Positions 1 to 64,000 of a DNA stretch of 64,000 nucleotides are shown here, piece after piece. Position 1 is the stretch's first letter. Each line of letters starts with the position of its first letter. The translations under genes and the position numbers were made by a program. Below the pieces are notes generated by a model that did not search any database, was not told the DNA's origin, and saw only the letters and a program-made list of their open reading frames with translations. The stretch is from Nemertoderma westbladi (lineage: Eukaryota > Animalia > Xenacoelomorpha), in the NCBI GenBank assembly GCA_032718475.1, contig JAUCBJ010003704.1:18261-82260 (forward strand). The letters run 5' to 3'.

Positions 1-1829
1 TCATTTAATACAAATCCATTGTATATTGGTTTACAAATTGAATCAACTACACAAGCTTGGAGAGTTTCAATACCTTGTGAACGAAGTTTTACATTAACCT
101 GCACTATTTCACATGTCAATGGCATTGATGTATTTCCAAACCCACTTATGTTAACCTCTTCACTGCCTATGACCTGTAATCTGTACTGATTCACAACTGA
201 TCTGATAATATACGTTTTCTGACTTCCACCATCAAATAAAGCATTTAAGTTGTAAGGAAGATCATTACCTTCGCAATCCAAAATTGCGGTTTGTAATAAT
301 ACATCTTCAGAGTTGGCGCAACTTTGATCCACACATTTATGGCTTATGGCGACAACAGATGTTGAAGACTTTGATTTGGTAACTAAATCTGAATTTACAT
401 TAGGTTGAGTGTTTGTTGAAGTTACTATTGGTGATTTAGATGCATTTGTTCCAGTATATACTTTATTAGGACAAATACTTGAATGGTGAGAAGTAGCTTT
501 ACAATAGTAACATCTACATGTCGCTCTACATTCCCATGTTTTGTGATTTCCCCTAATGCAAATTTTACACAGCCCCTTTTCTTCTAATGAATTTCGTCGG
601 AGTATATTATCTTGAACTATTCGGCAATTGTCTGAATAATGATTCTGGTTACAATAAACACATGTTATTACAAATGGTTGGCTTGATGATGATGAGTTTT
701 GTAATCTAGGTTGAGGTTGTGATGAATTTGGGGTACTATTTGTTGCTTTATTCTGTTTATAGGATGAATTGTAAATAGTTTTCCCAGATTTCGAGTGTGA
801 TGGAGCCACAAGAGAAGCAATAGCTGGCTGATTTATTGGTTTTGAATACGTTGGTACCGCTTGTTTTTCTTTGCTTGATGACCATTTACTTCTTTGTGAA
901 TCTTGTCTTATTAAGCTGAGAGATTCCTCAGCCAATGCAAATTTTTGCAATTTTGTTATTAGCCAATCTAAATCAGTAATTGAACGTTTTTCTGCCAGCA
1001 ATTTCAACATTATAGTATCACTAACCCCAGCTGTTATATCAGGAATGACTACACGTTGATATTCGACCGGCGAAATTCCCAAAGCCTCTAATGCTCTTAC
1101 ATGTGTCAAACATTTATCACTTATATCCCTAAGTTTTGTTGTAGATCGACCAATTTTCCTTATCTCTTCGATATGTGCAGAAATTATTGCCTCCTTATCT
1201 CCATAGCGGGTAGTTAATAGCTGCATTGCTACATAATAATTTCCTTCATTAATTGGTAGACCTGCCACTACTGCTTTGGCCGGTCCTTTCAAGCTTTCCA
1301 ATAAATACTGGAATTTGATTATGTTAGGAAGTTTGGAATCTTCCACAGCAGCTGTAAAAGCATTTTTCCACCCTTCATAATTTAACAAATTTCCATCAAA
1401 AGTAGGTGGCGCCAATTTTGGCAAAACTTGTTGTGCCAAAAGACGAGAGTCAAAATATGATTGTTGAGTTTGTACCACTGATGATAGGTCTGCCATAGCA
1501 GCTGCATTGCTGTCATTAAGATTTACACTCACACTTGCTGGTACTATTATTGGCTCTATCTGTTTTATTAATGAGCGAATAGCAGTCTCATAATCCCCAG
1601 CTACTGCAACATCATTCTCAAATTCTTGGGTTTCTGGGTCAAGATGTCCCCAAATGTCCTCATTTATGGCGTCTAGGCGCGGTAAAAGGAGTCCGAGTCT
1701 GTCTAAAGTAATTCGATTTGTCTCTATTGTGTCATCAGGGTTAAATTTGTTTCTAATTGTTGTTACAGTGGATCTCAGCCCACTGCGTTTGCGTTTTAGT
1801 TTCACCAATTCATTTATTTGTGTAGCCAT
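1..1829 (-). CDS. BEL/Pao LTR retrotransposon Gag-protease polyprotein (family 1), runs off the left edge
   Basis: Manual translation from ATG 1829 (MATQINELVKLKRKRSGLRS...). Contains a DUF1759-type capsid motif (LPKLAPPTFDGNLLNYEGWKNAF...KFQYLLESLKGPAK), a triple zinc knuckle (CVYCNQNH..C, CKICIRGNH..C, CYYCKATSHHSSIC) and an aspartic protease motif (ALFDGGSQKTYI). Absent from the ORF track because the frame has no stop inside the window. Confidence 0.9.
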   Translation of the reverse strand, partial: MATQINELVKLKRKRSGLRSTVTTIRNKFNPDDTIETNRITLDRLGLLLPRLDAINEDIWGHLDPETQEFENDVAVAGDYETAIRSLIKQIEPIIVPASVSVNLNDSNAAAMADLSSVVQTQQSYFDSRLLAQQVLPKLAPPTFDGNLLNYEGWKNAFTAAVEDSKLPNIIKFQYLLESLKGPAKAVVAGLPINEGNYYVAMQLLTTRYGDKEAIISAHIEEIRKIGRSTTKLRDISDKCLTHVRALEALGISPVEYQRVVIPDITAGVSDTIMLKLLAEKRSITDLDWLITKLQKFALAEESLSLIRQDSQRSKWSSSKEKQAVPTYSKPINQPAIASLVAPSHSKSGKTIYNSSYKQNKATNSTPNSSQPQPRLQNSSSSSQPFVITCVYCNQNHYSDNCRIVQDNILRRNSLEEKGLCKICIRGNHKTWECRATCRCYYCKATSHHSSICPNKVYTGTNASKSPIVTSTNTQPNVNSDLVTKSKSSTSVVAISHKCVDQSCANSEDVLLQTAILDCEGNDLPYNLNALFDGGSQKTYIIRSVVNQYRLQVIGSEEVNISGFGNTSMPLTCEIVQVNVKLRSQGIETLQACVVDSICKPIYNGFVLN

Positions 1830-2479
1830 TATTCTGTGTCTTCCTTTCCTAGCTAGCTAGCTGCCTATGGCTGTATGGTAGGTATAGCAGTGTATAGGTA
1901 TGTTTTAAATTTAGTAATGAACCGGTCCTATGATCAGTTCTGCTGTGTCTCATTAATTAAATTTGCAACCATTCTCATTTTTCAGCATTGATTTGTGATT
2001 GATAATTTGATGAATGTAAATTGCTAGTATAATGCTGAAACAATCAGACAATAGTTACCAGTCACCAGTCTAACTGCAATAGGCCTGGTAGCCTGGGCGT
2101 GTCCCAGTATAAGCTACTCTCATATAAATTAGTGAATAATTAATATTGATTACACACCGCACTGTCAGTGTCAGACTGGCCTCTCAATCATGGGAGCCTG
2201 GCCTGATGTACGGTACATCCAGACAGCTGTACTTTCAATAAAAGCCGAAATTGCAGGGATACCTTACCCTTACAGCCTTTAGCACTTAGGCCTAACTGCC
2301 TAATCAAAGTTCAGAAGTCAATGAAATTGCAGCAATACTGGAATGAGGAATAACACACCGGTACAAACTTATTCTTGTTTCAGCCGACGTTTCTAAATAC
2401 TGGAATAGAACATAGAAACTCACCATCAGTCCAAGTCTTTACTCTTTACTTTGTCTTTACTTGTCCGTACCGGTAGCCT

Positions 2480-2497
2480 TCCCCTTATCGGGCGCCA
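2480..2497 (-). promoter_or_regulatory. Conventional tRNA primer-binding site of family-1 BEL element (tRNA-Lys-like)
   Basis: Minus strand reads ...TGACA|TGGCGCCCGATAAGGGGA: an LTR-terminal CA followed by TGG, resembling the tRNA-Lys PBS TGGCGCCCGAACAGGGAC. Confidence 0.75.
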
Positions 2498-2644
2498 TGT
2501 CATGGATATTAAGTGCAGAAGTATGATTATAACTGTATAAGATATGCTGATTGCTGATATGACATTACAGCTGACAGCAGGACAGCATTATGACTGTATG
2601 ATATATCCATATAAGTTCCTATATCAAGGTTCAGACTTCTGACA
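2498..2644 (-). mobile_element. Probable 5' LTR of family-1 BEL element (outer boundary uncertain)
   Basis: Begins TGTCA at 2498 next to the PBS; the TGACA ending at 2644 is one candidate outer end. The partner LTR is outside the window. Confidence 0.45.
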
Positions 2645-2805
2645 AATGATAATAATGAATATTTACATAAACATAAAGTTATATTAATCCTTTAATCTTT
2701 ATAGGTAGATGTACCCATTCACCCAAAAACACTGATTATGATTACTGAATGTGAATATACTTAATTTGAATTATAATGAATACAAACATTATTAACAGTT
2801 AGGTC

Positions 2806-3369
2806 CTATATAGACCAATGATAGAGGGTTTCTATCACATTTCCATAACCAACACTGGTTCCAGTAGGAAGGCCCAAATCTATAGGATCAGAATCGGAAG
2901 ATTCTGAGTCAGAACAATTATCTGCATGTTCATCATCAGTCGATTCGATGTCGGATACTTCGTCATCTGACTCGGAAGAACTGTCATCGATATCGAAGCC
3001 AAGTCGTTTCAGTGGTTTCGGGTCCCTCTTTGGATAAGAGCGTTTCATAATGTCTCTCTACCTACATTCTACACCTCGCTCTACATAGGCTACACTGCGA
3101 TTGCACTGTAAATGTAAACGTCGCTACTGTTCCTACTGCATACTACAATACAGCAATACTGCATAGATACAGACAGTTATTAAAATTATTACACATTTGA
3201 ATTTCCCGCCAGATGTAAGCGCTGAAGGGCTCTGTACATTTAAATAATGTTCCTGCTAGGGCTCTGACATCTGATAGGATGCTAAGAATAAGAGAAACAT
3301 CATGACCTACCATGTAGGTCATAGAGCCCTATTGTGTGACCTACCATGTAGGTCACAGGCGTCAAAGGG
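2806..3369 (-). mobile_element. piggyBac-type DNA transposon 5' end with truncated acidic transposase N-terminus
   Basis: Minus strand TTAA|CCCTTTGACGCC (TTAA at 3370-3373). Two copies of the palindrome TGACCTACCATGTAGGTCA (3303-3355). ORF 2806-3048 is Asp/Ser/Glu-rich like piggyBac transposase N-termini. Confidence 0.7.
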
Positions 3370-3880
3370 TTAATTTGGTTGAACAAATGGTTGATTACTG
3401 CAGACTGCTACCGGAATATTGGATGGAGTGAGTAAAACGGAATAGGTGATTTTAATTAGATCGGATTTTAATCAACCTTGATTTAACCCATCTGTCCCGG
3501 GCTATTTTACAACGTAATTGGCCCGGGGGGGGGGGGGGGGGGTCATTTTAGATCTTGGCTCAAAAATTACAATTTTGATGGTACAAGCTCGCTGGTCACG
3601 ATAAAACTTGTTTAAAATATTTTCTGGCGATGCAACCATCATTTTTGGTGCTATTTTGGTCCCCCAGGACGAAACGTAAGTAAAAAATGTTAAACTAAAC
3701 AATTTTGTGTTTGTTTTGATAATTCTGAATGTATACGGGTTTTCGAGGACGCTGATCGGTGAAACTATCTCATGATCGATCTCACGATGAAACTAGTTAA
3801 AAATATTTATGGTAATTCTTACAGCCTATAATAATTCAGGAAAATCGGCTGATTATAACAAAATCAAACCAGCTATTTAG

Positions 3881-4120
3881 TATAAAAGTATACAGGAAGT
3901 AGGACAGTACTGGTGGTCTGGTATTGCTACCAGTAGTATACTAAGGTTGAATTGAATTGCCGACCTATTGTCTGTTAGTTGCTTCTTGCTGCTACCCGTA
4001 CATAAAAGTATACAGGAAGTAGGACAGTACTGGTGGTCTGGTATTGCTACCAGTAGTATACTAAGGTTGAATTGAATTGCCGACCTATTGTCTGTTAGTT
4101 GCTTGTTGCTGCTACCTGTA
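3881..4120. repeat. 120-bp tandem duplication (2 copies)
   Basis: 3881-4000 and 4001-4120 are nearly identical (ATAAAAGTATACAGGAAGTAGGACAG...). Confidence 0.9.
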
Positions 4121-5263
4121 CTAAACATTAAACCGAAAGTAAATGAACTAAACATTGAAAATATATAAATAACTTGCAGGTAATGTAATAGAGGTGTAGT
4201 GTGTAGTGGTATCGGTATGATGTTCACTGTTGACAGCAAGTAATACCAGAACACCCAGTAATATAAATGGACAGAAATCTGTTTAGAATAAGATTCAAGT
4301 GACTGTGTGTTCTTTTGGTTTAATAATTACACAAAAGTTTTTGTATTAGTCCACAATGAAAATATATTCGTCCAATTGCGGACCTTTTCTCACTTTTTGG
4401 GGGGTGCAGCTGCACCCCTTGCACCCCATTGGCGCCGGCCATGGAATTCACACACCGTCAATCGATGATATGCTAGGGGAATCCAGGTTCTTAAGTCAGA
4501 TTTTGGTTTTTATAGATTTAACTTACAATCACAATATACTTTATCAACTGGAGATTCCGGACTTAAGGTTGGAATGCTCGATCCTCCATCCTAGCTCGTA
4601 CCTCGTATATAAATTAATGTTTGCTGAGGTTGGCGCGACAACCACAGATAAATTTCAAGTTGAGTTTCGTTGTCAAAAGTTATTCAACTAAAGCTGTAAA
4701 GTCTTCATTACTTCACTATAGGCCTTGTAGAGTGCAGCTGTTATGTGATATGCTCTCATCTAAAGTTATGTGCTATTATTACAATAACTCGCTGTAATTT
4801 TGAAATGGAATAAACAATTTATTAATTAAACGCGATGGAACTTTAAAACCGTTTTCAGATTTGAAATCCCATTTAAATTGAAAAGCTGACGCAACGAAAA
4901 ACTCAAAAACTGTGTCACTTATGAGGCGTAGACTTTACGGACCGATACATTAAAGGAAACGACGGTGAATTAATTAGAAAAGGGTAACTCATTATCACAA
5001 TATATAATATATTATATATACAAATAAATTATGCAAATTTATAGAAAAATAATAACTCGTACAAAAACAATTTTACGGGAGTGATGCATTTGTAAAATAA
5101 TGTGCGTACACTGGGCAGGGAGTAGGGATGCTATATGCAGGTAGAAGCTGGGTAAGGGATGGTAGATAGATAGGTAAGGTAGATAGGCCGCATCCAGTAG
5201 AATAAAAATAAGAGTTAGGAGGAATTGAAGGTAGCGATCAAATGGAATAAATACGCTTTAAAC

Positions 5264-5509
5264 TTAAACATCAACCTGTGTGAACGTTGGTATTTTATCC
5301 TTTATTATCGGTAAAGAGAGTTTGCCCCCATTATCTGCGAGACAACCAATAGTGTCCCAAACCTGGGAGCGTCGGTTGCCCTTGGTTACGTGGCTTGCGA
5401 GCGGCTGTAACAACGGTTTTAGGTAGCGGTTTAGGTTGGGACCGACAACCGTAGATAACTGATTGAGAGCCGATAGTCCAGCGAGAAACACAGAGTCATT
5501 CTTGGAAGC
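5264..5509 (-). CDS. PACRGL: PACRG-like protein, exon 4 (last coding exon)
   Basis: CAG acceptor at 5510-5512. ASKNDSVFLAGLSALNQLSTVVGPNLN...LPIIKDKIPTF matches the PACRGL C-terminus (GLNALVQLSVVVGP...IIKSKIPTY). Confidence 0.92.
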   Translation of the reverse strand, partial: ASKNDSVFLAGLSALNQLSTVVGPNLNRYLKPLLQPLASHVTKGNRRSQVWDTIGCLADNGGKLSLPIIKDKIPTFTQVDV

Positions 5510-5815
5510 CTGAGGAACAGAAAGTAATTACTATATAAAAAAAAACAATAAGACACCTACACTCTCTCTCTAAATTAGAATATTATAAACCGAAGATACA
5601 CTTCTAAATAAAATGTTTTTTTAATGATATATCACCCACGTACGTACATGAATCTGGGACCAAATAGAAGCCAACGCCCAATGGTTTGATGGTGAATTCA
5701 AAAGATTCCCTATATTTTGCTGTATATTTCCCTTTTCAAATAAACTACAACTTTGTGGCAAAATTTACTTTTATAGGGAACTTATATGACACCAGTGGTA
5801 GTTATGGCAACTAAC

Positions 5816-5950
5816 CAACGCGGCTCGGATTGGTGGAATCAATTTATCGAGAATTGGAGTGGCTTTCTCATTGGCGTCTGATTGGTTCAATAATTCGCTG
5901 ACTCCAGTCCTAGCAACGAACGTGTACGGATGTCTTGTCTCTGACAACCC
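5816..5950 (-). CDS. PACRGL: PACRG-like protein, exon 3
   Basis: CAG acceptor and GTTAGT donor, phase 0, 45 codons: GLSETRHPYTFVARTGVSELL...LIPPIRAAL (family motif GLxETxHPYxF). Confidence 0.92.
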
Positions 5951-7466
5951 CTGAAAGATAAACAACTATTGAGTAATAATGTAATAGTTTTTGAAACAGA
6001 AACACGACATTACACACTAATTACATGATCGATATTAAATAAACCACAAATAAAGCTGAGATAACCGCACTTTGGGACGTTTCTCGACTGCAATTCAGCT
6101 GCATACCGAGTGTTGTCTGAATGGGAATCATATCAGAGTAGAGATATTTGTGTGCTAAAGTTCCAGGTCTGGCATTCAGTTAGTGACCAATGAAGAATCT
6201 AGTGACTCATTTTTTGTGAAATAAATACTAGTAAGAATTTTTAAAATTTCGAAAGCCAACTTTACTAATGAGATCGATCAGCATTGGTGATTTTTCCGGA
6301 AGCAGGAAAGCCCTATCTGGCCACGTGGCGAGGTCTATTTTTACTACGTAATTGGCCCGGGGTGTGGTCTTTATAAATTGTTTAGATCTTGGCAGAAAAA
6401 TAAAAATTTTGAATGTAAGGGTTTTCGGGGTCACTGATCCAAAGATTTGCCAGAACCAAGTGAAGCCATTGGTTAATTTAGCCAACCAATAAAAAATCGG
6501 AATGCTGGGTTTTGGAATGAAGCATGTGCTAAAAACATGTGAGATACACGGTTTTGGCAATTTCAAAAACCTATTTCATCTTCTTCAAATGCTTAGAAAT
6601 TTTACTGACAGACGCGGAACAGACACATGCAGAACATTCCATTTTACAGACAGACGCATTCCTGAGTCAGATGATATATAAAACTCGATTTTTTCCAAAT
6701 TTGGAGATATTGGTTTTGCAATGAAAGAGCCGAGGTGCACATACACACATTGCAGGGACTGGCATCGAATCGAATCGAAAGCAATTTTTCGTCTTCGATT
6801 TTCCATATATTTTTTGATTCGATTTCGATTCAATTCGACTCAGGTAAAAAATGTCGACTTCGATTCGAATATTCGACCTTTGAATATTAACTTAATTATT
6901 TGTCATTAAATATACATTATAAATTTTATTCTTAAATTGTTACTCTGAATTGGAACTTCATAAATTTAATCACAATGGTTGAAAGAGCATCGAAGTAGAA
7001 AAGGTTGGCAAGTAGGCCTAATGTAATTAGTGCAAAATCAATTCACACCTCAAAAGTTATTGTATCTTTTTAGTGTTGTGTGCACGGTGTATACCAAAAC
7101 ATAATTCAATATCCAATATTAGTTTATGTACGAAGTTAAGCGGTTCTCTAATCACGTAATAAATATTCGAGAACACTAAATTATTTAACATTGACTAAGG
7201 CAGCATCAAGAGTTGAATAGTACAATAATTTTAATTGCAGTAACCATGGAAGCAATATAGTAAAATACCAGTTAAATTTATTTTGAGTTATAATTTATTT
7301 TATTTAAAGTGTCTTCTTTTGGACATTTCGCAATAATGGCGAAATGTAATACCACACTTCCACCTCCATGGCTCGCCCCACTCACCTCGTTAAGGCGCCC
7401 ATCCCCATGGGTCGCCCGACTCACCTCGTTCAAAGCCTCCTCCACTCACACCTCCATGGCTCGCCC

Positions 7467-8010
7467 ACATACACTTGCTAGTCCCGTCACTGCAAACTGG
7501 ATAATAAAGAAGCACTCATTAACCAAATGGAAATAATGCATTCTAGAATACGGTAATTGAAGTTGTTTCCATGTCATTAACTACTTTGCAGCGTTACGCC
7601 CTATAGGCCGCAACTCCTATAGGCCGTTGCGAGTAATTCACCAGAACGCCGTTAAGTTGACATAATGTAACAAAAATAAGTAGTTAACATGTCCATTCAT
7701 TTATTTGTATTATCAAATTATCTAATATTAGCTAGAACATAAAAATGTAATGTAATATAATTATTTTGCTACATTATGTCAGCGTTCTGGTGAATTACTC
7801 GCAACGCTGCAAAGTACTAGCTTGCAGCGTTGCGGCCTATAGGACGGAACGCTGCAAAGTAATCAATGACATGGATACAACTTCAATTACCGTATTCTAG
7901 AATGCACTATTTCCATTTATATTAATGCGTGCTGCTTTATTCAATAAAGCAGCACGTTTTTGCATAATGTGTGTGTCTAGTTTGAAGTGACGGGACTAGC
8001 TACTGTATGT
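7467..8010. mobile_element. Foldback/MITE with long imperfect terminal inverted repeats in PACRGL intron 2
   Basis: GCTAGTCCCGTCAC...CATTCTAGAATACGGTAATTGAAGTTG at the left is mirrored by CAACTTCAATTACCGTATTCTAGAATG...GTGACGGGACTAGC at the right. Confidence 0.8.
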
Positions 8011-9699
8011 AAATAATTGTTTAACGTGTAAGACTGTATTCCACGTCCTATAGTAGACATTTTAGAGAAAATGAGCAAAGAAAATATGGCGACAGTCCGA
8101 CAGTGTTCACTAAAACTGAAGTGACACAGACGCGACGGTGAATAAGTTTGCTTCAGTCAACTAAAGTCAAGATGGATTAATGATTTATCACATCCATGCA
8201 GGAGATAACTTCAAATAACTTTAATTAGATTTAAATGTGTAATTAATACTGTGTGTACCTGTTAATAAATTACACTTATATTCGATATAGTAGATGATTA
8301 AAATGTTTAAATGAGCATCCATAAAATCCTTTTTTCACATATCGAACAATGATAAGGTGACATCGTAACCATAGAGCCAGAATAACACATACCACAATTT
8401 TTAAAAAAAAATTTTTTTCACCAAAATTACTCAAGATGGCGTTCTACATCTTATGTTAAAATCTCAGACTTGTATGTCAGTCCATTTAGGAGATATGGAA
8501 AACCAGAACAACCCTCACAACATATAAGTTGAAAACTGTTAGAGGTAAAACAATACATAGTACATACCACACTTTGCTCTATCATACTTTGCCAGTAAAA
8601 CCACCATTCAATAGTCGAGGAATGACGTGAGTTCTTATGTTTCTGTGATAAAATCCTAGAGGTAAAACAACACACACAGACTAGAGTTAATGTTAAATTT
8701 CAGTATGTGTTGTTTTGTCTCTTTGGAAAATAACGAAAAAAACAGTTTTTTTCATTAACAAAATTTATTCTGAATGCTAGCCAATATTATAAAATGTATC
8801 ATTGTATCTTCCCAGACCTCTGTCGAAAAAATTAGGAGACGGGATCCATATCGTGCAAGCATTTCCCATGGGTTTGTGATGAAATTTTTTTTACTAAAAC
8901 ATAGCTTTGAATGGTTAGACAATGCTAAAATCAAGATTAACTGAAATAAGATGCAGGGAGGTAGACGTACAAAATGTTATGCCAATATTTCAATATGCCC
9001 TAGGCGTAATCAATTGAATGATCGATTGATGAGTTCTGCCGGGCTTAAGATTTTGTGTGATATCTCAAGAACTACTAGCTTAGCACTTGTTTTGAAGGTA
9101 TGTACACCCACTAAATCGATGATTGCGGTTCAAATAAGCCTACAATTAACTCTGTACGACTAACAGAAGCCTTCATATCAGCAAACTCCATTATATTCTT
9201 GGCAAGCGATCAAAGGTGTCTAAAAGCTCAACTTCAGGGTGTTTGAGCTACCTCTAAATATATATCATATGTGCTCAAATTTTACTCAAGGTGTTTTTTT
9301 GATCAGAATAAAGGACTTGGGGGGGGGGGGGGGGGGGGGGTCAGAGGTGAATTTTTGCAACTTTTGAATTTTACATTGAAATAAGGACCACCCTAATATA
9401 TATCATTAATTATTACAGTATAAATGGAATTTTAAGCAAATATACATACCAAAATAATAACTTGTTACAAAAGGACATACGATATATTCATTCAGTAATC
9501 AATTACACTAGACAAAATGAAAATTATTTATAGACACGAGTATACTTCAATTAATTGTCTTAAAATTAATTATTATAAAGCATAATAAGGAATTTTAAGG
9601 ATAGGTCTATCCGAATTTTAATCAAAATACATATACAATAATAATTGTGGCAATAATAATAACGATGGTATAATAATAAAAGTACCGAATAAAAACTAA

Positions 9700-10800
9700 C
9701 TAACACCATAGGAAGCTAAGGACAGAATCTCGTATGCCGCAGACATAACGGACTTTTGGTCCGGCGAGTTCACAGACTGGACTGGACTCAGGCTCAGACT
9801 GGGGAGAGCCACAGCCACAAATCCGTTCACCTTCAGGGATCATACGCCATCTGGCGAGCTCAACAGGAATTCGGGTTGACATGAGGCGCAGCCGGGTCCA
9901 CGCTATATGGTGAGCTTCCCGATAGACTGTGTGGGAATCTCTGTAAAATTTGTGAATGGTAAGAGATGGATTACAGTCAAGATAAAAGGATCGGCGTGTT
10001 GTAGTATATAGTGTTTATTTATTACATTGCTGCGCACTTTTGTTAGCCCAAACTTGATATGATTAGAATCAGCGAGCAAGAGTTCTTCCACCACAATACC
10101 CAAAGGGGTCCTTGACAAAATACATAGATTTAGGGCAAACAAAAGTGGTGCATGCAACTCCTCATCCTGTACTGCCTCTGCTTAATCCAATATTCTGGTG
10201 GGGGGAACCATGTTTCAACAAGGACTGTGTCAAGACATGTATTAGACCTAACACCGATAGTGGCACGCAGTAACAGTTTTGCAATGTGATTTAAGTTCCC
10301 ACCAATCCATGTATCTCCGCCATAAGTTAAAGCAGACACCATGCAAGCTCTAAATACCTTCATCTTTACCCAAAGTGGGCTATATTCATGTTTGGCCAAA
10401 AATGAGTAGTATTTCGTAATGTGTCTTTGCTTCTCACTAATTTGAGTAATTTAGGCCACCGGATTGGTTTATCGGAGAACCAAGATATATGTATTCATGG
10501 TAGTTATTAATAACTAGTAAACCATCATGGTCATAATAATTTATTACAATGTCTTCACTTCACGATCATTGGCGGATACTGACCCTATGGCCATAAATTT
10601 TGTTTTCGATCTGTTATTTACCATACCGTAATTTCTGAAAAATTCCACTAACACAAGCACCTTTTCAATGCATTTCGAACGGCTAGTAGCAATAATGACC
10701 GAATCATCCATCAGCAACAATATGTGCAATGATAACAAGAAAACTGTCTATCGTCATTGTCTTTAGAGCATGGATAAGGGGATCAATAAAGATAGTAAAT
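9700..10800 (-). pseudogene. Degraded non-LTR retrotransposon RT/3' region in PACRGL intron 2
   Basis: Fragments LLLMDDSVIIATS...NRSKTKFM, KMKVFRACMVSALTYG and IPVELARW...ERICGCG, broken by stops and frameshifts. Confidence 0.75.
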
Positions 10801-11032
10801 AGGAAACAACTTCCAGGGGCCCCACTGAAGTACACATTCGGGGCGACATTTACAGTCCACGTTACCATATCAACAAACCAAATACGACAATTTAATACGA
10901 ATTTAATTTACAGAATGCAGTGTCTATCTATCCGTGTACATGTATCTATCTATCTATGGGCTTACAATATCAAATATGCAGATATGGCAGTATGGGCTTA
11001 CGATTACGACTGTACGACGACGATCAACCAAC

Positions 11033-11191
11033 CTGCAACAAAATCACTAAAACAGGTTCAAATGGCACAGCTTCTATATCTGTGTGCCATTGGAGTTTAT
11101 GTCTCACCGATCCGTGAACTAAATGACAAGGGATGCCACCATTGGTGTAAATTGTAGCGAACGCTGTGGCAGCTATCTGCTTTGAGCTGAA
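11033..11191 (-). CDS. PACRGL: PACRG-like protein, exon 2
   Basis: TAG acceptor and GTTGGT donor, 53 codons: FSSKQIAATAFATIYTNGGIPCHLVHGSVRHKLQWHTDIEAVPFEPVLVILLQ (PACRGL motif GGIPCRLVHGSVKHRLQW). Confidence 0.93.
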
Positions 11192-11506
11192 CTAAAAATA
11201 TTAAAACAATAATGCTGTAATGGGAAATTCAGTAATTACAGAATTAGTTACCAGTACTTACAATCCGTTCACTTTTCAGCACTACAATACAATAGCGTCA
11301 ATAGGCCTATTGTTTTATCAGACTCTAAGATTATTGCAAGTTTAGGCCTAAACTTTAAAAACTTTCCACTCGGACTCACCCTCGCCAGTGTTGTAGTGGG
11401 TTTGTTTTCTTTTTGCCTAGTCCTAGGCGTTTCAGCCTATCAAATCAAAACTAATTCAGTGAATACTCACACTTGGCTGCAGCTGCATTGCATACTTCTG
11501 TGGGCC

Positions 11507-12416
11507 CCAGGTTGGAATTCATGCATGAGCGCGCAGCGGCGCAGGTACGCTTTGTTGTTTTGAAATCACCGCGCACCTGAAATTGGCTCGTCGCGCACCT
11601 CATCATATGTCATAATCCAAACAAAATCGCGCAGCTCATGTCATGCATATCTCAAAAAATCGCACAGTTCATAAGAACAATTTTACATTCCTATTTTACA
11701 AGTTTGAGCGTTTTAAGCTTATCTTTACGTCTGTCTGTCTGTACGTTGAATCTAGGCTTACATAATAAATGTAATTTTTGCAACATCAAAATTGTTAATA
11801 TTAAAAAATATTTTTTTAATCCACTACTATGGTGGCCCATCGGGCTCACTGCTTTTATAACAGAAAATATTATTTTAGATTACAAACAAAACATGTACCG
11901 GTAATTTCAAAAAAACGAATATTGAAATAGGTACCAGTCTGCCAATAATACTTTGTATAGGCCTACCTAACAATTAGGCTTAAACATACAGTTGGCTTAT
12001 AATTAAGTCATACTTATAATACATTGTTACTTTCTGACTTTACCTGTTTACTAACGTAACATCGGCATAGCATAGACCTAATAACAATACAACAATAGAG
12101 TACTGTAGTTAAAATAAATAGACAAATTCAGCTCCAGTTGTCGGTATTACAGTATTATGGTGAAGTGATTTGACTGTTTGAAGAATTGGAAATGAGAAAG
12201 TAATGCGAGCGTAGCGAGCGAAATTTTTTTGTGTATTTTCGTGATTTCAATTAATTTGTGGTGCGCATCAGAGGCAGAGCTGCGCGCTGAGGCGCAACGC
12301 GCACCTGTCTCACACCCGAACGCGCACCTGTCTCACCCAAACGCGCAACGCGCATCTGGTTTGCGGTGATTCGCGCAGGTACGCGTCCGAGCTTTGCAGC
12401 ATGAATTCCAACCTGG
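11507..12416. mobile_element. hAT-type non-autonomous element (MITE) in PACRGL intron 1
   Basis: TIR CCAGGTTGGAATTCATGC / GCATGAATTCCAACCTGG, perfect 8-bp TSD TGTGGGCC (11499-11506, 12417-12424), GCGCA-rich subterminal motifs. Confidence 0.9.
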
Positions 12417-12803
12417 TGTGGGCCTACTTCAGTACTTTGAAATAGAATAATCTGATAATCTAACCTAACCTTGTAAGTTTGTATTTGTAACCATCCTGCC
12501 AGACTTACACTTGCAGCTGCACCTGCAGTACTGTAGCTGTCTGGCCTTAGGCCTACCGTACTGAACTAATACTGTAATACAGTCAGACAGTATTATAAAC
12601 AATAAACTCTCTCAATTCCTGCTCTCAAGCTCAACATTGAACATTAACTGATTAACTAAGTCTGTAAGTACTGAAGTACTAGTACAGTAGTGCTGTAATA
12701 CTGTAATATTGCTGTCTGGCTGTACAGCTGCAGGCCTATTGCTGTATTGTATTTTCAATGCTCAACCTGACAGCCTGATTAGACTTGCACACTTGAGACT
12801 TAC

Positions 12804-12896
12804 CGGATCCACAGTTCGAGGATTAATACGACTGGAAGGTTTACCATGAGGCAGCATCGAAGACGATGTGGAACCTGTACCGGTAGCTGATCTCAT
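12804..12896 (-). CDS. PACRGL: PACRG-like protein, exon 1 (ATG 12896)
   Basis: MRSATGTGSTSSSMLPHGKPSSRINPRTVDP then GTAAGT donor; resembles PACRGL RPSDKLNPKTINP. Spliced product is 210 aa. Confidence 0.85.
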
Positions 12897-12981
12897 ACTG
12901 CTGTAGGTACTGCAGTACTGCTGTACCCTGGTACCACGTACAGACGTTCCTGCCTACAGCTCCAGACAGCCAGAAGCCAGA

Positions 12982-14446
12982 TATTAATGAGGGACACAAA
13001 CATTAATGAGGGACACAAACATTAATGAGGGACACTAACATTAATGAGGGGCACAAACATTAATGAGGGACACACATTAATGAGGGGCACAAACATTAAT
13101 GAGGGACACACATTAATGAGGGACACAAACATTAATGAGGGACACAAATATTAATGAGGGACACAAACATTAATGAGGGACACAAACATTAATGAGGGAC
13201 ACAAACATTAATGGGGGACATAAACATTAATGAGGGACAAAAACATTAATGAGGGACACACATTAATGAGGGACACAAACATTAATGAGGGACACAAATA
13301 TTAATGAGGGACAAAAACATTAATGAGGTGCACAAACATTAATGAGGGACACACATTAATGAGGGAGACACAAACATTAATGAGGGACACAAATATTAAT
13401 GAGGGACACAAACATTAATGAGGGACACAAACATTAATGAGAGACACAAACATTAATGAGGGACACAAACATTAATGGGGGGACACCTTAATAGTTAATA
13501 GACACCTTACTAATTTGTATATGCCTAGGGGCCATACATATGCTTAATCCGGCTCTGGGGGACACCTTAATAGGGGTCAATGCTTCCCAATGAATATTAA
13601 TAAGGGCGATGGTGATCCTTGCCGTCAGACATATTAGATATTGATTAGCTGAAAAACTACTACCATGGGAACGTGACCTCTGGTACAGCGGCGGTGTAGA
13701 CAATTACAATTCCATGTAGTTGCAGAACGTACTTGTGGATGCTTATTAAGCTATTTTTATTTTTGTTGCCGTTGCGTTGGAGGGTAATATACGGTGTGGG
13801 ATAGTGAAAATGGTAGGTACTGGTAGCCGTAATAATAAAACTATTTAAACTATTCCATATAAATCCGGCGTGGTAGAAATAGTTTTGATGCATTTGTGGT
13901 ATAAGTTTCTGTGATGGAACTTGTAATAATATACAGTATATTGCAGATTGATTGACTTTTTTAAGTGTCTAAGATTAATCCTTAATTAAATTATTTACTC
14001 CTGTTATCAAATAAATAGCTCAACTCCAATTCATTTATTAATAAATAATCAGAAAGGACATTTCTTCACACGATACGAAATGCGATACGAAAAATTCTAA
14101 GATACGCAAATGAACAAAGATACTCTGAACAAGGTAGCTAGCTCACTTTCAATTATGTAGATGGAAGGAATATCTACCAGACTACTACTCCACTCACGCA
14201 CTACTTTAATCAAAGGGCACGTTCCTCATTAACGTGTCCCTCAATAATGTTTGTGTCCCTCAATTAATGTTTGTGTCCCTCATTAATGTTTGTGTCCCTC
14301 AATAATGTTTGTGTCACTCATTAATGTTTGTGTCCCTCATTAATGATTGTGTCCCTAATTAAAGTGTGTCCCTCATTAATGTTAGTGTCCCTCATTAATG
14401 TTTGTGTCCCTCATTAATGTTTGTGTCCCACATTAATGTTTGTGTC
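12982..14446. mobile_element. Foldback-like element with inverted arms made of 19-bp tandem repeats
   Basis: About 25 copies of ATTAATGAGGGACACAAAC (12982-13487) face about 11 inverted copies GTTTGTGTCCCTCATTAAT (14230-14446) around an AT-rich core. Confidence 0.8.
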
Positions 14447-17400
14447 CTGGCCGCTATGGGCTTCCGTTGAGAACTTATAACATGACGAACTTTAGGTCCT
14501 AATCATGCGAACAGAGCTATCCTAACAAAGCGACCTTAGATCCCACTTTATACCATTCACAAAACCTTTGGTAACCACCACTCTTGAACTTCTTATCTTT
14601 GTTTCTAAATTACATACATTAGTTGAAATATCATATCGTGGAGTATATCGGGATATCCCGAGATATCACCACATATTGCACAGGGACATCCTGGGGATAT
14701 CAAAACTCCGAAGATTTGGGGAATCCATGATAACTCAATGAGAGGAAACATCGATCACAGTTCTGAGATACCACCATCAAGCCAAATGAGACGCAATTTA
14801 ATATTTTTCAACATTGAAATATTAATAAACAGTAAATAAATAAAATATAATTTATACTTACGACACGTCACACTCCAAACGTTATTGTGCCATGGCTCAG
14901 ATTTTATAGTCGAGCACCATAAAAGGTAATTCGCTGAACTGTTTAATGCAACACTGTAATAAAAGATATTGGTTCACGGTCCTATTGACACAAGTGTTGG
15001 TTCACGGTCCTATTCAGACATAAGTGACCATTTATTACCGTACTGTGTATGTGTGTGTCCAGAGCGATATCTCCGTTATTTAAAAATCAATCGAAACGAA
15101 ATTTTGACAAGCGTTAGATATACAGTAGGCATGATGACAGCTCTTACAGAAAATTAGCTTTTGAGATGATATTTGGAGAGAGGGCTGTTGCGCTGTCTGA
15201 AAAGTCCAGTAGTATACCGCCTACCGGATCCTAGTAACGATGTACCTTACTGTAAGATCTAGTACTGCAGTGTATACGGGCTCGTACAGTACATATCTGA
15301 CAATAAATCCCAGTCCAGGGAGTCTAAATAAACAGATACTAAATACGCAAACTACTACTGGCGAGGAACGGAGCCTGGTGTCTATTCTAATACGTGGGCG
15401 AGTCAAATGCCCGGGCGAACTAGACAAAACAGGATACCCGGCCTCTAACCGGTGAGGCAGATGTACAGTCTACGGTGACAGACCAAACTCACGAGGAAAC
15501 AATCCCCGCGCAGCGAATCCTAACTATCGCTAACGGACCTAAATACAAAACTTGCCGCGGTGTGATTTATATGGTTTATATACGAGCTAGTGGATTAACA
15601 GACTAGCGTAACAATACTACTAACAAGCGGTAGCAGTCAAAAGGGTGGAGTACCTAAAGTAACAATACTGCTGACAGAGGCAAAGCAGTCAAAAGGGTGC
15701 ATGCCATCTAAAATACTTGCCGTAAAACTAAATATCTCCTAAAATTACAAATACGAATGGTAGAAACTGCAGAATAAATCCTATTGAAAAGTAACCTAAA
15801 GTAAGCTAGTAGCTAGCAGGTCTCGAAGGGGAGTATATATGTTTTAGGATGTGTGTGTGTGTGTGTGTTACGAATAAAACAATTTTGGTGTATCGCCGTC
15901 ATACTAGGTTTCGGTGATTTCTGACCAAAACAATACCGGGCGCTAGCTACTAAAATAAGCTAGTCGCGCTCTGTAGGGCTTAATACCTACAAACTGACAT
16001 CAAAGCTCTCTCCTTCCTATATCCACAACTCAACCGGGAAATTACGGTGTTAGTAACTACACCCGTGATCGGCACAAATACCAGATTCTGGTTGTAAGAT
16101 AAGAAATAGGTATTAATTGCTACCTTACGTTAGCTGATCTGGTATACAAATTTGATTCTAGAATTTTGTTGCTGCGAATTTTGTTGTTAGCAGCAAATAC
16201 CTATCAGTACGTGGCAAGGCGCGGTAGGATATTACAGTAGTAACCTCCCTAGGCCAAGCATGTGCCAGTAGCAGAAAGCTGCTCCTTGCCTGATCAAATA
16301 TTTCGGGCTCAGGCAGGGGCGGGCAAATGTATAAACTACAAGGTGAACCGGTACAGAGCTGTCAGTACTGCAAATCACCAAATTATGGAACTTGTGCTGT
16401 CTGCACCTAAAGTGTACTTACGCGTACTGACGAACAGCAATAGTTCACACCTGTTGGAGATACAGGTTAATCCGGGGATATCCGGGAAATATTTATCGAT
16501 TATGATCTTACTCGGCTGCAAGCAGAAGAACAGTTTCTTCACCGCCAGGCGCTAAGAAACTCTCGTCCTCGCAGTAGTATCGGCTCCTTATGTTCCGTCC
16601 GTCAGTCCGTAGGGCGACGTATCCACGGTCCCAGGCTGCCAGGGCGGAGATCGGAATAGAAAGACTGGTATTTGGGCTAGTAGTCACATATGTCTTTATT
16701 CCATTAGGTAAACTATAGATATAATATATATTATATAAGTTATCGCACACTATTACACAGATAAGATAAAGATAAGTATAAAGATAAAGTATATATAGGT
16801 AGATATAAAGTAAAGATAAGGTAAATATATTATATATGTACTATATGTACATACTATATATATGTACTTACAGACGATTCCCTCTTTCAGTTGTTGCTGA
16901 CTGAATACTGCTATCGGACTATGTAGTATGCATTATGTCAGTATGTGTAGGCTATATGTACAGTTGTAAAGGCTTTTGCGTAATTAGCCGGTTATTTTCC
17001 CCGTAAAGTACTCTATAGTTGGTTTACCAGGCATAAAAGGCCGTGTCCTTACTGTATTGTTGTTTTAGAGGACATAAAAGCAATTTCTTCTGTATGTGTA
17101 CTTTAGCGGACATAATCCGCAATTTTATGACGCAATAAGCCGGATCCTCTTGAAACAGTGTAGCTACCATGACGACGGCTAACAGCTGATATTGCCACGT
17201 AGAACATATCTTTGTTCTTTGTTCTCTCTTTGTTCGGTCGACCAATCAGAGCGTTTTTTGCCTCTGTGTTAGATGGTAGATAGAAACTCGTGGAGTTGAG
17301 TATCAGTATGTGATTTTTCCACAGCCTACAACACCGGCGTGGAACCTCCGTGTTTCAGTCTTTAGTTCAACATTAGTCAGTTAGTAGGCTTAATTATAGA

Positions 17401-18516
17401 ACGTATATCCGTTATCTCACTTAATCATAACTTACTCACTGATCATATCTAACTATCCATAACTTAACTAATCATACCATAACACAACTTACTTAACTCA
17501 ATCCGTGTTTCGTACTGCTATTTACTGTCGGTTATTCATTATATTTGTTGATGGAATATTATATTCGGAATACTGATAAACAATCCCCAATCTTCTTGAT
17601 ATACTAAAGGTTAGAGAGACCGGATACATATAACGATTGCGACTTACATTAAGTGGTTTGAAGTGAATCTAATGCTATTTTATAGGCCCTACACGTATTG
17701 TCTGTTGTTCTCCTTATATGTGACTAAAATTAGTGAAGGTCGGCAGATTGGTGTGCAGCATTGTGCAGTATTGTGTATGATTGTGATTGATAACGAAGCA
17801 TCTCCTAAAGAATGCGCCATATACGTGAATCTATAGCCATCCGTTGTGTATAGTTTAAGTCATAACTCTGTTTATATATTTAAAGCGCCACGTCCTAAAG
17901 GAACTGTTAATATTTCCCGAAAGTGAATAATATTTGTCAGAGATTATATATATTACGATCAGTCGAATAATACAGTAGGCCTACCTCGCAATACGGTTAG
18001 GCTTCCGAATCCAGTCTCCCGGGTATATCCAGCGGGTGAATGATCGCGCATAGACTGGATTCGGCTAATGTAGTGTATCAAATACTTGTTATAGGCTAAA
18101 GACTATTTATCATCTAAAAGACATCCAAATTTGGCAGGTTAAACTGCTAAAGGTCTGAAAGCGCGAACAATAACGGATATATCGTCTAATTGCAGGGTAG
18201 GCAATAAATACAGTTTAATATTGTTCTGGTAAGAACAATAACGGATATTGCTTCTGTATTGCAGTAGGCAATAAAGCTGAAGTACCGGCAACCGGTACCC
18301 AGTAGGCCTGACTACCTAACCACCCGGACTGGTACCTACAGCAGTACAGGTACAGCAGTATTATTCGATTTTGATAATTATATACCAGTAGGCCTTAATA
18401 ATTAATCAGGGACGGCCGCCCTGGTTTTTTATTGAGATTTTACTTATTTCTGTCAAGTTTTATTTATTTGTAGGCTAATATTGAGCAGAAGGCGTGTAAG
18501 CCTGCTCAGATTGTAC

Positions 18517-19083
18517 AGATAATTTGTAGGCTGGACTGTTGTCTAACTGTTGTTAAGTCTGAACGGATTGCAGTGTGTGTAGAGCATCTGTCCGATAAAG
18601 TGCTAGTTAGGAATGTAGGGGCTTCAAGTGCTGTGAGGTAAACCCCCTTTGAAAGAATAAGTCGTACTACTAGGTTAGAACGCATACTAACTAATCATTT
18701 CGGAGTCTGCATATACTATAGTTTATTTAGGCTTGATAGTAGTCTGCCATCGTTTGGTCTGTACTTTGTTTGTGTAGTCTGTACAGGTAGCGTATAATTC
18801 TTACTTAGATAATTTGTAGGCTGGATTTTGTCTGGCTGTTGTTAGGTCTTGAGAGATTTCGGTGTGTGTAGAGTATATGTCCGATAAAGTGCCAGTTGGG
18901 AACGTAGGGGCTTCCAGAGCTGTGAGGTGAACCCCCTCGAAAGAATAAGTCGTACTACTCGGTTAGAACGCATACTAACTAACCATTTCGGAGTCTGCAT
19001 ATACCGTAGTTTGTTTGGGCTTGATAGTAGTCTGTCAGTATTTGGTCTGCATTTTGTTTGAGTAGTCTGTACGCGTAGCGTAA
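18517..19083 (+). repeat. ~290-bp tandem duplication in the family-2 leader
   Basis: AGATAATTTGTAGGCTGGA...GTAGCGTA occurs at 18517 and 18807; the inverted paralogue has a single copy (~43905-44190). Confidence 0.85.
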
Positions 19084-20029
19084 TATTTATTATTCAGAGT
19101 TTATGCGATTATTCGCAACATTCATTCCCCAAGTTTATTCCTACAGTAATTGTGCTTGTTATATATACCGTTACAGTTAAACTAACCCCGGTACTACATC
19201 AGGGCTGCTCGGCGTAGGTAAAGACTGGAGATTTTATGCTTTGGTCACTCCGGCAGATACCGTGGTTCTTTTAGCTGTTCAAGTATTTTTAACTACTAAT
19301 TATTTGTTGTACAAGTACTTGTACCTAATTTAGGGTTTAGTGTACAGTGCTTTCCGAAGGTGATTAGTGTGAAGGCAGTATATTTGTGTTGTAAAGTGGT
19401 TAATAGGCACGTTGGTTCTGGTAGACCGCGGTAATTAACTTCTAGGTAGGAACACTCCGTGATACATAACGTAGTACTTATAGCGCCACGGCTATAAGTC
19501 GTCAGACGGTGGTATTTTCCTATCTGGACAACGCAGTATATTTACTACTACTTATTATTTTCAAATACCGTAGTAACCTGTCCGTTGTAATAACCAGATA
19601 TTCTAACCCTTTGTTAGGCTGGTTTGTAGACTTCTTGTAAAATTACCCTAAAAATTCGTACTTGTAAATTTTTTGTGTTTATTTAGAGATTGTAATCTCA
19701 ACCCGAATTGTACGTAATTTGTAGTATTAAGTAACTTAGGTAAATTAGAATTATTTGTTTTAGTGTCCAACAAGTAGCACTTCACTGAGAGCGCACAGCT
19801 TCTGTGTAGTGACTCCCCCCAGAAATAATAACATTTATTTCAAATATTGACAAAAACCCATTTTTACGGGTATATATATTATAAATCAACTCAAACTGAT
19901 TTATAAAATAGTAGGCCTGTCATACAACAATTAGGTCTAAATATCAGTTGGACTACTGCTTAAATAACGGTAATAAAGTAAGTTAAAGTAACCAAGTAAC
20001 CCTAAAATTCAGAAATTCAGTTATTCTAA

Positions 20030-20420
20030 AATAATTGACATACCGGTATTTACAATAGGCTTATTATATTTATTTCTATAAATTTTAGGCTGAAATTATA
20101 CCGGTATTCTGTAATTAATTCTAGTTAATAATTATACTTATATATATACATTATAAGTGTAAGCTGTATACCGGTATTCACGATAGGCCTATTATATACT
20201 TATAAATTTAGGCTGAAATTATACCGGTATTCTGTAATTAATTCTAGTTAATAATTATACTTATATATACTATAAGTGTAAACTGCATACCAGTATTCAC
20301 GATAGGCCTATTATATATTTATATATACTTGTGCTGAAAGTACATACCGGTATTCTGTGACAAATCTAGTCTGTGACAATACTTATATATATATACTATA
20401 AGCATACCGGTATTCTAATA
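20030..20420 (+). repeat. AT-rich ~120-bp tandem repeats with ATACCGGTAT palindromes upstream of Gag
   Basis: Repeated ATACCGGTATTC / TTATACTTATATATA; also present inverted at ~42690-42950. Confidence 0.7.
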
Positions 20421-20549
20421 TATTATATATATATCACGCTACACTGAGTAGCAGTATCGGTAATTAATTACTAGGCTAACAGTGATACTGAATTACTAGA
20501 CTTGCTTAAACTGTAATATAGCAGTAGGCATTCAACTGTACAAACCAAC

Positions 20550-23500
20550 ATGTCTGACACAAAGCAAAACCTGTCAGACAGTCTCCTAGATACAACCATA
20601 TGTGACCCAGACAGGAGTGTGGAACGTGTAGGACCGAAGTTCAACTCACCTCCTACTGTAAGAAAGATCATCCCTCCCGTAGTAATATCAGACCCTAGGC
20701 TAGTCCAACATCGTAGGTCTATCATAGGCACTCGAGCTCAGGTCAAGCGGGACCAAGAAGCAGCGGAACAGCAACAACCCGCGAGCCAAGAACTTATTTC
20801 TCAACGGCCCGACAGCTCCAGTAGCGAGGATACTGTAGAGCTGACACCCGAGCGCGGAGCAAAGATGATGGATGCGGTTTATTCGGATCCCCTTCTCATC
20901 CTTCCTACAGCCGTACTCACTAGGTTATTGATTGTGGTGGAAGAACACCAGATCGATTGGGCGAGAAATAAACGATCGACTAAAGATAGTTATGCGGGAT
21001 ATACAAAGGAAGAACTGAAGTCTATTGTCGAGTTGCAATGGAACTTCCCCGGACCCGGACTCCCGTTTGATTTATCAGAAGCTGCCTGGGAAGATATACA
21101 CAGGATGGGAGTAACCAAAGAAACCATCGATCCAGCTGTGTGGAAGAGGTCCGCAGCAGGATACGCACAGGGATTCTTCAGCTCCATGGAGCGATTAAAA
21201 GAACAACTGTTTCAACAACCCCAAGGACCTCAAGAGCAGGGACAGCTGCTTTATCAAGTTAGAGAAAGAATTCTACGAATCAGGCTAATCTTATCGGCCT
21301 TTGAGGAGGCTTCTAAAAGAAGACAAGACACGTCGTTGCAAGTTGCCGTAAAGACTTGGTTTCAACGGGTGAGTCTCCAGGTTCAAGGAACGGCTCAGTG
21401 GAAAGCTCAGCTGGAGGATCGCTCAACCCATGGAGAATCAACAGACGCTACTTTTTCCCAAGTGGAAAGTGAAGCGACGGCAGAGAAACCGCATAAGAGG
21501 GATGCCATTGACATCTATCTGTCAGACTATCAACGTTTTTTAGGTGATGAAGAGTTGAGGAGAAGGCTGGATGGACTTAGCCCTAATAGCGAAGGAACCC
21601 AGCGTGTGTTAGACGCCATCGATGTGGATATGAGAGCTGCGAACCAAGCTAAATTTGATGAACAACTCCGCATCGCTAGAGTCCAAGAAGAACAAGTAAA
21701 GAAAAAACGTATAGAAGACAGAAAGGCAGCGGCAGTGGCAGCAGCAGTGGCAGCTGCAGTAGCAGAAAGAAAAGCGGCAGTGGCAGAGGCGGAAAGAAAG
21801 GCGGCAGTGGCAGCGGCCGAGGCGGAAAGAAAGGCGGCAGCAGCAGAAGCGGAAAGAAGAGCGGCAGAGGCAGTGGCAGAAGCAGAACGGAGAGCGGCTG
21901 AAGACACCACCCAATTAGAATTGGAAAACATTCAGGAGAATCAAGACTGCATAAATAAACAGTTAACAGCTAGTAATATGCAGATGATGAATCGATCTAC
22001 TCCCAAAAGACAGGGATATACATCATCTGAGGAAGGCGATACCACCGATACTGAAGGCAAAGGAAATAGGTCTCGTCTAAGCAGACGTAGAAGAACATCC
22101 CACCGTCAGAAATTGCCTGATTTGCCTCCAGCTGTTAGAAGGCAACTAAATAACACAAACTTAGGTAGTACAGAACCCACAGACCCAATAATTAAAATAG
22201 AAAGACTCCCTACTATAGTAGATGAGCCTGAAATAATTAGGCCTGTTCCCGAAGCCACCCTTTCGGTGGTAGAGACACCTGTACTCCCTGAACCTACCTC
22301 TAAATTCCCTCTGCACAGCACTAAGCTATCTGTGCCACACAGAACCACCCTTGAAAATGTTCATGTCCTGGACTCCGAGCGAAATATTAATGATTTGTCG
22401 CCCGTTGTCCCTCGTCGGCCCGCTACAACGTTGGCGGCTCCCGCTTCGGCGGTCGAGTGGGTGGATGAGGGACGACGGGGGATGGATCTCCTGCTCGGGC
22501 AGATGCAGGAGACTGTTCAGCAATTCAAGGGCACAGTAAGGGAAAGTAGGTTAGAGTTGCAAGAAGTGCAGCAAAGTATCGCGCTAGAACGCGATAAATT
22601 AGTAAATACACAAAAGGGTATACCACCACCCCCTGTAACAATGTGTCAACCTGTTAGGTCTGAAGTATCTCATGCGCAAGGTGTGGAGCCTACACGCATA
22701 TATACTGCTAGTGAAGTAGAAACTCCTATAGTGAACCCTATTAAGGGTAATTATAGACCTGTTGATAATGATATTCCCTATAGACCTGATCATAATCCGA
22801 GAAATTTATATACCGATAACTCGATATTAAATAACACGATGGCCCAAGAAAGTTTTACGCGTCAAATGGCTAGAACCGAAGCCCGGCAAGCGGTAAAGGT
22901 GGGAGAGATCGTCAAGTTCAATGGAGATGAGATGAAATGGTTACCTTTTAATGAATATTACAAAGATAACATACAGAACTCTGTACTATCTAATGGAGAG
23001 AAACTTAGATTCCTCATCGAGTGCTTGGAAGGATCTCCCAAGTTAATGGCGTTAAAGTTTATTGGACATCCAGACGGATTAAGACAAGTTTGGGATACAC
23101 TAAACATCAGGTATGGTAATAGGAATAACATAGCTAAATATTTGTATGCAAAATTAGTAGCACCCCGAAAGTTCATTAGCAGCGGGATAATAGAGTTTTC
23201 CGATGAGATTCAGGAGATCTGTAGACAATTAGATTGGTTAGGTAAGTCTCATGAATATCAGAGTTCTATGGTTATTGGAGCCGTGGCCTCTACTTTACCG
23301 AAGGGTGGAGTAGGTACACGCTGGGATAAGAAAGTGTTATATATGATGGAACAACAACGACGAGACCCTACCATGGCTGATCTCATGTCATTCTTAGATG
23401 GAGAAGTGAAATTACAGCTCCTAAAACAGTCCAGAGAGAAGACACCGGAAAACAAGGTAAGTGAGAAACCTGTTTCTAGGAGAAAGGTAACACCCGTGTG

Positions 23501-25411
23501 TTATACAGACGACGGCGAAAGCCAGACTTCTCAAGGAGAGGATAGCGGGAAAGACACTGAAAGATCTTATTATGTCAATAAAATGCCTAAAGAACAGGTA
23601 AGTAAATTCAAGTCTCGAACCAATGACAGGAGAGAACAGGTAAGAAAAACTCCTCCTACGTGTCCTAAGAGAATTCAGGTGAGAAAGCCCGAAGAAAGAA
23701 CGAGTGTGCACAATGTTATTCAAAATAAGGTAAGTAACATCAAACCGAAATGTGCGCTATGTGACGGGACCCACCGTTTGAATATGTGTGATGAATTCCT
23801 GAAGAAATCATTAGCGGAGAGACGGGAAGTCATGTGGGATAAGCGGTTGTGTTATAATTGCCTCAGACAAGGACACCAACGGCGAACCTGTTACTCCGAC
23901 ACAAGTTGTGCAAAGTGCGGTGCGAAACATCATATCTTGTTGCACACTGAATTTGAGCGAAACAGCCAGAGTCAGGTAAGTGATTCCGAACTACATGTCC
24001 AATTCAGTGATGTGAACGACACTGACCAAAGTTCTGAGATGGAAGGATTCTATACAGATGAATTCTCCGACGAAGGTGAATCCTGTTACATGATAAATAC
24101 CGCAGTGTATCGAGCACTCACGTATGAAAAAGATACAGACAGCGACCTCACCCTAACTACTTCTGATCGACAACCATCTTGGAAAGCGCCATCTTCCAAT
24201 GTAGGAATCCGAGAATTTCCTGTAGTACAGGTAAGGGTCCACGGACCTAAAAGGAGTTATGTAGTGAACGCCCTCCTTGACTCCGGTAGTACAGGAACAT
24301 TCATCGACAAAGAACTAGCCGAAGACATCTTTGCTGGACAACCCAAGTTCCGAACTAAGCTAAACATGTCAGGAATTATGCAGGTTTGGAAATCTACAGT
24401 AATCGCGGATTATTATGTAGGTGCGTTGTCCACCCCCCAGGATGAACTAGGAGAACATAGTATAAGGTCAGTAAAAATGGTGGCGATAAAGAACTTCGCT
24501 ACCACCCAAGTGGAACCTTATAACTGGGATGAGGACGATTTCACCCAGCAGCTGGAAATACCTAGATTCAACACCGATTACCCTGGAGTGCAAATACTCA
24601 TCGGTCAAAACGCGCATGAAGCGCTCGAGACATTGGAGAAACGGCCCGCTCAACCGCAACCACTACAAGCTTATGCGGGAAGAACTATAGTGGGTTGGTA
24701 CTTTACTGGCCCTTCCCGTAGAACTCTCATGGAAAGATTACCGAAAGACCAGGTATGTCAAGTGAGAGAATGGGAAGTCGAGAGCAGTGAGTTAGACGAT
24801 CCAACTGAGGGAACACCATACTCCTCAGATAATGACGATGTCCACCAACTTTTTGACGAGGAGAATGCCATCGATCTCCTTAAGGAAAACGAGACTTGGC
24901 AAAACCAAGTGAACTTATGTCAACTCCTTCTTCCATCAGAGCGAGACGACTATAACGACGAGCTTAATGACGTCATTGAACGTTATAATGCCAAGACTCG
25001 GGACGAACACGCCGTACGATTCTTTACTCAAGAGGCTGTAGAGCCCAACTCCTACGATAAGGCCCTATCGGTAGAGGAAGAAAGAGCCAAGCAGATCCAA
25101 GAGACCACTACACGTTTTCTTAAAGATCAAGGTAGATATGAGATCGGTCTACCTTTCCGAAAGCGAGAACCAAAGTTCGTAAACAACAGACCCTTGGCGG
25201 AGAAAAGAATTGCTCAACTACATCGACGCCTTACGGCAAATTCTTCAGCTAAAGAAATGTATCAAACGCAGTTGAAGAAGTTTATTAGCAAGGGATATGC
25301 GGAGCTAGTACCGGAAGAAACACCTATAACTGAGAGAACTTATTATTTAACTCACCATTATGTTCCCAAACCCGGTAAACCCCATGAAGTACGAGTGGTG
25401 TTTGACGGCTC
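20550..25411 (+). CDS. Family-2 BEL/Pao Gag-protease-pre-RT (5' half of polyprotein, cut by nested insertion)
   Basis: AEAERKA coiled-coil repeats, DUF1759-like KFNGDEMKWLPF...FLIECLEG, zinc knuckles CALCDGTH/CYNCLRQGH/CAKCGAKHH, protease LLDSGS and RT entry YYLTHHYV...VRVVFDGS. The last 40 aa of the track ORF come from the inserted LTR. Confidence 0.93.
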
Positions 25412-25939
25412 TGTGACGGGATCTGCGGATCCCGGTTTATCCGTTGGGTTTTCTATCCACGCGTCCCCGCCGTGTGTGAAAGGTAAAAGAGTTCTGATGT
25501 TGGGTAATATGTATAAAGGTATAATAGTCTGATAGTTGATATAGTATAGTATGACACAACAGGTAATATATAATGGCGGTAGCGGACGGTGACAGAAGTC
25601 CCCGTTCCACCCTACTGATCTGACTGAGTAAACTGAATGAATGATTACAGGTTACTGGTTATATTGCACGGTGGCCTTATTGCTACTCAATCGATGCCTT
25701 CCCCCCTCTGATTGGTTGATATCCCTGTTGGCACCCTTTGGAGTGTTTCCCTTCACTCCCTGTGTTCTCTCTCGGTTAGGGGTTTGGCCCCTGACCCCTA
25801 TTGTGTGTGTCTCCTTTGGGGCCTATTGTCCCCGTTTACTGGGCTGACACGAGGTTGATTGGTAATCAACCTCGTGCTCCCAATATTGCTTTATGGCTCA
25901 CTCTATGGGTTTGTGTTAGCGGAATTGGATAAGCTAACA
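25412..25939 (-). repeat. 3' LTR of family-3 copy A (528 bp)
   Basis: Direct repeat of 31612-32140, preceded on the minus strand by the PPT. Confidence 0.95.
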
Positions 25940-26459
25940 CTCCCCCCCATGCTATCTTCCCGGTGAGAAGATAGCATCCAACTCAAGTGCGCTACAATTC
26001 CGCTGGATCCCGATCTATTATCGGGTGTGGGGTGGGTCTATTTTTTCGGAGTCGGCTTTCCAGGCCGCTCCCTATGGGTATGATGTCACTACCCTCCGGC
26101 GTCTCGTGTCGGGCCGATCGTGCGCTTCTCTCACACAATTTTTGTTTCCCCAACACTCTCACCACTCTACTCCAACTCTCGCATACTCCCGGACCTCCTC
26201 GTCCCACAATCTTCCTCTCACTTCTCCTCCCCCACACTTGAATTGCGCCCACGCTCTCTTCGCATTCCGCACTAGTTACTCCATCCCTCCTCGGCTACCT
26301 TATCTCTTCTGACGAATCTCACCCCCCCTCCGTGCCGTCGCACTCAGGAAATGTGAAATCGTCTGGCGTCTTGTCCCTAGTGCCATAGTCACTTAGCCCC
26401 CCAGTCCCAGTAGCTAATTGAGAAAGGTTGTATGACTATAGTACTTACACCACTATCTC

Positions 26460-28010
26460 CGTACTCCGCACTATCACCTCTCCACTCTCTTGTCACTCCC
26501 TAAGGCTTTATTCTCTAATGCTACCCCTGTGCTATCATACTATCTACCTACTGCTTACTAACTCTAACTATCTAACTAACTCTGCTAACTACTAACTCTT
26601 ACTACTTCTAGCTCTAACTGAGAGCCTCTAACTTTCTACTGACTCTAACTCTCTACTAAGTCTAACTAACTCCTACTAGCTCTCTACTTCTACTAACTCT
26701 ACTTGACTCCTCTGAGTCTACCAACTCTGCTAACTAGCTCTACTAACTCTACTCCACTAGCTCTGCTAACTCTACTCCACTAGCTCTGCTAACTCTACTA
26801 ACTAGCTCTACTAACTCTACTCCACTCTTCTAACTACGTGGCGCTTGCGGTGCCCACAACCCCTTTACTATATGGCACCCTATGTGCCCTCTCTGCTCTA
26901 CTCTACTACCTGGCACCCTATGTGCCCTCTCTACTACACTACTACCTCTCTAACTCTACTACCTGGCACCCTATGTGCCCTCTCTACTACACTACTACCT
27001 CTCTAACTTACTACCTGGCACCCTATGTGCCCGTCTCTACTCTTCTACTCTCTGGCACCCTATGTGCCCGTCTCTACTCCTCTACATCCCCTTTACGTCT
27101 CATCGCCTACACGTGACGCTCTGAGTGCCGGCAGAGTGGGTACGTTAATTATGTGAACTACTACTGACTCTACTAACTCTACTAACTCTCTTCTAACTCT
27201 ACTAACTCTTTTTGTGCCCGGCACCTCTTGTGCCCGGCACCTTCTAACTCTACTAACTCTCTACTAACTCAACTAACTCTACTACTAACTCAACTAACTC
27301 TACTACTAACTCTTTTTGTGCCCGGCACCTCTTGTGCCCGGCACCCACCCTAATTAACATACCCTGCTCTTACATCAAACACGTCATCACGCCCGTGCCC
27401 CACTAAGTTCAGCGCATTCCCTACTAACTCTAACTACGTGGCGCTTCCGGTGCCCACAACCCTTCTACTGCTACTACTAACACTCCTAACTAGCGGTACT
27501 ACGTACCCTCTTACTACTCTAGCTCTCTCTACTAGCTAGCGGTACAACGTACCCTCTTACTACTCTAGCTCTCTCTACTAGCTAGCGGTACTACGTACCC
27601 TCTTACTCTTACTAACTCTCTAACGGTACTACGTACCCCTTAACTCCTATTCTCTAACGGTACTGCGTACCCTCTAACTCTTACTTTCTAATCGGTACTT
27701 ACGTACCGTCTAACTCTAACTAACTAGCGGTACTTACGTACCCTCTAACTCTAACTAACTAGCGGTACTTACGTACCCTCTAACTCTAACTAACTAGCGG
27801 TACTTACGTACCCTCTAACTCTCTTCTACTAACGGTACTACACGTACCCTCCTACTAACTCTTCTACTAACGGTACTACACGTACCCTCCTACTAACTCT
27901 TCTACTAACGGTACTACACGTACCCTCCTACTAACTCTTCTACTAACGGTACTACACGTACCCTCCTACTAACTAACTAACTAATTAACTCTTACTACCT
28001 AACTTCTACC
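26460..28010 (-). repeat. Low-complexity (TAG/GAG-rich) tract carrying arrays of short hairpins
   Basis: CTAACTCTAC-type repeats interspersed with GGCACCCTATGTGCC x5, GTGCCCGGCAC x4 and GGTAC-N3-5-GTACC x13. Confidence 0.85.
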
Positions 28011-28043
28011 TACTCTATTATTTAATTATTTTCTTATTTTTAA

Positions 28044-29828
28044 TTAAATAATTATTTTATATTTTGTGCGTGGGAAGGGCGTCTCGCCCTCATTCCCACC
28101 CCCCTCAGTCCAAAACTTTGGACGACTAAACACTCTCAGGTGCCCCTTCTTCCAGTAGGCACTCTCCTGCTGCCCTCCTATACGTCCTCCAACTCTTCGC
28201 CACACTCTCTTCGGTGCCACCTTTGCTGGCCTCCCCCTTCGTATGTGCGCTGGCATTAGAGCCCTCGACGACCCCCGCTTGTCCCTCGGTATACACGGCG
28301 TCTGCCCATGTAATGCCCCCTCGCACTGTGTCAGTCCTGCGTGTGTATGCAACACGCCTCCTTCTACTTTCCCGACTCCTTTATGTTTGCTCATGGGCTT
28401 CTCTGCCCCTGGTCTAGTCCTTTCACATCCTCTCCCTTTCCAACACTCTCCGGATCTGTGTCCTTTTACCACACATCGATGACATAGTCCGTTTGCGTCT
28501 GTGTAGGCTACACGATCTCGTTTGGGCAACGCTTGCCAGTACTTGCAACTCCTGGTCTTATGGGTTCCGTCCCGATGTAATTGACATTGGAATCCTGGAT
28601 TATAGCGTTTCCTGTATAGTCCTTCACGTATCGCGCTTAGGTTTATATGTACCGATTTAATGTTTTGGTTGTCTAGACTCGGCCTACTGGGTATATTGGG
28701 ATTGTGTTTATTTTTGGTGTTATTTTCTTTCTGTCCCTGCCACGGTGTGGCCCTACTACCAGCTAACTGTGGACTGGTAGTCCCCTGTATGGCCGCGTGT
28801 GGTGGTGACTGTCCGCACGACCTGCTCTCGTCCAGGGAGTTCGATATTCTTGCTCCTATCGGGGTATATTGTCGATATTGTGATGGGGGAATGTCACCCT
28901 GTCCCCCCCCAGCCGGTATGTTTGGTACTGGGGTTGATGTTAATACATTGGGGCCCATACGTCTATCTCCAATAACTCCCCCCTCCCCTGGATATATGTT
29001 ATGTCCCTGTGTATTATAGTCATGCTGCTGTACCGATATAGGCCTACCTACCTCTCGCCTACCTACCGGTATGTACTCCGCGACTTCCGGGTTTAATCCC
29101 GTCGTTCGCGCTACCCCATCGCCTACTCTATCTCTCCCAGCATGGCCTATAATAGTATGTGCAGTAAGGCCTACAGTATGTCCTGCAGTCTGCATGTGCC
29201 CTTTCGAACCGAAGTTTATTCTTCGCGAATCTCGAATCTCCCCGCGACTACCGTACTCTCGATCGGCAGCTATATCCCGTCGGGAAGCTTCTCTTCGATC
29301 CCCTCTCCTGTTCTCGACCTTGTATTGGTACCTCCTGTACCCCTCTCTTGGCGTGCGGTGCGTTTCTCCGGGGCGACGGCAATCTCCCGAAGTTCGACCC
29401 CACTGGCTCCCTGACTCCATCTCTACTGTCGACGGTCCGTTATCCGTCCTCGCACTGCTATCGTTCGTGGCGACACTTCTTCTACTATCTTCTCTTCTTC
29501 TCTTTTCTGTGTAGTATTCCGGCTCGTGAGGTCTCTCGTCGACCTCCCGGTTAAACTCCACTGTTCTTCTTCTCTCTTCTGATCGGGCTCGACGCTTCGT
29601 CTGCCCTCTCGCGACGTCAACCTGCCTCTCTCTGCTCGATCGCACGCCGCTGGGGATACTCGCAATCCCCCTATTACTCTCCGTCGCCGGGTGTTGCGGT
29701 TTACCTGATTCGGCCCGCGCATTATCCGCTGACGGCTGTGGGACACTCTCTGCCCCCCCTCTCTCTCTACTAATCTCTCGCGGTGGGGTGCCCGTAGCCC
29801 CCCCCCCACCCGCCACTTCTAACTTCAC
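28044..29828 (-). CDS. Family-3 copy A Gag C-terminal part (zinc knuckles kept, capsid domain deleted)
   Basis: Colinear with 56356-58948 but joins SRSC directly to QSPPHAA; retains CQLHRDGTHKTRSC and CHRCVVKGHRSGEC. Confidence 0.75.
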   Translation of the reverse strand: MKLEVAGGGGATGTPPREISRERGGAESVPQPSADNARAESGKPQHPATESNRGIASIPSGVRSSRERQVDVARGQTKRRARSEERRRTVEFNREVDERPHEPEYYTEKRRREDSRRSVATNDSSARTDNGPSTVEMESGSQWGRTSGDCRRPGETHRTPREGYRRYQYKVENRRGDRREASRRDIAADREYGSRGEIRDSRRINFGSKGHMQTAGHTVGLTAHTIIGHAGRDRVGDGVARTTGLNPEVAEYIPVGRREVGRPISVQQHDYNTQGHNIYPGEGGVIGDRRMGPNVLTSTPVPNIPAGGGQGDIPPSQYRQYTPIGARISNSLDESRSCGQSPPHAAIQGTTSPQLAGSRATPWQGQKENNTKNKHNPNIPSRPSLDNQNIKSVHINLSAIREGLYRKRYNPGFQCQLHRDGTHKTRSCKYWQALPKRDRVAYTDANGLCHRCVVKGHRSGECWKGRGCERTRPGAEKPMSKHKGVGKVEGGVLHTHAGLTQCEGALHGQTPCIPRDKRGSSRALMPAHIRRGRPAKVAPKRVWRRVGGRIGGQQESAYWKKGHLRVFSRPKFWTEGGGNEGETPFPRTKYKIII

Positions 29829-31506
29829 TATCTCTTACTACACTTCTGCGTCCCTCTTGTGGGGCATTCTCTGCCCCCCCTCTCTCGCCACTAATCTTAT
29901 GTGGTGGGGCGCCCGTAGCCCCCCCCCACCCGCCACATCTAACTTCAATATCTCTTACTTCGTCTCTACACCCCTCTCTAGTCGACGCACTGTCTCTACT
30001 ACGGCTGGGTCTATTCACCCCCGCCTCTCTCTCTACTACTGCGTGGCCCATCAGGCCTACTTCGGGTTGGCTCAACCACGCTACCTCCTGCCTACCAACT
30101 ACGTGGCCTACCAGGCCGCCGTCGGGTTGGCTCAACCCTGCCACCTCCTGCCTACTAACTACGTGGCCTACCAGGCCACCGTCTGCCGGGTTATGTACGT
30201 CCGACACGCTCATATTAATATCACCATTCCCAATATTATTTGTTAAATCAATTAAATTATTAGAATTTGAAACGGGATTATTATTTAAATTATTTAAATT
30301 ACTTAGATCACTACTATTCTCTAAACTTAAATTATTATTCGAATTATTTTGCGGGTTTGAATTGAAATTATTATTTAGAGTATTTGTATTTAAATTTAAA
30401 TTACTACTACCCGGTAAAATATTATTTCCTGTAATAAAGGGATTAGGGTTATCTACTACGGTACTATTAATATTAACTACTTCTGACGTACTACTACTAC
30501 CCCCTCCGCCCGTACGGCTACACCAGTTCTGGTTCTCTCGCTCTATACACTCCTCGACTCTCTTACACTCCTCGACTCTCTTTCTATACGCCTCTATAAC
30601 GGCGGCATTATCCCTCAGTTGCCGCTCTGTGCTATTCTGCATTACCACTACCATTTCTAATTCATACTTTATCTCCCACACCCTTCTTTCTTTTGCGGAG
30701 GATGTAGCAGACTTATCGGTTGCGACGGACTCCCGTCGCCCCTCCGTCCCACCAACTTTCCCCCGCCTCCCGGAACTTCCTCCGACCGACGAGACCGAAT
30801 CCTCGGGTTTAACCTCGGATTCGCCCTCCTCAGGTCTCTTCCAACCCACTAATTTTATATCCTGGGCATCGACTAAGTATGGCCCTATGTACACTACACT
30901 AGGTTCCATACCCCCACATTCCCATAGTTTGATCAGTTCGTTGGCAACCCCTCTCGCTCTCTCCTCGGCCAGTTCTCTCTGCCCAGAACACACTAGGTGA
31001 TCAAAGTATCTGTTCGACTCACCTAGTCCCTTTGTCATCCTGACCTCGTCTATCCTCGCCCCCTCCTTGGCCTCCTTTAGTAGTTCCCGGGTCGCGTTGT
31101 AGGCCCGTCGAAGTCGATCAGAAACCCCGACGTCCTCGTCGCCGACCTCTCTTCCGTCTCTCCGGGTCCGACGTCGTACCGACGGCCCCACTGTCGCCGT
31201 TCCGGTGGACCGTTCGTCGTCCTCGGCCTGTGGCTGGCCGGTGACATCGGTATGTCGACCCTCGCTCCGCGTCGACTCGTCTTTCTCTTCTCCTCCCTTC
31301 TCATCTCCTTCCCTCGACTTGCCCTCCGGTTGTAGACGACCCCCCACATCTTGGTTCGCCGGGTTGCTCGTTGTCGACGTGGTCGGCGTAGCATCGACCG
31401 GCGTCGTGGGTTCGTATCGTCTCGCCGTGGCCTCGCGGATCGTTAGATCGTCGTCCGGGGTCCGCGGCGGTGTCGTTCCTATCTCTCGACTCATCGTGGC
31501 AGCCAC
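29770..31506 (-). CDS. Family-3 copy A Gag N-terminal extension (low complexity)
   Basis: Homologous to 54099-56480 (TPPRTPDDDLTIREA, DEDVGVSDRLRRAYNATR, YIGPYLVDA), with an Asn-rich tract and GLVGHVV repeats. The frame shifts into the next ORF at a G run. Confidence 0.75.
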   Translation of the reverse strand: MAATMSREIGTTPPRTPDDDLTIREATARRYEPTTPVDATPTTSTTSNPANQDVGGRLQPEGKSREGDEKGGEEKDESTRSEGRHTDVTGQPQAEDDERSTGTATVGPSVRRRTRRDGREVGDEDVGVSDRLRRAYNATRELLKEAKEGARIDEVRMTKGLGESNRYFDHLVCSGQRELAEERARGVANELIKLWECGGMEPSVVYIGPYLVDAQDIKLVGWKRPEEGESEVKPEDSVSSVGGSSGRRGKVGGTEGRRESVATDKSATSSAKERRVWEIKYELEMVVVMQNSTERQLRDNAAVIEAYRKRVEECKRVEECIERENQNWCSRTGGGGSSSTSEVVNINSTVVDNPNPFITGNNILPGSSNLNLNTNTLNNNFNSNPQNNSNNNLSLENSSDLSNLNNLNNNPVSNSNNLIDLTNNIGNGDINMSVSDVHNPADGGLVGHVVSRQEVAGLSQPDGGLVGHVVGRQEVAWLSQPEVGLMGHAVVEREAGVNRPSRSRDSASTREGCRDEVRDIEVRCGGWGGATGAPPHKISGERGGAENAPQEGRRSVVRDSEVRSGGWGGGYGHPTARD

Positions 31507-31611
31507 TAGTCTGTCAGTTGGTTGGATCCAGTTCTATCACTGTCAGACTGTTAGGGCAGCTGCTAGGATTCTATCTCTGTCAGGGCAGCTGGGCGGATCT
31601 GATTCTGTCAC

Positions 31612-32140
31612 TGTGACGGGATCTGCGGATCCCGGTTTATCCGTTGGGTTTTCTATCCACGCGTCCCCGCCGTGTGTGAAAGGTAAAAGAGTTCTGATGT
31701 TGGGTAATATGTATAAAGGTATAATAGTCTGATAGTTGATATAGTATAGTATGACACAACAGGTAATATATAATGGCGGTAGCGGACGGTGACAGAAGTC
31801 CCCGTTCCACCCTACTGATCTGACTGAGTAAACTGAATGAATGATTACAGGTTACTGGTTATATTGCACGGTGGCCTTATTGCTACTCAATCGATGCCTT
31901 TCCCCCCTCTGATTGGTTGATATCCCTGTTGGCACCCTTTGGAGTGTTTCCCTTCACTCCCTGTGTTCTCTCTCGGTTAGGGGTTTGGCCCCTGACCCCT
32001 ATTGTGTGTGTCTCCTTTGGGGCCTATTGTCCCCGTTTACTGGGCTGACACGAGGTTGATTGGTAATCAACCTCGTGCTCCCAATATTGCTTTATGGCTC
32101 ACTCTATGGGTTTGTGTTAGCGGAATTGGATAAGCTAACA
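31612..32140 (-). repeat. 5' LTR of family-3 copy A (529 bp) with CCAAT, TATA-like AATATAA (31865-31859) and Inr-like TCAGT (~31834)
   Basis: Direct repeat of 25412-25939; the same promoter motifs occur with the same spacing in the LTR at 53481. Confidence 0.93.
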
Positions 32141-35100
32141 GGGCCAATCTATATGGGCCAATCCCTTAATTCTGAATTGCTACCCGGACCCAACTTACTC
32201 CAATCATTGTTGGGAATACTTTTAAGATTAAGACAATATTCCATTGCTTTCGCCTCAGATATAGAAGGCATGTTCTTACAAGTCAAAGCGCTGGATAGGG
32301 ATCGAGATAGCCTACGATTTCTGTGGTGGCCTGAAGGAGACCTCAACCAGAAACCGGTGGAGTACTGGATGACCATCCAAGCTTTTGGGATAATCTCGAG
32401 CCCCTCAAACGCCTGTTCCGTGGTGCGCACCACTGCGGATGACAACCGAGACGCCTTCTCTAAAGAGGTGATTGACAACATTAAGCGGGATATATACATG
32501 GACGACAATCTAAAGTCCCTTCCATCAGTCGAAGAAGCCATCGATGTCGCTAAAGGAACGGTAGAGTGCTTAAAAAGAGGTGGATTTCGATTAACTAAAT
32601 TCACCAGCAACTCCCGTGAGTTTCTGGAGTCGATCCCGGTAGAAGATCGAGGAGCAAAGGACCTGGATCTAATAAAAGATGATCTCCCAGAAACTAAGAC
32701 CCTTGGTTTGAAATGGGACACCGAAAGAGATATCCTGTTTTTCCAACTAAAACAGCGAGATAATCCAGTTCGGACTAAACGGATTTGTTTAAGTATCCTG
32801 AGCACTTATTTCGATCCATTGGGATTTATTAGCCCAGTTATATTGATTGCTCGGAGTTTAGTACAACAAATGTGGCTTGAAAACCACTCATGGGACGATC
32901 CACTTAAGGGAGAATTATTAAAGAAGTGGATGAAATGGGAAGATTCTCTACCAGCCATCGAGAACTTTATAATTTCCCGTTCATATTTTGGTCATGTTCT
33001 CCCTACGTATTCCTATCAACTCCATGTGTTTGGAGACGCCAGCGATATGGGAATAGGTATAGTAGCCTACCTAAGGGTGGAAACTCCGGATGGAATCAAA
33101 GTCGCCTTGGTTACTTCTAAGGCATTGATAAACAATAAGTTGAAAGTTCCTCGAGCGGAGTTAAAAGCGGCTCTATACGCTACAGCCATCGGCCGGAATG
33201 TAACAGAACAGATCGACTATCCACTGGAGAAAACTGTCTATTGGACCGACGCTTTACTCGTGTTGGAGTATATAACCAATGAAGTCTGTCAGTTCAGCGT
33301 CTTCGTTACCAACAGAGTAGCCATTATACTCAGTCGCACAACGATGGATCAATGGAGACATTGCCCCGGAACGATTAATCCAGCCGACATCGCCTCCAGG
33401 GGAGCAACTCCACAGGAACTGGTAGATACTCCAGATTGGCTAGGTGGACCCGACTTCCTCTACAAAGAAGAAGAAGAATGGCCTCCTCATCTTACTACAG
33501 CAGAGATTAGACAGGCCAAGGGAGCGGAGAAAGTCAAACCTAAAACTCGGGCGAGTAAATCGAAGTTATTCAAACCTATGGTAGATCTGTCTGTACTACA
33601 TACTTCCGGAGACGACGCTTTGGATCAGAAACCCACAGCCACAAATAAACTTGTTGTGGAAATCCGTGATAAGGATTGGAAATCTGGAATACCAGACGTC
33701 TCGCAAGGACTCTCACCTCTTCTGCAGAGAGCGATACATCACTACAGTTCCTGGAATCGGCTCTGTAAGGCCGTTACATATTTAAAGAGATGTTTTCACC
33801 ATCACTACTCCGGGATGAAGGCCAAAGGTGATACCGCTCCAATAACATCAGTGCAGGTCCATGTTATTAAAGATCTTCCCAAATATAAGATACCCGACAG
33901 GTTTCTGAAGGAGAAGATCAGTTATCAGGAGCATGAAGAAACCAACAAGCAGATGCTGAGACTCCTGCAATGCTATGAAGATTCCGATAAGTATTTCCTG
34001 TTGTTGAGAAATCCACAGATGCGCTTAAGGGATCGTTTCTCTAGCACAATGATAGATGGGTTGATACGTGTTGGAGGAAGATTAACGAATGCTCCATTAT
34101 CCTTTGACACTAAGTTCCCCATACTCATTAGAAATCTTGAAATACAAGTCAAGATGATTGTAGATGTTCACAGCAAACTTTATCATGCTGGTAGGGAACG
34201 AGTTCTTAGCGAAATTCGAACTCGCTATTATTTTTATAAACCCCGTAGAGCTCTGAACCAAGTTCTTAGGAACTGTATACCCTGTAGGAAAGCATTCAGT
34301 AGGCCTTTAACACAGCGAGAGGCAGAATTACCTAGGGAACGAGTAAGCTTCTATGAACCACCCTTTACTAATACCGGTGTGGATTTATTTGGCCCTATTG
34401 AAGTATATCGTGCTAGGACTATAGTCAAGAGATGGTGTGTAATCTTTGTTTGTATGACTTGTAGAGCTATCCATCTCGATATGGTGAACGATTTATCGAC
34501 CAACAGCTTCCTATTAAGCTTACGACGACAGATCGCTCGCTTTGGCACTAGTAACACGATGAGATCTGATAAGGGAACTAACTTCATTGGTGCCAACAAT
34601 GAAATCAAAGCTTACGTCAAAGATTGGAACCAAAGACAGGTGGACGATCAGCTACGAGTAACAGCGTCTAGCTGGACCTTCAACGCCGCCGACGCCCCTT
34701 GGTGGGGAGGAAGTTGGGAGAGATTAATAAGAAGTGTGAAGACAGCATTTCACTTTATAGTGCCTTGCCGCGCGTATCTCACCGACGAACTTTTGCGGAT
34801 GTTAATGGAGGAAATCGCCGCCTATCTCAACGAGAGACCGCTTATGCCAGTCTCATCGAGTCCCGATTCCCTGGAAGCGCTAACACCCGCGCACTTCCTA
34901 CTGAAGAAACCTGTAGCCATGCTCCCACAATCGGAAATCACAGACGGAGACGAATACTGCCGGCAAACTTGGCAACTCATGCAGTTGTTATCCCGTCGTT
35001 TCGCTGACCATTTCGAAAAACATTATCTGCCCACGCTACAACTTCGAACTAAGTGGTTTGCGCAGCAAGAAAACGTCAGCGCTGGAGACATGGTTCTTAT

Positions 35101-35380
35101 TGTGGATGTAGATCTTCCACGTAAGCGGTGGCAGACAGGTCGTATCATCGAGACTCACATCTCGGATGACGGTTTGGTGCGATCGGTAGAACTCGTCGTC
35201 ATGCGACGTAATTTCAAGAAACCGGGAATTGTCTTCGAGACGCAGCAGCTCAATCGCCCAGTTGGTCGCTTATGTTTACTGGAAAGAGACAGAGAACTCT
35301 CCGGAAACTATGGGATGCAAGATACTCTTCCCACGACCACCTCCCTAATCCAACAAACATCTAGGGACTCCCCAGCTTAG
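32141..35380 (+). CDS. Family-2 BEL/Pao Pol: RT, RNase H, integrase, DUF5641-type C-terminus
   Basis: SLNSELLPGPNLL, DIEGMFLQV, YMDD, HVFGDAS, YWTDA, NPADIASRG, HHCC (HSKLYHAG...CIPC), GVDLFGP, SDKGTNF, WGGSWERL, LTPAHFL. The frame is uninterrupted. Confidence 0.95.
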   Translation, partial: GPIYMGQSLNSELLPGPNLLQSLLGILLRLRQYSIAFASDIEGMFLQVKALDRDRDSLRFLWWPEGDLNQKPVEYWMTIQAFGIISSPSNACSVVRTTADDNRDAFSKEVIDNIKRDIYMDDNLKSLPSVEEAIDVAKGTVECLKRGGFRLTKFTSNSREFLESIPVEDRGAKDLDLIKDDLPETKTLGLKWDTERDILFFQLKQRDNPVRTKRICLSILSTYFDPLGFISPVILIARSLVQQMWLENHSWDDPLKGELLKKWMKWEDSLPAIENFIISRSYFGHVLPTYSYQLHVFGDASDMGIGIVAYLRVETPDGIKVALVTSKALINNKLKVPRAELKAALYATAIGRNVTEQIDYPLEKTVYWTDALLVLEYITNEVCQFSVFVTNRVAIILSRTTMDQWRHCPGTINPADIASRGATPQELVDTPDWLGGPDFLYKEEEEWPPHLTTAEIRQAKGAEKVKPKTRASKSKLFKPMVDLSVLHTSGDDALDQKPTATNKLVVEIRDKDWKSGIPDVSQGLSPLLQRAIHHYSSWNRLCKAVTYLKRCFHHHYSGMKAKGDTAPITSVQVHVIKDLPKYKIPDRFLKEKISYQEHEETNKQMLRLLQCYEDSDKYFLLLRNPQMRLRDRFSSTMIDGLIRVGGRLTNAPLSFDTKFPILIRNLEIQVKMIVDVHSKLYHAGRERVLSEIRTRYYFYKPRRALNQVLRNCIPCRKAFSRPLTQREAELPRERVSFYEPPFTNTGVDLFGPIEVYRARTIVKRWCVIFVCMTCRAIHLDMVNDLSTNSFLLSLRRQIARFGTSNTMRSDKGTNFIGANNEIKAYVKDWNQRQVDDQLRVTASSWTFNAADAPWWGGSWERLIRSVKTAFHFIVPCRAYLTDELLRMLMEEIAAYLNERPLMPVSSSPDSLEALTPAHFLLKKPVAMLPQSEITDGDEYCRQTWQLMQLLSRRFADHFEKHYLPTLQLRTKWFAQQENVSAGDMVLIVDVDLPRKRWQTGRIIETHISDDGLVRSVELVVMRRNFKKPGIVFETQQLNRPVGRLCLLERDRELSGNYGMQDTLPTTTSLIQQTSRDSPA

Positions 35381-37019
35381 TAGCATATGGAGTGGGTGTG
35401 TGACCATATTATTTTATATTCTTATTATTTTATATTTATGTATGTATTATTATGTAATTTTATTATAATCGTTTTATTTAATTTTATTTAGTAGCATGTT
35501 ATTTTAGCGATTATTTAGTAGATTAGTGCAATATATTCGCGTTTATTACGTAATCACTTATATTATATATTTAGTGCGACGGCGAGAAACAATTCTTTTT
35601 CTCTTTCCTTGCTGCCCGTATTACATTACGAATACGTAACTACAGTAAGATGAAATGTCCGTACTTATTAAAGTACAATAAAGCCACTACTATATTCAAG
35701 TATTATTGGTAGGCAGAGTATTAGGAATGCAAAGTTCAGATCCTCGTGTCTCGGCTAAACCAAGCTCTGGGTAGACCTTGGAAACGACTTGCCTCTTCAC
35801 ACTGACATTGCTTCGTGCGATATTGCTCTCATACCGTATATTAAATAATACATATAGTAGCGTGATGTCCCTTTAACAGTAGCGTATAACGCAAAATAAA
35901 TCTGTTAAACCCTTTGACCATCTGCAATTCTAGTCGATTAAGATATCGCGGCACCCACCGATATACTTGAAAGACAAAATTCTAGAATCAGTGGTTAACA
36001 TCCCCAGACAAGTTCTGGAATAAACTGGTGCCCATCCTAAATATTAATTATTAATATTTATAAAATCTGTCAAATTTTAGATCCTTTAACATTCTAGTCG
36101 ATTAAGATATCGTAGCACTTACCGATATTCTTAAAAAGACAAATTCCTAGAATCTAGGATCCCAGTCCCCAGACATGTTCTGGAATAAAATTACGTCTAT
36201 TTAACATTAAATAATAAAATTTACGGGAATAAATTTAAATTCATATATTTCAATGAATTCAATAAATTGTCATTTTATACAATTTATAACATTCCCAAAA
36301 TTCCATTAATTAATAGATCATGGGAGCGGAGATTCACTCTATTAAGTGTATCAGTGTGCGAGAATCTCCAATATATAGTCAATAGCCGATAAAATTCATA
36401 AAATCATATATAGAGAGGATATTGACAATTAAAGAATTACTATTAAATAGGATCCCAGATCTGTATGCATGAGAATTACCCTAATTCTACCGCTAGCTTT
36501 CCATAATGTCACCATGGCAACAACCACGCTAGAATTAGAAGTGAGTTAAAAGAACAATAAAAGGCTTGCTCATTGAATAGCATACGTAATAAATAGCACA
36601 CCGCTAGTATCCAAGGATACATAATAACAACGTGACATTCTGGAAGGCACTGACTAACGGACAAATGACCCGAATGTGTGATAGAATGTGTACCATTTGT
36701 GACAGTTACGTGGAATTTGTGCGTTTGTAGGTGAATGTTACTACTAAGGTGTGTTTACAGTAGCAAGTCGCAATTGTGAAAGTAACCCTAACTCTCCAGT
36801 AAGAACCTGAAGTACATCTAAGCCTTTGGGACGGACAGTGGAGTGACTTGTGCCAGTTATCGTTGTCGTTGTGTAGCTACATCGTTGGCGAAAGCACAGC
36901 GACGATGGTACATCGGCGCTGAGGATCTTGCACTGTCCGGGGGCAGAGAGGGGTAGGCAGCGACGCCCGCTCGCCTAAATATAAACTCATTATAATATGG
37001 ATAAACTTATATAGCAGAT

Positions 37020-38541
37020 ATGATTGAGTTGATAGAAGATGATCTTGGTATCAGGGAGCGATATACTCTACCTTTGCAAGCGTTTGTTGATAGCTTGATA
37101 CGCGGCGACGCTGGTCCAACTACTACGGAGGACGATGGTCGTTATATCTAACCGCCAATGTCCCGGGAACAACTTGCGCGTGGGTTGGACTGTAGAAAAT
37201 TCACCGCTCGCTATACGCATCGTAATGGTACGTATATGGACTTCTTAACTACTGGTCATCCTATCGACCTACACGATACGAACGATATAGACACCAAAAG
37301 GGAAATGGTTTATTTAAATATCATACCCAGCGGAAGCGGAACGATAAACTGAGACTCGAACACGAAAATTCTATTCGAAACCGACTCGAAAGTGCAGATG
37401 TCGAAGAGCCGGATAAACGCAGCGACTTCACCAAATACCTGGAATTCTTGAGAGAAACCTATCTCGATATTACCAGTCAACAGAATCTAGAAACTCGATA
37501 TCCTCAAGGTATACATCATGACCACATGGTAGAACTCAAACGGCTCTATTCCACTATGATGTATCTTACCGCCGATCGACCGCTACCTGTTGTAGCGGAT
37601 AGCTTCGAACGAATGGAGGAATATTGTAAGCTGGAGAAAGATCACTCGCGTTTCCCCTACAAGACGTGCGTTTTTGGTATTATTGCGATGAATGTCCAAG
37701 ACCCAACCAACAAACGGAAAGACATAAACATCCGTGGAGACGTTGCTTTAAACACGGTTTTACTCGCTATATTTACGGGAGTTTCGAGCGAAACTTGTTC
37801 GATGTATCACCTACGCTCGTTCGACTCAGACGATCCTTAAATAAACCAATGATCAGAGTTTCGGAATACTCGATCAGATCTCCTCATTCCCTAGTGAGAC
37901 CTCAGACTCTTGATCTTATTGGTATGACGGATCCTCCCGAGCTGTACTCACTGCTCAAAGATCTAGTGTTACCTGAACAATTAGTCGGTGGCACCCCGGT
38001 TGTGGGCTTCCTAGATATTAGCCCATCCTACCTAGCCGGAATGGGACGCGGACATTTAATATCGCCGTTTAACCCTTACCATCGTCCCGGCTTAACACGA
38101 TATAACCTGTCACCAAAGTGGCGGAGAGCGTTGTACCAAATGAGTTAGACGCTATTCTACAAAGATCAGAAAAGGAACTTACGCTTGTTCAGATAAACGT
38201 AAATTGCACTAGCAAGTCCAAGCGGTAAACAAAGTAACTATATCTCAGTTCGATCGGGAAATCCAGAATCTCTAAGAAGTTATCGAACTTGGACGATCCT
38301 ATTCTCTGCGAGAGTTTTTGGATGAACGTATCCAGCTACGAGCGGAGGAAAATCAGCTCGAGGAGAAGCATATCGAAACGGCGGATACCTCGACCATAAT
38401 CCTACACCTTCTGATGCAATCATATTGCACCCTTCACCCAGGAGTTACAGCCCTCCTAGTAAAGTGGCTCGCCCCAAAGAGAAAAGGACTCTTGCTAGCC
38501 TCAAAAAACTGCGTAAACGCCGTCCGCGTAAGAAAGGCTAA
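37020..38541 (+). pseudogene. Degraded extra ORF (ORF3, about 500 codons) between integrase and 3' LTR, unknown function
   Basis: Consecutive frames 37020-37352, ~37340-37840 and ~37840-38541 can be stitched across stops and frameshifts; ends in basic LKKLRKRRPRKKG*. Confidence 0.55.
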
Positions 38542-38651
38542 CTGTTTAGAGTATTTTTATATTTTAGAAACTGTGATTTGTTATATTTTATAGACTTAAA
38601 TCCCATTTTCTGGGAGCGGTGTAAAGGCTTTTGCGTAATTAGCCGGTTATT

Positions 38652-40836
38652 AGTGGCGATAACGAGTGGCGATATCGGCTGGATTCTTACTGGTTGGTAC
38701 ATATGACCATTGTTCTGGATCACTGTGCTTTAGTATTAAGTAAATTCTCCTAGCGACATATCGAAGGAATCGGGAGGTTGTATTCCGGATATATCCAAGT
38801 GCAACACAGCTATCGCTGTAAAAGTATGTTGAGTCAGGCTTATATTTCATGGCGTTAAAGATTACTTTACGGGCAAGGACTGCTTCAACAGAAGCACATA
38901 GTTCTAGTCTGGGGACGGATGTTGCATTGCGTGGAGCAATTTTGCTGTTTGCGGACATAAATGATACTGAAATATCACCTTCACTATTGAACATCCTCAG
39001 ATAGATCACGAAACCAATGCCAAATTCAGATGCATGGGCAAAGACATGCATCTCTCTTCGAACTACAATGCCAAAGTTGTATGGACAAAATGGACGCGGA
39101 ATTAACAAGCTGTCGAGTGTTGAAAGTGACTTTTTCCAATTATCCCACTCAGGACGATAGGAGATGGGGAGTTCTGTATCCCAGCCACATGATTGCAGCT
39201 CTGGAGTAAGTTTGGATTTTATAGGTATCACCTTTCGTTGAATGATACGGCCAGCTAGTAGAACAGGACTAGCAACTCCAATAGGGTCGAAGATTGAGTT
39301 TGATACTGATATTATTCCTCGTCTGGTAAATGGCCTCTCTGGTAATTCGATGTTAATAATAAAATGATCGAGTATTGTATCCCAGGTAATTCCAAGGGTT
39401 TTCTGAAGGCTTGATTCTTTGAGGTGGATTTGTGAAGGATCTACCAAGAGTTCAGACTTTGGGAATGCATCTAACACTCGTGAATCATTAGAGGCTATCT
39501 TGTGGAGTCTTATATTGAACTGAGATAATGCTTTTCTGGCCCCTTTAAGAGTAGATATAGCATCATTATGAGAGTCTTCACTACCAAGACCATCGTCTAC
39601 GTAAAAGTTATCTTCAATGTAGTCTAAGACATTATTGCTTGGGGACGAATTACAATTCTTTGCGGCAAATTTCAAACCGCGAATGGCGATTGGTGGACTT
39701 GGCTTGTTACCGAAAAGGTGAACTTTACTACTATAAACTACGGGTGGATTAGAAGGATCGTTGTCATGGTACCAGAAGTCTCTATGAATTGGTTCAACGA
39801 AGAAACAATAGAACATTGATTCAATATCTCACATAAATCCAACTTTTCCCTCTCTAAACCGTACAATAACATCTCTCAATTGATTGTTTTCATCTGGTCC
39901 CTGGATCAGCTTGTCATTTAGACTGACGCCCTTATACTTGGCAGAGCTATCAAAGACAACACGCGACTTATCTTTCTTAGGTTGAGTAACAACAAACAGT
40001 GGGATATACCAGACCTTTCCTGGTGTACCACGAAGTTCAGTGGGTGTAACCAATTCAAACTTACCAGTACTGATCCAATTACCCATTGACTTCAAACATT
40101 GGTCAAGCTTCTTCTTGTCTAATTTGAGTTTCATAAGTGTATGGTAGGTTCTCATATATACGGCATCTTTGTTATCTGGCATGATTGGCTCATCATCATA
40201 GAATGGGAGTGGGGATTGTATCATACCATTTTCATTGACTTTCATGTGTGGAGCAATCCGTTGTTCGAACAATCTGTCATCAACAGATGTCCCCTGTAGC
40301 TCGTCATCGGGTTGTTGAATAAATATATCCTCTGCAATAGATGCAAGTGGATCAGCGAAGCTGCCCCAATTGTTAGGCAGAAACAACGGTTTGCTAGAAA
40401 GGTGTGAGTGAGCGTTTGTTAATAAGGATATATTACTCTGGACTTGTTGGTTACCTTCTTGACAGATTTCACCAACTAAGGCCCAACCTAGGGGAGTATG
40501 GTCGACAATTGGTGATTGGGATCGATACGTTTTTGTAGTGAGTAATGAATGGCAGTTTCGACCTAGAAGCATTAGAGTCTCGGCAATTTCATCTAGGGGT
40601 GTAAATTTATTAATGAACCCCTTCAGATAGGGAATTGCTTTGACTATTTGTGGGGTTGCAACCTCTGATTTTGCATTTGGGATAGAGTCGTTCGAGTAAA
40701 GAGGTGGTAAGGGGTATGTTTTGGTTTCACCTACTCCTTTGATTGTAAGGCCTTCTGTAATTGTTCCATCGACGTGATATTGGAAGTTACTGAGGGTTGA
40801 GACAGTATAGCTATGAGCAGTTGATGAAATATTAAA
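38652..40836 (-). pseudogene. BEL/Pao protease-RT-RNase H fragment of a different family (family 4)
   Basis: TPLGWAL, WYIPLFVV...RVVFDSSAKY, GFM*DIESMF (in-frame stop at 39829), YVDD, HVFAHAS (catalytic D>H), YSDS, NPADIATR. Confidence 0.88.
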
Positions 40837-43800
40837 CTGACGGTGGGGCGTTCTTCTACGTCTGCTGGAACGAGATCTATTTCCTCTGCCTTCAGGATCT
40901 GTTGTATCGCCTTCATCAGATGATGTAAATCCCTGTCTCTTGGGAGTAGATCGACTTATCATCTGCATATAACTAGCTGTTCTCTGTTTATTTATGTAGT
41001 CTTGCGTCTCTTGAAGATTTTCCAACTCTAGTTGGACTGCCTCTTCAGATGCCCTCCGTTCGGCTGCTGCCACTGCCTCTGCCGCTTTTCTTTCCGCTTC
41101 TACCGCTGCCTCTGCCACTTTTCTTTCCGCTTCTGCCGCTGCCTCTGCCGCTTTTCTTTCCGCTTCTACTGCTGCCTCTGCCGCTTTTCTTTCCACTTCT
41201 ACCGCTGCCTCTGCCGCTTTTCTTTCAGCGTCTAACGCTGCCTCTGCTGCTTTTCTTTCCGCTTCTAACGCTGCCTCTGCCGCTTTTCTTTCCGCTTCTG
41301 CCGCTGCCACTGCCGCTACCATTGCTGCCTTTCTTTCAACTTCTGCCGCCGCCGCTGCTGCTGTCTTCTATCTGTTTTTTCTTTAATTGTTCTTCCTGTT
41401 CCCTAGCGATGAGGATTCTTTCATCAAATTTAGCCTGATCTGCGGCTAACATTTCCGCATCTAATGAGTCTAACACAAATTTGGCTCCCTCACTATTAGG
41501 GTAAAGTCCAACTAGCCATCTCCTCAACTCTTTGTTACCTATAAATCATTGATAGTCCGACAGATAGATGTCAATAGTGTCCTTCTTCTGAGGTTTCTCT
41601 GATGTAACATCGCTTTCCACCTGCGAAAAGGTAGCGTCTGCTGATTCTCCGTGGATCGCGCGCTCAGTTAGCTGAATTTTCCATTGGGTTGTTCCTTGGT
41701 CTTTAAGACTCATCCGTTGGAACCAAGTCTTTACAGTGACTTGCAACGACGTGTCTTGGCTTCTCTTCGAGGCTTCCTCAAAGGTTGAAAGGATTAGTCT
41801 GATTCTTAGGATTCGTTCTCTGACTTGATAAAGCAGCTCTCCCTGTTCTTGAGGTCCTTGGGGTTGTTGAAACAGTTGTTCCTCTAATCGCTCCAAAGAG
41901 CTGAAGAATCCCTGTACATATCCTGCTGCCGACCTCTTCCACACAGCGGGATCTCTAGTGTCCTTTACCATTCCCATCCTGTATAAGTCCTCCCAGGCAG
42001 CTTCCGATAAGTTAAACGGGAGTCCGGGTCCAGGGAAGTTCCATTGCGTCTCGGCAATAGACTTCAGTTCCTCCTTTGTGTATCCTGTATAACTGTCCTT
42101 GGTCGATCGCTTACTTCTCGCCCAGTCGATTTGATGTTCCTCTACCGCAATCAATACTCTAGTAAGTACGGCTTCAGGAAGAATTAGAATTAGAAGGAAG
42201 AATTTGGATCTGAATAAACCGCTTCTGCCATCTTTGCTCCGCGCTCGGGTGTCAACTCTACAGTATCTGAACTACTGGAGCTATCGGGCCGCTGAGAAAT
42301 AAGTTCTCGGTTCCGGTGTTGCTGCTGTTTAACAGCTGCCTCTTGGTCCCGCTTGACTTGAGCCCGAGTGCCTATGATAGACCTACGGTGCTTTACTAGC
42401 CTAGGATCTGATACTACTACTGGAGGGATGACCTTTCTTACAGTAGGAGGGGACTTGGACTTCGGTCTCAAATGTTCGGCACTCCTGTCGGAGTCGCAGA
42501 CTGTTCTTTCTAGGAGACTATCTGACAGAGTTTGCTTTGTGTCAGCCATGTTTGATTGTACAGTTGAATGCCTACTACTATAAACGACAGTTAAATCAAG
42601 TCTAGTAATTCAGTATCAACTGTAAGCCTAGTAATTAATTACCGATATCGTTACTCAATGTAACGCGATATATATATATAATATATTAGGATACCGGTAT
42701 ACACTTATAGTATATATATAAGTATTATTACAGACTAGGATTGATTAGTCACAGAATACCGGTATATAATTTAAGCATAAATATATAGAAATATATATAA
42801 TAAGCCTACCGTAAATACCGGTATACAGCATACACTTATAGTATATATAAGTATGATTATAGACTAGAATTAATTACAGAATACCGGTATATAATTTCAG
42901 CTTAAATTTATAGAAATAAATATAATAAGCATATCATAAATACCAGTAATGTCAATTATTTTACGATGCCTAAATTTCTAAATTTTAGGGTTACTTTCCT
43001 TTACTTTATTACTGTTATTAAGCAGTAGTCCAACTGATATTAAGACCTAATTGATGTATAACAGGCCTACTATTTTATAAATCGGTTTGAGTTGATTTAT
43101 AATATATTATGTACCCGTACAAGGATTTTTGACAATATTTGAAATAAATGTTATTATTTCCAAGTAAGGTGTCACTACACAGACGCGGAACGCTCTCAGT
43201 GGAGTGCTACCTGTTAGACACTAAAACAAATAATTCTATTTTACTAAGTTACTTATTACTACAAATTACGTACAATTACTGTGTAGGATTACAATTTCTA
43301 AATAAACACCAAAAGTTACACGTACAAATTTCAGGGTAATTTTATAGGAATCTACAAACCAGCCTAACAAGGAGTTAGAATTTCTGGTTCTTACAAATGG
43401 ACAGGATACTACGGTATTAGAAAATAATTAAGCAGTAGTAAATAAATTGTGTTGTCCAGATAAGAAAATACCACCGTCTGACGACTTATAGTCTTTAGCT
43501 CTACAGCTCTATAAGTACTACGTTATGTACCCGGAGTGTCCTTACCTAGAAGTTAATTACCGCAGCCAACCAGAGCTAACGTGCCTATTAACCACTTTAC
43601 AACACAAATACACTGCCTACACACTAATTACTTTTGGAAAGCACTGTACACTAAACCCTAAATTAGGTACAAATACTTATACAATAAATAACCAGCAGTT
43701 AAATATACTTTACAGCTAAAAGAACCACGGTATCTGCTGGAGTGACTAGAGCATAAAATCACCAATCTTTACCTACGCCAAGCAGCCCTGATGTAGTACC

Positions 43801-45675
43801 GGGGTTAGTTTAACTATAACGGTATGTATAACAAGCACAATTACTGTAGGAATAAACTTAGGGGTATGTAAGTTGCGAATACTCGCATAGACTCTGAATA
43901 ATAAATATTACGCTACCCGTGCAGACTATACAAACAAAATACAGACCAAATTCTGGCAGACTACTATCTAGCCTAAATAAACTACAGTATATGCAGACTC
44001 CGAAATGGTTAGTTAGTATGCATTCTAACCGAGTAGTACAACTTATTCTTTCCGGGGGGATTTACCTTACAGCACTGGATGCCCCCACCTTCCTAACTAG
44101 TACTTTATCGGACATACACTCTACACACACTGCAATCGCTTCAGACTCAACAACAGTCAGACAACAATCCAGCCTACAAATTATTTGTACAATTTGTGCG
44201 GGCTTACACGCCTTCTGCTCAATATTACACTTACAGATAAATAAAACTGACAGAGATAAATAAGCTCTAAAAGAAACAAGGGGTGTACAGTCCCTAATCT
44301 CTTAAACAGCCTACCAATATACAATATCACAATCGAAATAATCCTGGTACCGGTAAGTACCGGTTCGGGTGGTTGGGTAGTTAGGCCTACAGGTTACCGT
44401 CCGACCGGTACATTCGAATTTATTGCCTACGTGCAATCAAAACAAAAATTCGTCTATTGTTCTTACCAGAACAATAGACAAAATATTTTTGTTTCTAAAG
44501 TTTTAAAATCTATTATTGTTCGCGCTTTCAGACCTTTAGCAGTTTAACCTGCCAATTTTAGGTGTCCTCTTGTTTATAAATCGACTTTAGCCTATAACAA
44601 GTATTTAGTGCACATGAAGTAACATTAGCCGAAGCCAGTCTATGCGTGATCATTCACCCACAGTTAAGGGAGACTGGATTCGTATGCTTTGAAGGGATTG
44701 CGGTGCAGACCTACGGTATTATTCGATTGATCGTTACTATATAATCTCTGACAATATTATTCACTTTCGGGGAAATATTAACAGTTCCTTTAGGACGTGG
44801 CGCTTTAAGTATAAAAACAGAGTTATGACTTATACTAAACACAACGAGATGGCTACTGATTTTCGTAAATAGCGCATTCTTTAGGAGATGCTTTATTATC
44901 TGTCATACTACTGCATACGACTTCACACTGCTGCACACTGATCTGCCGACCGTCACTGAATTTGATCATATATAAGGAGGATAGCAACTGACACATGTAG
45001 GGATCATGAAATAGCATTTAATTCACACAAAAACCACTATAATGTAAGTCGCAATTGCTACAGGTAACCGGTCCCTCTTACCTTCAGTAATCAAGAAGAT
45101 TGGGGTTTTATGATTATTTATCGGTATTCTCCAAATATAACAACATATCCATCAACATATAACAATTAATAACAGACAGTAAACAGAAGTAAATTAGTGA
45201 TAGTTTTATTATACAGCAATGTTTCAGGTCAGATGTGTGACCAGGTTTGATAATAGATTTACGTTCTTGTAATCAAAGCCGTCTAATGTTTGGCCAAAGT
45301 CTGAAACTTCTACAGAAGTACAGAAGAATTTCTAAGCCGATGTTCCGAGGCTAAGAAAAAGGTAAACAAAAACCGTAATGCATTGCGAGGTTTTCCGTAG
45401 GCCTCTGTACAAGATAAAATGAAAATCGCTCCGATTGGCTGAGCGAGCTGAACAAAGAGAGGTTCCACGTTGACAGTAAATCAGCTGACAGATTTCGTCA
45501 TCTGAGTTCCAGTCTTTTAGAGGATTAGGCGCATTGCGGCAGAAAATGGCTTGTTATGTCCGCTAAAGCACTTACACGGTACATTGCGGAGAAAATGGCT
45601 TGTTATGTCCGCTAAAACACCTACACAGTACATTGCGGAGAAAAATGACCTGTTATATCTGCAAAAGCTTTTACA
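40837..45675 (-). mobile_element. Inverted, diverged paralogue of the family-2 5' LTR, leader and Gag N-terminus
   Basis: Minus-strand LTR start TGTAAAAGCTTTTGC at 45675; leader colinear with 17000-20550; Gag fragments 42190-42549, 41546-42154, 41336-41527 and 40837-41322 match the 20550 ORF but are frameshifted. Confidence 0.88.
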
Positions 45676-45719
45676 GTCCGGACCGAATTGTCTGGGACCG
45701 AATTGTCCTACATCCCAGT

Positions 45720-45995
45720 GTGATATGCAATGTGACTGGTATGTTAATAGATTTGCGTTCTTATGACTCTAGCCTCATTTTCCGTAGGCCGCTGTTACCA
45801 GGGCAGGGGAGATTGCTCTGATTGGCTGAAATATGTCAACAAGGGAACATTTCTCAAGCAAAGAAACAGCTGGTAGATTTTGTCATCCCAACTCTCTGTG
45901 TTTCTTGACAGACGCGTAGTTACACGATTCTAAGCTTTTTAGAGTATTTAGCGCATTGCGTAAAATCACTTGTTATGTCCGCAAAAGCTTTTACA
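45720..45995 (-). repeat. Additional partial family-2 LTR
   Basis: Second GCAAAAGCTTTTACA terminus at 45995, plus repeated TTGTTATGTCCGC and GATTGGCTGA motifs shared with 45230-45675. Confidence 0.6.
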
Positions 45996-46983
45996 GGCAC
46001 TGATTGATTCTTTCAGAAAACTGAAAGCGTGCAGGGCCAGCGTTATATTAACAGATTCAACAGCTTCTTCCAATCTGCCAATGGAGACACAAGACACCAA
46101 TAACCGGAAGGAACGGGCCGATCATTTCTTCTTGCATGATTCCCAACGACCCATCCACAGCAACTAACAGGATCGGACTTATAAACGGATCTGAACTTTC
46201 AGTACGGGTACGGTATGCGTATCCCGCCCAAAACAACCAAGTCTCTATCCGCCTCGAGAAAACGAGAAACTCGATCGAAATGCTTCTGGAGGTTTATCTG
46301 TCCGTAATCACCGACCACTACTGCACTACGGATTATGGATTATCCCCGTACCCTTGAGAATTCCTGGTCCCGCAGGCCACAGCTTCCAACCCAATTCGAT
46401 AACGAATTGGAATTGGCCTCCCACTTTCGCATCGCAGAGAATGTAATCTGGTGCGATTCACGTCTGTCAGATGCAGTCGTTAACCCCTCCCCCAAGGCTG
46501 CAAGGTGATCCGGTCCACCGCTAAACACTAAACCCAGATCACATCGCATTCCTTGTCAATGTAAGTCTGACTCTTCCCGCCGCACTCAGTGACTGGAGTA
46601 AGATACTCGGCAGTGGCCCGCATTATAATCCGACCGACCGCTGTGTTCCCAGTGTAAAAAATATAATCAAACATTACTGCTATCATTGTTGCATTGAACC
46701 CAACTACCGGGACGCAAAATACTGCAATCTATAAACCCAGATACATGCTACCGGTAGGCCTACTGGTTAAAAGTAATCTTAATTTAGCGACATTTTATAC
46801 GCAAGTAAATTTATAATGTATGAAAAGACCAAATAAAATTCAATATTAATTTTCATCTGTCTGCATGGATGGTTATTTTTAGATTATCTTTCATTTGGTG
46901 GTCCAGTTCGGTCCAGTTCGCCACTCTTTCGATCCAGTTCAGTTCAGTTCGGTCCAGATTCGAGTACAGTACTATCCATCAGT

Positions 46984-47776
46984 GTAAGGATGAGATCGTA
47001 CGTCATTCATTACTTATGAAATACAACCTCTTTCCATAATCATACTCCTATAGTTGCCTGCTTGAACATAGTCAAATATATTTTATGAAGCATATCTCCT
47101 CGGTGTAAGGATGAGATTGTATGTCATTCATTACTTATGAAATACAACCTCTTTCCATAGTCATACTCCTATAGTTGCCTGCTTGAACATAGTCAAATAT
47201 ATTTTATGAAGCATATCTCCTCGATGTAAGGATGAGATTGTACGTCATTCATTACTTATGAAATACAACCTCTTTCCATAATCATACTCCTATAGTTGCC
47301 TGCTTGAACATAGTCAAATATATTTTATGAAGCATATCTCCTCGATGTAAGGATGAGATTGTACGTCATTCATTACTTATGAAATACAACCTCTTTCCAT
47401 AATCATACTCCTATAGTTGCCTGCTTGAACATAGTCAAATATATTTTATGAAGCATATCTCCTCGATGTAAGGATGAGATTGTACGTCATTCATTACTTA
47501 TGAAATACAACCTCTTTCCATAATCATACTCCTATAGTTGCCTGCTTGAACATAGTCAAATATATTTTATGAAGCATATCTCCTCGATGTAAGGATGAGA
47601 TTGTACGTCATTCATTACTTATGAAATACAACCTCTTTCCATAATCATACTCCTATAGTTGCCTGCTTGAACATAGTCAAATATATTTTATGAAGCATAT
47701 CTCCTCGATGTAAGGATGAGATCGTACGTCATTCATTACTTATGAAATACAACCTCTTTCCATAATCATACTCCTA
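46984..47776. repeat. 121-bp minisatellite, about 6.5 near-identical copies
   Basis: GTAAGGATGAGAT recurs at 46984, 47105, 47226, etc. Confidence 0.95.
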
Positions 47777-48874
47777 GTTGATGGTGCATTGCGTGTACGT
47801 AATAATATTTATGAAATACAATCAATTAGTTTAAAGGACAAACGTCATTCTTGAGTGTAGTGAGTGACTCATCTGTTATTTAATCTGTATTTATATGGCT
47901 GTTTCGCTTTCGGCAAAAAGCAGAACATTAATGAAAAAAAACTTGAATAGAAAATATGAATGAGATAGAGATTCTTGTTGAATGAGAAGAAGTTCATCTA
48001 GTGTCCTTAATAATAATTAATAGCAAAGTATGAATGACTTCAGCCTAACATGTAGCTTCCACCCACGTATTTAAGTCAACAAATTCGCTGGAGATCAATG
48101 TTTCACGGCACTCTCAAAAAAACACCCCACTAACGTAAATTAATTGTTGCTTCCGAAGGATAATTAAACAGTTGCCAACTAAGGAAGAAAGACTTCGAGC
48201 TGTTGGCTTTGTTGACTTCTTAATCTCTCGCTATAACGCACAGTATGTTAGGCATTCGATAACAGGTAATCAGCTCAGGCTTGGCAATCAATAAACCTGT
48301 TCACTGGGAGGAAAACCCAACCGACCAACGCTTTCTGAACCGGTGTAGGAGGCATATGGCAATACCGTAGTTAAGGTACTATGGTAGTATTAACCGCCTA
48401 GGCAACGCCTCAGGCACTCAGATAGGGGGGGGGGGGGGGGGGGGGACTGGACGCAATAACTACCCTAAAATTATGATAAATTAAACTACCCTGCATCATT
48501 CTCTCTGGACCAACTCTCGGACACATGACTTTGAAAATAAACATGGAGTCCATTTTAATGTTGTTCTTTCTGGTAACCATGAATGAATTAATACAAATGA
48601 TCTGTTCACATAAATATTTTAACGAATAAATAATTATTATGAAACCAATATAATGTAGATTTCTTACGAACCAAATACAGAACCAACCCTTGATTGACCT
48701 AATGCAATGCATTAAATCAAGATGCTATATGATACGTTTTATATAATTTTGTTTTAAAAAAAGGGTAGTATCTGCTGCCTTTAGGTAATACTAATTGCCT
48801 AGGCGTTAAACTTTACGGCATTACCTGATGCCTAGGCTTGTTGTACAGTACTACGGTAGTACCAGGTACTAACT

Positions 48875-49588
48875 ATGGTAGTATATATTTTTGAGGTACG
48901 TTGTTTTGATGCCACCAACGCAATTAATGTTCTAAACCGCAATGGGGAGTTGAATAATATTGACAAAGTCTATCCAGCCATCCACACAATTATTGTGACT
49001 AACTGCTATAGCGAACCTGCCCAATTATTTGTTGGTGGGGAAACCCTATATTCCGAAGAGGGCTCTACCCAAGGGAACACAGATGCCATGCCAACGTTCG
49101 GCTGCGGAATAATGTCACTATTAGACGAGCTGGATTGCGGATCGGATGTAGATCAGAAATGGTTAGCAGACGATGGGTACGTAGTGGCTCGGGTAGTTGA
49201 ACTGAGAAAGTTCTGGGAAATTGTATGGACCAGAGGACCACTGAATGGCTACTACCCATCCAAGTTTTGCTAACAGTCAAACTGGATAATGTGGCTGAAG
49301 CTGACGCATTGTTCTCCAATACAATAGTCTCCCTCAACTCTATGGGGAACAAATTACTGGGTGGCGTTATCGGGACCGATGAATTCCGTGTCGGTTATAT
49401 TGAGGAGGAGTTCGCCGAGGAGGTTGATCGCCTCTCAGAGATCGCCGCAGTGGATCCATACTTTACATACGCAGGTTTAGCGTTTGGGTTGTCCTGCCGA
49501 TGGTGCTTTCTTACGTGAGTAATCCCAGACGCAACTGTTCATTTCGGGAAACTGGAAGATACAGTACAACAGTTCCTTTGCTGATGTC
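48875..49588 (+). pseudogene. Degraded non-LTR RT fragment of a non-RTE clade
   Basis: DATNAINVLNR, SEEGSTQGNTDAM, KWLADDG, GYYPSK, KLLGGVIG; frameshifted. Confidence 0.75.
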
Positions 49589-51650
49589 GATGATGGGGTG
49601 ATGATATCTCCACCTACTGGCTCCAGAAGTCGAGGAAATCCTGCCAAGTACCTAACTGATCTAGACTTTGCTGATGACTTAGGAGTACTCTCAGAATCAC
49701 TAGAGGGAGCCCAACGGCTCCTCAGCTCATTAGAACATGCTGCTTCTAGTGTTGGTCTTTTTATTAACTCCAGAAAGACCAAAATTTTGACAGTTAACTT
49801 TGAAAGTCCTCAGCAAGTCTCTGATCGGATGAGCATAAGCTCAAAAGATGGTATGCTTGAGCATGTGGATGACTTCTGTTACCTGGGATCATGGATCCGG
49901 AAGTCCGGTGAGGACCTTCGAATACGTAAGGCAAAGGCATGGGCAGCCTTGAATAGGCTTTCCAGGATTTGGAAGTCAACGAGAATTAATCGGAAACTTA
50001 AGGTCCGATTATTTAGAGCAGCAGTAGTTCCAGTACTCCTCTATGGGAGTCCATGCTGGTCTCTAACTGCTGAGGACACCAAATCTCTGGATGGTACATT
50101 CACAGGAATGCTACGCCGGGTTTACTGTGTCAAGTACAATGAACACATCTCCAATCAGACTCTATACAACATTGGTTCTTTTCGGGGAATCTCATTGATC
50201 TCGATTGTTGCAAAACTATACAATAGAATTCTATTAAATCGCATCAGGGGTCTCATTTAGAGACTGCTCCGTGGCAATCAGAATGGGTTCCGTAAAGGTC
50301 GTGGGACCATGGAGCCCATTTTGGCACTTGGAAGGATAATTGAAGAGTTATCAAAAAAGAAAGACAGGCATCTGGCTGTTATTTTTGTTGACTTCTTCAA
50401 GGCCTTTGATTCAGTCTCTCGCTCACGTATGTTCAGCATACTTTCATTATATGGGATTCCTGATGAAATTATTGCAGCAATCAGATCAGTATACGATGGT
50501 TCAACAACATTTGTGTCTACTGTTGACGGTGACACAGAACCATTTGAAGTGTTATGGGGCGTCCTCCAGGGAGACACACTTGCACCATTCTTGTTCATAA
50601 TTGTGGTTGACTATGTTCTACGCATGTCCTTAGATCATCATAATGATGATGGGGTGATGATAACTCCACCTACTGGCTCCAGAAGTCGAGGAATTCCTGC
50701 CAAGTACCTAACTGATCTAGACTTTGCTGATGACTTAGGATTACTCTCAGAATCACTAGAGGGAGCCCAACGGCTCCTCAGCTCATTAGAACATGCTGCT
50801 TCTAGTGTTGGTCTTTTTATTAACTCCAGAAAGACCAAAATTTTGACAGTTAACTTTGAAAGTTCTCAGCAAGTCTCTGATGGGATGAGCATAAGCACAA
50901 AGGATGGTATGCTTGAGCATGTGGATGACTTCTGTTACCTGGGATCATGGATCCGGAAGTCAGGTGAGGACCTTCGAATACGTAAGGGAAAGGCATGGGC
51001 AGCCTTGCATAAGCTTTCCAGGATTTGGAAGTCACTGAGAATTAATCGGAAACTTAAGGTCCGATTATTTAGAGCAGTAATAGTTCCTGTACTCCTCTAT
51101 GGGAGTCCATGCTGGGCTCTAACTGCTGAGGACGCCAAATCTCTGGATGGCACATTCACAAGAATGCTACGCCGGGTTCATTGTGTCAAGTACAATGCAC
51201 ACATCTCCAACCAGACACTATATAACATTGGAGGTGTCTCATTGGTTCCCCCAAGCTTGACACTAGAACAAAATCGCCTCCGCTTTGCAGGTCATTGCTT
51301 TCGCCGTGAGGACCAGCCAGTGCATAACCTTGTACTTTGGCAGCCTCATGGAGTGAATAAGCATGGTGGACAGCCCATGACTTTCTTGAGACGCATCTTA
51401 AAGGACACTGGCCTTGAAAATGCGGATGATCTAGCAAATGTCATAGGTGATAGGGAGTTGTGGCGGCGGAATTTTGTCGACAAGCCGGCACTGCATTCTT
51501 AAAAATGCAGCTGCAATGCAGCATGCCGATCCTAGTAGTAGTAGTACTGTAGTAGTAGTAGGTGTTTCATTAATCTCCCCTAGCTTGACACTTGAAAGGA
51601 ACCGTCTCCGCTTTGCAGGAAATTACTTTCGCCATGGGGACCAGCCGAAA
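49589..51650 (+). mobile_element. RTE-clade LINE fragment (outer copy, split into 49589-50175 and 51560-51650)
   Basis: LDFADD...DFCYLGS...LLYGS...LYNIG continues as GVSLISPSLTLERNRLRFAG after the inner insert. Confidence 0.8.
50176..51559 (+). mobile_element. 5'-truncated RTE-clade LINE (inner copy) with (TAG)n tail; RT ORF to 51502
   Basis: FRGISLISIVAKLYNRI, QNGFRKGR, FVDFFKAFDS, GVLQGDTLAPFLF, LDFADD, RLRFAGHCFR, a short 3' UTR and a TAGTAGTAG tail. Confidence 0.88.
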
Positions 51651-51833
51651 GACATCTTTCTCTACATTTGATATGTATAATGCAGACGCAATCCAACATG
51701 CCGATAGTAGCATTAGTATTTATAGATGTTTGTTGATAACAATAGAAAGGTAGAAGAAATATTGGGTGTAAAAGTTTCATCAATTAGTATCTGCTTGTAG
51801 TAATTATTCTATATGTGTACCGACGTTTGCTGA

Positions 51834-52011
51834 GGAAGCAGGACAATTCGGTCCCGGACAATTCGGTCCGGACAATTCGATCCCGGACAATTCGGTCCCG
51901 GACAATTCGGTCCCATTAATTTTATGTTTTGGGACTGAATTGTCCGGGACCGAATCGTCCGGGCCGAATTGTCCGGGACCGAATTGTCCGGGACCGAATT
52001 GTCCTACATCC
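51834..52011. mobile_element. 178-bp MITE with GGACAATTCGGTCCC subterminal repeats (Mutator/Merlin-like)
   Basis: TIR GGAAGCAGGACAATTCGGTCC / GGACCGAATTGTCCTACATCC and perfect 9-bp TSD GTTTGCTGA. Confidence 0.85.
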
Positions 52012-52522
52012 GTTTGCTGAGGCGCATATCCATATACAATATGTTAGACCACACAGCTAAAATCTTCCATATGTAGGTTTTTCGTCTCTGATTTCATTTC
52101 CCATATCAGTTTTCATGTTTGGTAGCATTTGTACAGTTTATAAGTCAGTCCGTTTGTCAGTCGATCTGTCTGTCTTTATACAATATGAAACCCTACAAAG
52201 CTAAAATCCTGGGAATGTCTATTTTCTTGGACTCTGACTTCATTTGCGGTATAGGCCTAATTCTGAAATATCAATGTTTTCACAAGTATTTTTATAATTT
52301 CAAGGAAATGCTAGCTAGTAAAAAAAAACACTAGCTACACCTTAATAAATAATATATAATAATTTTCTCGAACACTACCAATAACAAAAATAAAAAAAAA
52401 TACAGTATTTTTAAAATTTCAAAAAATTCTAGCAAGTAAATAACACTAGCTACCATAACAAATATCTCTAGTAATGTTCTAGAACATTCACCAATATCAA
52501 AAGCACTAAAAAGTTGCTATCA

Positions 52523-52851
52523 GGAACCGGACAATTCGGTCCCGGACAATTCGGTCCTGGACAATTCGGTCCCGGACAATTCGGTCCCGGACAATTCGGT
52601 CCTGGACAATTCGGTCCCGGACAATTCGGTCCCAGACAATTCGGTCCCGGACAATTCGGTCCCGGACAATTCGGTCCCGGACAATTCGGTCCTAGGACAA
52701 TTCGGTCCTAGGACAATTCGGTCCCGGACAATTCGGTCCCGGACAATTCGGTCCCATTTATTTAATGTTTTGGGACCGAATTGTCCGGGACCGAATCGTC
52801 CGGGCCGAATTGTCCGGGACCGAATTGTCCGGGACCGAATTGTCCTACATC
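52523..52851. repeat. Expanded 15/16-bp GGACAATTCGGTCCC/TA array and duplicated MITE right arm
   Basis: About 15 tandem units; 52730-53090 duplicates 51890-52250. Confidence 0.85.
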
Positions 52852-53480
52852 CGTTTGCTGAGGCGCATATCCATATACAATATATTAGACCACACAGCTA
52901 AAATCTTCCATATGTAGGTTTTTCGTCTCTGATTTCATTTCCCATATCAGTTTTCATGTTTGGTAGCATTTGTACAGTTTATAAGTCAGTCCGTTTGTCA
53001 GTCGATCTGTCTGTCTTAATACAATATGAAACCCTACAAAGCTAAAATCCTGGGAATGTCTGTTTTCTTGGACTCTGACTTCATTTGCGGTATCAGTTTT
53101 CAAGTTTGGCAGCATTTGTACAGGTTGTATGTCTGTCCGTTTATATGTCAATATGTGCGTCAAAATTATTATAACACCCCACAAAGCAAAAATATTCGGT
53201 ATGTGCTTTTTATTGGCCCATGTGAAGGATACCAGACATTCTGCCGTTATATTTCACTTTGCAGTTACCCCCATGGGAAGAATACCAGGTTTTCACCAAA
53301 AACACAGGCTACAGAATGGCTGAATCTAACCAAAACAATAAACGAATTAGTATATGTACAGGTTATAAGACAGAAATAAGCGCTATAAAACACTTAATAA
53401 AGATAAATTAAAAAAAAAAAAAAAATCTTCATATAGAAAATTCCAATAAAAAGTCGACAGAAGAGTGAAATCCTAGTATT

Positions 53481-54019
53481 TGTTAACTTATTCAATCCCG
53501 CCAACACCCCATAAAGTTATTAGCCGATAAGCAATATTGGGAGCCACGAGATTGGGCAATTAACCAACTCGTGCCATCCCAATAAGAGTGGGAAGGAAGC
53601 ACACAATAGAGGGTCAGGGGCCAAACCCCTAACCCAGGAGAACAGGTGGAGTGAACGGGAATACTCCACGGGGCGCCAACAAGGGTATTAACCAATCAGA
53701 GGGGGGAATGGCATCGATTGAGTAGCAGTAAGGCCACCGTGCAATATAACCAATAACCTATTAATCAGTGATTCAGTTATCTCAGTGCAGCAGTGCTAGC
53801 GTAGGGTACAGCCAATTAGTTTAGTTAGGGGATCACGGGACTTTAGTTACCGTATCCCGCCTACCGTATACATTCCACAATATATCTATATCCTATAACC
53901 TCTTATTATACACCGAACTTCAGAACTCAGTTATCTTTATTTCACTCTTATACACGGCGGGGACGCGTGGACTAAATACCACATCGGATAAATCGGGATC
54001 CCTCCTGGATCCCGTCACA
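53481..54019 (+). repeat. 5' LTR of family-3 copy B (539 bp)
   Basis: TGTTAACTTATTC...GGATCCCGTCACA, with CCAATCAGA, AATATAA (53743-53749) and TCAGT (~53775). Confidence 0.88.
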
Positions 54020-54098
54020 GTAACTAAATCCGAGCTGTCGCCCTAGTTAAACTCTAAGAACTGCAACCTAGCTAGCCGAATCATCAGCCACAAACGAG

Positions 54099-57000
54099 AT
54101 GAGTGAGTCGGGCGAGACACCACCGCGGACCCCGGACGAAGACCTAACGATCCGCGAGGCCGCGACCAAACGATACAGGCCCACGACGCCGGAGCCATCG
54201 ATAACGGGCGAACCGGAAGCACAGGACGAGGAGGGCCTGGAACCCGAAGTCGAGCCAAGAGAGAGAGAGAGCGAGACGGAGGGAGAGGGAGATGAGTCGA
54301 CACGGGACGGAGAACGGCGCGCCGATGTCGCCGGCCAGCTACCGGCCGAGGGCGACGAGCGGCCCACCGAAACGGCGACGGTGGGGCCGACGGTGCGACG
54401 CCGGACACGAAGAGACGGAGGAGAGATCGGTACCGATGTCGCCGGCCAGCTACAGGCCGAGGGCGACGGACGGCCCACCGGAACGGCGACGGTGGAGCCG
54501 CCGGTACGACGTCGGACCCGGAGGGACGGAGGAGAGGTCGGCGACGAGGACGTCGGGGTTTCTGAGCGACTTCGACGGGCCTACAACGCGACCCGGAAGC
54601 TGATAAACGACGCCAAGAAGGAAGGGGCGAAGGTAGACGAGGTGAGACTGAGAAAGCGACTAGGTGAGTCGGATAGACACTTAAATTACCTAATACGTTT
54701 TGGGCAGAGAGAACTGGCCGGGGAGAGAGCAGAAAGGATAGCCGGCGAACTGTTTGAACTATGGGAGTGTGGGAGTATGGAACCTAGCGTAGCGCCAGTG
54801 TACATAGGGCCATACTTGGTCGATGCCCGGGGAGTGAAACCAGTGGGTTGGAAGGGACCTCGAAGAGGGCGAATCCGAGGTTAACACCGAGGATTCGGCC
54901 TCGTCGGTCGGAGAAAGCTCCGGGAAGTGGGAGAAAGTTAGTAGGTCGGGAAGGCGGGGGAAGTCCGTCGTAACCGATAAGTCTGCTACATCCTCCGCGA
55001 AAGAAAGAGCGGTGAGAAAAATAGGAGCCGCATACCGTCTCAGCATGGCAGAGCAAGGTCAGAGAGAAATGAAGGAACGGCTAGAGGAGGGAAGAGTGCG
55101 GTTAGAGAGGGAAACGGTATTGCTTAGAGAAACCGGAGAAAGGGCCGAAAGGGCTTTGAAAAGCCTAAGGGAGTATGATGAGATAGAGGAAAGGGAGTGT
55201 AGGGAGCGTGAAGCGAGAGAGGAAAGGGAACGCAAGGAGCGTGAGGCGGAACGCAAGGAGCGTGAGGCGAGAATGGAAAAGGAACGCAAGGAGCGTGAGG
55301 CGAGAGAGGAAGGGGAACGCAAGGAGCGTGAGGCAAGGGAGGAAAGGGAACGCAAGGAGCGTGAGGCGGAACGCAAGGAATATGAGACGAGAAAGGAAAA
55401 GGAACGCAAAGAGCGTGGGGCGAGACGAAGGGAGAGCATTAAGAGTGCCGCAGACTCGGCCATCAAGGACACCCAGGAGCGTGAGGGGATAGTGGCAGAG
55501 AGTGAAAAGGAGCGCAAGGAATTAGAGAAACGGCAGAGTGAGTTTGCGGGAAATATAATTAGAGGGGAGCACGAGTTGGAATACGTGCGAGTGGGACCGC
55601 CGTCTGAAACTGGGGCCGGCTCGAGTATTTTTGAGGAGCCGAGGGCCGTAGATATATTTATTAATACTCCACTGACAGGGACCGCACGACAGACCCAAAA
55701 CTGGTGCGACCGTACGGGCGGGGGGGGGGGGGTAATAATAATGGTACAGTAGACGTTGTTGATATTAATAGTACCGTATGGGATAACGCTAATCAAACCT
55801 TTATTACAGGAAATACTTTGCCTGGTGGTAGTAATTTAAATTTAAATCAGAACAATCCCAGTGTTAATGTAGAAAATAATCCTAATATTGATGTAGTTAC
55901 GCAAAATAATTCAAATAATCAAAATAATAACTCGAATTCGGACCTACAAAATAACTTAAATAACGCAATTACACAGAATAATTCGAATAATTCAAATAAT
56001 GATCTTAGCCCGAATTTACAAAATAATTCAGATAACGTAGTCGCGCAGAATAATACAAATGATTTTGTTTCAAATGAGCAAATTAGTTCCGTTTCCAATA
56101 TGGGTGCTATTAATGTAAACACGTCGGGCCACGTAGTTAGTAGACAGGGAGCAGAGGGCCTGGTAGGCCACGTAGTTAGTAGACAGGGAGCAGAGGGCCT
56201 GGTAGGCCACGTAGTTAGTAGACAGGGAGCAGAGGGCCTGGTAGGCCACGTAGTTAGTAGACAGGGAGCTGAGGGCCTGGTAGGCCACGTAGTTGGTAGG
56301 CAGGGAGTAGAGGGCCTGGTAGGCCACGCAATAGCAGAGGGAGAGGCGGGGGTGAATGGACCCGACTGTGGTAGGGTCGATGTGTCGACTAGAGAGGTAT
56401 ATAGTAGCGGGGCGAGAGGTAGCGAAGTTAGATGTAGCGAGTGGGGGGGGGGCTACGAGCACCCCACAACAGAAAGTTAGCGGCGAGAGGGGGGGGGCAG
56501 AGAGTGTCCCACAGCCGTCAGCGGACAATGCGAGGGCCGAACAAGGTAAACCGCAACAACCGGCGACGGAAAGTAATAGGGGGATTGCGAGTATCCCCAG
56601 CGACGTGCGATCGAGCAGAGAAAGACAGGTTGACGTCGCGGGAGGGCAGACGGAGCGTCGAGCCCGATCAGAGGAGGAAAGAAGAACAGTGGGGTTTAAC
56701 CGGGAGGTCGACGAGAGATCTCGTGAGCGGGAATATTCCACTGATAGGAGAAGAGAGGAAGAGAGTAGTAGAAGTATCGCCGCAAAAGATAGAAGAGCGA
56801 GGACGGACAGCGAGCCGTCGGTAGTCGAGATGAGAACGGAGAGTCAGTGGGGTCGGACTCCGGGAGATTGCCGTCGCCCCGGAGGGATGCGATCCGGTGA
56901 GACGCATTACACGCCGAGAGAGGGGTACGCGATGTACCGGTACGAAGATGAAAACAGTGGAGAGGGGGGTCGAAGAGAAACTTTCCGACGGAATATACCT

Positions 57001-57375
57001 ACCGATCGAGAATACGGTAGCCGCGGGGAGGATTATTCGAGAAGAATAAACTTCGATCCCGAGCAACACATGCAGACTGTAGGGCATACTGTAGGTCTTA
57101 CTGCACATACCGTAGGTCATACTGAGAGAGGCAATGTAGGCGATAGGATAGCGCGGACAACGGGATTAAACCCGGAAGTCGCGGAATACATACCGGCGGG
57201 TAGGCCAGAAGCTGATAGGCCTATACCGGTACCAGCACAGCAGTATGACTACAGCATGCAGGGACATAACATATACCCAGGGGAGGGGGGAATTATTGCG
57301 GATAGGTGCATGGGCCCCAACGTATTAACATCAACCCCAGTACCAGACATACCGGTGGGGGGGGGGACAGGGTGA
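54099..57375 (+). pseudogene. Family-3 copy B Gag N-terminal extension, frameshifted (four overlapping ORFs)
   Basis: ORFs 54099, 55012 (ERKERE repeats), 55704 (Asn-rich, GLVGHVVSRQGAE x5) and 56356 are colinear with copy A; most breaks fall in G homopolymers. Confidence 0.75.
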
Positions 57376-57409
57376 CATTCCCCCATCACAATATCAACAA
57401 TATACCCCG

Positions 57410-58880
57410 ATGGTAGCAAGAACAACGAGACCCTTGGACGAAAACAGGTCGTGTGATACAGACATATGGAGGGGGCCGCTACCCCCGATGACATATCCGA
57501 GTCAGAGAAGATCAAGAAATAGGACGGACGAACCGCACCAGACAGGGGAAACTATACGGCACCCGTCGAATCCATTAGAAGCGCAGGCAATGGGGATGGC
57601 CACGTTGATCGATGCGTTGAAAACGAGGATCGAATTACCACCCGTGGAACCGTTCAAATTCGATGGGAGCAGGCCGGAAGAATACTTACAGTTTCGGCGA
57701 ATGTATAGTAGCGAAATACTAACAAAAAACTTGACGCAGGCGGAGTGCCTAAAATATCTACAAGTGTACACGGGAGGCCCAGCATACGATATCGTGAGGC
57801 AATACCAAGGAATAGAGGGCGGCTTCACGACAGCATGGCGGGCACTGGATAGGGAATACGGGCACCCGGCCAAGATCATCAGGCAGACGCTGAGAGGCAT
57901 AACATCGGGTGGCCTACAGGATAACCCCGTTAGCATTAAGACGTTTGCTAACAAAGTCGAGAAGGCGCTGATCGTGCTGAAGACGCTAGACGCGCCATAC
58001 GAGCTCAACGCGTCCAATAACATCACCACGATAGCGCAGGCACTACCGAGTTGGCTGCGCAACAAATGGAGGAAGATCGCTTTCTCCACCCGAGACAAGA
58101 AGGGTGCGGAACCAGGTTTAGAAGAAATGTCAAACTTCTTAAATTACGAGGCCGAACTAATAACGGACCCAGTTTATAGTGAAGATAGCCTGGGAAAGGG
58201 ACCAAAGACAGATCACTACAGGCCCAAACCAGAGCACAATACATCGAACGCGTTACCGAGACTCAGGCAATCATTGCCATACGCAGCGACGCAGGGGACT
58301 GCAAGTCCACAGACAAGCGAAGATAAGACAACATCAAGGGACGGACAGGGGAACAATAACAACATGAATAAACATAACCCCAGTACGTCCAGTAGGCCAA
58401 ATCCAGTCAATAAGAATAGTAGGGACTTTGGTACAAATATAACTGCGATACGCAACGCATTGTATAAAGAGGGCTACGACCCAAAGAGCAAATGCCAGTT
58501 ACACGCAAATGCGCTTCATAAAACCATGAACTGCAGGTACTGGCAGGCGCTACCGAGGCAAGACCAGATAGATTACACGTCGAGCAATAAAATCTGCTCG
58601 CGATGTGTAAAGAGTGGACACAAGGCCAGGGAATGCCAAGAGAAGCCGGTCAAGTTTGGCCAAAGGAGAGGCCAGACGATGGCAACGAGCACGGTAGGGG
58701 CGAAGAAGAGAGGAACAGTGCTACTTGGAGTAGTACCAGTACGAGTGATCGGGGAAGGCAATCGATCAGTAACAACACTAATGCTGGTTGATAGTGGAGC
58801 TGCCTTCACATTAGTTGAGGAATGGGTAGCCGAAGAAATAGGGTTGAGAACGAGGCCAAGCAGGATGGCGGTGATGGGAC
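57410..58880 (+). CDS. Family-3 copy B Gag capsid (DUF1759-like), zinc knuckles and aspartic protease start
   Basis: ELPPVEPFKFDGSRPEEYLQF...LKYLQVYTGGPA...LDREYGHP, CQLHANALH..C, CSRCVKSGH..C, MLVDSGA. Confidence 0.88.
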
Positions 58881-59384
58881 ATTGTCCTAGGACCGAATTG
58901 TCCGAGAACCGAATTGTCCTAGGACCGAAATGTCCGGGACCGAATTGAACTAGGACCGAATTGTCCTAGAACGGAAATGTCGAGGACCGAATTGTCCTAG
59001 AACCGAATTGTCCTAGGACCGAATTGTCCTAGGACCGAATTGTCCAAGGACCGAATTGTCCTAGGACCGAATTGTCCTAGAACGGAATTGTCCTAGGACC
59101 GAATTGTCCTAGAACCGAATAGTCCTAGGACCGAATTGTGCGGGACCGAATTGTCCTAGGACCGAATTGTCCTAGGACCGAATTATCCTAGGACCGAATT
59201 GTCCTAGGACCGAATTGTCCAAGGACCGAATTGTCCTAGGACCGAATTGTCCTAGGACCGAATTGTCCTAGGACCGAATTGTCCTAGTTCCGAATTGTCC
59301 TAGGACAGAATTGTCCTAGGTCCGAATTGTCGTAGGACCGAATTTTCCGGGACCGAATTGACCGGGAACGAATTGTCCGTTTCC
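58881..59384. repeat. 16-bp tandem array GGACCGAATTGTCCTA (~30 copies) ending in TIR-like GTCCGTTTCC
   Basis: Same unit as the 51834 MITE, in opposite orientation to the 52523 array. Confidence 0.9.
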
Positions 59385-59679
59385 TCATTGAAATATAATT
59401 CGGACCAAAAACAAAATACTATAAAAATTGAAATACAAATGCTTAGCTACTTATTTAGCAAATATTAATATGTAAAAATTCAAGAATAAATATCTATTAA
59501 ATTAATAGCTTAATTTAATTTAATTTGATCACGGACAATTCGATCCCGGAAAATTCGGTTCCATTAATATGTATGTTATGGGTCCGAATTGTCTTAGTCA
59601 GTATCCGGACAATTCGGTCCCACAACATTAAATTAATAGGACCGAATTGTCCGGGACTGAATTGTCCTGCTTCCTTTTT

Positions 59680-60090
59680 CTTGGTGTCTGCTTATTTTCG
59701 ATATCAGTTTTCATGTTTGGTTGCATCAAAACTGTCTGTCTGTCTGTCGCTTATGTCTGTCATTCTATCTGTGAAAATATGTTTTATCACATCACAAATC
59801 TAAAATATTCGGTATGTGTGTTTTGTTGGTTTCCGATATCAATTTTTATGTTTGGTGGCATCTAAACAGTTTGTTTGTAAGTCCGTTTATTTGTCAATAT
59901 GTCTGTCAAAAGATAACAAATCACACACAACGCTAAACTCTTTTGAATGTGTGATTTCTTGGACTATCTCTTCATTTCTGGTATCAATTTTCATGTTTGG
60001 TGGCATCTAAACTGTTTGTCTGTCTGTCTGTTTGTCTGTCAATCCGTCTGTTAAATTATATTATATCACACCACATAGTTAAAATCTTAT
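59680..60090. repeat. Degenerate ~130-bp repeat with (TGTC)n, same family as 52080-53200
   Basis: Recurrent ATATCAGTTTTCATGTTTGGTGGCAT...CTGTCTGTC. Confidence 0.65.
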
Positions 60091-60099
60091 GAGGTTTAC

Positions 60100-60600
60100 C
60101 TGGTCTCTGATTTACCACTGACAATACCACTTGTTTCAAACACCCTACGTGAGGGCAGATTAAGACTCAGTGGGCACTGGAGGAAAATCAAACATGAGGT
60201 CATACCAGATCTACTTTTGTGGCAACCAACACAAGGAAAGCGTAGCCGTGGATGACTGGCTGCAACATATACTGTATAGACCAACTTGAAAGGGATACTG
60301 GACTTGATACAAACTAAATTACGACAACTATGGAGAATCAGGAAGCCTGGAAGGATCTAATTGCCACAGTCCGAGCTATCGTGTGACCTAGTAGTAGTAG
60401 TATTTAAGTACAAGAACGCTGCAAACCTGAAAGACTCCATATAAGACTTCGAATGGATCTATGTCACCATCAGTAGTACAGTAGAAACAAATGTTGTGGA
60501 ACCATCGTACACGTGATGTGATAGCTGCAATAATTTCCTCAGGAATCACATGTGCTGCAAGTAAGTTGAACATAAGTGGTCTTAATCGGATACCTTACCT
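60100..60600. pseudogene. Two short RTE-LINE remnants (plus-strand 3' end with TAG tail; minus-strand RT piece)
   Basis: GHW...LLLWQPTQG-like text then TAGTAGTAG at ~60390; the minus strand gives IPEEIIAAI...DGDIDPFEVLYGV. Confidence 0.6.
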
Positions 60601-61979
60601 TAAAGAAGTCAATAAAAATCTTTGTTAAAAACTCTGTAAATATCATTCAAAGCGTCTGCAATGGATTTCTCGTGCTTCTTTGCACAATAAGCTCCTAAAA
60701 CGGCTTTGAATCTCTAAAAGTTCCGTGCTATATTTTCCCTTATTGTTTTGGTTCCCGGCTGATATTAAATATTTCCCACTAGAACACGGTCCTTCAATGA
60801 CTTGTTATTTACGGACATCCACAACCTTTCAATATAGTGCAAAAACACAGTGATTTATGTTCTTCCCAAGATGTATATTGCTCCCTTCTGGCATATAAAA
60901 ATAGTGTACTGTAACATCATAGAAAAACCTCTGGGATGAGGAAAAAGGAGAAACCGGGTGAGGGGTGCTTTGGGTCCGTTAGGATCCAAGTATAGCCTCC
61001 AAAATAATCCAAATAATCCAAAATATACAGGAAATACAGTATTTTAGTCGTTTCGTTATTCTAAAAATACACTGAAAAAATATATATGGAAAAAACGTCT
61101 AAACGTCATGTAAAATCGTAGAACGTCGTGAAAAGTCGTAATAAACTTGGTACAGCTTCACGCTATTGGAACTTGGCGATAGTGCAGAACACCAGGTTAC
61201 CGTCTGAGTCCAAACAGGGGTGGGACCGATTGGACGAAAACGGTTAGCTGTTACTTTGTCCTCAAAACTACACGGTCGATCCCGGCGAGCCTGGGATGAG
61301 CCGTATAGCCAACGAACAGAGTGCACAAGAACTACCGCAACTGACGGTCTAAACCTATAGGGACACTGCCACTTTGCCCCCAACACTAAATAGTCAGTCC
61401 TGGGACGAACTAAGTAGCCAGTGGACAGAGTGCGCGAGCGCTCTGGGGCTAGTTAGCCCCTTTTAAACCCGGTGTAGGGTCGATATGATGTTGACCCCTA
61501 ATTATCACCTAAACAGAGTTTGTCTTTCTAGTGCAGAGATTTTACTTTCAAACCATGTAAAATATAATTAATACGTGGTTGTTTGACTTACCAATAACTG
61601 ATTATTAATGAACGCAATAGAGTTTGAAGGTGACCAATTATTCCTTTATTAATAACTGGGTGAGGGTGATAGGGGGTGAGGTTGGCGTATTAAGGGGCCA
61701 ATGAGAGAAAGGAGGGGGATTGTGTGGTTACCTCCTTTATTGGATTGCAATGATTCGTGGGGGAGTAGCCGGCAATATTGGTTAGATATGGTGGGTGAGG
61801 CCAGCTAAGGATGTCTGGGATGGAAATATGTCGTAATATTGGATATAATCGGAGAGAAATATTACGACGGGAAAGGGGGAAAAAGGGAATAATTGTGTAG
61901 TGATTATTGCATTTTTAAATTAGAATCCCGACGGAGTGTATTTTTTATGTTTGCCTACGGAGGCTCGAAAAATCGATCA

Positions 61980-62400
61980 CAGCGCCAGAATAGGCTCAAT
62001 GGTCACATGACCATTGCGGAGCCGTTTTGGTTCCCACATAACATCATCTTAATTGGATCCCCTAGGGGATATAATATAATTCTATGGTATATCTTTGCGG
62101 TAATCCAGATCAACGAGTTTCCAGGAAAATATCCATAGATTGTTAGGTTGCCCTTCTTGGGGACTGGGACCAACATATTTGTTTTAATTTCTTATGGAAC
62201 TCTCTCAGTTTATACATGTTTATGATAATTGGATGAATGTGCTCCAAATCCTAAGGATTTTTAAAGAACTCAGGGGAACGCGTCCACTGGCACGATTGGT
62301 CTTGATGCTCTTTTTAGAAGTCTTGATTTCAGCCGACCTGAAACTGGTGATGAGAACTGCCATATGTTTAATAACCACTGGCAGAGCACGTTTAGAAATA
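61980..62400 (-). pseudogene. Highly degraded RTE-like RT N-terminal fragment
   Basis: Minus-strand LVPVPKKGNL...NSLIWITAKIYHRI resembles the IPxPKKGDL...RGISLxSIxAKxYNRI motif. Confidence 0.55.
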
Positions 62401-64000
62401 GTAGATCCAGTACTCCTCCCATATGTGAGTCCAGACTGGTATCTAACTGTGGGGACCCAAATCTCTGGATGGCACATACACAAGGATACTGCCCCGGGTT
62501 ATCCATACAGATTGACTACATCATTGAGGATGAGGAGCCCTCAAAAAAGTTTGTAAACATTTTTTGTGTGGATTTGTATAATTATTTTGACGATATATTG
62601 AAGTTCAATTCTCGTTGACTCACATATAGTCCTATAGAGTAGTAAGTAGTACAAAAGCAGTTTATATACCGTATAGAGTACAAAAGCAGTTTATACACTG
62701 CTTTCTATATTTACACTGTGCGACCCCACAGTATAAAATATAGTCGCTATACAACGGCAGACTTTACTTCTCTTTTATTGCGATTCCTTTTACATTGTAA
62801 GAACATCGCCGCCAGGACTGGATCCTCAACCATCACACAGATGATATCCAGAGACTCCTTGTCAAACACTTGTACAACGTTGTAAAAATCGCCAGAGAAC
62901 TTATCAGGAACACGTCCAACGAATAATCCAACAAGTTGCTCATTACCATTGCTGTCTTTAGAGAAAGCTCCGGCTCCGTTGAAATAAGACGGTAGTAGGT
63001 CGGACGGATCAACTTTACTAGCTAAGAGCTTCGGTTCGCCTCCAGGGCTGGTGAGGACAATTCTTTCTTTATTGATCTCTGAAGTTTCAATAGTAACTTC
63101 TTCCTATAAAAAAATTAGGCCTATATTTGTTACTGCGCATGTTATATCACTTCCTATCAACACCCTCGCCCATCGCTTCCATATACCTACCAACTCCACA
63201 CCCCTCACCACGCTCCTACCGCTTCCACATACCAAGGCACTCCACATAATATAACAATCCCGCACCATATTCCTTTCCATCACCCCCACCCAGACCAACT
63301 CCAGCACTTGCACAACCACATACCGAAACTCCCCCCCCCCCCCACCACTCACACCTCACCACATCATGCCGGCACCTCGCCCATCCATGCACTGAATCCA
63401 ATATAAATCATAAATAAACCTGGATTTTTGTATTAAATCCGCTTGCAGCAGCCAAAACAACATCTCCGTGATATAAGTCGTTGGCGATCGGTGTCGCTAG
63501 TTTAGGAAAGACTCCGGTGTGCGCCACAGATTCCACAATAGAAATCAAACCCAAATCAGTTAGAAGAGATTTCTTCCCGTATCTATACTTCATAATATAC
63601 TCCTGGGTTACAAACTCCTGTGTGACGTAATTACATTTTTGTTAAATCGCGTTTTGAAGAACATAATTTCATAGATCCACTCCTTCAGGAATGGGAATTT
63701 AACAATGCCGATCAAAATAAGTAAATATGATCTAGTGAAAAAAAAGCATTTTAACAATGTAATGCTGTAGTTTGGCTTAGAGTTTAGAATTTAAAGCTAT
63801 AAACTTGGTTTAATCATTTTTATTCATTCAACATCAAACTGGTCAAACCGGCTCTTTATCATTGGAGCTCTGCTCGGGTTCTTGCAGCTATTATTAGTTT
63901 GTTAGTAGTATACAATTGGCCGGCTTTGCGACACTTGGATCTAACTGACTGGCGCCAGACTGTCTGGGTGACACCCAATGTCACCCTATGGCTGTCATTG

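Follow-up and report, generated by a model that had tools for sequence, protein, structure and literature searches.

Two defective BEL/Pao retrotransposons in the genome of Nemertoderma westbladi, likely self-primed by a piece of their own 5' transcript

In the retrotransposon Tf1 the primer of reverse transcription is the first 11 nt of the element's own RNA, according to the accessible part of one account (PMC7175516). The accessible parts of the papers that deal with self-priming place it in the Tf1/sushi group, in Tcn1 and in the TAR lineage only, together with an unexplained case in Skipper (PMC6317226, PMC4600332, PMC7175516, PMC3601003, PMC5443660, PMC5006619). The ICTV profile of the Belpaoviridae describes these elements as tRNA-primed, and tRNA priming has itself been proposed to be a late addition to LTR elements (PMC3601003, in its accessible text). 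We found no paper on self-priming or on an intron-built primer in BEL/Pao elements, in a search that did not cover subscription journals, Repbase reports and supplements, so that a prior mention is possible. In four BEL/Pao surveys the words "PBS" and "tRNA" are absent from the main text. The supplements of PMC3118150, PMC6238403 and PMC8556966 might annotate primer sites.

We have analysed two related elements, copy A and copy B, found in a window of 64,000 nt (the whole stretch of DNA considered here). Their parts, with those of a neighbouring element, are the following, in window positions.

20517-35380, + strand: another BEL/Pao element, given as context and separate from the A/B family, with DUF1759, Peptidase_A17 and DUF5641; its RT region is interrupted by copy A
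25412-25939, - strand: copy A 3' LTR, 99.8% identical to the copy A 5' LTR
25940-28044, - strand: repeat-rich non-coding region of copy A that replaces pol, with a polypurine tract at 25940-25948
28044-31494, - strand: copy A gag, in which an internal deletion relative to copy B removes the DUF1759 region
31612-32140, - strand: copy A 5' LTR, 529 bp
53481-54019, + strand: copy B 5' LTR, 539 bp, with TG...CA ends, aligning end to end with the copy A LTR
54099-58870, + strand: copy B gag and start of the protease, in five reading-frame segments (four frame changes), with DUF1759 and two zinc knuckles
58881-59411, no strand assigned: 15/16-bp satellite array that cuts copy B short within the protease

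Copies A and B are both defective. Neither encodes a reverse transcriptase, RNase H or integrase, and no further copy B sequence was found downstream of the satellite array. Copy A is a young non-autonomous derivative, and about 2.1 kb of strand-biased short tandem repeats stand where its pol would be (25940-28044). The BEL/Pao-type Gag claimed in the preliminary description was borne out by the DUF1759 match of copy B (E 5.2e-12), a domain deleted in copy A, and the TG...CA ends of the LTRs and the polypurine tract are also those of BEL/Pao elements. At E <=1e-10 the Gag matches 378 proteins, and 23 long ones, taken from those matches and one cluster, aligned with BEL RT-RNase H. The closest Gag relatives in the full HMMER search are only 23-34% identical, and out of ten of the best that were looked up only two were named, both uncharacterised ribbon-worm proteins. 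Word-indexed protein searches with the copy B Gag gave no matches, and the HMMER protein search found no close family member with pol. The Gag of BEL/Pao elements is said to carry three Cys-His knuckles (PMC554778, accessible part); there are two in copies A and B and three in the neighbouring BEL/Pao element, and the pattern by which they were sought is too strict to decide, having given only two in 11 of 15 other loci as well.

A target-site duplication, another character of BEL/Pao elements, is absent from the flanks of copy A, and one of 5 bp was present at both of the two other loci checked (L026 and L101). The TG...CA ends of copy A are flush and its LTRs nearly identical, yet the adjoining sequences (25407-25411 and 32141-32163) hold no such duplication, and the 9 nt next to its 5' end duplicate a 9-mer that starts 14 nt further on. 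These flanks look like break repair with templated filler rather than a clean integrase reaction. No 5' LTR matching the 3' end of the neighbouring BEL/Pao element was found in the window, which makes this element unusable as an internal control. Two inverted segments (17050-22100 and 38650-46000), 80-86% identical, share about 3 kb of AT-rich leader and Gag N-terminus and run on into different BEL/Pao sequences, and a motif starting TGTAAA recurs at 16965, 38620, near 45675 and 45995. The same 15/16-bp satellite lies on both sides of copy B in opposite orientations (51830-52860 and 58880-59680), and non-LTR reverse transcriptase fragments (RVT_1, DUF6451) with a partial tandem duplication spaced by 1056 bp occupy 49523-51502.

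The features around the end of the 5' LTR are these.

31603-31611, - strand: predicted primer-binding site of copy A, pairing with the core arm 31797-31789
53842-53850, + strand: core primer arm of copy B, 9 nt, complementary to 54020-54028
53851-53965, + strand: second helix (53851-53861 with 53956-53965), which adjoins the predicted cut and closes a variable AT-rich loop, with no variant sites in its arms
53994-54014, + strand: U5 hairpin just before the LTR end, common to both copies, with variants in the loop only
54020-54031, + strand: predicted primer-binding site of copy B, directly 3' of the LTR, without TGG
54041-54076, + strand: leader segments of copy B that extend the pairing colinearly to 53795-53830 (pair probabilities 0.88-0.98; shuffle test)

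The preliminary description had placed the end of the copy B LTR at 54019, followed by no TGG, and all its coordinates proved correct. The tRNA-type site (TGG) that the ICTV gives for BEL/Pao elements is absent after the LTR in both copies, and the site found there is complementary to the element's own 5' LTR, as in the Tf1/sushi group. In copy B, 54020-54028 and 53842-53850 are exact reverse complements of each other (9 bp), and three more pairs follow beyond one bulged C; the bulge is common to both copies, and the duplex in the window amounts to 9 bp plus 2-3 pairs after it. The colinear continuation of the pairing between leader and LTR, also claimed earlier, was found as well: 54041-54053 pairs with 53818-53830 by 11 Watson-Crick and two G-U pairs (mean pair probability 0.96), and 54061-54076 with 53795-53811 in three short helices (0.88-0.98). 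In copy A (31611-31603 with 31797-31789) the three differences from copy B on one arm are all matched on the other arm, and a blind RNAalifold run on the two copies recovered the core helix with its three double changes, in agreement with the three compensatory changes in 9 bp first noticed. The chance of matching sites and bases for three changes in nine is about 4e-4 to 1.5e-3. Each 9-mer complement is found once within its own LTR, and in both copies the covarying helix ends at the LTR boundary, again as first described.

The primer/leader duplex is stronger than in 995 of 1000 dinucleotide shuffles for copy B and 992 of 1000 for copy A (z about -3.1 to -3.2), and crossing primer and leader between the copies weakens it by 13-16 kcal/mol (-26.6 against -42.6 and -38.8 against -51.6 kcal/mol). 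When copy A is folded alone, the core helix has a probability of only 0.11-0.12 and a rival fold is 0.9 kcal/mol lower. One part of the earlier picture, the pairing over the Gag ATG, turned out to be weak, with the full fold of copy B taking another partner there and the matching helix of copy A lying well upstream of its ATG. The second helix was rejected as a general BEL/Pao feature (mean z -0.45 over 25 other loci). The one match to Rfam, at 14.9 bits against a cut-off of 65, was dismissed.

Variation within the family was assessed with contigs from three DNA runs aligned to 53828-54045 (218 nt), counting variant sites at a frequency of at least 2%. None of the 29 variant sites fell inside the core helix, the adjoining second helix or the stem of the U5 hairpin (54 of the 218 nt; P 1.3e-4), a result possibly inflated by mapping bias, since contigs with changed conserved arms may fail to align. 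Seven of the 29 lie in weaker paired parts. The family contigs list no new arm variants, and covariation within the family is that between the two copies only. A 23-nt LTR pattern had no matches in metagenome contigs, and ten matches of a 19-nt LTR pattern to viral contigs were rejected as chance, all being only 19-21 nt long.

Where the transcript would begin was predicted from the following features.

31789-31834, - strand: predicted self-primer of copy A, 46 nt, with the core arm at 31797-31789
53743-53749, + strand: TATA-like box, 30-31 nt before the Inr-like site in both copies
53773-53778, + strand: Inr-like site, with a transcription start predicted at 53775 from motifs
53775-53850, + strand: predicted self-primer of copy B, 76 nt, whose 3' end would fall at 53850

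The TATA-like box and the Inr-like site are what we take to be promoter elements by their core-promoter consensus. Positions +1 to +46 pair with the leader at a mean probability of 0.49 and 0.63, against 0.09 and 0.17 for the 80 nt upstream of the predicted start. Among 13 relatives with a full LTR start, only six have a TATA or Inr motif, at very different distances. The primer lengths of 46 and 76 nt put forward in the preliminary description, to be set against the first 11 nt of the transcript in Tf1, stand as predictions given transcription from the Inr-like site, and the start itself is predicted from motifs only.

We then have the wider question of other BEL/Pao elements. With a BEL/Pao pol alignment as query we collected 80 metagenome loci (the best 80 of 567) and 15 loci from genome records, out of which we picked by hand the 50 that offered some 5' sequence together with a Gag start that could be recognised; the other 45 were too short, started within the coding region or, in the case of L039, had a broken start. 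For each ACA or ATA upstream of Gag, the sequence that follows was tested for a perfect complement further upstream. The best self-complement reached at least 11 bp in 18 of the 50 loci, against 3 of 100 controls. Many of the arms start right after a pyrimidine-rich YAG and then continue into the exon that precedes a splice donor. When any GT..AG was permitted, with no filter on donor or acceptor, at least 11 bp were found in 17/50 loci against 1/50 and 1/50 in controls, and a consensus donor with a pyrimidine-rich acceptor accompanied 13 of these 17 top matches but neither of the two in the controls. We rely on this unfiltered scan; the 13/13 consensus donors of another scan were discarded as partly circular, 12 cases having been chosen with a donor filter.

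The tally of these 50 loci from other hosts is 30 of self type, with a self-complement of 10-14 bp at the primer site, six of TGG type and 14 without a clear site. For 20 of the self-type loci the best match, or the only complete one, spans a predicted GT-AG intron within the LTR. The other ten have no predicted intron; among these, L062 was read by eye and L089 is without its upstream part. The donor of L036 is weak. For L092 the top match in the intron-free scan is an internal LTR hairpin and not a primer site, its junction match having come from the scan that allowed any GT..AG. Among the 14 loci without a clear site there is no TGGTCC- or TGGTTC-type site, and five are close RT neighbours of self-type loci; one locus outside the 50 (L072) is of TGG type. 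The end of the LTR is fixed independently by a second LTR in five self-type loci (L013, L019, L026, L051 and L091), and in the other 25 it was inferred from the ACA/ATA motif within the same scan. The primer sites are very diverse, with 25 distinct 10-mers among 26, and still 25 of the 26 begin with GT or AT (23 of 24 loci; the background at offsets 0-4 is 26 of 120 positions), which points to a fixed register of the primer 3' end. The self helix starts 0-5 nt after the LTR end. TGG-type sites follow spacers of 0-6 nt (L015, L032, L046, L063, L083 and L101), so that spacer length is variable in tRNA-type BEL elements too. At one locus, L091, the energy of a 45-nt duplex ranks the consensus donor only 20th of 92, and extended pairing thus does not single out that donor.

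Among close RT relatives, primers with and without an intron alternate (L051, L062 and L035; L026, L028, L041 and L024), which suggests that the LTR intron has been lost or gained repeatedly. No BEL/Pao loci were found in viral contigs. The 15 loci from genome records (L091-L105) are animal-type elements inside bacterial records, namely MAGs and a single Wolbachia chromosome, and most likely represent contamination from the host.

In a tree of the RT-RNase H segment, which is unrooted, has no outgroup and so leaves gain and loss indistinguishable, seven TGG-type and 29 self-type rows are separated by one change (support 100/96; 0/500 shuffles; L092 omitted, its segment being too short). A FastTree of 99 rows agrees, for the labels assigned at that stage. 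In a tree of 29 rows the copy B Gag falls outside the TGG group on a long branch, where neither a neighbour nor a placement among the self-type loci is supported, and its tblastn scores are higher with self-type loci than with TGG loci (p 0.012; 28 and 5 rows, respectively, related rows not being independent). Since 30 of the 50 loci are of self type and fall on one side of a single RT branch, the self-complement is a broad BEL/Pao trait, and not a version peculiar to one family as had been thought at the outset.

Several other explanations have to be weighed. The pairing could belong to a fold of the 5' leader with a structural or regulatory role, in translation, dimerisation or packaging, with something else as primer. 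Its extent of up to 76 nt is far beyond the needs of priming and in copy B may reach the ATG, and the near-equal alternative fold of copy A is what one would expect of a switch. However, neither copy has a TGG after its LTR, the helix starts 0-5 nt past the LTR end, where TGG-type relatives hold their site, the nearly constant GT/AT start implies a defined end, and the TGG and self types are mutually exclusive on the RT tree. We consider a leader fold of this kind improbable. Somewhat less probable still is self-priming by the copy of R at the 3' end of the RNA (at the polyadenylation site, for instance) or by another transcript, short or spliced, acting in trans. The arm does lie in R and is therefore present at both RNA ends, and at L091 an AATAAA starts 1 nt past the arm. 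Against this, the 40 nt or so that precede the primer end hold no AATAAA or ATTAAA in any of 24 loci, nor in A or B, and a polyadenylation signal lies downstream of the arm in 13 of the 24, which means that the natural RNA end differs from the end of the arm; besides, the pairing in A and B extends as far as the predicted start. None of the tests made here speaks against a 5' fragment that acts in trans.

At the copy A site the initial 7 nt presumably resemble the complement of a tRNA-Asp anticodon loop. A tRNA fragment or another small RNA of the host might prime, the match in the LTR being incidental, and half-tRNA priming is known in Ty1/copia lineages (PMC6317226, accessible part). Nevertheless, A and B differ at three of nine positions, each matched in the element's own LTR, and the different 10-mers of the relatives would require as many host RNAs, each of them matching the LTR of its element too. 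No tRNA genes were found within the 64-kb window. We hold this explanation to be very unlikely, and we would say much the same of chance, or of a functionless inverted duplication at the DNA level, for which one could invoke that there are only two copies in the window and that the shuffle z values are near -3. The same position is taken in 30 other loci, the helices are free of variants, and a match that needs a splice junction to be complete cannot be a palindrome in the DNA; the survey scans and the RT tree have largely refuted chance already.

We believe that copies A and B are defective BEL/Pao elements likely self-primed, as Tf1 is, by a piece of their own 5' transcript, and that the arrangement is likely widespread in BEL/Pao; the function that the preliminary description thought most likely is thus supported, as far as sequence evidence goes. 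The feature works like the self-priming of Tf1 but stands outside the Tf1 group. Several observations count against this reading: the low probability of the core helix when copy A is folded alone, a duplex in the window that is shorter than the 10-14 bp of the relatives, predicted primers far longer than the 11 nt of Tf1, the scarcity of promoter motifs among the relatives, a second helix that is not general, the unsupported position of the Gag, the 25 self-type LTR ends inferred within the scan itself, the 14 loci with no clear site and the missing target-site duplication of copy A. Transcription would begin at the Inr-like site, and the 5' 46-76 nt of the RNA would fold back onto the leader. 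The RNA would be cut at the end of the core arm (53850 in B, 31789 in A), probably, as the analogy with Tf1 suggests, by an RNase H that an intact family member supplies in trans. The 3' end released in this way would face the base that immediately follows the LTR, and RT, for A and B also supplied in trans, would extend it through U5. In the 20 relatives with a predicted intron the final 4-10 nt of the primer would be provided by the second exon, so that splicing of the LTR intron would complete the primer. As the first DNA strand does not include a copy of the primer piece, we propose that the intron is kept by copying the LTR from the 3' end of the RNA. Plus-strand synthesis may copy the last primer bases, and the site would then be rewritten from the primer in every cycle; the covariation and the matches that span a junction would both follow from this. 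A study of Tf1 reportedly states in its title that the primer is not removed.

We also incline, with less assurance, to a wider reading, in which self-priming is usual and possibly ancestral in BEL/Pao and tRNA use is limited to a single branch. The spliceosome would, in many lineages, build the primer from two LTR exons, coupling splicing to replication and letting the LTR intron persist, and the family in the window would branch deeply, have no intron and stand out by the length of its colinear primer/leader duplex. This is also relevant to the question of whether LTR elements acquired tRNA priming late. If most lineages do self-prime, revision would be due for the official description as tRNA-primed, for the annotation of BEL/Pao elements on the basis of tRNAs and for the idea that tRNA fragments can silence them. 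A primer completed by splicing, if true, would connect RNA processing with reverse transcription in a new way.

The closest known systems are Tf1 and Tf2 of Schizosaccharomyces pombe, Tj1 and the other Tf1/sushi chromoviruses, including the plant Tcn1, with which A and B share a site complementary to their own 5' LTR transcript and not to a tRNA. Most of the BEL/Pao relatives also resemble them in a duplex of about 11 bp, and there is a U5 hairpin adjoining the site; Tf1 is said, from the title of a paper, to need a U5-type structure next to its site. However, the Tf1/sushi elements have proteins of Ty3/gypsy chromoviruses, whereas the Gag found here is of the DUF1759 type, that is, from another superfamily. 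The primer of Tf1 has 11 nt, in contrast to the predicted 46-76 nt with extended pairing of A and B, and the BEL/Pao relatives differ from it in having spacers of 0-5 nt and, in 20 of 30, a primer predicted across an intron. The cut and the priming have been demonstrated experimentally in Tf1; here both are predictions from the sequence. Nematode BEL elements of the Cer7 type are reportedly proposed to bring their own primer, a tRNA-like fold encoded near the 3' end; they are alike in that the element supplies the primer but different in that this is not a piece of the R region pairing at the LTR boundary. The TAR lineage (Houba, Osr-1) offers another self-priming predicted from sequence outside Ty3/gypsy; these are plant Ty1/copia elements, and the accessible part of their description makes no mention of an intron-built primer (PMC6317226). 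Finally, with the Belpaoviridae as described by the ICTV the elements share the TG...CA LTRs, the polypurine tract, the type of Gag and the protease following it, and the TGG-type site of that description is present in seven of the loci collected here; copies A and B have no such site.
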